NCBI GenBank assembly: GCA_044228405.1
Contig: JBGAUX010000001.1
Location: 21,414-85,413 of the forward strand
Reading direction: 5' to 3'
Source: Candidatus Altimarinota bacterium
Lineage (GTDB): Bacteria; Patescibacteriota; Gracilibacteria; UBA1369; JBGAUX01
DNA: 64,000 nucleotides
A program made the translations under genes and the position numbers. Within the stretch, counting starts at the first letter, position 1; every line of letters begins with the position of its first letter. Under the pieces are notes generated by a model, which made no database searches, was not told the DNA's origin, and saw only the letters and a list, made by a program, of their open reading frames with translations. Of the stretch, positions 1 to 64,000 are shown one piece after another.

Positions 1-1062
1 AACCGCGCTACTACCCCTTACAAACCACAATTTCGCCAATTTCAGTTTTTCTTTAAAGGCAAATGAAGCGATAGATAAATCGTCAAATCTATCATTATTG
101 ACCTGTATAGAACTAATATTGAAACCAAACCATTGATTTTTGTGTTCACCCACAAAGAGATTATCGGGCTTTTTGCGATTTGTTGTGTTGGTAGTGAAAT
201 TTAAGAACATATAAACAGCACCGGTTTCACTGTGTTCAGTGTTGGAATATGCGTATGCACCAACTGCCAGGTCGGGTCTGGTGTTGGAGTCAAAGTTCCC
301 CTGTGCCAAGGAAGACCCAAACAGACTATTTTCGGTATCACCCGAAATTAAGGTATTGGGGGCACTGGTGGACAAATCATATACGGGATTTGCCCTTTGA
401 ACATTGTCCCATGAGACTACATAGACATTCCCGGTAACTATACCGTCGGTATTTTTTGCCAAAGGAGCCCCGCTCACTATGTCGACAGTGTGGTCATTAT
501 TTATGTCGTAACCTAATGTCGACAACCCGTAGTAAGAGTTGTTATGTGGCCCATAGATGCTGATATCCGGTTGATAGACAGAAAAGTCATACTCCGATAA
601 AAAGAAATGATTAGCGCCTAAAAAGCCATATGTCGCACCGCTACGATTACCGACGCTTTTCAAAGCACCGGGCGCTCCTATTATCAGATCTTGAAAAATA
701 TCTCCATTAATATTGCCAAAAGATAAAGAGGTGCCCAGTAAATCGTTTGAATTAGCACCTAAAATTGTAAAACTGGGCTGAGAAGGGCTTTTCCCTATTG
801 GGCCGAGGTATACTTCAACTTTCCCTCTTTTCTCCTTGCCCGCTTGCGAATAATATGGGGCGCCTACGACAAGGTCTTCAAAACCATCTCCATTTATGTC
901 TACTACGGCTACACTGGAGCCAAATTGTTCGTTGAGTTGTTGACCAGTTATCGTCAGTGGCTCATATGAATTGTAGTGATATTCGGTAAGCTCCAAGGCT
1001 CTTGCCTGTAGAGGCGAAGCCATTAAACTGAGCACTAGTAAGGATATCTTTAGCCTTTTCAT
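1..1062 (-). CDS. FG-GAP repeat surface/secreted protein, partial (C-terminus off the window)
   Basis: Hand translation of the minus strand from ATG at 1062-1060 to position 1 gives 354 codons with no stop. It is absent from the ORF track because it runs off the edge. The N-terminus MKRLKISLLVLSLMASPLQA looks like a signal peptide. FG-GAP motifs repeat: FGSSVAVVDINGDGFEDLVVGAP, LGTSLSFGNINGDIFQDLIIGAP, FGSSLAQGNFDSNTRPDLAVGAY. Confidence 0.8.
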   Translation of the reverse strand, partial: MKRLKISLLVLSLMASPLQARALELTEYHYNSYEPLTITGQQLNEQFGSSVAVVDINGDGFEDLVVGAPYYSQAGKEKRGKVEVYLGPIGKSPSQPSFTILGANSNDLLGTSLSFGNINGDIFQDLIIGAPGALKSVGNRSGATYGFLGANHFFLSEYDFSVYQPDISIYGPHNNSYYGLSTLGYDINNDHTVDIVSGAPLAKNTDGIVTGNVYVVSWDNVQRANPVYDLSTSAPNTLISGDTENSLFGSSLAQGNFDSNTRPDLAVGAYAYSNTEHSETGAVYMFLNFTTNTTNRKKPDNLFVGEHKNQWFGFNISSIQVNNDRFDDLSIASFAFKEKLKLAKLWFVRGSSAV

Positions 1063-1143
1063 TGATATTGATTTTAGTAAAGCTATTTTAACTGGTTTTG
1101 TTCAAAAATGAAACTGGACATATTTGGACATTTTATCTAGAAT

Positions 1144-1177
1144 CGATTTGGACAAGTCTATTTGACTGTCCAAATCG
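1144..1177. promoter_or_regulatory. Perfect 11-nt inverted repeat CGATTTGGACA-N12-TGTCCAAATCG in the divergent promoter region; candidate operator
   Basis: Read directly from the sequence. Arms are at 1144-1154 and 1167-1177. Extra TGGACA half-sites lie at 1113-1120 (ACTGGACA), 1123-1130 (TTTGGACA) and 1235-1242 (TTTGGACA). Confidence 0.45.
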
Positions 1178-1196
1178 TCAAAATAGCTACAACGAC

Positions 1197-1838
1197 ATGG
1201 TGCAGACAATTAAAAATGAGTTTTCCGACTACGTTTTGGACAGAAATACGGCTTCTAAGCTGTTAAAAATCTCTGTTCGTACGCTAGACAGGTATTTGCG
1301 CGACAATAAACTGAGTTGTTCAAAAGATGACGGCAGAATATGGCTTTCTAAAGCTGAAATAAGTGATTTTAAGCACTTAAGAGAAGAGCGCCAAGCTAGA
1401 CGGATTTTAGACAGGACTTACAGTGATTTGTCTGTGGAAAGTGGTTCGGACAATGGCGACTTTGTGGCGGGTAGGTTGTCCAGTCATGTACACACCGGCG
1501 AAACTGGTGCGGTTGAAAGTGTATACAAAGCGCTTTACCAAGAAGCTAAGAATCAACTGGAAGACCAACAAAAAAGATTGGAAGGAGCGAATTATCGCGT
1601 GGGGCAATTGGAAGCTGAGTTAAAAAACACAGTACCAATGAGAGAGTTTCAACAAAAAGAAGTCTACTACCTTGAGAGTAGCGAAGACATGAAACAAAGA
1701 ATGGAAAAGGTGGTTGAAAAGCTTAAAGAAACACAACGACAGTACCAAATTGAGAAGTATAACAAGTTTATTTACCTCTTGATACTCTTGGGGGTTTTAG
1801 CTTTGCAGCCGCTATGGTTAGCCATATCAAGCGCCTAG
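1197..1838 (+). CDS. Membrane-anchored helix-turn-helix protein (excisionase/MerR-like HTH, coiled coil, C-terminal TM helix)
   Basis: The ORF track gives 1098..1838. I prefer the in-frame ATG at 1197 (MVQTIKNEF) because 1098-1196 is occupied by the repeat array. HTH-like segment: NTASKLLKISVRTLDRYLRDNKL...IWLSKAEISDF. Coiled-coil segment: QLEDQQKRLEGANYRVGQLEAELK. Hydrophobic tail: FIYLLILLGVLALQPLWLAI. Confidence 0.6.
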   Translation: MVQTIKNEFSDYVLDRNTASKLLKISVRTLDRYLRDNKLSCSKDDGRIWLSKAEISDFKHLREERQARRILDRTYSDLSVESGSDNGDFVAGRLSSHVHTGETGAVESVYKALYQEAKNQLEDQQKRLEGANYRVGQLEAELKNTVPMREFQQKEVYYLESSEDMKQRMEKVVEKLKETQRQYQIEKYNKFIYLLILLGVLALQPLWLAISSA

Positions 1839-1846
1839 TAACTTGT

Positions 1847-2482
1847 TTATATCTTGGTCATCTTAATGTTTTCTTGCGTCAGCACAGTCATTTGTAAGCC
1901 GGGATACTTGTCTTTCATTCTTTGATAAATACCACCACTTTGTAGAAGTATATTTTTCAATGCATTAGGGTCGCCAATTGTTTTGAATACATAAGGTGTT
2001 TCCAGAGTATTAACGTGTAAAAAAATTTGCCCTTGGGGTAGAATTTCAAACCCTTGAGTTGCATCAGTTAAGCGCAAATCATTGATACTTACGGCTTCGG
2101 CGCCTGCGCCAAACAGCTCGTTTGTTAGGTCTACAAGCCAAATTGGATCAACATTCGTGAGTATGGAGATAACCACACCCGGCCCCTCTATATCCTCTTC
2201 ACCACTTAGAATTTTGTACTTATTGATTTCATCTTCGATCGCTTTAAGTGCAGATGATTGATTTGATGTTTCTTGCAAAGTCTTGGTTAATTCATCGGTT
2301 TCTACTTTTAAGTTCTCGTTTGTGGTCTTTAGTATTTGTATTTCCCGAAAAATATTTTTACGTAAATCACGATTTTGATCCCGCAAAAGCCCAAATGAAC
2401 GACCTTGTAAAACAACAAAAAATCCGAGTAACAATGATGTTAAAGCGATTGTAACTACTCTTTTATTGTAGTTTATCTTCAT
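1847..2482 (-). CDS. DUF881 family protein (YlxW/YlxX-like, division-associated)
   Basis: N-terminal TM helix, a coiled-coil stretch, then a GPGV motif (IEGPGVVISILTN) typical of DUF881. It has a 4-nt ATGA overlap with the upstream paralog. Confidence 0.75.
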   Translation of the reverse strand: MKINYNKRVVTIALTSLLLGFFVVLQGRSFGLLRDQNRDLRKNIFREIQILKTTNENLKVETDELTKTLQETSNQSSALKAIEDEINKYKILSGEEDIEGPGVVISILTNVDPIWLVDLTNELFGAGAEAVSINDLRLTDATQGFEILPQGQIFLHVNTLETPYVFKTIGDPNALKNILLQSGGIYQRMKDKYPGLQMTVLTQENIKMTKI

Positions 2483-3210
2483 TGTGTATTAGTTAATTTA
2501 GCATATTTGATAGAAAGATTACCGTTATATAGAGGCGCACTCAGCTCTTTCAGTATATCCACCGTAAATATAATCCCAGCTTTTTTACTCCTTTCCAAAA
2601 AGGCTTTTGTAAGCGGAGAAATCTTAAGTGTTTGCTCAATTAAAGCGGTATCACCAATTACGGTTATTTGCACAGGTGGCACTAAACGCGAGTTGTTTAT
2701 CAATATGCTATTTCCAACCGCGCTAATGGCCGTATTATTGATTACACGCTGTTTGTTAACAACAATAGCTTGTGGTTTGGTGGTGCGCAAAAGATTAAGT
2801 AAATCTCTTAAGTCGGAAGCATGAATTAAGCTTTCACTATCCACCTTTTCAAAATCTCTATCTAACTTAGGATTATCATTTAAATAGATGTTTACCCCAG
2901 GCCCGCTTACTTCTGTAAGGCCTATTTTTTTCTTTAAATCATTTAGAATTTGCAAGTTAGAGCTCTTGGTTACAAACTCATTTTTTTGTTGGTTATCTTC
3001 TATGCGTTGACGCAAAGAAACTATTTGAGCTTTTAATATAGTTTGTTCATCAGAGTAGGATTTTACCAGATCTCGTTGCGCATCAATTTCTTCAGCCGGA
3101 AATTGGCTTGAAATAGGCACAGCCGACTTAATTTGAAAAGATACGAGAGCACCCGTTATTAAGCCTGCAAAAATAAAAGTAAAAGCAACTTTTTTATCCA
3201 TTATTGACAT
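2479..3210 (-). CDS. DUF881 family protein (tandem paralog)
   Basis: Same architecture as the previous gene: TM helix, coiled coil, and VSGPGVNIYLND. It starts directly after the guaA stop. Confidence 0.75.
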   Translation of the reverse strand: MSIMDKKVAFTFIFAGLITGALVSFQIKSAVPISSQFPAEEIDAQRDLVKSYSDEQTILKAQIVSLRQRIEDNQQKNEFVTKSSNLQILNDLKKKIGLTEVSGPGVNIYLNDNPKLDRDFEKVDSESLIHASDLRDLLNLLRTTKPQAIVVNKQRVINNTAISAVGNSILINNSRLVPPVQITVIGDTALIEQTLKISPLTKAFLERSKKAGIIFTVDILKELSAPLYNGNLSIKYAKLTNTQ

Positions 3211-5022
3211 TTATTCCCACTCAATAGTAGCGGGTGGTTTATTAGTGATGTCGTACAAAATCGATTCGATACCAACTGTAGCAGTAATTTCTTTGCTAAT
3301 TTCTCGTAGTAAATCTAAATCCATTTTATAAAAATCAGCAGTCATTGCCTCGGTAGAACAAACAGGTCTCAAAACAATAGTCTCCTGTTCAACACTGTTA
3401 AACATTAGTGGCAGCAAAACAACCGGAAACTGCCAAATGTCTTTGTTTAGACCAGCGTTTTTAATTGAATCGTGCACAATTTTATCTGCCTTTTGAAGAA
3501 CTTCAATTCTGTTTGTAGTTAAATAGGCGTTAACAAGTTTGATGTTATTTATGTCCTGCGCCAAAGAATACAAAACTCTGTTTACACTAGCAAAACGATT
3601 AGTAATTTGAGTTGAAATTTTATCTAAAGTTGCAAAGCTTTGTTCTGCGCCAAAAATTACAACTGGGTGTCGGTAGGTGCGCGCATCTCCTTGAACACCA
3701 ACGCTTTTAATTGGCAACAGTAAGGCTTTTAAACCATACTGACTAATCAGTTGATTAATCGCTTTTTCATCTTCAATCCGACTAGTCGGATACACTTCTT
3801 CGGCTTCTTTATCGTTACACAGACATCTAACAGCAAGACCCGGCCCCGGAAAGGGGTGTCTCCATACCAGGTCGTGACTCAAGCCCAACAGCGATCCCAA
3901 ATCGCGCACTTCATCTTTATATAAGTCTTTAAGCGGTTCAATAACTTTACCTTCCTCAATCAGTTTTTGAATTTCTTCAACTCGGTTATGATGAGTTTTA
4001 ATTTTGTCGGCATGCTTTGTGCCACCAGTTTCAATTGTGTCCGGGTAAATTGTGCCTTGAGCAAGCAACCAATCATCTGGGTTTAGGCCAAGGTCTTTAA
4101 CGGCTTTGGCTTGAACATCTAAAAATAGTTTTCCAATTATTTTTCGTTTTTCTTCGGGCTCGTAAATTTCTTTTAAGCCTTCAAAAAACATTTCGCTAGC
4201 ATCGTAAGCATGTAAGTTTGTAAAGCCCGCCGCTTTCATAAAGGTTTCAATTTCCACGCGCTCTTTAAATCGCATAAAGCCAGTATCTACAAATAATCCA
4301 TACACACGCTCTGGGCCTAAAGCCTTTTCTAGTAAAGCAAAAGCTACTGTCGAATCTACACCACCACTCACCATCAAAAACACTTTTTTATCTTTAACTG
4401 TATTTTTAATCTCTTCAATTTGCTCATCTAAAAAGTTTTGAATACTCCATTCACGCGCTACACCACACAATTCAACAAAGTTTGAAAAAATATTCATACC
4501 ATGAGGTGTGTGAGTTACTTCAGCGTGAAATTGAATACCAAAAAGATTTTTATCTAAATCTCCAATTGCAGCTTGTTCACAATCTTCACTAGAACCCAAT
4601 GTCACAAAGCCTTCTGGCAACTGCGTTACTGTGTCGCCATGACTCATCCACACTTGTTCCTGTTTCTCCAGTCCACTGCTAAAAATCCCCTCAGCTTGAT
4701 GAATATTTAAACTGGCATAGCCATATTCTTTATGAGCACCAGATTCAACTTTACCACCTAAGTGCTTCACCATTAACTGATGGCCATAACAAATAGCCAA
4801 TACAGGTATTCCCAAATTAAAAATTTCAGGATCGCAGTCGGGCGAGCCCTCATCATTAACACTGGATGGCCCCCCGGATAAAATGATACCTTTGTAATGT
4901 TTTAAATCTTCTGCCTTGGTTTCAGCCTCTTGTATTTCGGAGTAAACACCCAATCGACGAATGCGATTTGCTATCAAATGTGCGTACTGTCCGCCAAAAT
5001 CTAATACTGCTATTTTATCCAT
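3211..5022 (-). CDS. guaA: GMP synthase (glutamine-hydrolysing), long form
   Basis: GATase domain motifs (VLDFGGQYAHLIANRIR, ICYGHQL), ATP-pyrophosphatase loop MVSGGVDSTV, and the C-terminal NKPPATIEWE signature. At 603 aa it is longer than typical bacterial GuaA. Confidence 0.95.
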   Translation of the reverse strand: MDKIAVLDFGGQYAHLIANRIRRLGVYSEIQEAETKAEDLKHYKGIILSGGPSSVNDEGSPDCDPEIFNLGIPVLAICYGHQLMVKHLGGKVESGAHKEYGYASLNIHQAEGIFSSGLEKQEQVWMSHGDTVTQLPEGFVTLGSSEDCEQAAIGDLDKNLFGIQFHAEVTHTPHGMNIFSNFVELCGVAREWSIQNFLDEQIEEIKNTVKDKKVFLMVSGGVDSTVAFALLEKALGPERVYGLFVDTGFMRFKERVEIETFMKAAGFTNLHAYDASEMFFEGLKEIYEPEEKRKIIGKLFLDVQAKAVKDLGLNPDDWLLAQGTIYPDTIETGGTKHADKIKTHHNRVEEIQKLIEEGKVIEPLKDLYKDEVRDLGSLLGLSHDLVWRHPFPGPGLAVRCLCNDKEAEEVYPTSRIEDEKAINQLISQYGLKALLLPIKSVGVQGDARTYRHPVVIFGAEQSFATLDKISTQITNRFASVNRVLYSLAQDINNIKLVNAYLTTNRIEVLQKADKIVHDSIKNAGLNKDIWQFPVVLLPLMFNSVEQETIVLRPVCSTEAMTADFYKMDLDLLREISKEITATVGIESILYDITNKPPATIEWE

Positions 5023-6758
5023 GCTAAGTTTCTTTGAATTAATGTTATCTCACTAGGATTAGGATCAATCACATTTCCATGTGAATCTTCTATGCCTTTT
5101 AACTTTAGTTTATACCTTTCTTCTGCTTGTTCCGTCAATCCATCAATAGTTAAATTAACAATTCTTGGATCAATTTTATCAACTTCAACACTAATTATTT
5201 TTGGGGAATCGGTAGTTGGATTGTTAAAATTTAAGTCTATAAGTTCAAATTGGTCGGGATTGATTGGCGATTTTACACTTTCGTTAAAATGAATTGTTGC
5301 AGAATTTAGCGATAAGATTTTTTGAAAAATAACTAAAGGTGGTAAAGTGTCAGGTTTTAAAGCGAGGGAAATGTTAATGTCACGGCCTAAATTCTCTCTA
5401 AACATAGCCACATTTTCTTTTATCTCCTTCAAATTACCAGTAAAGCTCATACCGCGTGGAGCCTTAAAAATAAGACTATAAAAATCATTAGTGCTCGATT
5501 GGCGCGGAACATAAAGATTATAATTTTGATTAGTCAAAGTGCTATAAATAGCTTCTGGCAAAGAGTAACTAAAGCTAACATGAGTTGATTCACCAGGTTT
5601 TAAATTTATTTTTTGAGCAAAAACAGCTCGACCATTTTCAAAATATTTCCACATTCCAGCTGGAATATCGCCAACAAAGTCGGACCCATCGGGAGTGTAA
5701 AAACGAATAAAGCCAGTATAGTCGCCACTTAAAGGCGCATAGTCTGCGCCGAGGTGACTAATTTTAACATCCACATCAGCAGTTAGTTGAGGCGAGTTTT
5801 CTGCATTATCGCCTACATTTAAAGCGCGCGAAACTTCACGCACAATATATCGATTAGATTTCATGCCACCCAAATTTGTGTCTACAACAGCAAAAAAGTC
5901 TGCATCTGTTGGATTTGGCCACGCACCAGCCCAGCCTTTTTCTCTATATTTTTTCTCTAATTTCGCATCTTTAAAATAAAGTTGAATTTTTTTATCATAC
6001 AAAGAGCTGTAAATAACTTCAGAAATTTGCCCCCATTTTTCTGGATGAAAAGCCGTTTTTTTAATTAATGCCTTAAGCAAAGGTTGAAGAAATTGCTTGC
6101 GTGTATATATTTGTTCAATGTCATGTCTATCAATATTATTTAGTTCATATTCAATATTTTCAAATATATTAGCCGCATTTAAGGTTTTATCTTCCACCTC
6201 AATTTCGCCCAATACAGCGACGATATCTTCTAAAATGTCGTAGTTAATGGCAACTACACCATCAATTTTAATATCTGGTTCATTTATGTTGAAAAACTTA
6301 ATAAATTCCTCAGCCGATGAAGGAAAATCGGCATAAACATTCGCATCGCGAAAAGAATGACCAGTATAATTTTCGTTGGCTAGCAAGTCGCCATAGGGAT
6401 ATGGCGGCTCCACATAGGCATGGTCATCAACTGCGCCATAAACATCGTGTAGCTCAACATGTATTTTGCCAGAGCGAAATTGCACCAACGCAAAAGCCGA
6501 AGCAAAGCCACCTGTTGGCCTTAATTCTCCAGTGTTTTGAGCAACTAATAGGTAGTTTTTAGCTTGAAAAGGAAAACCAGCCAATTTAAAGGAATCGGGC
6601 AAAAATGTCAGCAGACTACTAAAAGAAAAAACTACAAAAAGCACAGCGCCTACTGTTACAATAAAAAGCGATAGCAGAATTCGCTTTGCGTATAGCAACC
6701 ATTTAGCTTTTTTACCCCCTCTGATCTTCGGTTTTTTCATAGAATAAGTTTTGCTCAT
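5010..6758 (-). CDS. DUF4012 domain membrane protein with C-terminal Ig-like domain
   Basis: N-terminal TM helix, a NTGELRPTGGFASAFA motif typical of DUF4012, and a C-terminal SbsA/Big_5-like segment. It overlaps the guaA start by 13 nt. Confidence 0.7.
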   Translation of the reverse strand: MSKTYSMKKPKIRGGKKAKWLLYAKRILLSLFIVTVGAVLFVVFSFSSLLTFLPDSFKLAGFPFQAKNYLLVAQNTGELRPTGGFASAFALVQFRSGKIHVELHDVYGAVDDHAYVEPPYPYGDLLANENYTGHSFRDANVYADFPSSAEEFIKFFNINEPDIKIDGVVAINYDILEDIVAVLGEIEVEDKTLNAANIFENIEYELNNIDRHDIEQIYTRKQFLQPLLKALIKKTAFHPEKWGQISEVIYSSLYDKKIQLYFKDAKLEKKYREKGWAGAWPNPTDADFFAVVDTNLGGMKSNRYIVREVSRALNVGDNAENSPQLTADVDVKISHLGADYAPLSGDYTGFIRFYTPDGSDFVGDIPAGMWKYFENGRAVFAQKINLKPGESTHVSFSYSLPEAIYSTLTNQNYNLYVPRQSSTNDFYSLIFKAPRGMSFTGNLKEIKENVAMFRENLGRDINISLALKPDTLPPLVIFQKILSLNSATIHFNESVKSPINPDQFELIDLNFNNPTTDSPKIISVEVDKIDPRIVNLTIDGLTEQAEERYKLKLKGIEDSHGNVIDPNPSEITLIQRNLAWIK

Positions 6759-6776
6759 CTTAACACGAGTAACTCA

Positions 6777-7973
6777 CTATGACAGTAAAAAATCCTTAAA
6801 TTGTTTGATTTTTTCAGCAGATTTTTTTACATCATCCAAAGATGGAACAAGTGCAAAGCGAATAAAACCTTTTCCTGGATTTTTTCCTAAAAAGTCAGTG
6901 TCACTAATTAAACTACCTGGAATACCAGCAACAGCAATATCAGCATGGAGCAATTTAGTGGCTATTTCTAAGTCATCAAAGCCTTGTGGTAGTTCTTGCC
7001 ACAAAAACATACAAGCCTCTGGAGCAGACTTGGGAAATCCTAAATACTCAAAAGCTTCCATTAGCACATCTCGTTTTTCTCTGTACTCAACACGCATTTT
7101 AGCAGTGTGCTCGTCGTCCCCCAATGCCGAAATAGCAGCCTCTTGAATAAAATTTGGTGTACCACTATCAATATTGGTTTTCAAATTCTTAAAAGTATTA
7201 ATAACATCTGGGTCTCCACACACAAATCCAGCCCTATAGCCGGTCATATTTGATCTTTTAGATAGCGACTGAAAAACAATCACATTTTCCTTGCCGGCCT
7301 GTAAGGCAGTTGCAGGTCTAATATTTTCATCAAAATAAATGTCAGAATAAGGCTCATCTGAAGCCAAAATTAAATTATTTTTGTGACAAAATTCCAAAGC
7401 TTTTTTGTAAAAATCCACATCAACTTGTTTTCCAGTTGGATTATGCGGGTAGTTCAACCATAAAATTTTAGCTTTATCCAAAATTTCTTGAGGGAAACTT
7501 TCAAAATCAGGTAAAAAATCGTTCTCCTTATAAAGACCATAGTAAAAAGGAATTCCTTCGGCAAAAATCGCACCCGTTTTATATGGAGGGTAGCCAGGAG
7601 TTGGCACTAAAACATAATCTCCAGGGTTTACATATGCTTCGGCAAAGTTAAAAACAGCTTCTTTTGCTCCAATAGTTGAACAAATTTCAGTTTGGGGATC
7701 CACATCTACATCAAAACGACGCTTCATATATTCGCTTACAGCCTTGCGATACTCTGGCATGCCAATATAGCTTGGATAACCCGAAGATTCATGTTTTTTA
7801 ATAGCGCTAACAACTTTTTCTTGAATAAAATCTGGTGTGGCAGTAGTTGGATCGCCAACACCAAAATCAACTACAGGAATGCCTTGTTCGCGCAATTCGG
7901 CAATTTTATCGTTAATAACTTTCATTGGGTAGCTAGGCAAACTTTGTAATCTATTTGAAGGAGGTATTTTCAT
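6777..7973 (-). CDS. dapL: Class I/II PLP aminotransferase, candidate LL-diaminopimelate aminotransferase
   Basis: N-terminus RLQSLPSYPM...VVDFGVGDPTTATP and PLP-lysine motif SLSKRSNMTGYRAGF. The functional call rests largely on its position immediately after lysA in the dap/lys operon. Confidence 0.6.
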   Translation of the reverse strand: MKIPPSNRLQSLPSYPMKVINDKIAELREQGIPVVDFGVGDPTTATPDFIQEKVVSAIKKHESSGYPSYIGMPEYRKAVSEYMKRRFDVDVDPQTEICSTIGAKEAVFNFAEAYVNPGDYVLVPTPGYPPYKTGAIFAEGIPFYYGLYKENDFLPDFESFPQEILDKAKILWLNYPHNPTGKQVDVDFYKKALEFCHKNNLILASDEPYSDIYFDENIRPATALQAGKENVIVFQSLSKRSNMTGYRAGFVCGDPDVINTFKNLKTNIDSGTPNFIQEAAISALGDDEHTAKMRVEYREKRDVLMEAFEYLGFPKSAPEACMFLWQELPQGFDDLEIATKLLHADIAVAGIPGSLISDTDFLGKNPGKGFIRFALVPSLDDVKKSAEKIKQFKDFLLS

Positions 7974-7979
7974 TTTAAA

Positions 7980-9227
7980 TTAGTTAATAGTTAGAGTTGA
8001 TAAAAGGTCGTTAAAGGTTTCGGCGCGACGAATAATTGATAAACTGCCATCTTCCTTTAACAAATATTCAGCATGTTTAAGTTTTCCATTATAGTTGTGA
8101 GCCATAGCATACACATGTCCGCCAGAATTATGAATAACAACAATATCTCCTACTTTTGCTTTCGGTAAAACTCTTTCCTTAGCAAATTGATCATTATTTT
8201 CACATATTGAACCGACCACAGAAACTATTTCGGTTTCTTGTTCATCCGAAATCAATGAAACATAATGATAAGCATCGTAAATTGCAGGTCTGGGATTGTC
8301 GTTTGTACTAGCATCCACGCCAATAAATTTTTTATAAGAATCTTTAATTACTACAACTTTACTCACCAGCCAACCAGCATCAGCAACAATATAACGGCCA
8401 GGTTCCGCCATTAATCTAGGCGCCTTAAGATTGTATTTGGCACATTGTGTATCAAAACTTTCTCTCACACTTTTAGCAATATAATCCATATCTAAACTAG
8501 GCTTTTCGGGATGATAAGGCACACCAAAACCTCCACCCATATTTAAAACTTCAATCTCAATGCCAGTTTCTGCTTTTGTTTGAGCCACAACTTCCAAAAG
8601 TTTGGCAATAATTTCTGCAAAATAATCTTTTTTATCAATTGGTACATTACTACCTGTCATCATATGAATACCAAATTTTTTCACACCAAGTTTTTTAAGT
8701 TCGCTATAAGCTTGAGGCGCTTTTTCAAAGGGAATTCCGTACTTTGCATCGGGCCCCGCAAAAACATTGCTAGCTTCTACTGCATTGCCCATACCAGGAT
8801 TAATTCTTAGTGAAACCATTTCTGGCACACCAATTTCGGTCAACATAGCTATGTTACTAATGTCATCTAAATTTAAAATAAAGCCATTTTCTTTCGCATA
8901 TTTAAGAGTTTGAGCAGGCGTGAAATTTGCCGTAAACATGCCATTTAATCCAAGTTGATTACTCAAAAAAACTTCAAAATCACTTGAGGCATCCATGCCA
9001 AAACCTTCTTCTGCAATGATTTTTAAAAGCACAGAATTGGAATTTGCTTTAATCGCATACAAAGATGAAAAGTCCGGAAAATATTTTTTAAAAGCTCCCG
9101 AAAATCGTCTGCAATTTTCTCTAATTCGCTTTTCACTATAAATGTAAAATGGCGTTGGAAATTGCTTAACGGCTTTAAGTACAGCTTCTTTAGGATAATA
9201 AACCACATCTGGGTTAATATTTGTCAT
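7980..9227 (-). CDS. lysA: Diaminopimelate decarboxylase
   Basis: Motifs YAIKANSN (PLP Lys), GGGFGVPY, EPGRYIVADAG, CENND. The ORF track extends to 9320, but that part overlaps dapA. The ATG at 9227-9225 (MTNINPDV) overlaps the dapA stop by 1 nt (TAATG) and gives a typical 415 aa. Confidence 0.9.
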   Translation of the reverse strand: MTNINPDVVYYPKEAVLKAVKQFPTPFYIYSEKRIRENCRRFSGAFKKYFPDFSSLYAIKANSNSVLLKIIAEEGFGMDASSDFEVFLSNQLGLNGMFTANFTPAQTLKYAKENGFILNLDDISNIAMLTEIGVPEMVSLRINPGMGNAVEASNVFAGPDAKYGIPFEKAPQAYSELKKLGVKKFGIHMMTGSNVPIDKKDYFAEIIAKLLEVVAQTKAETGIEIEVLNMGGGFGVPYHPEKPSLDMDYIAKSVRESFDTQCAKYNLKAPRLMAEPGRYIVADAGWLVSKVVVIKDSYKKFIGVDASTNDNPRPAIYDAYHYVSLISDEQETEIVSVVGSICENNDQFAKERVLPKAKVGDIVVIHNSGGHVYAMAHNYNGKLKHAEYLLKEDGSLSIIRRAETFNDLLSTLTIN

Positions 9228-10111
9228 TATATAATTTGGTAATCTTTCAATAATTGCTCCAGTTTTTGACGATTTTCGGGTCGCATTTCGCAAAGTGGTA
9301 AACGGAAAATTTCCTTGCACTTACCCAACATAGCCATAGCTGTTTTAATTGGCAAAGGATTTGTTTCAATAAAAATGTCGTTAAAAAGACGCAGATTTTT
9401 ATAATGAATTAAACGGGCCTCTGCAAGATTTTGCTCTTTAATCAATTGTAGCATTTGCACTATTTGTTGAGGCACCAAATGTGAAGCCACAGAAATAACG
9501 CCATCTCCACCCAAGCAACTTAGCGCAAAAGTTAGCGAGTCATCACCGCACAAAACAGTAAAATCGTCCGGAGTATTTTGAATAACCTCCATCATTTGGC
9601 TAATATTGCCCGAAGCCTCTTTTACACCAACTATATTGGGCAACTTAGCAAGGCGCACCAAAGTTTCAGTTGAAATATTTACGCCTGTACGCCCTTGAAT
9701 ATTATAAACGATGATTGGTATGCCAATTTTGCTTAGCTCTTCGTAGTGACGATATATGCCCTCTTGTGTAGGTTTATTGTAGTATGGGCAAACTACCAAT
9801 GCGCCATCTGCCCCGTTTGTGTGAGCATCGGTAGTCAATTCAACGGCTTCAGCCAACGAATTACTGCCAGTTCCAGCAATAACAGGTACGCGGCCAGCCA
9901 CTTGTTGAACCACAAATTTCACAATTTCCTTGTTTTCGCTATGAGAAACCGTAGGCGATTCGCCAGTTGTTCCACAAGGCACTAAGCCGTTTATACCAGC
10001 CGATATTTGATCTTCTATAATTTTACCCAAGGCCTCATAGTCCACACTTTTTCCGTCGCTGGTAAATGGTGTAATGATTGCAGTTAAAACTCCAGTAAAT
10101 TTTTTAGACAT
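9227..10111 (-). CDS. dapA: 4-hydroxy-tetrahydrodipicolinate synthase
   Basis: Motifs TAIITPF, GLVPCGTTGESPTVS and the catalytic-Lys region VGVKEASGN. Length is 294 aa. Confidence 0.95.
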   Translation of the reverse strand: MSKKFTGVLTAIITPFTSDGKSVDYEALGKIIEDQISAGINGLVPCGTTGESPTVSHSENKEIVKFVVQQVAGRVPVIAGTGSNSLAEAVELTTDAHTNGADGALVVCPYYNKPTQEGIYRHYEELSKIGIPIIVYNIQGRTGVNISTETLVRLAKLPNIVGVKEASGNISQMMEVIQNTPDDFTVLCGDDSLTFALSCLGGDGVISVASHLVPQQIVQMLQLIKEQNLAEARLIHYKNLRLFNDIFIETNPLPIKTAMAMLGKCKEIFRLPLCEMRPENRQKLEQLLKDYQII

Positions 10112-10113
10112 AT

Positions 10114-10881
10114 TTATTGATTGAGGTGATTAATTATTTTTGAAAATATTTTAGCAAAATCATAAAACCCAGTTTCATCTTTTAACCACTCACTAGCCAT
10201 AATTGCGCCTATTGCAAAGCCCTCTCTACTACGCGCGGTGTGACTAATTTCAATAGTATCAAACGCAGAGTCGAAAAAAACTTTGTGCGTTCCAGGCACA
10301 TAACCACCGCGCGTAGAGGTTACATGTAACTCGTTTTCGGCAATTGGCCTATCCAAAGTTTGGGTAATCACTTTTTCCTTTTTCGGATAATTGGCAAGAA
10401 TTTTATGTGCGGTAGTTAGCGCAGTGCCCGAAGGGCTGTCCTTTTTTCTTTTGTGATGAAACTCATGCATAAAAACATCATAATCTTTTTGATTAGCCAA
10501 CAAGCTAGAAGCTTGCTCTAGAACTTGCCAAAACAAGTTTACTCCCACAGAAAAATTAGAACCCCACATAAAACCAATACCAGCTTTTTCAACTATTTTC
10601 CTAGCCTTCTCCAAATGCTCATACCAGCCAGTTGTTGCCATAACTAAAGGTTTTTGCAACCTGCAAGCCTGCTTAATATTTTCCAATACTGTTTCGGGAG
10701 ACGAAAAATCAATTAACACATCAAATTTATCAGCGTCTTTTAAACTTAAATGCGCCAAATTTTTATAGTCTGCATTTTCGTAAGCATGATCAATAATTAC
10801 ACCAATTTCATGACCTCTATTTACGGCATTTTCTGCAACTAGTTCACCCATAACACCATGTCCTACAATTCCAATTTTCAT
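10114..10881 (-). CDS. dapB: 4-hydroxy-tetrahydrodipicolinate reductase
   Basis: N-terminal Rossmann motif MKIGIVGHGVMG and the signature EFHHKRKKDSPSGTA. Confidence 0.9.
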   Translation of the reverse strand: MKIGIVGHGVMGELVAENAVNRGHEIGVIIDHAYENADYKNLAHLSLKDADKFDVLIDFSSPETVLENIKQACRLQKPLVMATTGWYEHLEKARKIVEKAGIGFMWGSNFSVGVNLFWQVLEQASSLLANQKDYDVFMHEFHHKRKKDSPSGTALTTAHKILANYPKKEKVITQTLDRPIAENELHVTSTRGGYVPGTHKVFFDSAFDTIEISHTARSREGFAIGAIMASEWLKDETGFYDFAKIFSKIINHLNQ

Positions 10882-10890
10882 AGCAAAGAA

Positions 10891-11892
10891 TTAAATAAAT
10901 AATTGAGCAATCTGCACAGCATTTAAAGCCGCGCCCTTTAATAACTGATCTCCACAGATAAAAAACTCCAATCCGTTTTCACCAAATACTAAATTTTGTC
11001 TTATTCTGCCAACCTCAACATCAAACTCAGTAGAAGCATTCAGCGGCATGGGATAAACATTATGAGCAGGATTATCCACCAATTTTACACCAGGTGCTTG
11101 GCTTAAAATCCTCATAGCATCATCTCTGTTTATCGGCTTTTCTGTTTCAATAACAATACTTTCGCTATGCGCTCTCAAAGTGGGAATTCGCACCGCTGTA
11201 CAAGAAATTTTAATCGAATTGTCGTTAAATATTTTTTGCGTTTCCCAGGTTACTTTCATTTCTTCTTTCGTATAAAAATTGTCCTGAAATTTGTCAATTT
11301 GCGGAATTAAATTAAAAGGGATGGGATGAACAAAAACATGATTTTCGGCCTCTTCACCGTCTAAAACTCTTTGAGTTTCCTCCACTAATTCTTGCATGCC
11401 TTCTGCACCGGCGCCCGAAGTTGCCTGATAAGTGCTTACAATAACTTTTTTTAATCCAAACTCCTTATGTAATGGATATAGCACAACAGCCGCAATTGCT
11501 GTTGTACAATTAGGATTTGCAATGATTCCTTGATGATTTTTCGCCTCGTGAGCATTCACTTCTGGCACAATTAAAGGCACATCTTCGTCGTATCTAAAAG
11601 CAGAAGAATTATCGATCATCAAGCAATTTGAAGCCACCACTCTATCTTTCCACTCCTTACTAAAGTCGCCACTTACCGCAAAAAGCGCAATATCACTCTC
11701 TTCAAAAATCTTTTCACTAATAGCTTCAATAGTAATGTCACCAAAAGGAGTTGAAACAACTTTGCCAACAGATCTTTCCGACGCAACTAAACGAAGACGC
11801 TCAACAGGAAAATTTAGCTGATGCAAGCAGTTAATCATCTCCATACCCACAGCTCCTGTAGCACCCACTATAACAATATTTTTTGCAGACAT
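10891..11892 (-). CDS. asd: Aspartate-semialdehyde dehydrogenase
   Basis: Motifs IVGATGAVG, active-site IANPNCTT, and STYQATSGAG. Confidence 0.95.
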   Translation of the reverse strand: MSAKNIVIVGATGAVGMEMINCLHQLNFPVERLRLVASERSVGKVVSTPFGDITIEAISEKIFEESDIALFAVSGDFSKEWKDRVVASNCLMIDNSSAFRYDEDVPLIVPEVNAHEAKNHQGIIANPNCTTAIAAVVLYPLHKEFGLKKVIVSTYQATSGAGAEGMQELVEETQRVLDGEEAENHVFVHPIPFNLIPQIDKFQDNFYTKEEMKVTWETQKIFNDNSIKISCTAVRIPTLRAHSESIVIETEKPINRDDAMRILSQAPGVKLVDNPAHNVYPMPLNASTEFDVEVGRIRQNLVFGENGLEFFICGDQLLKGAALNAVQIAQLFI

Positions 11893-11909
11893 AATAATAA
11901 ATTAAATTT

Positions 11910-13247
11910 TTAAAACAGCTCTTTGTGTAGAGCGCGAGTAATTTGTAAACAGTCTTTTTCGTCTACAATAAGGGTTAAATTGATGTTTGAATACCCAAAT
12001 GAAATCATGTGAATCGTAAATTTTGAAATTACATGAAAAACTTTTGATAAAAATCCAGCATCACTGCACATATTTGTGCCCACCAAGCACACCTTCGCTT
12101 GGCCAGAAGTTACATTCACAGTAGAAAAAGCACTTAACTCTTGTAGAACGCTTTTAGGAATCGCACCATTTACACTAATAGAAATAGTGACTTCTGAAGT
12201 GGTTATAACATCTATAGAAACTCCGTGTTTACTAAAAATTGAAGACACCCGATTAACAAAACCAAATTCATCCAACATATTATCGGAGCAAATATAAACA
12301 ACATTAACACCTTTAGTAATTGTCACCCCTTTTAAGCCATTTTTTTGAGTTTTATTTATCACCGTACCTTTGGCCAAAGGGTTAAAAGTGTTCTTAACCA
12401 CTACATCAATATTTTCTTTAACAGCCGGATGTATGGTTTTAGGATGAAGAACTTTTGCTCCCGAATAAGCCAGTTCCGCCGCTTCTTGAAAAGAAATTTG
12501 TTGCCATAATTTAGTGTTTTCCACATCTCTAGGGTTGGCAGTTAAAATTCCATCCACATCAGTCCATATTTCTACACTTTTTGCGCCAAGCAAAATGCCT
12601 GCAATAGAAGCCGAATAATCCGACCCTCCACGTCCCAAAGTGGTAGTATTCCCATCTTTGTCGGCACCTATATAACCTGTTAGTACAGGCACACCACCAG
12701 CTTGTAAAAAAGGGATAATCTTGCGTTTATACGAAGTTTTGCTTGTCTTAAAATCAACATTAGCCGATCCAAAATCACTATCTGTGCGCAAAATTTCTCG
12801 CGTATCAAATCGCTCCGCTTTCACCTTCATTGAGTCAAAAACAAAAACCAAAAGATAGCTGGAAAGTCTTTCTCCAAAAGAACTTAAATTGTCTAAACTC
12901 CTCGGTGAAAGCTCTTTTAACATTGCAATTCCCTGCAGCAAAAGCTCAATTTCTACAAATAGAGGCTCCATGTTTTTAGCCCAAAAAGTTTTCACTTTAG
13001 GCTGGACGCCAAAGCCCAACAACAATTCTTCATGTTTTTTCCTAATCGTTAAAATGCTTTTTTCAACCTTCGCAGTATGACCTTTTAAGGCATCTTGGGC
13101 ACTATTTATAAAAGAATCAGTTACGCCACTCATGGCCGAAACCACTACTACAGGCTTATTTTTAAGATTCTGCTTAACTATATTCGCTACGTTTTTAATG
13201 CTTTCTCGGCTTCCCATAGAAGTCCCTCCAAATTTCATTACTATCAT
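11910..13247 (-). CDS. lysC: Aspartate kinase with C-terminal ACT domains
   Basis: Motifs MKFGGTSMG, GRGGSDYSA and AKVLHPKT. The C-terminal third looks like ACT domains. Confidence 0.9.
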   Translation of the reverse strand: MIVMKFGGTSMGSRESIKNVANIVKQNLKNKPVVVVSAMSGVTDSFINSAQDALKGHTAKVEKSILTIRKKHEELLLGFGVQPKVKTFWAKNMEPLFVEIELLLQGIAMLKELSPRSLDNLSSFGERLSSYLLVFVFDSMKVKAERFDTREILRTDSDFGSANVDFKTSKTSYKRKIIPFLQAGGVPVLTGYIGADKDGNTTTLGRGGSDYSASIAGILLGAKSVEIWTDVDGILTANPRDVENTKLWQQISFQEAAELAYSGAKVLHPKTIHPAVKENIDVVVKNTFNPLAKGTVINKTQKNGLKGVTITKGVNVVYICSDNMLDEFGFVNRVSSIFSKHGVSIDVITTSEVTISISVNGAIPKSVLQELSAFSTVNVTSGQAKVCLVGTNMCSDAGFLSKVFHVISKFTIHMISFGYSNINLTLIVDEKDCLQITRALHKELF

Positions 13248-13261
13248 ATATACAAGTTAAT

Positions 13262-13338
13262 AAACAAAAACTCCCCGTAAGTGCGGAGAGTGTAGGTTTT
13301 TCTAGCGTCTAACAAAAACTACCTCTCCGCTTGGGGAG
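13262..13338 (-). terminator. Long imperfect hairpin (stem 13271-13338) followed by a U-tract on the minus strand, 15 nt upstream of the lysC start; intrinsic terminator or attenuator
   Basis: The minus-strand RNA reads CUCCCCAAGCGGAGAGGUAG...CUACACUCUCCGCACUUACGGGGAG followed by UUUUUGUUU. The outer pair is CUCCCC/GGGGAG, and the inner pairs are GCGGAGAG/CUCUCCGC and GUAG/CUAC. Confidence 0.55.
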
Positions 13339-13397
13339 CTTGCTTGGCAGCCTTCTTAGAATTGATATTAAAAACCATAATCGAAAAAATTTACTTT

Positions 13398-13425
13398 ATT
13401 GTAATTTATCCAATTTGTTTGTCAA
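13398..13425 (-). promoter_or_regulatory. Candidate sigma70-type promoter TTGACA-16-TACAAT reading toward lysC
   Basis: On the minus strand, TTGACA is the complement of 13420-13425 and TACAAT is the complement of 13398-13403, with a 16-nt spacer. Hexamer matches in AT-rich DNA can arise by chance. Confidence 0.4.
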
Positions 13426-13430
13426 ACAAA

Positions 13431-14753
13431 TTAAGAAGCTAAATAGCTTTCTACAGCTTGCGACAATCTGGCATAAGTGTCTGTGCGGCGTGCTTCGTCA
13501 CGGTCTAAAGTGGTTAATCTAAAGCCGTAATATGGGCTAAAAAAGCCACTTGCCGGCACTACACAAATTCCTGTTGATGCTAACAAATAGTATGTAAACC
13601 GCTTATCCAAAGGGAAATTTGGCTTATTAACTTCATTTTCTATGTATGCACGCGCTTTTTCATTAGCAATTGGCAAGGTTTGATTTTCGTTTAATACACC
13701 TTCTTCAAAAAGAGGCATCATATAAAACGCACCCTGTGTAGGATTCACTTTTAAGCCTTTAGTTTTACTCAAAACACCAGCAATGTGAGACGCATTTTTA
13801 GCTAATTCTGCATTATATTTTTTGCTCCATTCGTCAAAATCTGGATGATCATAAATTTTAGGAACAATAAATTGAGCCATACTCACTGCACAAACCTCAA
13901 GCAACACGCGTTTTTTTACAGACTCGCAATAATTCAAATATTCTTCGTCTAATTGAGTATTATGAAATTCAAGCCAACCACCTCTGCCACCAGGCCACGG
14001 AACATCTTTCGAAGTACCTCGCATTACAATTAAAGGTACGCGATTATGCGCAATTTCAGTAATTTGATCACAAGGTTCACCGCTTAAAATCATTCTAAAA
14101 TAAACCTCGTCAGAAATAATCATTAGTTTATATTTTTCAGCCAACTGCACTATCGCCTCCAAAGTTTCAGCACTATAAACCGCTCCGGTTGGGTTATTTG
14201 GGTTAATTACCAAAATACCAACAACACCGGGATTAGCCTTAATTTGCTCTTCCATATGCGCAATATCAGGTTGCCAAGCATTATTTGGGTCCAGTTTATA
14301 AGTGATTGGATCAGCCCCTGCAGCAAAAGATTCCATTGATGCATGAGTTGGATAAGAAGGTGTAGGTTGAAGAATGCGAGACCCTTTTGGCAGCATATGG
14401 TATAGGGCGGAAATTGCCGCACCCAAGCCGTTAGTAAACAACACATATTCGTAATCCAAATTTGAAGATGGAGAAAATTTCTTTGAGTAGTCAGTTATCC
14501 ATTTTCGAGTTTCTGGTAAGCCACGAGAGTGCGAGTAACCAAAAACAGCATCACCCTGTTTATTAGTTTCTTCAACAATTAAGTCCTTTAAAAACTGAGG
14601 CACAGGCCAACCTTTAGGCACTGGGTCACCAATATTTTCTCCCACAAATTTAAAATCAGGATCAAGCTCTTTAAGTTTTTGAGCAACATCAACAATTTCG
14701 CGGATACCATATTTCATTAAAGAAACTTGGGGATTAAATAACTGAGTGCGCAT
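13431..14753 (-). CDS. PLP-dependent aminotransferase, class I/II (AlaA-like)
   Basis: 440 aa. It has a SKDVPWPGGRGGW PLP-lysine region and INPNNPTG. Overall it resembles alanine/glutamate-pyruvate type transaminases. Confidence 0.8.
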   Translation of the reverse strand: MRTQLFNPQVSLMKYGIREIVDVAQKLKELDPDFKFVGENIGDPVPKGWPVPQFLKDLIVEETNKQGDAVFGYSHSRGLPETRKWITDYSKKFSPSSNLDYEYVLFTNGLGAAISALYHMLPKGSRILQPTPSYPTHASMESFAAGADPITYKLDPNNAWQPDIAHMEEQIKANPGVVGILVINPNNPTGAVYSAETLEAIVQLAEKYKLMIISDEVYFRMILSGEPCDQITEIAHNRVPLIVMRGTSKDVPWPGGRGGWLEFHNTQLDEEYLNYCESVKKRVLLEVCAVSMAQFIVPKIYDHPDFDEWSKKYNAELAKNASHIAGVLSKTKGLKVNPTQGAFYMMPLFEEGVLNENQTLPIANEKARAYIENEVNKPNFPLDKRFTYYLLASTGICVVPASGFFSPYYGFRLTTLDRDEARRTDTYARLSQAVESYLAS

Positions 14754-14762
14754 AAAATTTGG

Positions 14763-17114
14763 TTAGTTGGATTTAAGAAATTCTTTTTTGATTAGTCGAC
14801 CTCCACAAAAGCGCAGTACTAAGGCCAAAGCCTCTTCAAAGGCTTGTTGTACATATTCATCATCACTTTGAGAATTGCCATCAACCTGCAGTAATAAATG
14901 AGTAGTCGAATCTGTAATTTTAGTTAACAAGCTGTCTCGGTGATTAAAATCACGAGCTATCACCGTATCATTTTTATCGCTGTAAATAAGTTCACCCTCA
15001 TCAAGTATTTTTTCTTTTTCATCTGCCATGTCGAGAAATTTTTCACCTTTATTTGCAAACTTTAAAGCGACAGGTAAAGCCAATTTAGACATATCAAAAG
15101 CTCCAAAGGGCAACTGATATTTAATGGAAATTAAATTGTATATATCTACTAAAGTATTCACATTATAAAGGTCCTTCCCATTGGCAATGCGATCAATTAG
15201 GGCTACAGAGCTAGGTTTTCTTTTGCTCGGGTCAACACCAAAAGCCTTGTACATTGCTTTAAATTCCGCAGAAATTGGTGAATTCTTCTTTAAATCTTCA
15301 GCATCAATTTCAGCCAAAATTTCCTGCTTAATTTTTTCTAATTCAGCATCATTTTTAACAATTTTAACATCTTCAATTTCGGCCCACATTACTTTTATAG
15401 CGGGAAATTTTTCTAAAACATCGGCTTTAATTTCACATAAATCACCTTTCACATCTTCAATTACAACTTTTTCCCTTTCAGGTAAATTGGCAACTTCGGT
15501 AAATCTATCAATAACAAACTTTTGATCCAACGCATCCAAAAACCAACCAGCTTGAGGACCGGAATCTTTGCCTATTAAAGCGGCATAAATGGCCATAAAA
15601 CCTTCTCGAGCTTGTAATGTTGAAGCTTTTCTTAGTTCATGAATTTTGCCGTGTAACTCCTCACCACTTAGATTTTGACTAGTCAAAACTTGAGCAATTT
15701 CATTTAAAAAATTCTTTTGCTCTGATGATAAATCGTAGGCGCAATCAGGAATTTCTTCATGTACAGCAAATTTATAGGATTCAGGTGCATACTCGGTAAG
15801 CCAAAGTTTTACATAGTGAAGGCGTTTTTCGAGCTCGGCTTTGTCGGCCTCTGTTAAGGCAGAACCCTTAAGTTTTTCCACTTCCGCTTCAATATTTAAA
15901 TGAGGCATTTGCACCAAAAAGACTAGCCTCGAAAAACGCGGCCTATAAACATCTTTAAGGTTTTGGGTAGTCAACTGTGAAAAGTGAAATGCCCTTTGAA
16001 AATCAGGAATAATATTATCAACAAGTTCAAAATAATGGTCTGCACACTCATCATAACGGTCAAATAATCTCGGAATTGTATCTCCTTCCGGGTTGAATTC
16101 AATTGGTTGCAGAGGTTTATTTCGTATCATCAAAAACCTCATTAATTCAGCGGGTAGTATGCGATTTATTGCTCTAGCGCTCGCACCTTCTCCTTTTGAA
16201 GAACTCATTTTTGCGCCACCCAAAAGAAAAAATTCGTAAGCTAAGTTGTATGGAACCGAAGTTTTTAAAACTTCAGAACAAATTTTTTCACCAACATCGT
16301 GCGAACCTCCTGCTGCGCAATGATCTTTGCCAGCACCTTCAATGTCAACTTGGTAACCGGCCCATTTTACCGGCCATTCAACTTTCCATGGCAGTTTTGC
16401 CTTACCTTTAAAGGGTGAAATTTTACCGGTATTACCGCATCCTGTAGCCCAAGTTACCATATTTGGCATACAAGTATAGCTCACCTCTTTTCCGTCCCAA
16501 TCTGTCACTTTTGTTGTACCAACCTTGCCACAATTTTCACAAATAACCTGACAAGGATGCCAATCTGCGTCTTTAATAGACCCACTCACATCTTTATAAA
16601 TTTTACGAATATCCTCTTCGTGGTTCATAACAATTTCAATCCATTTATCATACATCCCTTCGTAATACCTTTCACTAGCCAAGCTATATTCAACTTTAAA
16701 ACCCAGCCCATCAATAACATTTGCAAATTCATTGCCAAAATATTCAGCAAAGTTTTTCGGCTCACCATATTTTTTTGCTAAAATTTCAGTAGATTCTTTT
16801 TCAAAAAGTTTGTCGTTACTTGCATTCGGCACAGGCACATTCATCAGCGGTTTGCCCATATGCTCCTCAAAAACAGCTTTATCCAAATAAATTGGCAGGC
16901 CATCCATAGGGTCAAAATCATTGAATTCAAAAATGAATTTTGAATCATAACCCTTTTCTTGAAGCGCTTGATTTACCATGGCATGCAAAACCACACCTCT
17001 TAAAGAGCCAACATGTACGCGCCCAGAAAGTGTTTTTTCATCACGCAAAATAAAACTTTTTTTCCCAGGGAAAAGCTTTTCAATTTCTTCTACTACCTCA
17101 TCAACCCAAAACAT
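14763..17114 (-). CDS. lysK: Lysine--tRNA ligase, class I, fused to a C-terminal B3/4-like domain
   Basis: Class I LysRS motifs: SGRVHVGSLRG (HIGH-like) and GGAKMSSSKG (KMSKS-like). At 783 aa it is long for a class I LysRS. The last ~225 aa (14766-15440) carry B3_4-family motifs: NTLVDIYNLISIKYQLPFGAFD and GELIYSDKNDTVIARDFNHRDS. Confidence 0.9.
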   Translation of the reverse strand: MFWVDEVVEEIEKLFPGKKSFILRDEKTLSGRVHVGSLRGVVLHAMVNQALQEKGYDSKFIFEFNDFDPMDGLPIYLDKAVFEEHMGKPLMNVPVPNASNDKLFEKESTEILAKKYGEPKNFAEYFGNEFANVIDGLGFKVEYSLASERYYEGMYDKWIEIVMNHEEDIRKIYKDVSGSIKDADWHPCQVICENCGKVGTTKVTDWDGKEVSYTCMPNMVTWATGCGNTGKISPFKGKAKLPWKVEWPVKWAGYQVDIEGAGKDHCAAGGSHDVGEKICSEVLKTSVPYNLAYEFFLLGGAKMSSSKGEGASARAINRILPAELMRFLMIRNKPLQPIEFNPEGDTIPRLFDRYDECADHYFELVDNIIPDFQRAFHFSQLTTQNLKDVYRPRFSRLVFLVQMPHLNIEAEVEKLKGSALTEADKAELEKRLHYVKLWLTEYAPESYKFAVHEEIPDCAYDLSSEQKNFLNEIAQVLTSQNLSGEELHGKIHELRKASTLQAREGFMAIYAALIGKDSGPQAGWFLDALDQKFVIDRFTEVANLPEREKVVIEDVKGDLCEIKADVLEKFPAIKVMWAEIEDVKIVKNDAELEKIKQEILAEIDAEDLKKNSPISAEFKAMYKAFGVDPSKRKPSSVALIDRIANGKDLYNVNTLVDIYNLISIKYQLPFGAFDMSKLALPVALKFANKGEKFLDMADEKEKILDEGELIYSDKNDTVIARDFNHRDSLLTKITDSTTHLLLQVDGNSQSDDEYVQQAFEEALALVLRFCGGRLIKKEFLKSN

Positions 17115-17174
17115 ATTTTAAAATTAATACTCGCAAATTATAGATTGCTTAGTTTTGCTATGCAATGATGAATA

Positions 17175-18551
17175 TTATTCCATATCAAAATTTGGAGAGC
17201 TTTCCGATCCACGCTGTCTTTCTATAGTTACAAAGCGCATTTGCTCCTTTTTAAATGCCAATTCCACTCTACCAATTGGCCCATTACGATGCTTTTTAAT
17301 AAAAATGTCGGTAATACCTGCTCTTTGCGAATCCTCTTCATAATAGTCTTCACGGTACATCATCATAACCACATCCGCATCCTGCTCAATCGCTCCAGAT
17401 TCACGCAAATCAGATAGTTGGGGGATTTTACTTGGTCTTTGCTCAACCGAACGAGACAGCTGAGAAAGCGCCACAATCGGAATTCTAAGCTCACGCGCTA
17501 GCCCTTTTAATGAACGGGAAATCTCCGAAATTTCCTGTACTCTATTACCCAAATTACTTGTACCACTCTTTCCACTGGTCATCAATTGAAGGTAATCAAT
17601 AAACAAAACATCTAAGCCGTGCTCCATTTGTAGTCTGCGCGCCTTAGCTCTTAATTCCACAATCGAATTTCCAACCGAGTCATCAATAAAAATTTTCATT
17701 GAATTAAGGTCATCCATTACGGCACCAATACGAGCAAAATCGGAGTCGTTTAATTTACCTGTTCTCATTTTCCACGAATCAACACCCAATAGAGAACAAA
17801 ACATTCTTTCCACAAGCTGTTCCTTGGACATTTCCAAAGAAATGATTCCTACAGAACTGGTTTTTTTAGCAATATTCTGCGCCATATTTAGTGCTAAAGC
17901 AGTTTTACCCATAGATGGACGAGCCGCTACAATAACTAAATCTGCGGGTTGCAAGCCAGAAAGTAGGTTGTCCAAATCGGCAAATCCGGTTGGCAAACCA
18001 CGATATTTTTCTTTCGCCTCAGGATCATGCAAATCAGAAATTTTCTCATAAGTTTGATTAAGCACCTCTCTAATATGCACAAATTTATCGCTCAAAAATG
18101 TTTGAGAAACATTAAAAAGTGCCTTTTCAGCTTTTTCTAAAAGTGAATCAATTTCTTCTACTTCATTAAAACCGTGAGCTTTAATTTCGTCGCCAGCCTT
18201 GATTAATTTTCTTAAAGTAGATTTTTGTTTAACAATCGAAGCGTATTGAAAAATGTGAGTTGAAGTGGGCACAGCGCCAGTTAACTCCACCAAATAAGAA
18301 GCTCCGCCAATTCTATCTAGCTCATTTTTGTCCTCGAGAATATTGGTTATTGTAACCAAATCTATAGGGCTACGCTTTTCGTACAAAGTTAAAATCGCTT
18401 TATATAAAGTAGCGTGATTTTCATGATAAAAGTCATCTGGGCTAAGCAAATCTGCAACTTTTATGATCGATTCCTTGTCGATGAGTAAAGAGCCTAATGT
18501 AGATTTTTCTGCCTCTAAGCTGTGTGGGGCAACATGTGTGAACTCCGCCAT
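17175..18551 (-). CDS. dnaB: Replicative DNA helicase
   Basis: Motifs PHSLEAEKSTLGSLL, Walker A ARPSMGKTA, and LSQLSR. The ORF track starts at 18596, but the internal ATG at 18551 (MAEFTHVAP) fits the DnaB N-terminus better. Confidence 0.93.
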   Translation of the reverse strand: MAEFTHVAPHSLEAEKSTLGSLLIDKESIIKVADLLSPDDFYHENHATLYKAILTLYEKRSPIDLVTITNILEDKNELDRIGGASYLVELTGAVPTSTHIFQYASIVKQKSTLRKLIKAGDEIKAHGFNEVEEIDSLLEKAEKALFNVSQTFLSDKFVHIREVLNQTYEKISDLHDPEAKEKYRGLPTGFADLDNLLSGLQPADLVIVAARPSMGKTALALNMAQNIAKKTSSVGIISLEMSKEQLVERMFCSLLGVDSWKMRTGKLNDSDFARIGAVMDDLNSMKIFIDDSVGNSIVELRAKARRLQMEHGLDVLFIDYLQLMTSGKSGTSNLGNRVQEISEISRSLKGLARELRIPIVALSQLSRSVEQRPSKIPQLSDLRESGAIEQDADVVMMMYREDYYEEDSQRAGITDIFIKKHRNGPIGRVELAFKKEQMRFVTIERQRGSESSPNFDME

Positions 18552-18752
18552 AAATAAAGATTTTAGATTGGGATTATAGACCTCGATATTAAGCAATGCA
18601 AGTTGAAGAAATGGGCTAAGGGCTGGCTATTTGGGCAAAAAAATGGTAAAATAAGGGGATTAATTTTATTTATGAAAACCAAAAACATTACAGTTTGTTT
18701 AAGAAATTTTAATGTAACTAGGGTTATATGGTTTCAGTCAAAAGGAGGCAGT

Positions 18753-19079
18753 TTGCCGAAGTTGCCAGGAGGCGGAAGTGCTAATTCAAATGAAATCACT
18801 CCAGAGGACGAGGCAGCCTTTGAAGAACAAAACTCATTGGGTGGACCTGTTATTACACCTGTTGAGGGTGGAAGAGCTTCAATTAGACAAAGAGTGACAG
18901 GCGCATTAGGAGGTGCAATTGACGGAACAGTTGGCAGAGTGCCATTGGTAGGTCAATCTATCGCTCATCCAATCAGGGCATTTAAAAACTTAATTCATGG
19001 CGTTCTCCATCCTGTCAAAAGCGCTAAAAACTTCGCTGGAGGGGTTAGAAGAACATTCACTAGGCGTCCAAAATTATAA
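18753..19079 (+). CDS. Small Gly-rich basic hypothetical protein (~108 aa)
   Basis: The ORF track gives 18603..19079. An AAGGAGG Shine-Dalgarno at 18742-18748 sits 4 nt before an in-frame TTG at 18753, which suggests a shorter product. I recognise no family. Confidence 0.4.
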   Translation: MPKLPGGGSANSNEITPEDEAAFEEQNSLGGPVITPVEGGRASIRQRVTGALGGAIDGTVGRVPLVGQSIAHPIRAFKNLIHGVLHPVKSAKNFAGGVRRTFTRRPKL

Positions 19080-19089
19080 CCAATCAAAT

Positions 19090-19455
19090 TTGGAACGGAA
19101 AAAACTCGGCTCATATGGCGAAAATATTGCCAGAGCCTATTTACTAAAACACAATTACTCAATTTTGGGACAAAATTTCCATAGTAGATTTGGCGAAATC
19201 GATATTATTGCCCAAAATCAACAGGACTATGTTTTTATTGAAGTAAAGACTAGAATAAACACAAGTTTTGGTGAGCCCGAAGAGTCTATAAATCGGCGCA
19301 AATTAATTAAAATCTACAAAACGGTTTATCATTACTTGGAGCAAAAAGACCTAAAAACCAAAAATATTCATTGGCGTATCGATTTAATTGCCATAAAATT
19401 AGCTCGAAACTTAGAGGTTGAAACTTTAAATCACTACCAAAATATCTTTATATGA
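19090..19455 (+). CDS. yraN: YraN family (UPF0102) endonuclease-like protein
   Basis: YGENIARAYLLKHNYSILGQNFHSRFGEIDIIAQ...FIEVKTR matches the YraN core. The ORF track ATG at 18997 overlaps the previous ORF. An in-frame TTG at 19090 gives a typical ~121 aa. The start site is uncertain. Confidence 0.75.
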   Translation: MERKKLGSYGENIARAYLLKHNYSILGQNFHSRFGEIDIIAQNQQDYVFIEVKTRINTSFGEPEESINRRKLIKIYKTVYHYLEQKDLKTKNIHWRIDLIAIKLARNLEVETLNHYQNIFI

Positions 19456-20495
19456 ATGATAACAAAAAACTCTCAATTGTAATTTTGATTTTATTCGCAA
19501 TAGGAGCGGTTTTTACAGTTATTTGGGGGCTTTTTTTAAACCAGGGAACGCTTGTTGTAGAGGGTGATGCCCCATTTGAAGTCAGTGTAATTACTGGGCC
19601 AACCGAAAAATGCTCGCAAAGCCCTTGTAGTATAGAGGTTAAACCAGGGATGCACACAGTTATTGTGAGAAAATCTGGCTTTAGAGAAGAAAGACAAGAT
19701 GTTGAAGTTAAAAGGTGGAAAGACAATAAAATCGCAGTGGATTTTGAGTTTATACCTGTAATTAAAGAGGTTGAAGGTGAAGAAGCAATTAGCAAAACTG
19801 AGCATTTTACATTGCAAAACCAGGGTGATGGACGCCAAGCACTTATGTTTGAAAATACGGAAAACAGTGAAGAAAAAGTTGTGGCTTACTTTCCAAAACC
19901 GCTTGAAGATGCGGAAGTTTTTACATCGAAAACAGAAAGTGCAGTAGCCGTTTTAGACAAATCTAGTACGGAAAACACAGTTTATTTAGTAGATGTTGCG
20001 AGTTCAAATAAACAGAGTGTTTTTAAATCTACAGCACCAATTATTCACATTTCAGTTTCTCCAAACGGCAAAATGCTAACCGTATTAACAGATGAAAAAA
20101 GCTATTTGGTGTATGAAAATGGCGATTTTGAAGAGTTGAATTTTAAGATTGAGGGATTTGGAATTGATTGGTTTGATGACGAAATTTTGGCTATGGTTAG
20201 CCCAACACTGCTTAGTGGAGATGTGCAAATTAAGGCTGAAGAATTTATACAAAACGAAGGCGTGGCCTTTGATGATTATATGAAAATACTTGATGTAGCC
20301 AACGAAAGTGCTGAGCCAAATTTAGAAGAAAAGGTGCTATTTGTTTATTTTTATGACTTTAAAAATAAACGGGCAGAAAGATTAGTGACAGTTACCGGTG
20401 TAAAAAATCTTCCCGTTAGCTTGACTGTGGAAAACGGTAATTTGTTTTTTTATGATGAAGAAAACAAAAAGTATCAGATTGTTTTAGAGTCATAA
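19452..20495 (+). CDS. PEGA domain membrane-anchored protein
   Basis: N-terminal TM helix. PEGA-like segment: SIEVKPGMHTVIVRKSGFREERQDVEV. The C-terminal part has TolB-like beta-propeller-type repeats (SPNGKMLTVL). It has an ATGA overlap with yraN. Confidence 0.7.
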   Translation: MNDNKKLSIVILILFAIGAVFTVIWGLFLNQGTLVVEGDAPFEVSVITGPTEKCSQSPCSIEVKPGMHTVIVRKSGFREERQDVEVKRWKDNKIAVDFEFIPVIKEVEGEEAISKTEHFTLQNQGDGRQALMFENTENSEEKVVAYFPKPLEDAEVFTSKTESAVAVLDKSSTENTVYLVDVASSNKQSVFKSTAPIIHISVSPNGKMLTVLTDEKSYLVYENGDFEELNFKIEGFGIDWFDDEILAMVSPTLLSGDVQIKAEEFIQNEGVAFDDYMKILDVANESAEPNLEEKVLFVYFYDFKNKRAERLVTVTGVKNLPVSLTVENGNLFFYDEENKKYQIVLES

Positions 20496-20558
20496 TTTCA
20501 AGAAAGTTTAGAAATTTTTAATAAAAACTTGATAAAAGTAGGACAGATATAAAAACTT

Positions 20559-22049
20559 ATGACTGTCTCTATTTTTTCTTGTTATATGCAAGGCTTAAAT
20601 TGTTCTTTAGTAACAATAGAAAGCCATATTTCTCGCGGATTACCTTCGTTTAGTATTGTGGGACTCGCAGATGCTTCTATTCAAGAATCAAAAGAAAGAG
20701 TGAGATCGGCATTAATGAGCTCTGCATTTGAATTTCCAAGCAATCACAAAACTATTAATTTAGCACCAGCACAGCTAAAAAAGCATGGCACACTATTTGA
20801 TTTACCAATTGCCACTGCCCTTTTACTTTCTTCAGATCAAATTGAATTCAATAATTATGATAAAACCTTAATTGTTGGGGAACTTTCTTTAGACGGCTCT
20901 GTAAAAGGAGTGTTTGGCGCATTAATAGTAGCTGATTTTGCCCGTAAACAAGGCTTTGAGAGGGTGATTTTACCAGAATCAAATTTAGCAGAGGCGAAAC
21001 ATATAGATGGAATTGAAATTTTAGGCATTAAACACTTAAGCCAACTTAAAGACATTTCTCAACTAAAAAAGAGCCCAGAGCAAGTCGCGAATATCAATGT
21101 AGAAGCTCACCACACAATGGACTTTTTTGATGTTAGAGGCCAAGAATGTGCAAAAAGAGCCCTAACAATTTCCGCAGCCGGGCGTCATCATGTTTTAATG
21201 CAAGGGCCGCCCGGCTGCGGAAAAACTCTGCTAGCACAAACATTACCAAGCATTTTGCCGGAGCTTAGTTTTGAAGAAAAAATAGAAATCAGCCAAATCT
21301 ATTCATTAAAAGGCCTTTTAGATAGTAATTCTTCGCTAATTTCTCAAAGACCATTTAGAGCTATACACAACACTGCATCAGCTATTTCCATTGTTGGAGG
21401 AGGTGCAAACCCCTTACCTGGAGAAATTTCCTTGGCACACAAGGGCATACTTTTTGTGGATGAAATTGCTGAATTTCCACGCTTTATACTCGAAATGCTA
21501 AGACAGCCACTCGAAAGCGGCACAATTCACATCAGCAGGGCGTCGGCAAACTACACTTTTCCATCGGCTTTTCAGCTTATTGCAGCCATGAATCCTTGTC
21601 CTTGTGGCTATTCTGGTCATCCAACTAAACATTGCAAATGTAGCCAATATAAAATTGAAAATTACACTAAAAAAATCTCAGGTCCTCTGCGCGACAGAAT
21701 GGACATTTGCCTTTATTTACAGCCGGTACAAGAAGATAAAAGTGAGGAAAAATTAACATCTAAGCAAATTAGATTAAAAGTGGAACAAGCATTTTTAAGG
21801 CAAAAAAATCGTTATAAAAATGAATCAATCACTTTCAATTCAGAGTTAAGCCCCGCTCTAATAAAAAAATATGCAAAATTAAGTGAAGGTGCAAAATCAA
21901 TTTTAGAAATTGCACTAAAAAAATTAAGTATTTCTATGCGTGAATACACCAAAATCATTAAACTGGCATTAACAATTTCAGACTTAGATGAAGTTGATAT
22001 AATTGGTGAAACGCAACTGATGGAAGCCCTAAGTTACCGTCAAAATTAA
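20559..22049 (+). CDS. comM: YifB/ComM family Mg-chelatase-like AAA ATPase
   Basis: N-terminal Lon-like domain (GLPSFSIVGLAD), Walker A GPPGCGKT, and Walker B LFVDEIAEF. Confidence 0.9.
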   Translation: MTVSIFSCYMQGLNCSLVTIESHISRGLPSFSIVGLADASIQESKERVRSALMSSAFEFPSNHKTINLAPAQLKKHGTLFDLPIATALLLSSDQIEFNNYDKTLIVGELSLDGSVKGVFGALIVADFARKQGFERVILPESNLAEAKHIDGIEILGIKHLSQLKDISQLKKSPEQVANINVEAHHTMDFFDVRGQECAKRALTISAAGRHHVLMQGPPGCGKTLLAQTLPSILPELSFEEKIEISQIYSLKGLLDSNSSLISQRPFRAIHNTASAISIVGGGANPLPGEISLAHKGILFVDEIAEFPRFILEMLRQPLESGTIHISRASANYTFPSAFQLIAAMNPCPCGYSGHPTKHCKCSQYKIENYTKKISGPLRDRMDICLYLQPVQEDKSEEKLTSKQIRLKVEQAFLRQKNRYKNESITFNSELSPALIKKYAKLSEGAKSILEIALKKLSISMREYTKIIKLALTISDLDEVDIIGETQLMEALSYRQN

Positions 22050-23311
22050 TCTATTTCAGCCTTAGATTTAAGGGTGGAAATAATGTCTTTTGCTGTAGAC
22101 TCAATCATTGGATTATCTGGTGTGAAGTTTTCTTTTTTCTCCCACAGATCCACGATATTTTTCAAACTGCCAATTGCATAGTAGTCTTCGTCTAACTCAG
22201 AAATGTCGTTATATTTAGCTGTAGTTGAATATGGAAGTTGGAAAATACGACTTATAATTCTAGCAAAATCACGACGAGTAGCAGTTTCTTCAGGTCTAAA
22301 TTTTGCTTCATCATCAAGTGCACCTTCGCCATATAAAGTTTGTACATAAGGAGCAAACCAATCTGTATCAGATACATCTTGGTAAAAATGCATAACATTT
22401 TTGTTGGTATTCAAATTTAAAGCATCCACAACTAATCGCGCCAATTCGGCTCTAGTAAGCTTTTGCAAAGGCTGAATGTAAAGTATGTCGCTAAATATTT
22501 TAGCTTCACTTTGCTTGTCTGAAACCTGCAAAACCACAGCTACACTACGAGATCCTTCCCATGGATTCCAGTCTAGTTGAAGTGATTTGCCGTCAACTAA
22601 AGCATGTTCTTTAAAAGATAATTCCGTGATTGTTTTGTGCTTAAAAGTTTGAGATTGATATGAAAAGCTCGAGTCACTTGCCTCTAAAACTGTTGCATCA
22701 TCAGGCTGAATTTTGTCTGTGTAAGCCAACATCAATTTAATGTCTTCATCCCTTTCCGCTTGCAAATTTTTCCAGGTAAAACTAATTAAACCGTTTAAAT
22801 CAACGCTATCAATTCTGAAATTATCAATACCAGTCACATCGTTTTCAACCAATAAACTTTTTTTATCGTTCTCTGAATTTTCGTCAACAAAAGTTAAAGC
22901 TTCCAAATAAATTTCAAGATTTTGCTCGGCCACATTGCTTGGCAAAGAAAAAGTCAATTGTTGCACCACATCCTCATCCTTCTTCATTGAAAAATTACCA
23001 TCTTCTCTACTTAGAACTGTCAAACTTTTTATTGGCTCTATATGTGCCAAAACCTGTTGGTTTAAAAATGCACTACCGGTATTATGTAGTGTTAGAGTTG
23101 CAATATAAGAGTTTTCCTTTAAGTTTTTACTATCAACTTTTTGCAAAGAAACCTCTTTGATAGCTAGATCAAAGCTCATTTCTTCATTGGCAGAGCCATG
23201 TAAAACTGAGGCGTCCATCCAAACTTTACCTGGAGATGTAAAAAATATTGTTACAGCAAACAAAATTACCGCACCAAACAGAGATAAACCAATTATGCGA
23301 GCTAATTTCAT
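22046..23311 (-). CDS. Membrane-anchored protein with C-terminal SLH-like repeats
   Basis: N-terminal TM helix. The C-terminal FYQDVSDTDWFAPYVQTLYGEGALDDEAKFRPEETATRRDFARIISRIF matches the SLH consensus, and a second degenerate repeat follows. Confidence 0.65.
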   Translation of the reverse strand: MKLARIIGLSLFGAVILFAVTIFFTSPGKVWMDASVLHGSANEEMSFDLAIKEVSLQKVDSKNLKENSYIATLTLHNTGSAFLNQQVLAHIEPIKSLTVLSREDGNFSMKKDEDVVQQLTFSLPSNVAEQNLEIYLEALTFVDENSENDKKSLLVENDVTGIDNFRIDSVDLNGLISFTWKNLQAERDEDIKLMLAYTDKIQPDDATVLEASDSSFSYQSQTFKHKTITELSFKEHALVDGKSLQLDWNPWEGSRSVAVVLQVSDKQSEAKIFSDILYIQPLQKLTRAELARLVVDALNLNTNKNVMHFYQDVSDTDWFAPYVQTLYGEGALDDEAKFRPEETATRRDFARIISRIFQLPYSTTAKYNDISELDEDYYAIGSLKNIVDLWEKKENFTPDNPMIESTAKDIISTLKSKAEID

Positions 23312-23407
23312 TTGTGTTTTTGTAACGAATAAATCTAAACATTATACCAAAAAAAGCGCTTGTTTTCAAGTGGCTAAGCTGTAAAATGGACAAACTAACC
23401 GCGAATT

Positions 23408-24670
23408 ATGGAAAATTTTATTGTCGAGGGGCAAATAGCTTTAAAAGGAACAGTGCAAATAAGTGGGTCAAAGAATGCAGTATTGCCTATATTATGCGCT
23501 ACTTTGCTTACCGATCAAGAATGCATAATTAAAAATGTACCAAATATTGATGATGTAAGAAGCATGCTTCAAATACTGGAATTATTAGGTAGTAAAGTTA
23601 GTTTTGAAGGAAATACGGTGGTAATAAAGACGGGAAATATAAAAACAGACAAGCTGCCAAATGAATTAATTAGAAAAATGCGCGCTTCGATATTGTTGGC
23701 AGGACCAGTACTTGCAAGAAATGGAGAGATTAAAGTGGATTTTCCGGGTGGATGTGTTTTAGGAAAGCGGTCTGTGGATGCGCATACTTTTGGTTTTAAA
23801 AAGATGGGAGTGGAAGTGTTAGACGAGGTTAAAAAATTACATTTAAAAGTAAAAAAACTTAAAGGTGCAGATATTTTAATGCCAGAAATGAGTGTGACGG
23901 GCACCGAAAATATGATTATGGCAGCCGTTTTGGCTAAAGGGTTAACCCATGTTAGGCTTTCTGCTTGCGAGCCACATGTGCAGGATTTGTGCCACTTTTT
24001 AAACAAAATGGGTGCTAAAATTAAAGGTATAGGCACACCATATTTAACAATTGAAGGTGTAAAAAAATTGAAAGGAGCAGAATATAAAGTGATAGGCGAT
24101 TACCTAGAGGCAGGAACTTTTGCTATTGCCTGCGCCGCAACAGGTGGAGACGTAGAAATTATTGGCTTTAACACAACAGATTTAGATGCTGTGTGGCAAA
24201 AAATGGATGAAGTAGGCGTGCCAGTTGAATTAAAAAGCAACAAAGTTAGAATTAGACCTGCTAAAAAAATGCATGCCGTGAATATGTTGAAAACGGCTGT
24301 TTATCCTGGTTTCCCAACCGATTTACAGGCACCTTTTGCAGTTTTACTAACGCAGGCACACGGAGTAAGTAAAATTTTCGAAACCTTATTTGAAGGCAGA
24401 CTAAATTACTTGTTTGAATTAGAAAAAATGGGTGCCCGAATAGAATTTTTAAATCCTCATCAAGCAATTATTATTGGAGAAACCAAACTTAAAGGGCTAC
24501 CAATAGCCAGTTGCGACATTCGTGCCGGAGCTGCAATGGTGGTGGCGGCCTTGGCTGCACAGGGTATAACCGAAGTTTCAAATATTAACTACATAGATAG
24601 AGGCTACGAAAAGCTCGAAGAGAAACTCTCTAACTTGGGTGCAAAAATTGAGCGAATACCATTTCAATAG
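23408..24670 (+). CDS. murA: UDP-N-acetylglucosamine 1-carboxyvinyltransferase
   Basis: GSKNAVLPILCATLL, the active-site loop GGCVLGKRSVDAH, and overall MurA length and architecture. Confidence 0.95.
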   Translation: MENFIVEGQIALKGTVQISGSKNAVLPILCATLLTDQECIIKNVPNIDDVRSMLQILELLGSKVSFEGNTVVIKTGNIKTDKLPNELIRKMRASILLAGPVLARNGEIKVDFPGGCVLGKRSVDAHTFGFKKMGVEVLDEVKKLHLKVKKLKGADILMPEMSVTGTENMIMAAVLAKGLTHVRLSACEPHVQDLCHFLNKMGAKIKGIGTPYLTIEGVKKLKGAEYKVIGDYLEAGTFAIACAATGGDVEIIGFNTTDLDAVWQKMDEVGVPVELKSNKVRIRPAKKMHAVNMLKTAVYPGFPTDLQAPFAVLLTQAHGVSKIFETLFEGRLNYLFELEKMGARIEFLNPHQAIIIGETKLKGLPIASCDIRAGAAMVVAALAAQGITEVSNINYIDRGYEKLEEKLSNLGAKIERIPFQ

Positions 24671-25487
24671 TGCCTTCAAGGTCGGTTCTAAAAGATTCAA
24701 TGCCTCTTTGCGCATACTTGTTTAAAGTTTCTGTATGAGGGTGATGGTAGGAATTGTCTTTGCCTGCGGAAATTGTGGCGTATTTTGGTGCGACAGCATC
24801 TAAATACGCGTCGCTGCTACTTGTTTTACTGCCGTGGTGGCCTGCTTTTAAGATGTGGGCGCTTAGGTCATAAGGAGTTTTTAAAATGTGTTCTTCCTCT
24901 TCAATTTCAGCATCGCCAGTAAAAAGCATAGTATTTTCGCCATATTTAAGCCGCAAAACCACTGAATCATTATTAACATTTTCAGGCGAAACAGCTAAAG
25001 ATGGCGCCTGAGGATAGATGATATCAAGCAATAAACCGTCATTAAAATATATATCTTTCAAACTAGAGGCAAAAAGGATGTTAACGCCTTTTTCAGCGAG
25101 GCTTTGTTTGAAATTGGAATACAGCGCACTATTATAGTAAACACCCGTTAAAAGTACATTTTTAACCTTGTAGCGCTCTAAAGTTTCCATAAAGCCAAAC
25201 ATGTGATCGCTATGAGGATGTGTTAATATTAAAAGATCAATTTCATGTTCATGCGCAGGCAAAATTTTGGCGATGCTATCAGTTAAATTTAGGTTTGGAC
25301 CGCCATCAATAATAATGTTGTATCCAAATGGACTACGAATAAAAGTGCTATCACCTTGGCCAACATCAAGAATGTATATGTGTAATTTACCATCAGGGAT
25401 TTGCCAATAAAGGCTAATAGCAATAACAAACAAAGCTACAATCGCTTTCCAATGCAACATATTTGAGTACATAAAATTGCCTTCCAC
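24630..25487 (-). CDS. ComEC/Rec2-related MBL-fold metallo-hydrolase (stand-alone lactamase_B domain with N-terminal TM)
   Basis: Motifs ILDVGQGDSTFI, LILTHPHSDHMFG and KAGHHGSKTSS. Its 3' end overlaps the murA 3' end by 41 nt (convergent). Confidence 0.8.
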   Translation of the reverse strand: MEGNFMYSNMLHWKAIVALFVIAISLYWQIPDGKLHIYILDVGQGDSTFIRSPFGYNIIIDGGPNLNLTDSIAKILPAHEHEIDLLILTHPHSDHMFGFMETLERYKVKNVLLTGVYYNSALYSNFKQSLAEKGVNILFASSLKDIYFNDGLLLDIIYPQAPSLAVSPENVNNDSVVLRLKYGENTMLFTGDAEIEEEEHILKTPYDLSAHILKAGHHGSKTSSSDAYLDAVAPKYATISAGKDNSYHHPHTETLNKYAQRGIESFRTDLEGTIEMVFAQFLHPS

Positions 25488-25539
25488 CCTAAAGCAACAT
25501 TGTTAAAAGAATATAAACAAATGTAAAAAACAGAAAACT

Positions 25540-25570
25540 AAAACAAAAGAGCCCGCCGTAGGCGGGCTCT
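25540..25570 (-). terminator. Rho-independent terminator after the FN3/LPXTG gene
   Basis: GC-rich stem AGAGCCCGCC / GGCGGGCUCU with a 3-nt loop (25548-25570). On the minus strand it is followed by UUUUGUUUU. Confidence 0.7.
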
Positions 25571-25604
25571 TTCTCATTTAAAATCAAACAAATACTTTAG
25601 CGGA

Positions 25605-27137
25605 CTATTTTTTCTTTTTCTTTCTCCAAAATGATGGGAAAAATGCAGAACCTAATAGCAATCCAGCTGTTCCAATACCAGTTTCTGGTAGCATAATTTT
25701 GCTAACAACACCGTCATTTTCATTTCCAGCTGTATCTTTCGCTGTAATTTTCAACCAGTACTCCACACCAGGAACTAAATCTTTAAGTTCATAGCTAGAA
25801 GCAGTTTTACCTAATGAAAGTCCTTTATCGTATGTTTTACCACCATCTTGACTCTTATATAAGATTTGATCAGCCAAGTCTTTAGCCGCATCAGCACTTA
25901 CAGTCCAAGTCAATTTTACAACTACATCGTTTACTACTTTAGCAACAAAGTTTGTAATATTTTCAGGAGCAAGTTTGTCGATAATTGAATCAGACATTTT
26001 ACCTGCGAAAGAAGTAGAACTATCTTCAGCAGCAATCATATTGCCAGCTTCGTCTTTAATTTCTAAAGCTACAACAGAGTAATTAACATCTTCTTGGTTA
26101 GCAGTAGTTAATTTTGCTGTCATGCCGTCTTTATCAAGCACAACACCAACTACACTTAACTCTTTATCTGCATCTTTTTCAGAAACGATTAAGAAATTAC
26201 TTGTAGGATCTTTACTTAAAACTACTTTTTCAGAGAAAACTACAGACAATTCAGTATTACTTGTAGCCTTTGCAGAAACAACTTTAGGAGTCGTTTTATC
26301 CAAAGGATCAACCGTAGCATCTTCTGCTTTAGGTTCTGCTTCACCGCTACCTACAAAGATTCCAGTGTCAGAAGTTCCGCTAGCAACTGGGTTAGCCGCC
26401 AAGTCTTCAACATCAGCAGTTACTTCCAATTTATATTCATCTTTTGATTTTTGCGGTTCAGTTACCAAAATAACCATTTTTTTCATTTCTTCTTCTTTTT
26501 CTTTGTCAGTTTTTTTATCGTCTTTTTTGTAAATTTCACCTTTATAGTCTTTTGCAAGCATAGCTTCGTTTACTTCTAGAGCAATCAAAGATTTACTATT
26601 TGTAATTTGAAAAGCCATTTCAGGAGATTTTGCTGGAAGTTTTACTTCTTCAGTAAAAACAACTTTTACTACAGTTTGATATAGCGCTTCAGCTTCAGCA
26701 ACTTCAGGAGCTTCTTTGTCTGTTACAGCTTTGTCACCTGTTGGTCTTGCTGTTGCTTCAATACTATAGTTAACACTTTCATTTCCTGCTGCGTCGTATG
26801 CTGTTAAAGCAAAATAATAATCCTTAGCGTTCGTAAGAGATTTAACAGTGAACGAATTCACATTACCAGCATCAGCTGTTGTTGTGTAATCACCCGATGT
26901 AGCAGTTACAGGAGTAACCCCGTAATATATATTGTAACCGGTTACAGCAACATTGTCTGTTGATGCATCCCAAGTTAGAGTGATTTCGCCGTTACCAGCT
27001 TTTGCTTTTACATTCTCCACATCAGATGGAGGAAGAATGTCGCCCGCTTGTGCAAAAGTAGGCACAACCGCCAGTACTAAGCTGGAGATAACTACCATTA
27101 CTACGAATGATACTAATAGAGAAAATTTCTTTTTCAT
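25605..27137 (-). CDS. Fibronectin type III / Ig-like repeat surface protein with LPXTG sorting signal
   Basis: Signal peptide MKKKFSLLVSFVVMVVISSLVLAVVPTFA. FN3-like segments (ITLTWDASTDNVAVTGYNIYY, VKLTWTV...EYWLKITAKDTAGNE). C-terminal LPETG followed by a hydrophobic stretch and RKKKKK. Confidence 0.8.
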   Translation of the reverse strand: MKKKFSLLVSFVVMVVISSLVLAVVPTFAQAGDILPPSDVENVKAKAGNGEITLTWDASTDNVAVTGYNIYYGVTPVTATSGDYTTTADAGNVNSFTVKSLTNAKDYYFALTAYDAAGNESVNYSIEATARPTGDKAVTDKEAPEVAEAEALYQTVVKVVFTEEVKLPAKSPEMAFQITNSKSLIALEVNEAMLAKDYKGEIYKKDDKKTDKEKEEEMKKMVILVTEPQKSKDEYKLEVTADVEDLAANPVASGTSDTGIFVGSGEAEPKAEDATVDPLDKTTPKVVSAKATSNTELSVVFSEKVVLSKDPTSNFLIVSEKDADKELSVVGVVLDKDGMTAKLTTANQEDVNYSVVALEIKDEAGNMIAAEDSSTSFAGKMSDSIIDKLAPENITNFVAKVVNDVVVKLTWTVSADAAKDLADQILYKSQDGGKTYDKGLSLGKTASSYELKDLVPGVEYWLKITAKDTAGNENDGVVSKIMLPETGIGTAGLLLGSAFFPSFWRKKKKK

Positions 27138-27183
27138 GTTGTATTTGTTTATTTGTTTTTAAATGAAATCTGATCATTGTATC

Positions 27184-27211
27184 AAAAAACCCCAACTTTT
27201 TCAAGTGGGGG
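27184..27211 (-). terminator. Candidate rho-independent terminator after the CNNM/TlyC gene
   Basis: The minus strand reads CCCCACUUGAAAAAGUUGGGG followed by UUUUUU. Confidence 0.55.
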
Positions 27212-27246
27212 CAATAGGAAACTCTATAACTGTACTTGACAAATTG

Positions 27247-28509
27247 CTATTTAGATTTCTTTTTCAGCGTGGGTTTTTTGGTGATTTTCACACTCAAAAT
27301 CTTTTTTCCAGTCATTCTAAATATCTGAACTTTAGCCTGAGGGAAATCAATAACTTCGGCTCTCTTAGGGAATCTCTTCAGTTTTTCCAAAATCACACTA
27401 TTAACAGTTTCAAACATATCTGCATGCAAGGTCACCTTTAATGAGTCGTACACATCTTCTACCTTGGCATCACCGCGAGCAATAATAGTTTTATCGTTGA
27501 TTTTCTCCACCGCATCTTCTTCTGTATCCGATTCATCCATAATGTCGCCAACAATTTCTTCAAGCAGATCCTCAAGTGTAACAAGCCCTTCTGTGCCACC
27601 TCTTTCATCAACTACTATGGCAATGTGAGTTCTTCTTTTTTGAAACTCCCTAAATAAAGAATTAATTCTTTGAGTTAAAGGCACCACATAAGGATGCGAA
27701 AGGTTTAAAGTAGAGATTTTTGTTTTTTCGTCATGCTCATCCATGTAGTGCAATATCTCTTTCACGGTAATTAAACCTTTAATATCATCAAGATTATGAC
27801 CATAAACCGGCAAGCGACTATGTGAGTGTGCAATTGCATAATCAGCTGCTTCGGCCAGGGTAAATGACTCTGGAATAGCCTCCATATCTGTTCTGTGCAC
27901 CATTACATCTTCAACAATAATGTCATTAAATTGCAGTACATTCTCAATAAATTCGCGTTCTTGTTTGTTAATTGAACCTTCGGCAGCGCCAATTTTAACC
28001 ATTTCTTTAATTTCATCTTCGGTAACGGTTGTATGAGGAGCTTCACCAAATATTTTAAATAAAACCTTAGTAATACTATCAAAAAACCAAACCAGCGGTG
28101 TGAAAAAAATACCAAAATAATAGTAAAACCAGGCAATATTCAACGAAATAGAGGTAGCGTGGGAAATTGCCAAAGATTTAGGGCCGATTTCACCAAAAAT
28201 CAGGAGGATAAATGTCATTACAGCGGTAGCGATACCCACACCACTCGAGCCGTAAATTTCTGTAAAAATCAAACCAGCAAAAGCGGAAGCACCGATATTT
28301 ACAATGTTATTGCCAATCAGTACCGCTATCAATAGCTTGTGAGGGTTTTGTTTTACTTTAGACAAATATTTGGCTCCTCGTCGCTTTTTTAACACCAGTT
28401 CCTTTACTCTGGCAACGGAAATAGTAGTCAATGCAGTTTCACTCGCAGAGAAAAATCCTGAAAAAATTACTAGAAGACCTAAGATGAGGAGTTGCGACTC
28501 CGACGACAT
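27247..28509 (-). CDS. CNNM/TlyC family transporter (DUF21-CBS pair-CorC_HlyC)
   Basis: N-terminal multi-TM DUF21 region, CBS region (VEDVMVHRTDM, LPVYGHNLDDIKGLI) and a C-terminal CorC/HlyC region. ATG at 28509 is preferred over the ORF track start at 28539. Confidence 0.88.
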   Translation of the reverse strand: MSSESQLLILGLLVIFSGFFSASETALTTISVARVKELVLKKRRGAKYLSKVKQNPHKLLIAVLIGNNIVNIGASAFAGLIFTEIYGSSGVGIATAVMTFILLIFGEIGPKSLAISHATSISLNIAWFYYYFGIFFTPLVWFFDSITKVLFKIFGEAPHTTVTEDEIKEMVKIGAAEGSINKQEREFIENVLQFNDIIVEDVMVHRTDMEAIPESFTLAEAADYAIAHSHSRLPVYGHNLDDIKGLITVKEILHYMDEHDEKTKISTLNLSHPYVVPLTQRINSLFREFQKRRTHIAIVVDERGGTEGLVTLEDLLEEIVGDIMDESDTEEDAVEKINDKTIIARGDAKVEDVYDSLKVTLHADMFETVNSVILEKLKRFPKRAEVIDFPQAKVQIFRMTGKKILSVKITKKPTLKKKSK

Positions 28510-28612
28510 TATTATGTTGAAATTAAGACAACAAGGCAATTATACAGAGTAGCGTTTGTTTTTACAATAGCTTAAGCTTCTGCTAGATTTTAGAAAGCAA
28601 CTTAATGTCATT

Positions 28613-31123
28613 ATGAAGTTTATTGTAGATAAAGAAATTTTACAGCATTATCCAAGTTTGCACTTGGGTGCAATTATTCTAAAAAACTTTGATAACTCTA
28701 AGCGAATTTCGGTTATAGAAAGCCTTTTGCGGGGTGCTAATGAAGAGAAAATTAGAGATTTTTCTGGTAAAAAAATTGAGGAAGATCCTCGGGTGAAGGT
28801 GTGGAAAAAGACATACAAAAGCTTTGATTTTGATGACAAAAATCATTTTTCAAATTTAGAAGATTTACTAAAAAAAGCTATTGGTGGAAAGGGAAAAGCA
28901 TCTGGCAATAGCCTGGTGGATATTTGTAATTTAATTGCTTTAAAGTACTGTATCCCAATTCAAGCGCATGATATTGATGAGCTTTCTGGTAATTTAAGGC
29001 TTACTTACGCAGCAGGAAGCGAATACTTTGTTGAAGAAGGTAAAAAAGCCATCAAAGTTAAAAATGGAGAAGTAGTATATAGAGACGATGCTGGAGTGCT
29101 GAGTAGAGGCTGGAATTGGCAATTTTCTGCTCGGGACAAAATCTCAACAAATACAAATAACGCCTTAGTTTTATTTGAAGATATGGGCGTTTTGGGCACT
29201 AAAGGGCTTGAAGACGCAATCAAAGACTTTATTTATTTCTTCAAAAAATATGAAGGAATTGATTGTAGCTACAGTGTGATTTCTTCGCACACGCAAGAGC
29301 TAGATTTGGGTGTAGAAGGTGTGTACGGCATTACCGACGACGAAAGCGGAGAGTTGCATATATTTGAAAAAAAGAGTATTGGCAAAGTAGAGAAATTAGC
29401 TAAGCCCAAAGCCATGGATTACGAAACATATATAGATAAAATTAGTAAGCTTTTACAGAAAACTATTAAAAAGAGTTTTTCCGAAGTTGCCGATAGTAAT
29501 TTTGTGGTGGAAGAAAGCAAAGATGTTCAACATGGTGATTATGCGAGCAATTTGGCGCTTCAATTAGGGCAAAAATTAAAGTCTAATCCACGCGAGACAG
29601 CAGAAAAAATTGTTGAGGCCATAAAAAAACCAACTTGGATTGAGAAAATTGAAGTAGCAGGTCCAGGTTTTATCAATTTCTTTGTGTCTAAAAAAGCATT
29701 AACCAGTGTGCTGGAAACGATCATTGCGCACCCTGTAGAATACGGCAACTGCAAGGGCAAAACTAGCGAAATGCTGGTTGAATTTGCTCATCCAAATACG
29801 CATAAGGCCTTTCATATTGGGCATTTGCGAAATATAACTTTGGGAGAATCTTTAGTTAGATTGCTGGAATCGCAAGGGGTCAAGGTTCACAGAGCCAATT
29901 ACCAAGGTGATGTTGGTCCGCATGTGGCAAAATGTCTTTGGGGTTATATGAAAAGCGAGGTGCCAAAAAACCTAGATACAAATCAAGCCAAGGCCGAATT
30001 TTTAGGTAAAGTTTATGCAATTGGGGCCAAAGCCTACGAAGCTTCTGAGGATGCAAAAAAGGAAATTGATGAAATTAATAAACAAATTTACCAAGAGGAC
30101 GGAGATATAATGCCACTCTGGCGCGAAACTAGGCAGTGGAGTTTGGATTATTTTGATGAAATTTATCAAAGACTGGGGTCACATTTTGATAGATTATATT
30201 TTGAAAGTGAAGTGTGGAAATCTGGTTTTGAGTTGGTTCAAAACGGCTTAAAGAAGGGAGTTTTTGAGGAATCAAAAGGTGCAATTATCTACGATGGAGA
30301 AAAACACAATCTGCATAAAAGAGTTTTTATAACCTCTCAAGGAAATCTAACCTACGAAGGTAAGGAAGTTGGCTTGGCGCAAATGGAAAACACAGAGTTT
30401 AAATTTGATAAAAAAATTCATGTAGTGGCACACGAGCAATCTGCCTATTTTCAGGTGGTGTTTAAGGCTATAGAACAGTTAATGCCCGAGCTTGAAGGTC
30501 GCCAAGAACATGTGCCTTACGGCATGGTTAAATTGCCTTCCGGTAAAATGTCATCTCGAACAGGTGATGTAATAACAGCAGAATCTTTGCTAGAGGAAGC
30601 CAAAAGCAAGGTTGCAGTTTACGCAGAAAGAATAGAAGGAAGTCAGGAAGAGAAAGATGCTATTATCGAAAAAGTAGCTTTGGGTGCTGTTAAATTCACA
30701 ATGTTAAACGCCACTAGCGCTAGTGACATTGTTTTTGAACTTGAAAAAGTTACACAGTTAGAAGGCGCAACTGGCCCTTATTTGCAATATGCATACGCCA
30801 GAATTCAATCAATAATCAAAAAAGTTAATGCCAGTGCAGACGCAGATTACGATCAATTTAACGACTTAGATTGGCTTCTTATAAGGAAAATGTTGCATTT
30901 CCCAGAAATGGTTACTCGCTCTGCAAACGATCTTTCTCCTCATCATTTAGCTAGATATTTAATTGAAATTGCCGGTCAGTTTTCGGGCTGGTACGATAAA
31001 AATTCAGTTTTAAATACAGAAGATGGCTTGCAACAGGCGCGTTTAGACTTAGTTGTAGCTTTGGCGAGCATCATTAAAAAAGGCCTCAATTTAATGGGAA
31101 TAGAAGTACCGGATAAAATGTAG
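28613..31123 (+). CDS. argS: Arginine--tRNA ligase fused to an N-terminal B3/4-like domain
   Basis: ArgRS core from about residue 270: Add-1 domain (GDYASNLALQL, AGPGFINFF), HIGH motif (HPNTHKAFHIGHLRN), GKMSSRTG, and a DALR anticodon-binding domain at the C-terminus. Residues 1-225 (28613-29287) are paralogous to the LysRS C-terminal module: SLVDICNLIALKYCIPIQAHD and GEVVYRDDAGVLSRGWNWQFS. Confidence 0.9.
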   Translation: MKFIVDKEILQHYPSLHLGAIILKNFDNSKRISVIESLLRGANEEKIRDFSGKKIEEDPRVKVWKKTYKSFDFDDKNHFSNLEDLLKKAIGGKGKASGNSLVDICNLIALKYCIPIQAHDIDELSGNLRLTYAAGSEYFVEEGKKAIKVKNGEVVYRDDAGVLSRGWNWQFSARDKISTNTNNALVLFEDMGVLGTKGLEDAIKDFIYFFKKYEGIDCSYSVISSHTQELDLGVEGVYGITDDESGELHIFEKKSIGKVEKLAKPKAMDYETYIDKISKLLQKTIKKSFSEVADSNFVVEESKDVQHGDYASNLALQLGQKLKSNPRETAEKIVEAIKKPTWIEKIEVAGPGFINFFVSKKALTSVLETIIAHPVEYGNCKGKTSEMLVEFAHPNTHKAFHIGHLRNITLGESLVRLLESQGVKVHRANYQGDVGPHVAKCLWGYMKSEVPKNLDTNQAKAEFLGKVYAIGAKAYEASEDAKKEIDEINKQIYQEDGDIMPLWRETRQWSLDYFDEIYQRLGSHFDRLYFESEVWKSGFELVQNGLKKGVFEESKGAIIYDGEKHNLHKRVFITSQGNLTYEGKEVGLAQMENTEFKFDKKIHVVAHEQSAYFQVVFKAIEQLMPELEGRQEHVPYGMVKLPSGKMSSRTGDVITAESLLEEAKSKVAVYAERIEGSQEEKDAIIEKVALGAVKFTMLNATSASDIVFELEKVTQLEGATGPYLQYAYARIQSIIKKVNASADADYDQFNDLDWLLIRKMLHFPEMVTRSANDLSPHHLARYLIEIAGQFSGWYDKNSVLNTEDGLQQARLDLVVALASIIKKGLNLMGIEVPDKM

Positions 31124-31203
31124 CGTGCCAATTAAGAAGCAGGCTTTCAAAACAAATTTATTTTTGCTAAAATAGGCGAAGTTAGTTTTTTACAAAAATC
31201 ATC

Positions 31204-31800
31204 ATGGATATTAAAAGTATGCCTAGTTGGACCAAATTTGCAGCAGTTGTGGTAGTGATTGCGTTGTGGGTTATGGGTGTTTACAACGGCTTAGTAACTA
31301 TGCGTACACAAATCGACGCAAACTGGGCTCAAGTAGAAGTTCAATATCAAAGAAGAGCTGATTTGATTCCTCAGTTGGTTTCTACCGTTCAAGGAGCGGC
31401 AAATTTCGAACAAGGCACTTTGGTTGCTGTAACCGAGGCGCGAACTCAATGGTTAAACACAAAAAATGATCCTAATGCTTCATTAGATTCGCAAATTCAA
31501 TCTGCCAATAATTTTGATAGCGCTTTATCTCGATTATTAGTTACAGTTGAGTCGTATCCTCAATTAACAGCGACAGAAACATTCAAAACATTACAAGATC
31601 AGCTTGAAGGTACAGAAAACAGAGTTGCTGTAGCCAGAAAAGACTTCAACGAAACAGTTACACCTTACAATGTTAAAACTCAAAGATTCCCTGGAAACAT
31701 AGTTGCAAAACTATTTGGATTTGATAAATACCCATTCTTTGAATCTGCCGCAGGTTCTGAAAATGCACCAGAAGTGAAATTCGATTTCAACAATAAATAA
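31204..31800 (+). CDS. lemA: LemA family protein
   Basis: N-terminal TM helix. NGLVTMRTQIDANWAQVEVQYQRRADLIPQLV is the LemA signature region. Confidence 0.9.
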   Translation: MDIKSMPSWTKFAAVVVVIALWVMGVYNGLVTMRTQIDANWAQVEVQYQRRADLIPQLVSTVQGAANFEQGTLVAVTEARTQWLNTKNDPNASLDSQIQSANNFDSALSRLLVTVESYPQLTATETFKTLQDQLEGTENRVAVARKDFNETVTPYNVKTQRFPGNIVAKLFGFDKYPFFESAAGSENAPEVKFDFNNK

Positions 31801-32684
31801 TGCTGAAGCGGTTAATAATTACAAACTTAGTGGGGTTGGCAATGATATTGCTAGCCCCATTGACAATGGCCGCTTTACAGCTGCCAGATGCGCCTATTGG
31901 CAACACTTATGTGTCAGATTTTGCCGGAATTTTAAGTGACGAAACCGAGCAAAGTTTAAACAGCCGATTAGCGCAATTTGAAACCGATAAAACAACCGAA
32001 ATAGCGGTTGTAACCGTGGACAACTTGCAAGACTATAATATTGAAGAATACGGCATAGAGCTTGCTCGTAAATGGGGGATAGGGCAAAAAGATACTGACA
32101 ATGGCGTATTGCTCCTTGTGGCTCCTAATGAGCGAGAAGTTAGGATTGAGGTGGGATATGGACTAGAAGGGCCTCTGCCAGACGGTAAAGCCTCCAGAAT
32201 TATTCAGGAAATAATTTTACCTCAGTTTAAAGCTGGCGATTACGATTTAGGTGTAGTAAGCGGAGTCGATGCAATTATATCTGCTGTGGAAGGGGAAGAA
32301 TTTAGCGTACCACCTGTAGAAACAAATGACGTAGAAGGCTGGATAGGAGCTTTAATAATACTACTGCCATTTTTTTGGTTTATAATTAGCTGGTTTTCCG
32401 AAAGCAAAGCTTGGTGGGCAGGAGGGATTTTTGGAGGAGTTATCGGCTTTTTACTCGCATCCACTGGCGGTATATTGGTGGGTGCACTTTTAGGGTTAGC
32501 CACAGATTTTGTACTTTCAAAATACTTCTTTGGTAAATTAGTAAGTAAAGGTGGCGGCAAAGGCGGTTCCGGCTTTGGTGGGGGATTTTTCGGCGGAGGC
32601 GGAGGCTTTGGCGGAGGTTCAAGCGGAGGCGGAGGCTTTGGTGGCGGCAGCTTCGGCGGCGGAGGCGCCAGCGGGAAATGGTAG
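31800..32684 (+). CDS. TPM domain (YgcG-like) protein with TM helices and Gly-rich tail
   Basis: Signal/TM segment, then the TPM core (YVSDFAGILSDETEQ...EIAVVTV...GVLLLVAPNEREVRIEVGYGLEG). C-terminal GGGFGGG repeats. It is paired with lemA by a 1-nt overlap, which is the usual arrangement. Confidence 0.85.
   Translation: MLKRLIITNLVGLAMILLAPLTMAALQLPDAPIGNTYVSDFAGILSDETEQSLNSRLAQFETDKTTEIAVVTVDNLQDYNIEEYGIELARKWGIGQKDTDNGVLLLVAPNEREVRIEVGYGLEGPLPDGKASRIIQEIILPQFKAGDYDLGVVSGVDAIISAVEGEEFSVPPVETNDVEGWIGALIILLPFFWFIISWFSESKAWWAGGIFGGVIGFLLASTGGILVGALLGLATDFVLSKYFFGKLVSKGGGKGGSGFGGGFFGGGGGFGGGSSGGGGFGGGSFGGGGASGKW
32551..32684 (+). repeat. Low-complexity GGN-codon tandem repeats encoding the Gly-rich tail of the TPM protein
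   Basis: Repeated ggcggaggcggaggctttgg units are visible in the sequence. The region lies inside coding sequence. Confidence 0.6.
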
Positions 32685-32695
32685 TTTAATCCTTG

Positions 32696-32938
32696 CTACA
32701 AAAAATCTGGATGAACAATACCACCAGTGGTTGGATGGATCGTCAACAATTTGCGTTCCACTAAAGCAGTATATTCTCCAACTTCAAGACCCTTTTCGCC
32801 AATTATTGAAAAAGTCGACATACCTCCCGTTCCATAACCTGCAGCCCCCAAATCATATATAAAATTAAGAAAAGCTATCTGCATAGGATTTAGTCCTTCG
32901 TGTTGTTCTGTTGATTCTGGTTCATTAAGGCTAGGCAT
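32696..32938 (-). CDS. Hypothetical 80-aa protein
   Basis: ORF only, with no recognisable motif. It lies downstream of, and on the same strand as, the toxin-antitoxin pair. Coding status is uncertain. Confidence 0.35.
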   Translation of the reverse strand: MPSLNEPESTEQHEGLNPMQIAFLNFIYDLGAAGYGTGGMSTFSIIGEKGLEVGEYTALVERKLLTIHPTTGGIVHPDFL

Positions 32939-33019
32939 AGTGGAAGATTAGATGTGAGGTTTATTATAGGTTGAAACACAATTTTGTCAATGGCGCTGAG
33001 ATGTTATTATCCAGACAGC

Positions 33020-33283
33020 TTATCTATAGAGTTGTCCGTGGCTTCCAACTTTCAGTAAAATTGCTACAGCGTAGTTTTTTTCTTGTTTAAAAATGATTCT
33101 TAAATCAAAAGCCACATCTATAGAATTACACCCCTTGTACTTGCCTTTTAGAGGATGATTACGTAATTTTACATCAAATGGATCTTTGCAAAACAAAACA
33201 ACAGCCTCATTAACCATGTTTTGCTGTTTTAAGCTTAATTTTTGGTACTGCTTTGTAAAATTTCTGTGCCTATATAATTGCAT
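33020..33283 (-). CDS. Type II toxin, RelE/YafQ/ParE superfamily mRNA interferase
   Basis: 87 aa. FTKQYQKL...LRNHPLKGKYKGCNSIDVAFDLRIIF matches the YafQ/RelE pattern. Its start overlaps the stop of the upstream antitoxin gene. Confidence 0.8.
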   Translation of the reverse strand: MQLYRHRNFTKQYQKLSLKQQNMVNEAVVLFCKDPFDVKLRNHPLKGKYKGCNSIDVAFDLRIIFKQEKNYAVAILLKVGSHGQLYR

Positions 33284-33573
33284 TACTTTTTTAAGCTATT
33301 GATGAACTCTTCGGCCGAATTAAAAGGTCCTTCAAGGTTCTCGCCTTTTGCGACATCAGCTAATACTTCATCTAAATCACTTTGCTCCTTTGAGGTAAAA
33401 AGATTTTCGTCTCTGGTTATCATTACAGTCGCAATTTGAATTTTACCGTCAGCAAAATCATTTAAAAGTATACGAGCAACACTAGAAAGAGATAAGTGCA
33501 TTTTTTCAGCCATTTTTTCAGCTTTTTTCTTTGTTACTTTATCAATTGAAAGTGTTGTTTGATCCTTAGCCAT
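33283..33573 (-). CDS. Type II antitoxin (RelB/DinJ-like ribbon-helix-helix)
   Basis: 96 aa. The N-terminal TLSIDKVTKKKAEKMAEKMHLSLSSVARILLNDF looks like an RHH fold. It sits immediately upstream of the toxin and is translationally coupled to it. Confidence 0.7.
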   Translation of the reverse strand: MAKDQTTLSIDKVTKKKAEKMAEKMHLSLSSVARILLNDFADGKIQIATVMITRDENLFTSKEQSDLDEVLADVAKGENLEGPFNSAEEFINSLKK

Positions 33574-33655
33574 GATTATTATATGAAAACCTATAAAATT
33601 ACATGAATATTATATCAAAGGTGCAACCAAAGAGCAAAGTAAAAAGCCTTATTTC

Positions 33656-33745
33656 TGGCGGAGAGACAGGGATTCGAACCCTGGAGACCCTCGCGGGCCT
33701 AACGGTTTTCAAGACCGTCGCATTCGACCGCTCTGCCATCTCTCC
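33656..33745 (-). tRNA. tRNA-Ser (anticodon TGA), CCA encoded
   Basis: Hand-folded cloverleaf. Acceptor GGAGAGA/TCTCTCC with discriminator G and CCA. Anticodon stem ACGGT/ACCGT with loop CTTGAAA. Long variable arm. T-arm GGGTTCGAATCCC. Confidence 0.9.
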
Positions 33746-33776
33746 GCAATAACTGCTAGATTTTATTGTTATGAAC

Positions 33777-33805
33777 TTGAAAAGTAAAGAGCATTCCATT
33801 ACAAT
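33777..33805 (+). promoter_or_regulatory. Candidate promoter TTGAAA-17-TACAAT upstream of tRNA-Ser(GCT)
   Basis: Hexamers at 33777-33782 and 33800-33805 with a 17-nt spacer, about 47 nt upstream of the tRNA 5' end. Confidence 0.45.
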
Positions 33806-33851
33806 CTGCTCTGCCTTATTAGGCGAGACCTCTTATACTGCGGTTTACTGC

Positions 33852-33944
33852 GGAGAGATACCCAAGAGGCTGAAGGGGCGGGATTGCTAATCCTGTAGGT
33901 CGGAGTAATCCGGCGCGAGGGTTCGAATCCCTCTCTCTCCGCCA
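33852..33944 (+). tRNA. tRNA-Ser (anticodon GCT), CCA encoded
   Basis: Acceptor GGAGAGA/TCTCTCC with G and CCA. Anticodon stem CGGGA/TCCTG with loop TTGCTAA. Long variable arm. T-arm GGGTTCGAATCCC. Confidence 0.9.
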
Positions 33945-33953
33945 TTTAGAATT

Positions 33954-34271
33954 ATGTCTAAATTTTGGATTTATTTTGTATTAATGATAGTGGGCGACAC
34001 TTGCGCCATTGTTTCTAGCAAATATTATAGTCTTACGCACAATAAAATTTATATAGGTTTGTCTGCTCTTTCACTTGCACTTACCGGTGTATTTTTTGCC
34101 TTAGCCCTAAATTTTAAAGGAATGGCTTTAACCAACATACTTTGGGCAGCCTGGACTACAATAGTTATTTCATCTATTGGCGTATATTTTTTTAAAGAAG
34201 AAATTACCATCCTTCAAATAATCGGCATTGGAGTGATACTTTTAGGTCTAATTTTAGTGAATTACGAATAA
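33954..34271 (+). CDS. Small 4-TM membrane protein, SMR/DMT-like
   Basis: 105 aa with four predicted hydrophobic helices. Size and topology resemble SMR/EamA-half transporters. TM1 has Asp (GDTCAIV) rather than the canonical Glu. Confidence 0.55.
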   Translation: MSKFWIYFVLMIVGDTCAIVSSKYYSLTHNKIYIGLSALSLALTGVFFALALNFKGMALTNILWAAWTTIVISSIGVYFFKEEITILQIIGIGVILLGLILVNYE

Positions 34272-34329
34272 TTTAGATTTTTTTTAGAAATTTTTCATAA
34301 CTTTTTGCTTTAATCGAGTAAATTAAGTT

Positions 34330-34959
34330 TTGAATATGAAAATTTGTATAGGTGCAAACAAGAAAACAACACATCAAATATTGGAATTTTTGGGATTGCA
34401 AAACAATTTTGAGGTTGAAGTGTTTTCACATTCCTTAAAATTACTGGAGGCTTTTCGTGGCGGAACAAAATGGGATATGGTTTATGTGAGCGAAGATCTA
34501 TTGCAAATTAAAGGCTCGGCCTTGGCGCAACTTTTAAAGTACGACGACCCCAATTTACCCATAGTGCTTTTAAATGGCTTTGATAAGCAGGAATTGTGCA
34601 CACAATTAAATGACATTCTTAAAAAATTAGAACTTAGAGAAACTTTTCACACTCTACCTTATTGCAATACACGACTTAAAAATTTTGTTTTCAACGCGCA
34701 AAAATCAATGGTTTATAAAAAAGGTGAACCCATTAAATTAAGAAAAAAAGAAGCTCAACTTTTGGAATATTTACTAAGGTACAAAGACAAACTAGTAACC
34801 AAACAAACCCTTTTAGAGGCGGTTTGGCTACACAAATACAACCACACTTCACACACTGTGAGCTCTCATATAGCCCAACTGAGGCGCAAAATAGGCTTTG
34901 ATGTAGTCCAAATTAAAAACTTACCACGCCAGGGATATTTACTTACTCAATCTATTTGA
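34330..34959 (+). CDS. OmpR/PhoB-type winged-helix transcriptional regulator with degenerate (pseudo-)receiver domain
   Basis: C-terminal Trans_reg_C: KLRKKEAQLLEYLLRYKDKLVTKQTLLEAVW...HIAQLRRKI...LPRQGYLL. The N-terminal ~100 aa look receiver-like but lack the acidic pocket and the phospho-Asp by eye alignment. Confidence 0.7.
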   Translation: MNMKICIGANKKTTHQILEFLGLQNNFEVEVFSHSLKLLEAFRGGTKWDMVYVSEDLLQIKGSALAQLLKYDDPNLPIVLLNGFDKQELCTQLNDILKKLELRETFHTLPYCNTRLKNFVFNAQKSMVYKKGEPIKLRKKEAQLLEYLLRYKDKLVTKQTLLEAVWLHKYNHTSHTVSSHIAQLRRKIGFDVVQIKNLPRQGYLLTQSI

Positions 34960-36166
34960 GCAAAGTTTTGATGTAATCTACAGCAGCATCTTTTTGAGGA
35001 TCCTTTTCGTCTAAAATATCTTCTCTAGTAAGTTTTACAACCATATCTGGAGTAATGCCGACACCGTTAATATCTCTACCTTTAGCCGTAAACCATTTAG
35101 CAATCGTTAGTCGTAAGCTTGAACCATCATCTAATTTAATCACTTCTTGAACTGACCCTTTGCCAAAACTTTGCTCTCCAATTATAAATCCCCGTTTAAG
35201 ATCTTGAATGGCACCCGCAACAATTTCCGAAGCAGAAGCCGAACCTTGATTAATTAAAACCACTAAAGGCAAGTCTGCAAGCCTTGCGCTGCCGTCAGCC
35301 AAAAACTCTTCGTCGGTTAGGTTGCGTCTTTTTAAACTAACAACCTTTTCCCCTTTTTTAACAAAATCAGACAAAATATCCACAGATATATCTAAATAGC
35401 CTCCTCCGTTGTACCTCAAATCTAAAATCATGCCGTTTGCTTCATCCAACAATAACTTCGAAATAACAGCAGAAAGCTCTTGCGCTGTGCTGTCACCAAA
35501 TTGATTGATGCTCACAAAGGCAATTTTACCATCCAACAATTCATAACTCACACTTTCTACATTAATAGTATCTCTTTCAATCTCAAGCACCAAAGGCTCT
35601 TTAACATGCTCCCTTACAACTGTTAAATTAACTTTCGTGCCCTTTTTCCCTCGAATTTTAACGATAGCCTCATACAAGCTTAAATCATCAGTAAAAGCAT
35701 CATCAATTTTGTAAACAATATCTTTTGGCATCAGCCCAGTTTTTTCGGCTGGCGACTTCTTTAAAACAGTCAAAACAGTTAATTTTTCATCGTGGTAGCC
35801 CAATTCGGCACCAATCCCTTCGAGTTCGCCATTCAAATCTTGTTGAAATTGCTTGCTTTCAGTTGGATCCATAAACACCGTATAGTTGTCACCCAACGAC
35901 TCTACCAATCCCCTTATGGCTCCATAAGTAGCTTTGTCGGCATCAACTACATCAGATTCTACATATTCATTGTTGATTCTGGCCAATACATTCCAGAACA
36001 ATGCCATGTTTAAGCCATTATTTGGAACAATATCTTCTTTTTGCGTTTCGGTAGTTGACGGATTGGCACTTAAATCTTTTTGCCAGTAAAAGCCAGCAGT
36101 AAGCCCAAAAAGAAAAAATCCAACAGCCAAAACCGTTATCCAAATTTTGTTAGTTTTATTTATCAT
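34952..36166 (-). CDS. ctpA: S41 family carboxyl-terminal processing peptidase
   Basis: N-terminal TM helix, a PDZ-like region, catalytic NQGSASASEI, and GEQSFGKGSVQ. Confidence 0.9.
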   Translation of the reverse strand: MINKTNKIWITVLAVGFFLFGLTAGFYWQKDLSANPSTTETQKEDIVPNNGLNMALFWNVLARINNEYVESDVVDADKATYGAIRGLVESLGDNYTVFMDPTESKQFQQDLNGELEGIGAELGYHDEKLTVLTVLKKSPAEKTGLMPKDIVYKIDDAFTDDLSLYEAIVKIRGKKGTKVNLTVVREHVKEPLVLEIERDTINVESVSYELLDGKIAFVSINQFGDSTAQELSAVISKLLLDEANGMILDLRYNGGGYLDISVDILSDFVKKGEKVVSLKRRNLTDEEFLADGSARLADLPLVVLINQGSASASEIVAGAIQDLKRGFIIGEQSFGKGSVQEVIKLDDGSSLRLTIAKWFTAKGRDINGVGITPDMVVKLTREDILDEKDPQKDAAVDYIKTLLK

Positions 36167-36167
36167 A

Positions 36168-36962
36168 TTATTCTAAAGAGTAATCGGCTCTTTCAATAGA
36201 AATCGCCTTTTTAGTGGAAGTATTAATTTCAATAATTACTGAATTGAAGGTTTTTGGACCGCTTTCGGGAATTGTAAAAGGATAAGGAAACTGTGTTAAA
36301 AAATTGCGAATAACACTGTTTTTATCCACACCAATCACAGTATCAATTGGGCCAGTCATACCTGCATCGCTAACATAGGCCGTGCCCTCGTTTAAAATGC
36401 GATTATCGGCGGTTGGAACATGTGTGTGTGTGCCCACCAAAGCCGAAACTCTGCCGTCTGCGTATTGTGCCAAAGCTACTTTTTCCGATGTTGCCTCTGC
36501 GTGAAAATCAACAAAAATAGCATCAAAATTTTCATGCGCATTGTCCAATAAAATCTTATCCAAAGCCCTAAAAGGACAATCCAGATAATGCTTCATAAAA
36601 ACTCTTCCCATCAAATTAATAATCAATATTTTTTTCATCATGCCAGTTTCCACAACTGCATAGCCTCTACCATAAACATCAGGAGGAAAATTTGCAGGTC
36701 TTAGTAAAGGAAAACTCTTGTCATCAAGTTTAGAAAGGTTGGTTTTATTGTCCCAAATATGATTTCCAGAAGTAAAATAATCCACACCAGCACTCATCAT
36801 TTCGTCAATTGTGGCAGTTGTAAAACCTTTGCCGTGAGCCAAATTTTCGGCATTAGCAATTACAAAATCAATCTTTTCCTTTTTCTTTAGTTCTGGAAGG
36901 GTTTTATTTACAGCCTCTCTGCCTGGCTTTCCCACAATATCTCCTATAAACAAAATTTTCAT
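36168..36962 (-). CDS. ymdB: YmdB family metallophosphoesterase (2',3'-cyclic-nucleotide 2'-phosphodiesterase-like)
   Basis: MKILFIGDIVGKPGR, NAENLAHGKG and DFHAEATSEK match the TIGR00282/YmdB pattern. Confidence 0.9.
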   Translation of the reverse strand: MKILFIGDIVGKPGREAVNKTLPELKKKEKIDFVIANAENLAHGKGFTTATIDEMMSAGVDYFTSGNHIWDNKTNLSKLDDKSFPLLRPANFPPDVYGRGYAVVETGMMKKILIINLMGRVFMKHYLDCPFRALDKILLDNAHENFDAIFVDFHAEATSEKVALAQYADGRVSALVGTHTHVPTADNRILNEGTAYVSDAGMTGPIDTVIGVDKNSVIRNFLTQFPYPFTIPESGPKTFNSVIIEINTSTKKAISIERADYSLE

Positions 36963-37008
36963 AAATTAGCCTAAAAATAGTACAGAGATGATAGCACAGT
37001 TTAAATTT

Positions 37009-39222
37009 TTATGATGCAATTTTCTTAAGCGGAGCAATGGAAAGCGCTAATTTTTTGATGCCTACATCTGGCCTTTCAAACACAATTGTTGCTACACCAC
37101 CTCTTACACTTACTACTTTTCCACTACCAAAAGCATCATGATGCACTTTGTCTCCCTCGCTAAACAGCTCTTGAGTTGTCTCAACAGGGAGCGGTTTGTG
37201 GCCCATGCCAATTAAAGATTTAACCGCAGTGTGTTGTCTGGCACTTCTTGGTGGATGAAATTCCAACAGGTTTTCTGGAACTTCAATTAAAAATTGTGAA
37301 GGCGCATTATTTTTATTTTCTCCATATAATAAGCGTTCTTCCGCATGCAATAAATAGAGTTTTTCTTCCGCTCTGGTCATCGCTACATACATCAAGCGTC
37401 TTTCTTCTTCTAGTTCACGCGGTTCTAACAAAGTTCGCGAATGAGGGAAAATACCTTCTTCCAAACCAACCAAAAACACATATGGAAATTCAAGTCCCTT
37501 AGCCGAATGAACAGTCATAAAGGTTACACAATCAGTGGTGTTATTATGGCCGTCTATATCTGAAATCAAAGAAATTTCTTCCAAAAATATGCTTAAAGAA
37601 AGCCCAGGATCTAATTGATCATACTTAGAAGCCACAGAAATTAATTCATAAATATTCTCCAAACGCGATTCGCTTTCCACACTTCCGTCGTTAAGCAGGT
37701 CTTTATAACCACTAATTTCCAAAACATATTTAATCATTGCCGAAGCCGGTTCTTGTCGGTTTAAAGTTTGTAGCTTACGAATGATGTCGACAAACTTTTG
37801 ACAACTTTGCACTTTGTCGTGTCCAAGTTCGCTAAGCATCATGTCGCTTTGCATCGCTTCAAAAAAAGTTAAATAAGAATTTTTAGCAATTTCTTGAATA
37901 GTCGCGAGCGTTTTTGCGCCAATTTTTCTCGGAGGAGTATTAATAACTCTGTGTAAACCAACCGAGTCGGCAGGATTTTGCACAAGCCTTAAATAAGCCA
38001 AAATATCCTTGATTTCTTTGCGATCGTAAAATTTTGTACCACCAACAATTTGATATGGAATGCCATATCTTAAAAAAACTTCTTCCATCACACGCGATTG
38101 AGCGTTGGTTCTATATAAAACTACAAAATTTTTATAACTAGGATTTTCAAAACTTTTATTAATTCTCAAAATTTCCTGTGCCACATATTCGCCTTCGTGT
38201 CTTTCGTTTCGGCAAGTTACTAAGGAAACATTTTCTCCACTTTCTTTTTCGGTCCACAATTTTTTACCTTTTCTTTGTTTATTTTTAACAATAATAGCGT
38301 TGGAAGCGCTTAAAATGTTTTGCGTAGAGCGATAGTTTTGCTCCAATTTCACCACTTTTGCTTCTGGATAATCTTTTTCAAAGTCCAAAATATTTTGAAT
38401 ATTAGCTCCACGCCAGCTATAAATGCTTTGGTCTTCATCACCAATTACACAAATATTTCTATACTTTTCTGCTAACTTACTGACCAATAAATATTGAGCT
38501 TGGTTGGTATCTTGATACTCATCCACCGAAATATATCGGTATTTTTCTTGATATTTATCCAAAATTTCTGGAAATTTTTGGAAAACTTCAACTGTTTTCA
38601 TAATAATATCGTCAAAATCAAGAGCGCCGTTTTTTACAAGCTCAGCTTGGTAAATTCGGTAAATCTGTTCTACTTTTTCACCAAAATAACTGTTAACAAA
38701 ACGACTATAATGCTCGGGACCAACAAGTTGATTTTTTGCATTAGAAATATGCGCCAAAATTGCACGAGGATTAAATTGCTTCTCGTCAATTTGCATATCT
38801 TTTAGTATGCGTTTGACCAAAATTTGTTGATCAGCTGCATCATAAATTACAAAACTATTTTCATAGCCCAGTTGATGAATTTCCTTTCTCAAAATTCTCA
38901 CACAAATAGAATGGAAAGTGCCTATTGTAGGCAAATCGGGATTCTCCATGTAAGAAGGAGTAGTTGAAACCTTGCCAGTTAATAGCTTGGATATACGATT
39001 TTTCATTTCGGTGGCTGCCTTATTTGTAAAGGTTACCGCTAAAATATTCCAAGGGTTTACTCGTTTTTCTCTAATCAAATAAGCGATTCTATGTGTTAGA
39101 GCCTTAGTTTTTCCAGATCCTGCACCAGCAATAACCAAAGTTGGTCCGGTGCAAGCCAAGACAGCTTCAATTTGTTTATCGTTTAGGGATGCCAATAAGT
39201 CGTCGCTAGTCATGGTGCTCAA
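37009..39222 (-). CDS. pcrA: ATP-dependent DNA helicase PcrA/UvrD
   Basis: Walker A AGAGSGKT, motif II VDEYQDTN, and later motifs QNYRS and TVHSAKGLEF. 737 aa. Confidence 0.95.
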   Translation of the reverse strand: MSTMTSDDLLASLNDKQIEAVLACTGPTLVIAGAGSGKTKALTHRIAYLIREKRVNPWNILAVTFTNKAATEMKNRISKLLTGKVSTTPSYMENPDLPTIGTFHSICVRILRKEIHQLGYENSFVIYDAADQQILVKRILKDMQIDEKQFNPRAILAHISNAKNQLVGPEHYSRFVNSYFGEKVEQIYRIYQAELVKNGALDFDDIIMKTVEVFQKFPEILDKYQEKYRYISVDEYQDTNQAQYLLVSKLAEKYRNICVIGDEDQSIYSWRGANIQNILDFEKDYPEAKVVKLEQNYRSTQNILSASNAIIVKNKQRKGKKLWTEKESGENVSLVTCRNERHEGEYVAQEILRINKSFENPSYKNFVVLYRTNAQSRVMEEVFLRYGIPYQIVGGTKFYDRKEIKDILAYLRLVQNPADSVGLHRVINTPPRKIGAKTLATIQEIAKNSYLTFFEAMQSDMMLSELGHDKVQSCQKFVDIIRKLQTLNRQEPASAMIKYVLEISGYKDLLNDGSVESESRLENIYELISVASKYDQLDPGLSLSIFLEEISLISDIDGHNNTTDCVTFMTVHSAKGLEFPYVFLVGLEEGIFPHSRTLLEPRELEEERRLMYVAMTRAEEKLYLLHAEERLLYGENKNNAPSQFLIEVPENLLEFHPPRSARQHTAVKSLIGMGHKPLPVETTQELFSEGDKVHHDAFGSGKVVSVRGGVATIVFERPDVGIKKLALSIAPLKKIAS

Positions 39223-39275
39223 ATATTTAGAGAGCCAACACTATAACAAACCAACTCATATATTCCAATTGACGA

Positions 39276-40334
39276 TTAGTTGTGAATGTACACCTTGTCA
39301 CCTACTGACATAAAGTTGAACACAAATTCCGCGCTATCATTACGGATACATCCATGGCTAACTCTTCTACCAATATGGTTTTGAGCTTCTGTCCACAGGG
39401 CATCACCATAGTAAAGTGATTCAGGAACTTCTTCTCCACTAGCAAGTAAACTTCTAATTTTAGCTCTTAAAGCACCATTGCCCACACTAGGCAAATCGTG
39501 GATGCCATAGCCTAAAAAGCTACCATTCTCTTTTTTAAGTCTCAAAAAATACGGCATAATATAGTGAGGAGCTTTTCCGCCAATACGCACTTTATCTTTG
39601 CCATCAACTACCAAAGTTCCAAATGGAGTTGGTGTTTCGTATGCTCCACTACTAATTAAAATTTCTTTTACAATCACACCATCAATCATAGCTAGCATGC
39701 GTTGGTCAGAAATGTCTACATCCATAGATCTTACGCCACTTAAATTAATTTTACTGGCTCCACCTGCATAATATAAGTATTCCTTTTTCTCTTTAATTAC
39801 ATCGCTTACATCACTTAAATTTCCAATTTGAAAATCAACATAAACCATAGAGGTGTCCATCCAGGTAACCCCATCCACTACAGGTGAAAAATATTCTCTG
39901 TAAAAATCTCCTTCATTGGGTGCCAACAATTCAAACTCAAAGCTAGCAAGCTCACCCGGGTTAACCCTTTTCTCTTTCATATGTATTCTGTTTGTAGAAT
40001 ACCAGCCAGAATCTTGTACAGGATTGTAAAAAGCACTTTCTCTATCTTTTTGACGATCAGTTCCAAGCCAAGTTGAATTCACACCTTCACACGAGCTGTC
40101 GTCCGAAAACCAGGGGAAATTGCCTTCATTTTTCAATACCACACTAACTTTTAGTGTTTCTCCAGCATCAGCATATTTTTTGTTTCTCACATCGACAATC
40201 GAAGATTTATATTCAATTTGGCCCACTTGAGGCACTTCACAGTCGCTACTATTAGCGCTTTGCGCAAAGGTGACCGTAGTTGATAATGCTAGTGTTGCGA
40301 TAAATAACACAACTTTTGATATTTTTTGAAACAT
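39276..40334 (-). CDS. L,D-transpeptidase (YkuD domain) with N-terminal beta-rich domain
   Basis: Signal peptide after ATG at 40334 (MFQKISKVVLFIATLALSTTVTFA). Catalytic motifs GYGIHDLP and SHGCIRN. Confidence 0.8.
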   Translation of the reverse strand: MFQKISKVVLFIATLALSTTVTFAQSANSSDCEVPQVGQIEYKSSIVDVRNKKYADAGETLKVSVVLKNEGNFPWFSDDSSCEGVNSTWLGTDRQKDRESAFYNPVQDSGWYSTNRIHMKEKRVNPGELASFEFELLAPNEGDFYREYFSPVVDGVTWMDTSMVYVDFQIGNLSDVSDVIKEKKEYLYYAGGASKINLSGVRSMDVDISDQRMLAMIDGVIVKEILISSGAYETPTPFGTLVVDGKDKVRIGGKAPHYIMPYFLRLKKENGSFLGYGIHDLPSVGNGALRAKIRSLLASGEEVPESLYYGDALWTEAQNHIGRRVSHGCIRNDSAEFVFNFMSVGDKVYIHN

Positions 40335-40419
40335 AATGCTTGAGAAAGAAATTAAATCATTCCAAGTATTATAAAACAAAAATGACAAATAGTCAAACTA
40401 TTGCATAATTAATAGGGGT

Positions 40420-40869
40420 CTAAGAGCCCAGTATCTTTTTTACTTCCCTTTCAAAAGTCTCCAAATCTTTAAATCTTCTATATACAGAGGCAAAGCGTAT
40501 ATAGGCAACTTCATCAATCAATTTTAGTTTTTCCATAATTCCCTCACCAATAGTTTTTGAAGGAATCTCTTTACCTAACTGAACCCATTCTTGCTCTAAT
40601 TCATCCAATAATTTTTTAACTTGTTCTTGAGTCACTGTCCGTTTTTCACAAGCTCTCCAAATGCCAGCTTCAAGTTTATCTCTGTTATAAGGCTCTCTAG
40701 AGTTATCTTTTTTGATAATAATAAAGTTTGTCACCTCAACTCTTTCAAAAGTAGTAAAACGATTTTTACAAGTCTCACACTCTCTTCTTCTACGAATAGC
40801 ACGTCTTTCATCAGTTTCTCGTGAATCCAAAACTCTAGTATCGGGATGTTTACATTGCGGACAAATCAT
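40420..40869 (-). CDS. nrdR: Transcriptional repressor NrdR
   Basis: Zinc ribbon MICPQCKHPDTRVLDSR...CETCKNRFTTFE followed by an ATP-cone. 149 aa. Confidence 0.95.
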   Translation of the reverse strand: MICPQCKHPDTRVLDSRETDERRAIRRRRECETCKNRFTTFERVEVTNFIIIKKDNSREPYNRDKLEAGIWRACEKRTVTQEQVKKLLDELEQEWVQLGKEIPSKTIGEGIMEKLKLIDEVAYIRFASVYRRFKDLETFEREVKKILGS

Positions 40870-40894
40870 ACAAAAAATTAGTTACTTACTTTTA

Positions 40895-42037
40895 TCATAG
40901 CTTTTCTAAACTCTCAAATGCTTGTCTAAAAAAGCCGTCTGTCATACCTGCTAAATAATCTTTAACCACCACTTCTTTTCTTTCGCCGGCATCAATATTT
41001 GAACGATATTTGGCAGGCAATTTATCTGAGTTATTTAAATAGTAATCAAAAACACTCTTCATGATTTTTGATGCTTCTTCAAATTGTTTAGACACAGTGT
41101 GGCTCATGTAAAAATTCTCGTAAAGAAATTTTCTTAATTCCGCCAATTCAATAGCCATTTTAGCTGAAAATTCAACGATATAACCATCATAATCTCTCAC
41201 GTCTTGAACGGTTTTAATTTTATTCTTCGCTATGTTTTTAGTTGTTTGATCCGCTACATCTTGAATCAGTAAGCCTAGTAAGGCACTAACGGAGCGAAGC
41301 TTTAAAATTCCGCTATTGGTAATTTTGCCGTGTGTAAATTCGGTTTTAGCCAGTGCTTTTTGCCATAAGGCAATATTTTTCATATCAGCTAGTTTGATAA
41401 TGCCAGAGCGAAGGCCGTCATCAATGTCGTGGCAAGTATAGGCAATTTCATCTGCCAAATTAACAACTTGAGCCTCCAAATGTGCCGATTTTGCGAAAGT
41501 CATTTTAGGCTGATCCCACGGCGTGTGGTGCTTAATCAAGCCATCAATCACCTCTATAGTTAAGTTCAAGCCGTCAAATTCCGGATACACTTTTTCCAGT
41601 TTTTCCACCACACGCCTACTTTGGTCGTTGTGCTCAAAGTGCAAACCGAATCCTTTCATAATCTGATGCAAAACATCTTGACCGGCATGCGCAAAGGGTG
41701 GATGTCCCAAATCATGCGCCAAAGCAATGGCTTCCGAAAGATCTTCATTTAAACCTAGCCAACGGCTAATATCTCTGCTCACTTGCGCAACTTCCAAGCT
41801 GTGCGAAAGGCGAGTTCTATAGTGATCGCCCGATCCGGCTACAAAAACCTGAGTTTTTTCATTGAGCCTTCTAAAGGCCTTACAATGAATAATGCGGTCT
41901 CTATCTTTTTGAAAAGGTAGCCGGTCGTCACCAGATTTTTCTTCATAAACTCTGCCGCTGCTATCAAAAGAGGCCATGGCGTAGCTCGCCAAGGATATTT
42001 TTTCTTTCTGTAAAAGCTCAGACATGTTTACTTTCAT
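40895..42037 (-). CDS. dgt: dGTPase-like deoxynucleoside triphosphate triphosphohydrolase (HD domain)
   Basis: Motifs PFQKDRDRIIHCKAFRRL, RLSHSLEVAQV and AHDLGHPPFAH. Confidence 0.9.
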   Translation of the reverse strand: MKVNMSELLQKEKISLASYAMASFDSSGRVYEEKSGDDRLPFQKDRDRIIHCKAFRRLNEKTQVFVAGSGDHYRTRLSHSLEVAQVSRDISRWLGLNEDLSEAIALAHDLGHPPFAHAGQDVLHQIMKGFGLHFEHNDQSRRVVEKLEKVYPEFDGLNLTIEVIDGLIKHHTPWDQPKMTFAKSAHLEAQVVNLADEIAYTCHDIDDGLRSGIIKLADMKNIALWQKALAKTEFTHGKITNSGILKLRSVSALLGLLIQDVADQTTKNIAKNKIKTVQDVRDYDGYIVEFSAKMAIELAELRKFLYENFYMSHTVSKQFEEASKIMKSVFDYYLNNSDKLPAKYRSNIDAGERKEVVVKDYLAGMTDGFFRQAFESLEKL

Positions 42038-42090
42038 GCACCTACTCTAGTGCATTTATGGGCTTTTATTCAAGCGAATTGAAATGCAAT

Positions 42091-42119
42091 TTGCCTTTTA
42101 AATCAACCTGTGATACAAT
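42091..42119 (+). promoter_or_regulatory. Candidate extended -10 promoter TTGCCT-17-(TGA)TACAAT
   Basis: Hexamers at 42091-42096 and 42114-42119, with TGN immediately upstream of the -10. It lies about 50 nt before the 42172 ORF. Confidence 0.35.
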
Positions 42120-42171
42120 AACATGATGCCATTACCGAATCTAAATTCTAAATAACTTACAAATTACCTAT

Positions 42172-42477
42172 ATGGAGGCTTTAAACAAAAACCAACAAGT
42201 TTCGCCACAGGAAACCAATAACGGTCCTTCGGAATCAACTCGCTTGGCTGTGGCAAACACATTTGAGCACTTTAGTAGTCAACCCCTTTTTAAAGATCTG
42301 CAAACCCTGAGCATGCAAGCCAACCCCACACCCCAAGATATTAAGGCTGTAAGTGCCGGTCTGCTTAGATTAAAGGGTGAGGCGCAAGTGGCCGGCAATG
42401 ATGTTGCCACCAATTACTTTGATCAGTATTTGAAGTCTTTGCAAAACGACTATCCACAAGCCTTTTTGGAGGCATAA
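42172..42477 (+). CDS. Hypothetical 101-aa protein
   Basis: ORF with a plausible upstream promoter. No recognisable motif, signal peptide or TM helix. Confidence 0.5.
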   Translation: MEALNKNQQVSPQETNNGPSESTRLAVANTFEHFSSQPLFKDLQTLSMQANPTPQDIKAVSAGLLRLKGEAQVAGNDVATNYFDQYLKSLQNDYPQAFLEA

Positions 42478-42515
42478 AGATTCACATAAGCTCTAGAATT
42501 TGCTAGACTCTTAGT

Positions 42516-43436
42516 ATGAAATTACAAGATCATATTAAGAAGTTTTTGGAATATGCCGAAGTTGGCAAAAATCAATCCAAAAAAACTTTGGAAAATTACT
42601 CTCACTACTTAAAACGCTTTAACAATTGGGCCGGAAACATTTCCGTTAAACAAATAACTCTCCAAACAGTTCAGGATTTTCGCCTATATCTCAATCGACT
42701 CAGCGACAAAAAAGGTAAACATCTAGGAATAAAAACTCAAAACTATCACATCATAGCTTTGCGTGCTTTTCTTAAATACTTAATAAAAAACGATGTAGAA
42801 ACGCTGGCACCAGAAAAAATTGATTTAGCAAAATTACCAGAAAGATCGGTGGAATTTCTTTCGCGTGAAGAGCTAGACCGGCTTTTAAAGCCAGCAAAAG
42901 CCTCGAGCAAGTCACCTCAAATACAAATTTTAAGAGATTTGGCAATTTTAGAAACGCTTTATTCAACCGGTTTACGAGTTAGTGAGCTGATTTCTTTAAA
43001 CCGAGATCAGGTGGATTTGGTGCGTAAAGAGTTTATGGTTAGAGGAAAAGGCGGCAAAAATCGCATAGTGTTTTTATCAAATACAGCAGTGGAAAAAATC
43101 AAAACATATCTCGCTTTTAGACAAGACAACTTCGCCCCGCTTTTTATAAGTCATGGCCGAAATGTGTCTAAAGACATCACAAAAGGCGAAAAAAGACGAC
43201 TAAGCAGGGTGACAATAGAAAATGTTGTGCGTATTCATGCGCGCCAAGCTGGAATTATCAAAAAGGTAACGCCTCACACATTGAGGCACTCTTTTGCTAC
43301 AGAAATGCTAATTAATGGTGCGGATATTCGCTCTGTGCAAGAGATGTTGGGGCACGCGTCCATTACTACTACACAAATTTACACTCATATCACCAATAAA
43401 AAGCTGCGCGAAATCCACGAAAAATACCACAGATAA
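42516..43436 (+). CDS. xerC: Tyrosine recombinase XerC/XerD
   Basis: N-terminal SAM-like domain. Catalytic region: TGLRVSEL...HTLRHSFATEMLINGADIRSVQEMLGHASITTTQIYTH. Confidence 0.9.
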   Translation: MKLQDHIKKFLEYAEVGKNQSKKTLENYSHYLKRFNNWAGNISVKQITLQTVQDFRLYLNRLSDKKGKHLGIKTQNYHIIALRAFLKYLIKNDVETLAPEKIDLAKLPERSVEFLSREELDRLLKPAKASSKSPQIQILRDLAILETLYSTGLRVSELISLNRDQVDLVRKEFMVRGKGGKNRIVFLSNTAVEKIKTYLAFRQDNFAPLFISHGRNVSKDITKGEKRRLSRVTIENVVRIHARQAGIIKKVTPHTLRHSFATEMLINGADIRSVQEMLGHASITTTQIYTHITNKKLREIHEKYHR

Positions 43437-43493
43437 ACTTTTTTATTGCTATTCTGCCAATGTATTTTAAACTGAAATAAATATCATCACATT

Positions 43494-44171
43494 ATGTTAA
43501 AGTTCCAAACCGTCCATAAAGCTTTCGGCAAAAATAAGGTTCTAAAAGGAATTGATATTGAAATTGAAGGTGGTGAATTTGTTTCATTTATTGGTCCTTC
43601 TGGTGTTGGTAAATCAACAATTATACATTTATTGCTTGGTGCAGACACAGTTGATAGTGGCGAAATTTGGGTTGATCAGTATCAAATTAGCAAATTGAAA
43701 TCTGTTGAACTTCAAAATTACCGTCGTAAAATTGGTGTGATTTTTCAAGATTACAAACTTTTACCGAGTAAAACGGTTCATGAAAATGTGGCTTATGCAC
43801 TGGAAGTTACAGGGTACGACGACAATTATATAAGTGAAAAAGTTGGCGACGCCCTGACTTTGGTGGGTTTAAAGCGAAAGGCAAATGCTATGCCACATAC
43901 GCTTTCCGGTGGAGAAAAACAGCGAACAGCATTAGCCAGAGCCATTATACACAAGCCAAGGCTGATTTTGGCAGATGAGCCTACCGGCAACTTAGACCCC
44001 AAAGGTACAGACGATTTGATAGATCTGCTTTTAAAAATCAACAAATCAGGCACAACTATTGTGCTTGCAACCCACAACGATCGCATTGTAGATAAAATAA
44101 AAAAGAGAGTTATACATTTAGAAGATGGAAAAGTTGTGAGCGATAAGGCACAAGCAGGTTACTACAATTAA
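43494..44171 (+). CDS. ftsE: Cell-division ABC ATPase FtsE
   Basis: Walker A GPSGVGKST, signature LSGGEKQR, Walker B LILADEPTGNLD. Length (225 aa) and overall pattern fit FtsE. Confidence 0.85.
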   Translation: MLKFQTVHKAFGKNKVLKGIDIEIEGGEFVSFIGPSGVGKSTIIHLLLGADTVDSGEIWVDQYQISKLKSVELQNYRRKIGVIFQDYKLLPSKTVHENVAYALEVTGYDDNYISEKVGDALTLVGLKRKANAMPHTLSGGEKQRTALARAIIHKPRLILADEPTGNLDPKGTDDLIDLLLKINKSGTTIVLATHNDRIVDKIKKRVIHLEDGKVVSDKAQAGYYN

Positions 44172-44249
44172 ATTTAGTTTTAGTTTAGATTTTTTTAATG
44201 ACTAGTCGATAAGGTTATCGGGCTAATCATTTTTTATGTAAGATATTTT

Positions 44250-45335
44250 ATGTCAGATATTTTTGCACACGCCTGGAGTTTGCTTTTGGGCGAGAGATAC
44301 GGAATTTTTGCTCGCTTATTTATTCATTTCGGCAATTTTAAAAACGCTTGGGATAATTTTGAATCCGAAGGTTATCATAATTTGAGCATGACACCGGAAA
44401 ACTTTTACTATATCAAAAGTGTGAAGGAAAATGTCAATCCGGCAGATGAATATCAAGCTTTGACTAATCAAAAAATAAACTTTTTACACATCAACGATTC
44501 CGACTACCCAAAGCTTTTAAAGCATATACCACAGCCACCTTTAGTACTTTATTATAAGGGAAACCTGGAGCCTTTAAATAAAGTTTGTATAGGCGTGGTT
44601 GGCACGCGCAAAAACACGGCTTACGGCGAAAATTGCACTCGAAAAATAGTAAAAGAATTGGTAGAGCAAGATGTGGTGATTGTGAGTGGATTTGCTCGTG
44701 GTATAGATTCGCTCGCTCATCAATTTACACTTGATGATGGGGGGTTAACTGTTGCCGTGATGGCGCAGGGGCTTGCCACTTTGTATCCAAGTGGTAATCG
44801 CTATTTAGCAGACAAAATAATTGATACGGGCGGACTGCTTTTAACTGAATTTTCACCCAAAGTTCACTGTCAAAAACATTTCTTTTTAAGGCGTAACCGT
44901 ATTATTAGCGGTTTAAGTAGGGGTGTTTGCGTGGTGGAATGCCCCGACAAATCGGGAGCAATCAATACGGCTCAACATGCGTTTGATCAAAATAGGAATG
45001 TTTATGTAGTGCCAGGCGACATTTATAGAGAAAACTCTGAAGGACCACTCAGGCTGATGCAAAATGATAAAGCATATCCGGTTAAAGACGCAATCAGCAT
45101 GTTGGTAGACTTGAATTTGCCAGTGCGCGATCAGGCCAGTTTGGTAAAGAGTAACCTTTCAGCAGAAGAAAAGAGAGTGCTTAAAATGATAGATTACGGC
45201 CACCACACTTCGCTTCAAGAAATTTATGATAAAACCAAAACACCTTTTAATTTGCTAAACAGTATTTTAATTAAACTTGAATTTGATGGGCAAATAGTCA
45301 AAAACGCCCGAGGGTACTTAAGGGTGCTAAGCTAG
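44250..45335 (+). CDS. dprA: DNA-processing protein DprA
   Basis: Rossmann-like core (IGVVGTRKNTAYG, VSGFARGIDSLAHQ, VVECPDKSGA) and a C-terminal winged-helix region. Confidence 0.9.
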   Translation: MSDIFAHAWSLLLGERYGIFARLFIHFGNFKNAWDNFESEGYHNLSMTPENFYYIKSVKENVNPADEYQALTNQKINFLHINDSDYPKLLKHIPQPPLVLYYKGNLEPLNKVCIGVVGTRKNTAYGENCTRKIVKELVEQDVVIVSGFARGIDSLAHQFTLDDGGLTVAVMAQGLATLYPSGNRYLADKIIDTGGLLLTEFSPKVHCQKHFFLRRNRIISGLSRGVCVVECPDKSGAINTAQHAFDQNRNVYVVPGDIYRENSEGPLRLMQNDKAYPVKDAISMLVDLNLPVRDQASLVKSNLSAEEKRVLKMIDYGHHTSLQEIYDKTKTPFNLLNSILIKLEFDGQIVKNARGYLRVLS

Positions 45336-45344
45336 AATAAGGTG

Positions 45345-47075
45345 CTAATTTAGAATATTGGTAGCACGATACACTTCTTCCAGGGTTGTAATGCCATTTA
45401 AAACTTTAATAATGCCATCCTCTCGAATAGTCAACATGCCCTTTCTTCTAGCCGAAGTGATAATGTCTACAGTACTTTGTTTGTTCAAAATCATGTCGCG
45501 AATTTCAAAGTCCACAAGCAAAATTTCCGCTACAACTACGCGACCTTTATACCCAGTGTGACTACATTTTTCACAGCCCTTGATAACAGGCAATTCCGCT
45601 GGAATAGTCATATTAAAGCCTTTTTTCACCACTTTAATAGACTCAATAAACTTTTGTATATCTTCCTGGTTTGAAACCGGCACAGGCCCCATTTCATGAC
45701 AATCCGCACAAATTCTCCTTACCAACCTTTGTGCAATTACAGCACTCAATGAAGGAGCGATCATAAAATTCGGTAGTCCCATGTTCACAAGACGGGGAAT
45801 ACTTTCAATTGCACTATTGGTATGCAAGGTGCTTAGCAAAATGTGACCCGTTAAAGACGCCTGAGCCGCAGTTTCGGCAGTTTCCAGGTCTCTAATCTCA
45901 CCTAGCATAATTGAGTCGGGATCCTGCCTTAAAATCGCTCTCAGCCCACTTGCAAAAGTAAACTCTCTTTTTTCATTAATCTGACTTTGCGAAACCCCGG
46001 CAATATTATATTCAATAGGGTCTTCAAGCGTAATAATCTTAGATTCCTCACTAATCATAGCCTGAAGCATCGCGTATAAAGTTGTTGTTTTACCCGATCC
46101 CGTTGGTCCAGTAACCAAAATCATCCCATTGCTTAACTTAATAAGCTTTTTAATTGTTTTAGTATATTCCTCATCAAACCCAAGATCTTCAAAAGTCACA
46201 AACTGAATTTTGCTGTCTAGGTATCGACAAACAAAGGACTCTCCAAATTGAGTTGGCAATGTAGACACACGAACATCAATTTGTCTGTCATTTAAATTAA
46301 AGCCATATCTGCCATCCTGAGGCACATTATTGATGTTCAATTTCATCTTACATTTGTATTTGATTTGATTAGCAATGTTAAAGAAAACATCATTTTTAAC
46401 CTCAAAAACCTTATGCAAAATACCGTCAATTCTAAAGCGGACACTTGTAGTTTCTTTACCATATTCATAATGCACATCCGAAGCGCCAGTTTTTACAGCA
46501 CTTACATCTAATAGGTTTAAAGCCTCTTCAGAGCTCACTTCGTTAATTCTAGTTTTAACATCTTTTAAAGCCTCAATTTCCTTTTCGTATGAAGCTAATT
46601 TGCTTTCATCATAGGCTTTCACAATATCCGGATCTTCGCGCTTTGGTTGCTTTGCATAAATCTCCAAAGCCTCACGCATTCCCGCTGTGGAGGCAATGTG
46701 TAGCGAAACCTCTAGACCCTTTTTTTGCAATGATTCAATAACTTTTTTAGTAGTCTCGTTATTTGGATCTGCAACAGCCAAGCGTATTTTTTTGCCAACT
46801 TTGAAAAATGGTAAGGCCAAGGCGCTGTGTGCATCTTCGCTGTCTACCAACTTCAAAAGATCAACATTAACCGGAGTTTGGCTAATATACACATAGGGAA
46901 GCGACAGTTCCTGCGCCCTTTCTATAGCCGCTTTTTCTTCAAATTGACGATTAATTTCGTCTACAGCTGGGTTTAGCTCTATCTTTTCAGCGTTAGCCAT
47001 GTCGTTTGTGGCTTGTACTGGGTCAATAGACTGATTGTCGTCGTTTGTTGGCATGTCTAGATATAAATCTAGCAA
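45345..47075 (-). CDS. pilB: Type IV pilus / type II secretion assembly ATPase (PilB/GspE family)
   Basis: N-terminal GSPII_E_N-like domain, Walker A GPTGSGKTTT, Asp and His boxes, and a tetra-Cys region (CADC...CEKC). Confidence 0.9.
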   Translation of the reverse strand: MLDLYLDMPTNDDNQSIDPVQATNDMANAEKIELNPAVDEINRQFEEKAAIERAQELSLPYVYISQTPVNVDLLKLVDSEDAHSALALPFFKVGKKIRLAVADPNNETTKKVIESLQKKGLEVSLHIASTAGMREALEIYAKQPKREDPDIVKAYDESKLASYEKEIEALKDVKTRINEVSSEEALNLLDVSAVKTGASDVHYEYGKETTSVRFRIDGILHKVFEVKNDVFFNIANQIKYKCKMKLNINNVPQDGRYGFNLNDRQIDVRVSTLPTQFGESFVCRYLDSKIQFVTFEDLGFDEEYTKTIKKLIKLSNGMILVTGPTGSGKTTTLYAMLQAMISEESKIITLEDPIEYNIAGVSQSQINEKREFTFASGLRAILRQDPDSIMLGEIRDLETAETAAQASLTGHILLSTLHTNSAIESIPRLVNMGLPNFMIAPSLSAVIAQRLVRRICADCHEMGPVPVSNQEDIQKFIESIKVVKKGFNMTIPAELPVIKGCEKCSHTGYKGRVVVAEILLVDFEIRDMILNKQSTVDIITSARRKGMLTIREDGIIKVLNGITTLEEVYRATNILN

Positions 47076-47121
47076 TTATACCACAAAACGGCTTAAAAAA
47101 GAAGAGGAATGGGTGTAAACC

Positions 47122-48384
47122 CTACTTTAATTCTTTCAATGCTTTAACGATGTTTTTGGCAGCATCTTCGTCAATTCCCTCAATAGAAGCAAAATCTTTA
47201 GCACTCAAGCCTTTGATTTGTTCAATTAGAGTCAAATTTGCTTCTTTCAACTGCTCAATTAATTCTGCATCAATGTCTAAGCTATCTACTGTTCTATTTT
47301 TAGCACTTTCAGCATTTTCTTCTTTAACTTTTTTAGCCTCATCTTTAAGCTCAGAAATGTCCAAAATGTCTAGTTCCCAACCTGTTAAAATAGATGCCAA
47401 TCTTACATTTTGACCGCTTTTACCAATAGCAAGTGGTCTTTGGTCCGATTGTACATATATTTTAGCTCTCTTTTCTTTTTCATTAAGATCAATATATGTC
47501 ACTTTTGCAGGTGCTAAAGCAGTTTTGATGTACTTATCAGGATCAGCATCAAACTGAATAATATCCAGTCTTTCACCATTCAATTCATCCATTACACTTT
47601 GCACTCTAACTCCCTTTTGACCCACACATGAGCCAATAGGATCGATTTTTTCGTCTTCAGATTGCACAGCAACTTTAGAACGCACACCAGCATCTCGAGC
47701 AATTCCCATAATTTTAACTAAGCCAGATTTAACTTCTGGGATTTCTAATTCCAATAGTTTAGCAATCAACTGTGGGTGCCTTCGAGAAATGTCTAATTGA
47801 GGCCCTTTGCTTGTTTTTAAAACCTTATTTAAATAAAGCTTAATTCTTTGACCAGCATAATATTTTTCACCATGAATTTGTTGATCATAGCCTAAGATAG
47901 TCGTAATTTTGTTGTCCAAAGTCACATAAACAGTGTTCCCACTATCAACTCTGTGTACAACTGCATTAATAAGTTCGTTTTCACGATCTTTAAATGTGTC
48001 GTACATAACATCTCTTTCAGCCTCTTGAACTCTTTGAATAATAACTTGTTTTGCCGCTTGTGCTGCAATTCTTCCGTATCCTGGAGGAGTAACATCTACT
48101 CTCAAAACATCACCAATTTCAATGCTTTTGTCATATTTTTGTGCCTCTTTAACAGCGATTTCTAAATTAGAATCGTCAGCTTTGCTCACTACAGTGCGTA
48201 GCAAAAAGATTGTGGCTAAACCAGAATTAGGATCAATATCCACCTCAACATCTTGGTCTCTGTGCCCATAATCTTTTTTGTATGCTGTTTTCAAAGCCGC
48301 TTTAATCGTCTCAATAACAGAATCTTTTGGTATGTTCTTTTCGTCGCAAAGCTGGTTGATTGCAGCTATAAATTGACTCTGCAT
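47122..48384 (-). CDS. nusA: Transcription termination/antitermination factor NusA
   Basis: An N-terminal domain, then S1, then KH domains (IGKSGQNVRLAS). ATG at 48384 (MQSQFIAAINQLCDEKNI) fits the NusA N-terminus better than the ORF track start at 48429. Confidence 0.93.
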   Translation of the reverse strand: MQSQFIAAINQLCDEKNIPKDSVIETIKAALKTAYKKDYGHRDQDVEVDIDPNSGLATIFLLRTVVSKADDSNLEIAVKEAQKYDKSIEIGDVLRVDVTPPGYGRIAAQAAKQVIIQRVQEAERDVMYDTFKDRENELINAVVHRVDSGNTVYVTLDNKITTILGYDQQIHGEKYYAGQRIKLYLNKVLKTSKGPQLDISRRHPQLIAKLLELEIPEVKSGLVKIMGIARDAGVRSKVAVQSEDEKIDPIGSCVGQKGVRVQSVMDELNGERLDIIQFDADPDKYIKTALAPAKVTYIDLNEKEKRAKIYVQSDQRPLAIGKSGQNVRLASILTGWELDILDISELKDEAKKVKEENAESAKNRTVDSLDIDAELIEQLKEANLTLIEQIKGLSAKDFASIEGIDEDAAKNIVKALKELK

Positions 48385-48449
48385 AATATTTAATAAGGAT
48401 GTAAAAAACCCAGCAAACGAATAATTCATTTACTGACTACATATTTACT

Positions 48450-48899
48450 TTAACAGCGTTCTAGCACTTTGTAAATAGTATCTGGTGTAAAACCTCGATT
48501 TTTCAGGTAACTGAAGGCTTTATTCTTTCGCTTTAAGGGGTCTAAATTTTCAAGAACTCTCGCTTTTTTGGCAATTAACTCTTGGGCCGTTTCCAATTCG
48601 TTTGCCGCTAAAACTTGGTCTGCCAATACGCTTGAAATGATATCTTTTGAAACACCTTTCTTCATTAGGTCATACTTGATTTTAAGTTGCCCACAGCTAC
48701 GATTAGCCAGTTTGTAACTTAAATATTTTTTAGCAAATTCCAAGTCGTTTAAATACGAATGCTCCTTTAAATATGTAATCACTTCTTCAATTTCCTCCCT
48801 AGTTTCAAATTTCTTCCTAAGCTTATCACTAATCTCTTTAATCGAGTGGTCCCGAATAGAAAGATAGTGATAAGCCTTATTTAATATGTCAGTGTTCAT
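48450..48899 (-). CDS. recX: RecA regulator RecX
   Basis: 149-aa helical-repeat protein (YLSIRDHSIKEI, FAKKYL, AFSYLKNRGF). It lies directly downstream of recA with no intergenic gap. Confidence 0.85.
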   Translation of the reverse strand: MNTDILNKAYHYLSIRDHSIKEISDKLRKKFETREEIEEVITYLKEHSYLNDLEFAKKYLSYKLANRSCGQLKIKYDLMKKGVSKDIISSVLADQVLAANELETAQELIAKKARVLENLDPLKRKNKAFSYLKNRGFTPDTIYKVLERC

Positions 48900-50006
48900 T
48901 TATTTTTTAGCAGTTGTTTTACCAGCTTTTTCAACAACATCAGCAATAGCTTCTTCCGTAACATCTTCATTTGGCAGACTAATTTCTACATCATCAGCGG
49001 GTAGCTCACCAGTACTCATTAATTTCAATAAGCTTCCAGCAATTTCACCTGTGATCTTTTTATTTGCCTCAAGAAATTTCTTCGCAGCTTCTCTACCTTG
49101 ACCAAGTTTTGTTTCTCCATAGCTATAAAACGCTCCAGCCTTTCGAGTAACATTAAACTTACTAGATAGATCTAACAAATCGCCTTCGTACGAGATACCA
49201 GAGTTGTACATAATATCGAATTCAGCTGTTTTAAACGGAGGAGCAACTTTATTTTTAACAATTTTCACTTTTACACGAGTACCAATTGCATTTTTATCGT
49301 CACCTGTGCCTTCTTCAATTTTACCTTTGCTTCTAATTTCCATTCTTACAGAAGAGTAAAACTTTAGAGCATTACCACCTGTTGTAGTTTCTGGATTACC
49401 AAACATTACACCTATTTTCATTCTCAACTGGTTGATAAAAATTACAGTTGTTTTAGAACGAGAAATAGCAGCAGTTAGCTTTCTTAGTGCTTGACTCATA
49501 AGTCTTGCTTGTAGGCCCATATGCGAATCACCCATTTCACCTTCAATTTCAGCTCTAGGTGTTAAAGCCGCCACAGAATCCACAACAATTACATCTAATG
49601 CATTTGATCTCACTAGTGTTTCCACAATTTCTAAAGCCTGTTCACCACTATCTGGCTGAGAAATAATTAAGTTATCTATGTTAACACCAATGCGTTTTGC
49701 ATATTCTGGATCCAAAGCGTGCTCAGCATCTACAAAAGCAACCTGACCGCCACTTTTTTGCGCCTCAGCAACAATGTGTAGTGTTAATGTTGTTTTACCA
49801 GACGCTTCTGGCCCATAAATTTCCACTATTCTTCCGCGTGGAATACCACCACCCAAAGCCAAATCCAAAGAGATTGAGCCAGTTGGTATAGTTTCTACAA
49901 CGGAACTTCTAGATTCTCCAAGGCGCATTACTGTGCCTTTGCCAAAGTTTTTTTCTATTTGTGTTAGAGCAAGGTCTAACGCTTTTTTCTTGTCCTGATT
50001 TGTCAT
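48900..50006 (-). CDS. recA: Recombinase RecA
   Basis: Motifs [17 protein letters not shown], Walker [20 protein letters not shown] and [22 protein letters not shown]. The ATG at 50006 is preferred over 50054. Confidence 0.97.
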
Positions 50007-50160
50007 TATTTTGAGGTAAGAATATATTTGATCTAAGTATAGGTGAGTGTACACTCACCAGTCAAGGAGAAAATTTATTCCCCTGAAAAGAGCCTAGCTA
50101 AGCCAAATCAACATCAAGCTATCAAAAGATTGTGAAAAAAATATAAAGAATCTCTAAAAT

Positions 50161-50427
50161 TTATTTCTTTGCTAGAGGATTATCTGGGATATGAAAGAAC
50201 TTTTTAATGCTAGCTTCTGTGCCAAAAGCCACATTTTTAGATCCACATTCTTTACATTTATACATATACTTCGTGCCAATTTTTTCCACTTCAGGCAGGC
50301 GATTACAGTCTTTACAGTAAAACATTATCGGGCCTCTATCTTCGGGTTTTCCGTAGTATTGCGTTGTATCTTCCTTGGGTTCATCAAGATCGATATTTGG
50401 TACAGGGTTGCTAGTAAATTTCGTCAT
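50161..50427 (-). CDS. Small zinc-ribbon protein (88 aa)
   Basis: Two CxxC pairs (CKDC ... CKEC) spaced like a zinc ribbon. I recognise no family. Confidence 0.5.
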   Translation of the reverse strand: MTKFTSNPVPNIDLDEPKEDTTQYYGKPEDRGPIMFYCKDCNRLPEVEKIGTKYMYKCKECGSKNVAFGTEASIKKFFHIPDNPLAKK

Positions 50428-50433
50428 AAAAAA

Positions 50434-51129
50434 TTATAAATCCATTCTCCAAGGTTGCGTATTTAGTGTTTCTCTTACACCGCTACGAACATTGTTTTTG
50501 TTATCAGTTGTAGAAAATTTTGTTAGTGCAGAGTCAACTTTATGAGCTGTTTCTTTTTGTTCCTTCAAATCTCTTTGTTCTCTTGCCTGAGGTTTTATTT
50601 CGATTAAAGGCTCTAATTTTCCACTTTCAAATTCTAAAGTATTAACCTTTTTCTTTTCAATTAAAATCGATGCCAAAAGTAGCAATGCACTGCCCAAAAA
50701 GGCGATAGTCATACCAAATCTAGAGTCTTTAAGTGCAATGTTCACGCCAAATTTAGCATGAAAATAAACAGAATTAACAAGAATTAGTAAAAAAATGTTC
50801 ATTGCTCCAACTGCAATGTGTAAATGATTTGCCTTCATGGGCAAACGAGGAGCTTTTTTATCAAAAATCGATAACAGCGGAAGTGACAATGCAAGTCCAG
50901 AAGCAAGTAATATCACAAAACCAGCCAAATAAAGTGGACCAGTTATACCTAAAAACATATCGCCAGTTTTAAAGGCATCAAGGTCTTCGTACCAAGGCAT
51001 AAAAACACTAATTAGCGTTAAAAATGAACCCAAAACAATTAATTTTGAGTAGAGATTAAGTGCTAGAAACCTATTTTTGATTCTTTCAGTATTCATAATT
51101 AAGTAAAAACACTGCCCCCACAATATCAC
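50434..51129 (-). CDS. Multi-pass membrane protein, hypothetical
   Basis: About five hydrophobic helices followed by a charged C-terminal tail. No family recognised. Confidence 0.55.
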   Translation of the reverse strand: MILWGQCFYLIMNTERIKNRFLALNLYSKLIVLGSFLTLISVFMPWYEDLDAFKTGDMFLGITGPLYLAGFVILLASGLALSLPLLSIFDKKAPRLPMKANHLHIAVGAMNIFLLILVNSVYFHAKFGVNIALKDSRFGMTIAFLGSALLLLASILIEKKKVNTLEFESGKLEPLIEIKPQAREQRDLKEQKETAHKVDSALTKFSTTDNKNNVRSGVRETLNTQPWRMDL

Positions 51130-51216
51130 AAAGCCTGTTTTTGTAAAGCTCGCTACAGCTTGCTCAAATTTAAACTAGTGCTTATTCTAGGGTAAATTGA
51201 GTAAATGCGAATAATT

Positions 51217-52332
51217 ATGAAAATAGCAATTGATATCAGGGATGCCTGCGGCGAAAAAACCGGTAAAGGTTGGTATACTTTTCATCTTGTTCACGAATTA
51301 TTGAAAGCCGACACAGGTAACGAATATTTGCTTTACACCAACAAAAAAACAAAAGAATTTTCTCACTACAAAAATACAACTGTAAAGTTTGTTGAAGGCA
51401 AAGGTTTGTGGTGGCATTTTAAGGCCCTGAAGGCAATTAAAAGCGAAAAAGCTGACATATTTATCGCTCCCACAAGCTACATAATCCCTGCTCTAGCGCC
51501 AAAATCACTTAAAACATTTGTGGTAGTACACGACTTGGTTGCCTTTTTATTTCCCGAAAATCACAATAAAAAAGCAGTTATTATTGAAAAATTCACTTTA
51601 AAAAGAGCAGTAAATAAATGCACTCAAGTGATTGCAGTTTCGCAAAATACTAAAAACGACTTGGTTGCCAAATTCCCTTTGGTTAAAGAAAAAACAAGTG
51701 TTGTCTACCCAGCTGTTGCCAGCCAATTTAAACCATTAGAGCAAAAATTAGATGCTTGGCAACAAGAAAGGCAGCTCCCAAAACACTTTTTTTTATGTGT
51801 TGGCACCTTGGAGCCTCGCAAAAATTTAGAAAATACTCTTCAAGCGCACTCACTTTTAATAGACAGGAAAAAGAAAAAAAACGAAAACCCACACCTCGTA
51901 ATTATTGGCGCAAGGGGATGGCAATTCAAAAAAATATTTGCTCGCCTGCAAAAACTTGGCACAGCAGATTATGTCGTTTTTAAGGGATATGTTAGTAGTG
52001 AAGAGCTCGTAAAATACTACAACACGGCACTAGCCTTAGTTTTCCCATCTTTATATGAAGGATTTGGTTTGCCACCCTTAGAAGCCATGAAATGCGCTTG
52101 CCCAGTGATTTCTTCCGCATTAGGATCTTTACCAGAAGTGGTGGAAAATGCAGGGCTTTTGATAAATCCCAATAGCGTTAAAGATCTAGCAAAAGCGATG
52201 GAAAAGATCTATCATGATCACGAACTAAGGTTGGAATTATCGTTAAGGGGATTGCTACAGGCAGAGAAATTTGATTGGCAAAAATCGGCAGCAAAAATCA
52301 TCAACTTAATTAAAAATGCAGGAAGTAAGTAA
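51217..52332 (+). CDS. Glycosyltransferase family 4 (GT-B fold)
   Basis: C-terminal Glycos_transf_1 signature: ALVFPSLYEGFGLPPLEAM. The ATG at 51217 is preferred. Confidence 0.85.
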   Translation: MKIAIDIRDACGEKTGKGWYTFHLVHELLKADTGNEYLLYTNKKTKEFSHYKNTTVKFVEGKGLWWHFKALKAIKSEKADIFIAPTSYIIPALAPKSLKTFVVVHDLVAFLFPENHNKKAVIIEKFTLKRAVNKCTQVIAVSQNTKNDLVAKFPLVKEKTSVVYPAVASQFKPLEQKLDAWQQERQLPKHFFLCVGTLEPRKNLENTLQAHSLLIDRKKKKNENPHLVIIGARGWQFKKIFARLQKLGTADYVVFKGYVSSEELVKYYNTALALVFPSLYEGFGLPPLEAMKCACPVISSALGSLPEVVENAGLLINPNSVKDLAKAMEKIYHDHELRLELSLRGLLQAEKFDWQKSAAKIINLIKNAGSK

Positions 52333-53206
52333 CCGCAAAATTGTAAAAATTGGCATAATCACAAAGAGTACAATTGGCGTACACGAGGAGTTTTTACGTG
52401 GTTTAATGAAGTTTTTGAAGGAGGAGAAAAAGGAAGTTTTTTTAGATACAAATGCGCAAATGGTTTTGTCGGGACAGTCTGGTTTAAGCCATATGGAGCT
52501 GCTTCAAACTATGGATATGGTTATGGTTTTGGGTGGTGACGGTACACTTTTAAAAACAGCACGTAGTTTAGGCAGAAAGGTAACCCCTGTGTTAGGTATT
52601 AATTTCGGGAGCTTGGGATTTCTTACCGAGCTGGACCCAAAACACCTATTTAATGGCTTAAAAAGCATATTCGCAGGCAACTACAACATAGATAAACGCA
52701 GTCTTTTAAGAGTAACTCTTTACCGCAACAACAAGAAATTCGGCACATTCCTAGCCCTAAATGAGGTTGTGGTTAATCAAGGTGCAATAGCCCGACTAAT
52801 CAACTTAAGGTTAGAAGTGGATCAACGAAAGATGTTAACGCTAGATGCAGATGGCATAATATTGGCTACACCAACCGGTTCAACAGGACATTCACTTTCA
52901 GCTGGAGGCCCAATTGTACACCCGGAAATACTTGGAATGTTGATTACCCCAATCTGCCCTTCTTCGCTTACACTACGCCCAATTGTGATACCAATGAACA
53001 AGCAAGTGAAGGTGATTTTGCAAACCAAACGCCGTGATGAAAAATCAAATATCGGCTTAACCATTGACGGACAACAGTGTGTTAGCCTTGAATATGGAGA
53101 TGAAATTAGAGTGAGAAAATCAAAAAGAAGCCTATATTTAATTAGGTTGAAACACAGACAATACTACCGCGTACTGCGAAAAAAACTCAATTGGGGCGGA
53201 GAATAA
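52316..53206 (+). CDS. nadK: NAD kinase
   Basis: Motifs GGDGTLL, NFGSLGFL and PTGSTGHSLSAGGPIV. Confidence 0.9.
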   Translation: MQEVSNRKIVKIGIITKSTIGVHEEFLRGLMKFLKEEKKEVFLDTNAQMVLSGQSGLSHMELLQTMDMVMVLGGDGTLLKTARSLGRKVTPVLGINFGSLGFLTELDPKHLFNGLKSIFAGNYNIDKRSLLRVTLYRNNKKFGTFLALNEVVVNQGAIARLINLRLEVDQRKMLTLDADGIILATPTGSTGHSLSAGGPIVHPEILGMLITPICPSSLTLRPIVIPMNKQVKVILQTKRRDEKSNIGLTIDGQQCVSLEYGDEIRVRKSKRSLYLIRLKHRQYYRVLRKKLNWGGE

Positions 53207-53270
53207 ATTTAATTTTGTAATAAAAACGGTCTCTGTGTATTTAACATGCAGATTTGTTAATTAAATTTTT

Positions 53271-53750
53271 ATGATTACAGCAACTAGACAGCTTTACCCA
53301 GACTATGCAAATGACACCAGGCATGTTGATGGTGCAACATTTAAAATTACTCAAATGAACTTACGAGTAGCAGCTCGGGCGTTTAATAATTGCCGTCCAG
53401 CAGAGACTGATCAAGCTTATAAAAGGTTAGGTGCAGATTTGCAGGAAATACAAATAAGATTAGACAGACTTTCCAGCTACGACGCGCAAGGGTCTGATTA
53501 TAAAACTATAATGAACGCCATAGATAACTGGTGTTTGAGAGTAAGTGCTTATTTAGATCAAACAACTCAAGTGAGTACGCGTTCTGGTATTTTGCGAGTT
53601 TTTAGTGTTGGACGAAGGGCAACAGCAAGTCCAGACCACGCTGTTCAATTAAGGGGCGCGCTTGCTCGTGTAAGGGCATCAACAGCCGAGAGCGTTATGC
53701 ATAGATATTTTGACGCTCCAGATGTAGGTTTCGAAGCAGCTTATGCTTAG
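53271..53750 (+). CDS. Hypothetical 159-aa protein, Arg/Ala-rich relative to neighbours
   Basis: ORF only. It has no TM helix or signal peptide. The composition looks more GC-rich than flanking genes by eye. Confidence 0.5.
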   Translation: MITATRQLYPDYANDTRHVDGATFKITQMNLRVAARAFNNCRPAETDQAYKRLGADLQEIQIRLDRLSSYDAQGSDYKTIMNAIDNWCLRVSAYLDQTTQVSTRSGILRVFSVGRRATASPDHAVQLRGALARVRASTAESVMHRYFDAPDVGFEAAYA

Positions 53751-53765
53751 AGTAAACGCCTGTGC

Positions 53766-56381
53766 TTAAAGCTTCACATTCTTAGATATAATTGCAGCTT
53801 GAGCCGCAGAAAGCCTAGCAATAGGCACTCTAAAAGGTGAACAACTCACAAAATCCAAACCTAGGTTGTGGCAAAATTTCACAGATTCAGGGTCGCCACC
53901 ATGTTCACCGCATATGCCAATCTCCATTTCCGGATTGGTGGCTCTGCCTTTTTCAACAGCAATTTGCATTAGTGCTCCAACACCTTCGGTGTCTAAAGTT
54001 TCAGAAGGATCGCGCTCAACAATGCCTTTATTGATATACACATCAATAAATTTACCAATGTCATCGCGAGAAAATCCGTAAACTGTTTGAGTTAAATCGT
54101 TGGTTCCAAAAGAAAAGAAATCAGCTTTTTCTGCTATTTTGTCTGCAGTTAAGCAAGCACGAGGCAATTCAATCATCGTACCAATTTTCACATCAAAATT
54201 TATAGCATCACCATAAGAAGCAATTACCGTTTCAATGTTTTTTCGTACTTCGGCAAGCTCTCGTACATTACCAACTAAAGGCACCTCAATTTCTGGTAGT
54301 GGCTTAATGCCCTCTTTGGCAACATTAATAGCCGCTTCAATAATGGCTTGCACCTGCATTTCGTAAATTTCTGGATAACTAATGCCAAGTCTACAACCAC
54401 GATGCCCCAACATAGGATTCACCTCGTGTAAGCTCTCCACAGTGTTTTTAAGCTCTTCAAATGTTAAACCCATTTCATCGGCCAGCACTTGAATTTTCTT
54501 ATCTTTATCGGGCAAAAATTCATGCAAAGGCGGATCTAATAATCTCACTGTAACTGGCAAACCGTCCATTGCTTTAAAAATTCCTTCAAAATCTTTTCTT
54601 TGAAAAGGAATTAGTTTTTTAAGAGCTCGTTTTCTACCATCAACATCTTTAGATAAAATCATTTCACGCATAGCTTGAATCCTTTCTTCATCAAAAAACA
54701 TGTGCTCAGTACGACAAAGCCCAATACCTTCAGCGCCAAATTCTCGACCTGCTAAAGCGTCTTCTGGGGTGTCTGCATTTGCTCTAACTTTCATAGTTCT
54801 AATTTCATCTGCCCATTTCATCATTATTTCAAAATGACCAGTAATTTCTGGTGTACTCATAGGCATAGAACCAAGCATAATTTCGCCTGTAGAGCCGTTT
54901 AAAGTAATCACATCACCTTCATTAATCACCACATCGCCAATATGAATTTTCTTATGTTTTTTATTAACAATAATATCCTTACAACCAACAATACAGCACT
55001 TACCCATGCCTCTTGCCACCACTGCTGCATGGCTAGTCATACCGCCCAAAGCCGTTAAAATACCAGCAGAGCTATGCATACCATGAATGTCTTCTGGGCT
55101 AGTTTCCTTGCGCACCAAAATCACACTTTCGTTACGATTAGTTGCCCATTCGTAAGCATCGTCAGCGCTAAATACAACCTTTCCGCAAGCCGCTCCAGGA
55201 GAAGCAGGCAAGCCCTTAGCAATAACTTCTTTTGGCGCCTTAGGGTCAATTTGAGGGTGTAATAAGTGATTTAATTGAGCAGGATCAAGCTGTAAAAGCG
55301 CTTCTTCTTTAGTAATCAAGCCTTCATCCACCATTTCAACAGCAACTCTTATGGCCGCTTGAGCAGTTCTTTTACCGTTTCTAGTTTGCAAAAAATACAA
55401 TTTGCCTTCTTCAACTGTAAACTCAATATCTTGCATGTTCTTGTAGTGGTTTTCTAGCTTATCCTTAATCTCTAATAGTTGTTGATAAGCTTCGGGTTGC
55501 ACATCGCCTAAAGTTTCAATTTTCTCAGGTGTTCGCAAACCAGCAACCACATCTTCACCTTGCGCGTTCATCAAATATTCACCATAAAATTCTCTTTCTC
55601 CTGTTGACGGATTACGCGTAAAAGCCACGCCAGTACCAGAAGTTTCGCCCATATTACCAAATACCATTGATTGAATTGTTACCGCAGTACCAAGCAATCC
55701 ATGAATGTTATGAATACGACGATAAGTAACAGCACGAGTATTTACCCAGCTATTAAAAACAGCCTCCATCGCCAGTTGTAACTGTTCATGAGGCTGCATA
55801 GGAAACTCTTTTCCTGATTCATTTTTGACGATATTTTTGTATAGGCCAACTAGATTTTTTAAGTCGTCGACTGTTAAATCGGTATCCAAAACAATTCCCT
55901 TTGACTCCTTAATCGTATCTAGTTCATGTTCAAAAAAGTCATGATCAATACCTAAAACCACATTGCCAAACATAGTAATAAAGCGACGATATGAGTCGAA
56001 AGCAAAACGAGGATTACCAGTTTTAATGGCAAGTCCTTCAACAGTTTCATCATTCAAACCCAAATTCAAAACAGTATCCATCATTCCAGGCATAGACATT
56101 TTGGCTCCAGAACGCACAGAAACTAACAAAGGATTTTCGGCGTCACCAAATTTTTTGCCCATTTTTTCTTCTACAATCGCTAAAGATTCTTGTAATTGTT
56201 TATCAAATCCAACTGGATACCCTTGATTTCTCAAAAAATAATCACAAACACCAGTTGTGATAGTAAATCCAAATGGCACAGGCAAGCCAAGAGTTGTCAT
56301 TTCAGCCAGGTTTGCACCTTTGCCTCCCAACAAATCTTTCATGTCTTTATTGCCCTCACCGAAAAGATAAATATGTTTCAT
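53766..56381 (-). CDS. ppdK: Pyruvate, phosphate dikinase
   Basis: GGKGANLAEM, the phospho-His region GGMTSHAAVVARGMG, a C-terminal PEP-utilising TIM barrel (GICGEHGGDP). 871 aa. Confidence 0.97.
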   Translation of the reverse strand: MKHIYLFGEGNKDMKDLLGGKGANLAEMTTLGLPVPFGFTITTGVCDYFLRNQGYPVGFDKQLQESLAIVEEKMGKKFGDAENPLLVSVRSGAKMSMPGMMDTVLNLGLNDETVEGLAIKTGNPRFAFDSYRRFITMFGNVVLGIDHDFFEHELDTIKESKGIVLDTDLTVDDLKNLVGLYKNIVKNESGKEFPMQPHEQLQLAMEAVFNSWVNTRAVTYRRIHNIHGLLGTAVTIQSMVFGNMGETSGTGVAFTRNPSTGEREFYGEYLMNAQGEDVVAGLRTPEKIETLGDVQPEAYQQLLEIKDKLENHYKNMQDIEFTVEEGKLYFLQTRNGKRTAQAAIRVAVEMVDEGLITKEEALLQLDPAQLNHLLHPQIDPKAPKEVIAKGLPASPGAACGKVVFSADDAYEWATNRNESVILVRKETSPEDIHGMHSSAGILTALGGMTSHAAVVARGMGKCCIVGCKDIIVNKKHKKIHIGDVVINEGDVITLNGSTGEIMLGSMPMSTPEITGHFEIMMKWADEIRTMKVRANADTPEDALAGREFGAEGIGLCRTEHMFFDEERIQAMREMILSKDVDGRKRALKKLIPFQRKDFEGIFKAMDGLPVTVRLLDPPLHEFLPDKDKKIQVLADEMGLTFEELKNTVESLHEVNPMLGHRGCRLGISYPEIYEMQVQAIIEAAINVAKEGIKPLPEIEVPLVGNVRELAEVRKNIETVIASYGDAINFDVKIGTMIELPRACLTADKIAEKADFFSFGTNDLTQTVYGFSRDDIGKFIDVYINKGIVERDPSETLDTEGVGALMQIAVEKGRATNPEMEIGICGEHGGDPESVKFCHNLGLDFVSCSPFRVPIARLSAAQAAIISKNVKL

Positions 56382-56439
56382 AAACAGTAAAATTTACGGG
56401 TGGAAGTATAGCAGTCTGTTTATCCAATGCAAGAAGCAT

Positions 56440-57714
56440 TTAAGCTCCAAAACCACGAATCTTAATAATTTTCGATAATTTATCCATAGCAGTAATAAAT
56501 GCTGCTTGCCTCAACGAGCACTTGTGTTTATCGGCATTGGCACTCACTCTTTCCCACGCACCCACCATAATTGTGCTTAATCTTTGGGCAACATCTTCCG
56601 CAGTCCAGTAGTAATTCATCTTGTTTTGAACTTGCTCAAAATAACTTACCGTAACGCCACCAGCATTAGCTAAAATATCTGGAATAACAATCACTCCGTT
56701 TGCTTCCAAAATTTTATCAGCTTCGGGAGTTGTAGGCCCATTGGCTAATTCTAAAATGTATTTTGCCTTTATTTGAGCCGCATTTACTTTAGTTACTTGA
56801 TTTTCCAAAGCAGACAAAACCAAAATGTCACACTCTGTAGTTAACAATTCTGCATTTGTAACTCTCCTACAACTTTCACCCTGTTTTCCATGCAATTCCG
56901 ACACAATCAAACCACATTCTTGAACAGAGCCTTTTTCGATTTTACAAGTCATCAACTCATCAGGATTAATAACCTGTTCGCAAATTAAGCCACCTTTGGA
57001 GTCGGAAACACCAATAACTTTATAACCTTGGTTAGCCATAATTTTTGCCGCATTGGAGCCAGCATTGCCAAAGCCTTGAATTACTACCGTAGTTTCTTCT
57101 GGCTTTTTACCTATTTTTTTCATGAATTGCTCAAGTACATAAACGCCACCTTGTGCAGTAGCTTCGTTTCTGCCCGCCGAACCACCAAATTCAAGCGGTT
57201 TGCCAGTTACAACACCTAAGTCGTTATAGCCTTTCAAAGTTGAGAATTCATCTGCAAACCAAGCCATTATTTGTGGAGTTGTGTAAACATCTGGAGCAGG
57301 CACATCAATTTCTGGTCCAAAAAACGGACCAATCGCCTGAACATATTTTCTTGTTAAAACCTCCAATTCTCGCTCAGAAAGCTCGTGTGGATCAAGCACA
57401 ATACCGCCTTTTGCACCACCAAGGGGAATGCCAACAACAGAGCATTTAATCGTCATCCAAGTGGCAAGCGCTTTAACCTCACTCATATCAACATCAGGAT
57501 GAAAACGAATACCACCCTTAAAAGGTCCAGCGGCATTGTTATGTTGAACACGGTATCCTTGAAAAACCCTCACAGCACCCGAGTCCATTTTTATCGGTAT
57601 AGAAACTTCAATAATTCTCGTTGGATTACTTAAAATCAATTCAACATCTTTATCTAAACTCATTATCTGGGCAGCTTCACGAATTTGCTGAAGAGTATTT
57701 TCAAAAAGAGACAT
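56440..57714 (-). CDS. gdhA: Glutamate dehydrogenase (Glu/Leu/Phe/Val dehydrogenase family)
   Basis: Motifs GPFKGGIRFHP, LGGAKGG and the Rossmann motif IQGFGNAGS. Confidence 0.93.
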   Translation of the reverse strand: MSLFENTLQQIREAAQIMSLDKDVELILSNPTRIIEVSIPIKMDSGAVRVFQGYRVQHNNAAGPFKGGIRFHPDVDMSEVKALATWMTIKCSVVGIPLGGAKGGIVLDPHELSERELEVLTRKYVQAIGPFFGPEIDVPAPDVYTTPQIMAWFADEFSTLKGYNDLGVVTGKPLEFGGSAGRNEATAQGGVYVLEQFMKKIGKKPEETTVVIQGFGNAGSNAAKIMANQGYKVIGVSDSKGGLICEQVINPDELMTCKIEKGSVQECGLIVSELHGKQGESCRRVTNAELLTTECDILVLSALENQVTKVNAAQIKAKYILELANGPTTPEADKILEANGVIVIPDILANAGGVTVSYFEQVQNKMNYYWTAEDVAQRLSTIMVGAWERVSANADKHKCSLRQAAFITAMDKLSKIIKIRGFGA

Positions 57715-57772
57715 ATATAAGATTAAAAATCTCGGGCATATTATACGATATTTTCAACCTAAGCTAGCCTAA

Positions 57773-58393
57773 TTAAAGACTTATTCCTAAAACAATTGCC
57801 ACCATTTGCCCAATAAAGCCTGCCAAAACAGGAACAGTTAAATTGTCATCTAATTTATGGGTAGTCACTTCTGTTATACTGGCTGTGAGAGCCATTAAAA
57901 CAGCTATAAACGGTTGACTAGTCAAAAAGAAAAACGCCACTATCAAATTGGCAACCAAGCCAGCCATAAAGCCAACATAGGTTTTGTTTTTAAGTATTTT
58001 TTTCTCTCCAAATGCGATTCCAAAAATAGAAGAAGCAAAATCCCCAAAAGCCACAAATAGTAAAGCCGCAATGGCGATTGGGTAGTCAAAAATTGCGAAA
58101 CAAATAATCACACTAATTGTAAAGTACATCGCACCATGAAAGTTTTTTTCCTCTCTTTTCCTCAATAAAAACTTCAAGATTTTTGGTACTTTTACACCGT
58201 ATTCAATACGCAAATATTCAAGTTGTAAAAACACCACAAAAATTCCCACCGCAACTAAAAGCGCAGTGCGTTGAGAATAAGTGTGCAACAAATAAACATA
58301 CAGCATCACACCAGGCACTTGCAGCAAATGAAAGAGCTTTCGCTTTAATTCTTTACGCAAAGTCTGCTGACGATGACTCAAAACGATATTCAT
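57773..58393 (-). CDS. CTP-dependent polyprenol/phytol kinase or CdsA-related membrane protein
   Basis: Six to seven TM helices. The motifs FGDFASSIFGIAFGEKKI and TEVTTHKLDDNLTVP resemble the SEC59/DGK1/VTE5 and cytidylyltransferase family. Confidence 0.55.
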   Translation of the reverse strand: MNIVLSHRQQTLRKELKRKLFHLLQVPGVMLYVYLLHTYSQRTALLVAVGIFVVFLQLEYLRIEYGVKVPKILKFLLRKREEKNFHGAMYFTISVIICFAIFDYPIAIAALLFVAFGDFASSIFGIAFGEKKILKNKTYVGFMAGLVANLIVAFFFLTSQPFIAVLMALTASITEVTTHKLDDNLTVPVLAGFIGQMVAIVLGISL

Positions 58394-58404
58394 AAGTTTA
58401 CAAA

Positions 58405-61400
58405 TTAAGGCAACACCTTAAATATTCCTCCGTTTGTTTGGCCAAAAACTTCTGGCACATACATTTCTTGAGCTCTAGCCGGTAGATCAATAAACTCACC
58501 AGTTGTAGTCGCCCTTAGGTAATATTCAATTTCGTAAACGCCTCTAGGTAAAAAGTCTGCAAAATAAACCACGCGATCATCTCTAAACTCAGTATGATTA
58601 AAGTGCCACAAATTATTCCACCAATTAAAGCTGCTTTGCTCCTCTTGTAAGCCTTGCTCAGAAGTTTTCAGCGTAGAATCAATCGGTTCAAGCCCCGCAG
58701 GTATAAAGTCCTCAACAGACACATAATATCGATTCTCAGGCACAACCACAGTCATTTTTGCCTTAATGTTTTTGCCAGCTGGAATTTGATTAATCGTATC
58801 TTTTTCCTCAGTATCATTTATATCAAAGTATTCTTGGTACACAACAAGACCTTCGTTTCTATATTCAATTTTATCAATCGGTAAGAAATATTTTAGCACC
58901 ATATCGTAGTAAAGTTTTCCAACACCACTCAAAGTAAACGCGATCTCATTGTTTTCATCCAACTCATCTACGGCAATAGTTTTTTCAAAAGCATCAATTG
59001 AATCAGGCGTATAAAATTTAGTTATTAGATTATTTTTATTAACATCCATCTTCGCTTCAAAGTTAGGATTCGCCTCTCCAGAAGTTTTTACATACTCCAG
59101 TAAAGCGCCTATAACAGTTGATGTTTCCTGAGTAGTTTCCCAGTTAAAGCCTTTTCTTTCGTTTAATAAAAAGTGAACAATTTTTTCGTTGATAGGATTT
59201 TGCGCATCAAGCCTACTTAACATCTGCAAAACCAATGCAGTCGTTCGAGTGTCTGTATCAAAAATACTGTAAAAATGATCCTTTTCCTTAAAGCTCACAC
59301 CTCTAGGCGTATCTTCCTTTAACAATACAATCTCATCTTTTAACGTGTTTGCCTTGTTTAAAGCGCCAGTTTTTTGGAATGTCATAGCCAAATATGTCTT
59401 GCCCAATAGATTCAACTTTTCCTTGTGATTGTCGTATAAGTTATTAGCCAAACCAGTATCTGCTTGGTCTAGTTCGCTCAAAACAAACAATATGAAAGCA
59501 CGAGTATTCGCGTCTAGTTCATCGTTTTCATTATCCAACAAAGAGGTATTATTCATATCTTTTTTAAGGAACGAAACAGCATTATTAATCACACCATCAT
59601 CCACAACATACCCAGCTTTTTTAGCCTCATTCAAAGCCAAAACAACTTGTGCACTAATATAGCTAGAAGTTTTGCTGCCAATCCAAAAGCCCCATCCACC
59701 ATTAGCTTGTTGCGACGCATAAAGGTTTTGAATGCCAGCATTTACATTTGCATCCAGCGTTTTAACATCAACAGAATCTGCAGGAATAATTGGTAACTCC
59801 ATCATTTGCTTCATTTTCACATTAGGAAGCAAAACACTGGCAACCTGCTCGGCGCTAGTATAAGGAGTGTAATTGATTTCCCTTAGTGCATATTGAACAC
59901 TTGTAATAAATGTCGGCGCAATTTTTATAGTCAATTCACTTAAAGATTTCTCAATAGAATCAGGAATAATTACATATTCCAATTCAGTAATATTCTCATT
60001 AACACTGCCAGAAGTAGCTACATATTCAGCAAAACTTGTACCTTGCAATGGAATCGTTACATCAACTTGATCGCCCAAGTCTGTGCCCTTAGAGTCCTTC
60101 GCTCCAATGCTAAATTTAATATCTTTAGCAACCAATGTATCTGGCGCCACCACAGCCCAAGTAACCTTTTGTTGACCATTTGCAGGAATAGTAACTTTTT
60201 GATTTTCATTTGAAACGCTCATGTGTTCTGCGTTCAAATAAGTATCTACAGCCACATCTTTATCAGTATTATTATTGATGATAACCGCTGCATCAAAACT
60301 ATCTTTTACCGAAATGAATCTAGGTAAAGCCGGTCTTATCATCACATCTTTTTGAGTTTTAAAACTAATTCTTTCGCTACCAACCAAGGTGTTTCGACTT
60401 ACAGCAACTGCCAAAACTTCCCAGCTAGTTAAGTTGTCAGGCAAAGTGAATTTAACTTGTCCTTGTCCTTTTGCATTAGTTTGAAGGTTCGCCTCCCAAA
60501 AAGCAGTGTCTTTAAATGTAGATCGTTTAGCCGTAAATCCACCGCCACCACCTTTAAGGCCAGCTTCTATTTGAACATTAATTCTCGAAAGCGCCTGACT
60601 CATTGTGTAGGCAGATTCAACACCCAAAGCTCTATTTCTATAAAAAGTGTTAAGCAAGTCGGCCACAAATTTATCAGTTAACGAAAGCACGCTTTCATCA
60701 ACCACCGAAACAGAAACCTCAGCACCAACAGGGTTACCATTAACATCTTTAGTGCTTACATCCACAGTAACTTCCTCTCCAGGTAAAAATCTTTGATTAG
60801 CATCTTTATTTAATTTCAAGCCAACATTCAATTTTTTCAATTCAGTATTCACTTGCAAAGTTGTGTAGCCAACCTTAAAGGCAGCAACTTCTCTTTCATT
60901 CTCACTATCTTCTAGTTCTGGTAGGCCAGCAGTAGAATTACTACCTTTAAAGATTGCCACCGAAACAAACATATTAGGCAAGAAGTCTTCATTAATAGGC
61001 ACTTCAATAGTTGTAGAATTAGAATCAAGTTTAATTACTTTCTTCGATTCAACATTTTCTCGTTCGTAAGTTAACAAAGCATAAGCCCCTTCAAATGGTG
61101 ATTTAATCAATAGTTTTGCAGTGTCACCAACCTTGTACTCTTGTTTATCCGGAATAATTTCAATACGATCATTGTTATCAAATCCCCAATAAACAAAGTC
61201 GTTTGAAGAAACATAGCTATTAGTAGAAGCTACAATCTCATTTCCGCCCTTGTCCTTACTTTTAGCAATTAAATGATATAAGCCGCCTTTATCAACTTTA
61301 AACTTCACAGAGGTCTTACCTTGATCGTCTGAGGTGCCATCTTCGCTATCAACATAAGTGTCTTCATATTCATTTTCATAATAAAAGCCTCCATCAACAT

Positions 61401-64000
61401 TTTTCTTTTTTACTGTATTCCATTCTCGTTCGTACAAACTAACTTCAACATCAACTCCTTTTAGAGGGTTGCCATCATAATCAACAGCAACTAATTTTAG
61501 TTCCATATCTTCGCCAACTTTCACCACATAATCATCGTTTGCAATACCAACATAATATTGTCCTTGATGCACAGGAACACTAATTCTGTTTGAAACACTT
61601 TGATTATTGTTGTCCAAAATTGTAGCTTCCACAGTGTAAAATTGACTCACTTTCTTTTCCTTCAAATTCGCATCTACAGACAAAGTCAAATGACCATTTT
61701 CATCTAATTTGCCTTTTCCTTGAGTCACAACATCGCTGGAACTTCCACATCCCCAATAACAAAAGTATCCATCTTCAGAAAAACTATACCAAGCATCGCC
61801 TTCATAGTTATTAAAGTAATAGTCTTCAGATTTAACAGTCCACTCAACCTCGGCATTTGGCATACTAGCGCCAAAAAAGTATTCACCACTTATATCAACA
61901 TTAATCTTTTCACCTTGTACATAATTTTCTTTGTCCGGTTTTAATTGCACCAAGTATTCTGGTTTTTTGTATTCATTTACATAAAACTCACCGTTCACAT
62001 AATGCTGTTCGCCATTTGGAGCTGGTAAAATTGCCTCAATAGAATATCGGCCTGTAGCAGCTTGATTAGCCAAAACAAAATCAGAATTAAAGCTACCATT
62101 AGCGCTAATAGCCAAATCTTTTTCAAAAACAGTTTGACCCAAAGTATCCACAATCTTCACCTTATTGCTCTTTAAGCTTGGCAATTTCAAGTCGTTATTA
62201 CCCGCTTCTCTAATAATACCTTTAAACGAAACCGTGTCCCCCGGCCGATAAATTGGCCTGTCAGTGTAAACGGTAGCGTAATATGGAATAGGTAAATAAG
62301 AAGTTGATAAATTGAAATTCCACGAAGCAACACCATCCGACCAAGTATTAGAAACAAAAGCAAAGTCGCTATTGGTTCGCCCAAAAACATGAATATCCGG
62401 ATGATTGTAATTGGAGCTAGAAGTAGGGTCGCTTATTTTAGCTTGATACAAACCGTCGCTATTGGTTACGCCTTCAGCCAAAACTTTTCCTGCACGATCA
62501 CGCACGCTAATGCTAACATTAGCAGTTGGTTGACCAGAATTCATAGAAGTAGCCCAAACTAAAACTTCATTTTTAGAATGCTTATAAGTAAGTGCATTTT
62601 CACTAGCAATAAATACAACTTTTTGAGTCATCGGCTTGCCAGAAAAGTCTTTAATTTCAGGTGAAACAGCTTCTAAATAATAAATTCCAGGCGTAATTTT
62701 TTTGTTGAAAATCTTTTCCAAATCCAAGCGAGTAAACTGTTTTTTATTGAATTCATACTGCAAATTAACTTCAGCATTCTCAAGTGGTCCTTCAATTTGA
62801 TTGCTGTATAAATTCAAATAACCGTCACCATAAACCTTTAAAAATTCTTCCTCCGATAATTGCTTTAAGCCAAGATTGAGTTTTTTTGCGTTGGTAGAGC
62901 GTGCAAAAAACTCAATAGGTTTGTAAGCATTTAGTATGTTCACAGCATAAGAAGAAGCAATATCAAAGGTTGGTTTAGCTTGTGCACTAGTGAAAGCCAA
63001 AGTTTTATTACCAGTTATTTTTTGCCCAAATTGGTCTTCCAAGTCGGAGCTAAGCTCAACTGTATAACTAGTAGAAGGTTGAATAACATTATAGATATAA
63101 ATGTTAGTTGGATCATAATCGCTACGAGTGTAGTTTACTTCTACATCCTTTTCTAAGGGGCTGATTTTAATTAATTTTGCCAATTCCTCCGGTTCATAAT
63201 CTTTAATAGGATTAGCAAATGTAAGCGCAATATATGAATCCTCAGCTTGTGCATTTCCGGCCAAAGGTAATGTTGATACTAAGCTAAAAGGCTCAGGAGT
63301 TCGCACCAAAAACCTACTTTGACTACCCAACTTTAAGGTGCCTTGTTGTGCCTGTAAATTTTCATCTAAGCTCAACAAATAAAGAGAATCCAACTCTAAA
63401 GCTTGCTTAGTTTTAACATCCAAATAATTTTTTGAAGTATCCTCTTTTAGGCCGTGCTTAGTCAATAATTGGTCCTCTTGTTCGGCATTTGAAAAGTCGT
63501 GATAACTCACATCAAATGCAACTTCTTCAGCTTTCGCCATCATCAACTGGTCCTCGCTAACATCTGGTATAAATGATTGTTTTTGCGTAGCAGGCAAAAG
63601 CTTTTTTAATTCATCATTATTAATTTTATACATATGCGCGCCCTGTTTGAATTTACTCAAATCCATTGGTTGATTAAAGCCAACAGTTAGTTGAGGATTC
63701 TGGCTGTTTTTAGAATAATAGTTAATAACACTTTTTGTGTTGCTACTCTTGCTTAAAAAGAAAGCATCTGCCGATTGATAAGCAACCACTTTAGGTGAAA
63801 CAGTAGAGAATTTTGTTAGATATTCCTGTTCTGTATACCCGCCATCTTGCGCTTCCAGACCCTTCTCAAGCTTAATTGAGTAGTCAGTTGAGTAGTCGAG
63901 TTTTTCAGGAATAAATTGAAACGAAGAAGTACCCAAAAATTTAACACGACCATCAACTTTAGGTTCAATACTAATCCCCATCTTATCAAGGTCATAGCTT
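58405..64000 (-). CDS. Bacterial alpha-2-macroglobulin family protein, partial (N-terminus off the window)
   Basis: More than 1860 aa. The frame stays open upstream of the track ATG at 63981 up to the window edge. It has repeated MG/Ig-like domains and a helical TED-like region (GGWGFW...). The thioester-site equivalent reads YTPYTSAEQ rather than the canonical C-x-E-Q. Confidence 0.85.
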   Translation of the reverse strand, partial: SYDLDKMGISIEPKVDGRVKFLGTSSFQFIPEKLDYSTDYSIKLEKGLEAQDGGYTEQEYLTKFSTVSPKVVAYQSADAFFLSKSSNTKSVINYYSKNSQNPQLTVGFNQPMDLSKFKQGAHMYKINNDELKKLLPATQKQSFIPDVSEDQLMMAKAEEVAFDVSYHDFSNAEQEDQLLTKHGLKEDTSKNYLDVKTKQALELDSLYLLSLDENLQAQQGTLKLGSQSRFLVRTPEPFSLVSTLPLAGNAQAEDSYIALTFANPIKDYEPEELAKLIKISPLEKDVEVNYTRSDYDPTNIYIYNVIQPSTSYTVELSSDLEDQFGQKITGNKTLAFTSAQAKPTFDIASSYAVNILNAYKPIEFFARSTNAKKLNLGLKQLSEEEFLKVYGDGYLNLYSNQIEGPLENAEVNLQYEFNKKQFTRLDLEKIFNKKITPGIYYLEAVSPEIKDFSGKPMTQKVVFIASENALTYKHSKNEVLVWATSMNSGQPTANVSISVRDRAGKVLAEGVTNSDGLYQAKISDPTSSSNYNHPDIHVFGRTNSDFAFVSNTWSDGVASWNFNLSTSYLPIPYYATVYTDRPIYRPGDTVSFKGIIREAGNNDLKLPSLKSNKVKIVDTLGQTVFEKDLAISANGSFNSDFVLANQAATGRYSIEAILPAPNGEQHYVNGEFYVNEYKKPEYLVQLKPDKENYVQGEKINVDISGEYFFGASMPNAEVEWTVKSEDYYFNNYEGDAWYSFSEDGYFCYWGCGSSSDVVTQGKGKLDENGHLTLSVDANLKEKKVSQFYTVEATILDNNNQSVSNRISVPVHQGQYYVGIANDDYVVKVGEDMELKLVAVDYDGNPLKGVDVEVSLYEREWNTVKKKNVDGGFYYENEYEDTYVDSEDGTSDDQGKTSVKFKVDKGGLYHLIAKSKDKGGNEIVASTNSYVSSNDFVYWGFDNNDRIEIIPDKQEYKVGDTAKLLIKSPFEGAYALLTYERENVESKKVIKLDSNSTTIEVPINEDFLPNMFVSVAIFKGSNSTAGLPELEDSENEREVAAFKVGYTTLQVNTELKKLNVGLKLNKDANQRFLPGEEVTVDVSTKDVNGNPVGAEVSVSVVDESVLSLTDKFVADLLNTFYRNRALGVESAYTMSQALSRINVQIEAGLKGGGGGFTAKRSTFKDTAFWEANLQTNAKGQGQVKFTLPDNLTSWEVLAVAVSRNTLVGSERISFKTQKDVMIRPALPRFISVKDSFDAAVIINNNTDKDVAVDTYLNAEHMSVSNENQKVTIPANGQQKVTWAVVAPDTLVAKDIKFSIGAKDSKGTDLGDQVDVTIPLQGTSFAEYVATSGSVNENITELEYVIIPDSIEKSLSELTIKIAPTFITSVQYALREINYTPYTSAEQVASVLLPNVKMKQMMELPIIPADSVDVKTLDANVNAGIQNLYASQQANGGWGFWIGSKTSSYISAQVVLALNEAKKAGYVVDDGVINNAVSFLKKDMNNTSLLDNENDELDANTRAFILFVLSELDQADTGLANNLYDNHKEKLNLLGKTYLAMTFQKTGALNKANTLKDEIVLLKEDTPRGVSFKEKDHFYSIFDTDTRTTALVLQMLSRLDAQNPINEKIVHFLLNERKGFNWETTQETSTVIGALLEYVKTSGEANPNFEAKMDVNKNNLITKFYTPDSIDAFEKTIAVDELDENNEIAFTLSGVGKLYYDMVLKYFLPIDKIEYRNEGLVVYQEYFDINDTEEKDTINQIPAGKNIKAKMTVVVPENRYYVSVEDFIPAGLEPIDSTLKTSEQGLQEEQSSFNWWNNLWHFNHTEFRDDRVVYFADFLPRGVYEIEYYLRATTTGEFIDLPARAQEMYVPEVFGQTNGGIFKVLP

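Follow-up and report, generated by a model that had tools for sequence, protein, structure and literature searches.

Two aminoacyl-tRNA synthetases encoded in one 64,000-nucleotide stretch of DNA from a Candidatus Altimarinota bacterium (the window) each carry an additional module which, by sequence profile and predicted structure, is a full-length copy of the CtdA family. The module sits at the N-terminus of arginyl-tRNA synthetase (ArgRS) and at the C-terminus of a class I lysyl-tRNA synthetase (LysRS). We favor the reading, at a probability of about 0.55, that both are tethered post-transfer editing domains with a changed specificity. Lists of synthetases that lack a post-transfer editing domain usually include ArgRS and LysRS, and we know of no fused domain of this kind described for either enzyme. 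Canavanine is a toxic arginine mimic that CtdA strips off tRNA, and to our knowledge no proofreading of tRNA(Arg) was known before this trans-acting enzyme was reported in 2023. CtdA is a stand-alone canavanyl-tRNA(Arg) deacylase that hydrolyses its substrate in trans (PMC10018355, PMC12449066), and at its description no fused editing domain was known for ArgRS (Hauth et al. 2023, PMC10018355).

Architecture of the two fusion proteins

The ArgRS gene (28613..31123, + strand) is a single unbroken frame of 836 amino acids, and the LysRS gene (14763..17114, − strand) is an unbroken frame of 783. Their parts are as follows.

28613..29311, + strand: complete CtdA-family (B3/B4-fold aminoacyl-tRNA deacylase) module, ArgRS residues 1-233, assigned from Pfam B3_4, an end-to-end profile match, phmmer against the PDB and AF2/Foldseek
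29312..29437, + strand: ArgRS linker, residues 234-275, where Pfam finds no domain, aligned to the ortholog P0294
29438..31123, + strand: canonical ArgRS core and stop codon, with Add-1 (276-358), catalytic (368-709) and DALR anticodon-binding (724-836) domains, assigned from Pfam and TIGR00456
15480..17114, − strand: class I LysRS core, residues 1 to about 545, assigned from Pfam and TIGR00467; relatives of about 528 amino acids stop here
15441..15479, − strand: short linker from core to module, LysRS residues 546-558, falling where the core match has ended and the profile match has not yet begun; the independent fragment P0389 reads through it
14763..15440, − strand: complete CtdA-family module, LysRS residues 559-783, and stop codon, assigned from Pfam B3_4, the profile match, the PDB match and AF2/Foldseek

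In ArgRS, Pfam places B3_4 at residues 85-186 (E 5.7e-18), followed by Arg_tRNA_synt_N (276-358), tRNA-synt_1d (368-709) and DALR_1 (724-836). Residues 278-836 score 418 bits against TIGR00456 argS (cutoff 262), identifying a full-length arginine–tRNA ligase, and both the HIGH and the KMSS motif of the catalytic domain can be read off the translation. LysRS matches tRNA-synt_1f at 2-376 (E 3e-86), Anticodon_2 at 463-539 and B3_4 at 621-771 (E 7.6e-25), and over residues 1-539 it is a class I lysine–tRNA ligase by TIGR00467 lysS_arch (328 bits, cutoff 148).

The initial annotation had proposed an N-terminal B3/4-like module on ArgRS with a counterpart at the opposite terminus of LysRS, and this is borne out by the Pfam match on both proteins and by BLASTP between the modules (31% identity over 130 residues, E 5e-15). 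The three peptide pairs that it quoted lie where it placed them, all inside the BLASTP alignment. A profile made from stand-alone homologs of about 234 amino acids spans ArgRS 1-233 (E 4e-74) and LysRS 559-783 (E 1.5e-60) end to end, so that the pairwise and profile alignments it had suggested as a check are both significant. Since the profile match runs through residue 233, the ArgRS module, rightly placed at the N-terminus, extends slightly beyond the residues 1-225 first assigned to it, to about nucleotide 29311. The two synthetases, earlier called unrelated, are both class I Rossmann-fold enzymes. No third copy of the module is present within the window.

That each fusion is one gene, as had been assumed, rather than two is upheld by several observations. 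A syntenic ArgRS ortholog (P0294), 74% identical, has exactly the same length of 836 amino acids, the same architecture and the same gene neighbors, and P0389, a 98%-identical fragment from an independent assembly, spans the LysRS junction. Errors of assembly or sequencing could in principle have merged adjacent genes, or the frame could hide a separately started small gene, as an in-frame Met268 close to the canonical ArgRS start might suggest. However, both frames are uninterrupted, no Shine-Dalgarno-like sequence precedes Met268, and some 75 independent clusters, drawn from NCBI, JGI, ENA and Logan assemblies, show the same ArgRS architecture; together with P0294 and P0389 this leaves such an artefact a negligible chance. 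Met268, which is conserved within the linker, is probably the ancestral ArgRS start. The match to the Arg core begins at residue 260-407 in homologs, and at 530 in one, so linker length is highly variable. As pS between the window and P0294 is saturated (about 0.8) and dN/dS not computable, pN was compared between domains; it is 0.18 in the module and 0.145 in the core. By these sequence comparisons the ArgRS fusion is real and is kept under purifying selection.

Family identity and pocket residues

CtdA is the best match of both modules in the PDB. By phmmer, the ArgRS module matches 9f7e (E 3.7e-16) and 9mkl (E 2.2e-15), and the LysRS module matches 9mkl (E 2.5e-8) and 9f7e (E 4.7e-8); these entries are the CtdA proteins of P. 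canavaninivorans (9f7e) and S. enterica (9mkl) (Hauth et al. 2023, PMC10018355; Maldonado et al. 2025, PMC12449066). AF2 models of the ArgRS and LysRS modules (pLDDT 93.9 and 93.1, respectively) superpose in Foldseek on both CtdA structures over 225-231 columns, with rmsd 2.6-2.9 and TM 0.84-0.86, the ArgRS module reaching 0.86 on 9f7e. The likeness thus covers the full fold of about 230 amino acids, including the CtdA-specific helical insert. Against PheRS beta, TM falls to 0.5-0.63 at 10-16% identity, and by sequence the ArgRS module reaches only E ~0.3. With TM about 0.85 for CtdA but about 0.55 for PheRS, the modules belong to the CtdA family rather than to the PheRS type, and a PheRS-type B3/4 reading was ruled out, CtdA ranking above PheRS chains in both structure and sequence. 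Both modules match PF03483 (B3_4), but neither is embedded in PheT or closest to PheT, and the pheT_bact model scores 29-42 bits against a cutoff of 403.

PheRS beta B3/B4 nonetheless shares PF03483, the basic fold and an Asn with the window modules (N105 of CtdA is N254 of E. coli PheT), while its indels and pocket residues are different. It is embedded among B1, B2 and B5 in a heterotetramer, whereas the window modules are terminal add-ons. They differ from CtdA as well, which is free-standing, single-domain and trans-acting; both window copies are covalently fused, in frame, to a synthetase. The ArgRS copy further resembles CtdA in its R-x-W-N-W region and in its functional link to tRNA(Arg). 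For CtdA no link to LysRS or tRNA(Lys) has been reported.

The pocket is where the two copies depart from CtdA. Scoring covered the positions required for activity (Y104, N105, E118 and E191) and other pocket positions (G116, C166 and Q/E173). The ArgRS module has C104, N105, Q116, H118, S166, F173 and E191, and is therefore substituted at Y104C, G116Q, E118H, C166S and Q173F. The LysRS module has Y104, N105, G116, F118, A166, D173 and D191, with E118F as its change at a required position, and F169 and H171 replace the two tryptophans. Neither copy thus has the complete set of canavanyl-tRNA hydrolysis and pocket residues, E118 being absent from both; N105 and an acidic residue at 191 are retained in both. 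Several basic residues at the pocket entrance are likewise retained (R167, R176 and K178 in ArgRS; R87, R167, R172 and K178 in LysRS).

In CtdA, E118Q and Y104F each abolish activity in vitro (10.1101/2024.11.30.626143), and G116H and G116W inactivate the enzyme in vivo (PMC12449066). Canavanine had been among the substrates first suggested. This fits the known activity of the closest characterized relatives (PMC10018355), but the loss of residues whose mutation inactivates CtdA makes canavanine editing unlikely for the two window copies. On the other hand, stand-alone family members also occur with H, Y or F at 118 and with C at 104, so these states are within the range of the family and are not decay past it. 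The pocket is no better conserved than the module at large: the window and P0294 agree at 14 of its 19 positions, against 69% for the whole module. Most fused homologs outscore the two window modules on the family profile, and the ArgRS module's nearest relatives, for example P0003, have intact pockets.

Recurrence of the fusion

A full HMMER scan and a profile of full-length fusions served as the architecture census. (A profile of 27 modules returned nearly all free-standing proteins and a word-index search with the ArgRS module returned one match; neither is usable as a census.) Module-ArgRS fusions form about 75 database clusters, mostly from candidate-phyla-radiation bacteria, and all are annotated as plain ArgRS. 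Y104, N105, E118 and E/D191 are kept in 62 of 78 ArgRS-fused modules, and the pocket signature N-G-E-C/T-E/Q in 58 of the same 78. Most fused copies therefore look active as judged from their residues. Given the intact CtdA pocket in most fusions elsewhere, these probably act on canavanyl-tRNA(Arg) or on tRNA(Arg) charged with a comparable basic analogue.

Among the best 150 matches, LysRS fusions have at least four separate architectures, with the module at the N- or C-terminus of class I and at the N- or C-terminus of class II enzymes. In the same set no synthetase type other than ArgRS and LysRS is fused, one TyrRS apart; an AlaX-like protein and a GNAT protein each carry the module once. 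As the same module has been fused independently to ArgRS and to both LysRS classes, its link to basic-amino-acid synthetases is no coincidence, in line with the earlier argument against random fusion. Duplication within the lineage, by which the two copies would be close paralogs, is not upheld. Either copy has relatives elsewhere that are much closer to it than the other copy is, the module is missing from LysRS relatives at 43-55% identity, and the two are not neighbors in the module tree, all of which argues against it. Neighbor-joining trees of the modules and of the ArgRS cores are deep and poorly supported; they rule out a close sister relationship and give no count of fusion events.

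The nearest ArgRS cores are those of Microgenomates and Levyibacteria, and a search of genome contigs with the full ArgRS matched only unfused archaeal ArgRS of the Methanofastidiosa type (35-38% identity). The gene neighborhoods of two other fused ArgRS genes have nothing in common, and neither contains genes for canavanine or guanidine; Rfam gives no riboswitch near the ArgRS or LysRS gene of the window. The initial annotation had allowed that such fusions might prove widespread and already characterized. Widespread they are, but we found no description of them in the literature, including the CtdA papers (PMC10018355, 10.1101/2024.11.30.626143 and, supplementary tables apart, PMC12449066).

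Proposed tethered editing and its alternatives

If the modules are tethered editing domains, a whole CtdA-family deacylase would have been captured by gene fusion and held to the synthetase by a linker. The core would charge tRNA(Arg) or tRNA(Lys), and the aminoacylated 3′ CCA end would then swing, or be handed, into the module pocket, where the ester bond of a near-cognate analogue would be hydrolysed. Such a reaction would be post-transfer editing in cis, as with the PheRS B3/B4, ProRS INS and AlaRS editing domains, and tethering may raise the local concentration of deacylase where mischarged tRNA leaves. Both pockets have been remodelled here: E118, the proposed guanidinium binder of CtdA, is replaced by His in the ArgRS copy and by Phe in the LysRS copy. 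Any hydrolysis still carried out by the window modules most likely has a changed specificity, not yet predictable.

A precedent for cis-editing by this fold is PheRS beta B3/B4, a domain within a synthetase that clears Tyr- and m-Tyr-tRNA(Phe) by hydrolysis in cis. The ProRS INS domain (YbaK/ProXp), the AlaRS editing domain (AlaX) and ThrRS N2 (ThrRS-ed) are likewise cases in which a single deacylase fold serves as a trans-acting protein and also as a domain fused to the matching synthetase, although their folds are unrelated to that of the window modules. The fusions suggest error correction built into ArgRS and LysRS, though the pockets in the window are altered.

The modules may instead be catalytically dead in this organism and kept as non-catalytic appendages that bind or handle tRNA, raising affinity for it or retaining it once charged, much as other synthetases have appended tRNA-binding domains. 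We regard this as unlikely, while giving it some weight. The partly retained basic patch at the pocket entrance would suit such a role, as would purifying selection on a module whose pocket is nevertheless no more conserved than the remainder. The replacements Y104C, G116Q and E118H in ArgRS and E118F in LysRS all affect residues individually required in CtdA (10.1101/2024.11.30.626143, PMC12449066), but the same states at 104 and 118 are found in free-standing members that are presumably functional. N105 and the acidic residue 191 persist, and in the ArgRS module's nearest relatives the pocket is intact. We also know of no role in tRNA binding alone for the CtdA family, which counts against this explanation. 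A further idea, which we hold to be very improbable, is that the ArgRS and LysRS modules pair as CtdA homodimers do and so build a small multi-synthetase complex. The S. enterica CtdA is dimeric (PMC12449066) and one genome encodes both modules, each at an exposed terminus, but the P. canavaninivorans enzyme is monomeric (10.1101/2024.11.30.626143) and the two modules, just 31% identical, are not sister sequences. Moreover, as the ArgRS fusion is common and close LysRS relatives lack the module, the ArgRS module would be without a partner in most lineages.

Tethered editing, if true, would extend cis-editing to two further synthetases and would provide a second, independent case of the B3/B4 fold as a fused editing domain. 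It is tempting to go further and see in the CtdA-like module a mobile proofreading cassette, captured repeatedly by ArgRS and by both structurally unrelated LysRS classes at either terminus. These would be the first natural cis-editing ArgRS and LysRS, and both window cassettes would have been re-tuned to new non-cognate substrates, so that the organism proofreads both arginine and lysine charging. This wider proposal is tentative, and we rate it somewhat below even odds; if it holds, natural arginine and lysine antimetabolites would be a widespread selective pressure on candidate-phyla-radiation bacteria.

Independent of function, the annotation of the family can be corrected, since the fusions are labelled plain arginine–tRNA ligase and the free-standing forms "PheRS beta subunit-related". 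The natural variants, which include an ArgRS with two modules, the TyrRS and AlaX fusions, the intact pockets and the H118 and F118 forms of the window, offer a ready set for studying substrate choice by the pocket.

Two synthetases with a fused module

The window encodes two aminoacyl-tRNA synthetases that carry a B3/B4-fold module at one end. The ArgRS is a single unbroken open reading frame of 836 codons (TIGR00456 score 418 bits, cutoff 262) and the class I LysRS has 783 residues (TIGR00467 score 328 bits).

Pfam domains of the two proteins
28613..31123, + strand, ArgRS: B3_4, residues 85-186 (E 5.7e-18); Arg_tRNA_synt_N (Add-1), 276-358; tRNA-synt_1d, 368-709; DALR_1, 724-836
14763..17114, - strand, LysRS: tRNA-synt_1f, residues 2-376; Anticodon_2, 463-539; C-terminal B3_4, 621-771 (E 7.6e-25)

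The initial annotation had matched peptides of the ArgRS N-terminus by eye to a "LysRS tail", which lies in the 14763..17114 frame. The homology is borne out by BLASTP, with 31% identity over 130 residues (E 5e-15) spanning all three quoted peptide pairs. A profile of free-standing homologs of ~234 residues covers ArgRS 1-233 and LysRS 559-783 end to end, so the fused unit is a complete small protein rather than part of one, and sits at opposite termini of its hosts as had been stated. No third copy is present within the 64-kb window.

An artefactual origin of the fusions is excluded. NCBI contains, on an 89,212-bp contig, a protein identical to the window ArgRS, and other samples supply P0002, a variant at 99% identity, and P0294, an ortholog at 74%. 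P0294 also has 836 residues and the same neighbors, CNNM/CorC on one side and, on the opposite side, LemA with a TPM-domain protein. The core-module junction of LysRS is crossed uninterrupted by a fragment from an independent NCBI entry (P0389), which is 98% identical and differs by six substitutions. Between the window ArgRS and P0294, synonymous sites are saturated (pS ~0.8) and pN is 0.18 in the module, close to the values for the DALR (0.19) and Add-1 (0.15) domains; judged from these rates, the ArgRS module is under purifying selection, as essential domains are.

Family, partners and origin of the module

The closest solved structures for both modules are 9f7e and 9mkl, structures of CtdA, the canavanyl-tRNA deacylase, from Pseudomonas canavaninivorans and Salmonella enterica, respectively. 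The ArgRS module matches them with E 3.7e-16 and 2.2e-15, against ~0.3 for the best PheRS beta chain, and the LysRS module with E 2.5e-8 and 4.7e-8, against 0.002. AlphaFold2 models built on alignments of free-standing homologs (mean pLDDT 93.9 for the ArgRS module, 93.1 for the LysRS module) superpose on CtdA with TM 0.84-0.86 across 225-231 columns, and on PheRS beta chains with just 0.5-0.63. By sequence and predicted fold, the window modules are thus members of the CtdA family. The PheRS B3/B4 domain shares the fold and acts in cis, as we propose for the window modules, although these are not PheRS-type.

CtdA was found in 2023 as a stand-alone enzyme hydrolysing canavanyl-tRNA(Arg), at which time neither an ArgRS editing domain nor a tRNA(Arg) trans-editing factor had been described (PMC10018355). 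In papers from 2025, CtdA is an enzyme of one domain, and fusions go unmentioned (PMC12449066; 10.1101/2024.11.30.626143). The window modules, being fused, depart from this free-standing, single-domain description.

To survey the module's partners, ArgRS residues 1-360 were run with HMMER against the full set of 1.84 billion representative proteins and the hits were typed by domain; a further profile search used 32 full-length module-ArgRS fusions.

Partners of the module
ArgRS, module N-terminal: ~75 distinct clusters
ArgRS, two tandem modules, N-terminal: P0020 (1124 aa)
Class I LysRS, module C-terminal: the window, P0021
Class I LysRS, module N-terminal: P0046
Class II LysRS (exceeding the TIGR00499 cutoff), module N-terminal: P0039, P0076
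Class II LysRS (exceeding the TIGR00499 cutoff), module C-terminal: P0065, P0114
TyrRS, module N-terminal: P0120 (His at pocket position 118)
AlaXM-like editing protein, module N-terminal: P0078
GNAT acetyltransferase, module C-terminal: P0107

The scan query is biased toward ArgRS but unbiased between LysRS and other synthetases, and it recovered LysRS fusions of at least four architectures, spread over two unrelated enzyme classes, compared with one case for all other amino acids together. The earlier argument that the Arg/Lys association is not due to chance therefore holds, and these counts are strong evidence that module function is tied to the charging of long basic amino acids. Named ArgRS-fusion examples, from Candidatus Dojkabacteria, Peregrinibacteria, the Microgenomates group and one Nitrospirota bin, are annotated solely as "arginine--tRNA ligase", and free-standing copies as "phenylalanine--tRNA ligase beta subunit-related protein". 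The fusion proteins are already public, with precomputed Pfam domains. It had been asked whether such fusions are widespread and already characterised; they are widespread, but a full-text search of the literature outside subscription journals turned up no account of ArgRS or LysRS with a fused CtdA or B3/4 module. Some module-ArgRS fusions of 792-801 aa (P0304, P0299) have no detectable Add-1 (Arg_tRNA_synt_N) in the precomputed Pfam list; perhaps the module has taken the place of Add-1 in their lineages, or perhaps Add-1 has diverged beyond detection.

The two modules belong to the same broad family, yet the claim that they are paralogs holds only in that sense. Each is closer to other proteins than to its counterpart, the ArgRS module to that of P0003, another database protein (39% identity, E 2e-56), and the LysRS module to free-standing P0090 (36%, E 6e-45), and the two are not neighbors in the module tree. 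Independent capture is therefore more likely, from these comparisons, than duplication within the genome. A weakly supported tree of ArgRS cores has fused enzymes interspersed among unfused ones, which points to the module having been gained or lost repeatedly. The window core is nearest to unfused Microgenomates and Levyibacteria enzymes (~45-48% identity), and the tree, weak as it is, also suggests that the window comes from the candidate phyla radiation. GTDB representatives recovered by window ArgRS peptide patterns (loci L001-L008) were only Methanofastidiosa or "Thermococci" archaea, whose ArgRS are unfused and 35-38% identical to the window core.

Active-site residues and proposed role

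CtdA loses hydrolysis in vitro with any of Y104F, N105D, E118Q and E191V (10.1101/2024.11.30.626143). In vivo, N105A, G116H, G116W, Q173G and C166G inactivate it, whereas activity survives C166A and C166S (PMC12449066). E118 and E191, at the pocket bottom, are the proposed guanidinium holders. We transferred these positions to the modules by profile alignment. Y-N-E-E/D at the four essential positions is kept in 62 of 78 ArgRS-fused modules and the pocket signature N-G-E-C/T-E/Q in 58 of 78, a range equal to that of characterised CtdAs and the free-standing family. Since most keep these residues, the natural reading of the fused family overall is a predicted active, CtdA-like deacylase. The window modules are exceptions to this intact-pocket pattern.

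Residues at CtdA positions (CtdA; window ArgRS; window LysRS)
104: Y; C; Y
105: N; N; N
116: G; Q; G
118: E; H; F
166: C; S; A
169: W; W; F
171: W; W; H
173: Q; F; D
191: E; E; D

Among ~300 modules examined, the window ArgRS signature is common only to P0002 and P0294. His, Tyr or Phe at 118 and Cys at 104 are also found in the TyrRS fusion and certain free-standing members. The window substitutions fit a diversified specificity, as proposed earlier for a "CtdA-2" clade (PMC12449066). Canavanine editing, one of the functions first suggested, matches the family's activity on canavanyl-tRNA(Arg), but with required CtdA residues replaced, canavanine is an unlikely substrate of the window modules.

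We propose, with a probability of about 0.55, that the window modules are tethered post-transfer editing domains. The synthetase core would charge the tRNA, and the module pocket would sample the aminoacylated CCA end and hydrolyse near-cognate products, with cognate product passing to EF-Tu. The core-module linker is ~42 residues in the window ArgRS and ~13 in the window LysRS, and is highly variable in length among homologs, as expected of a flexible tether. ArgRS and class I LysRS require bound tRNA for amino acid activation, which makes post-transfer hydrolysis the obvious correction route, as context and not as evidence.

The modules may instead be non-catalytic and handle tRNA, which we regard as possible but doubtful; both window modules lack the CtdA catalytic-residue signature, and both keep the catalytic Asn, one deep-pocket acidic residue and some of the basic patch at the pocket entrance. 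That they bridge ArgRS and LysRS is very improbable. LysRS fusion is far rarer than ArgRS fusion, and in JGI metagenomes each of the 39 related class I LysRS loci (43-55% identity) codes for a ~528-aa protein, with the module neither in the reading frame nor within 6 kb.

Other features of the window

The LysRS-module gene is the first in a closely packed run of genes for lysine biosynthesis, all pointing the same way (6777-17114, - strand), with 9 nt between the LysRS stop and the following ATG.

Genes following LysRS
13431-14753, - strand: aminotransferase, first after LysRS
11910-13247, - strand: aspartate kinase with ACT domains
10891-11892, - strand: Asd
10114-10881, - strand: DapB
9227-10111, - strand: DapA
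7980-9320, - strand: LysA-type decarboxylase, longest reading frame, GTG start at 9320
6777-7973, - strand: second aminotransferase

A LysRS predicted to share a transcript with a complete DAP pathway is unusual in a genome of candidate-phyla-radiation type, and the run may bear on the lysine-like intermediates met by the LysRS module. The longest LysA-type frame overlaps the dapA end by ~94 nt; its true start probably lies further downstream than the GTG.

Beyond ArgRS, LemA (31204-31800) is paired with a TPM_phosphatase-domain protein (31800-32684, + strand) that has a long Gly/Phe/Ser-rich C-terminal tail, and the order CNNM-ArgRS-LemA-TPM is kept at the locus of the 74% ortholog (L009). 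Two divergent tRNA-Ser genes ~100 nt apart are the sole RNA genes detected in the window.

33656-33745, - strand: tRNA-Ser (UGA)
33852-33944, + strand: tRNA-Ser (GCU)

A giant bacterial alpha-2-macroglobulin-like protein of 1858 aa is encoded at 58405-63981 (- strand), with MG2, bMG3, bMG6, A2M_BRD, A2M, TED and bMG10 domains.
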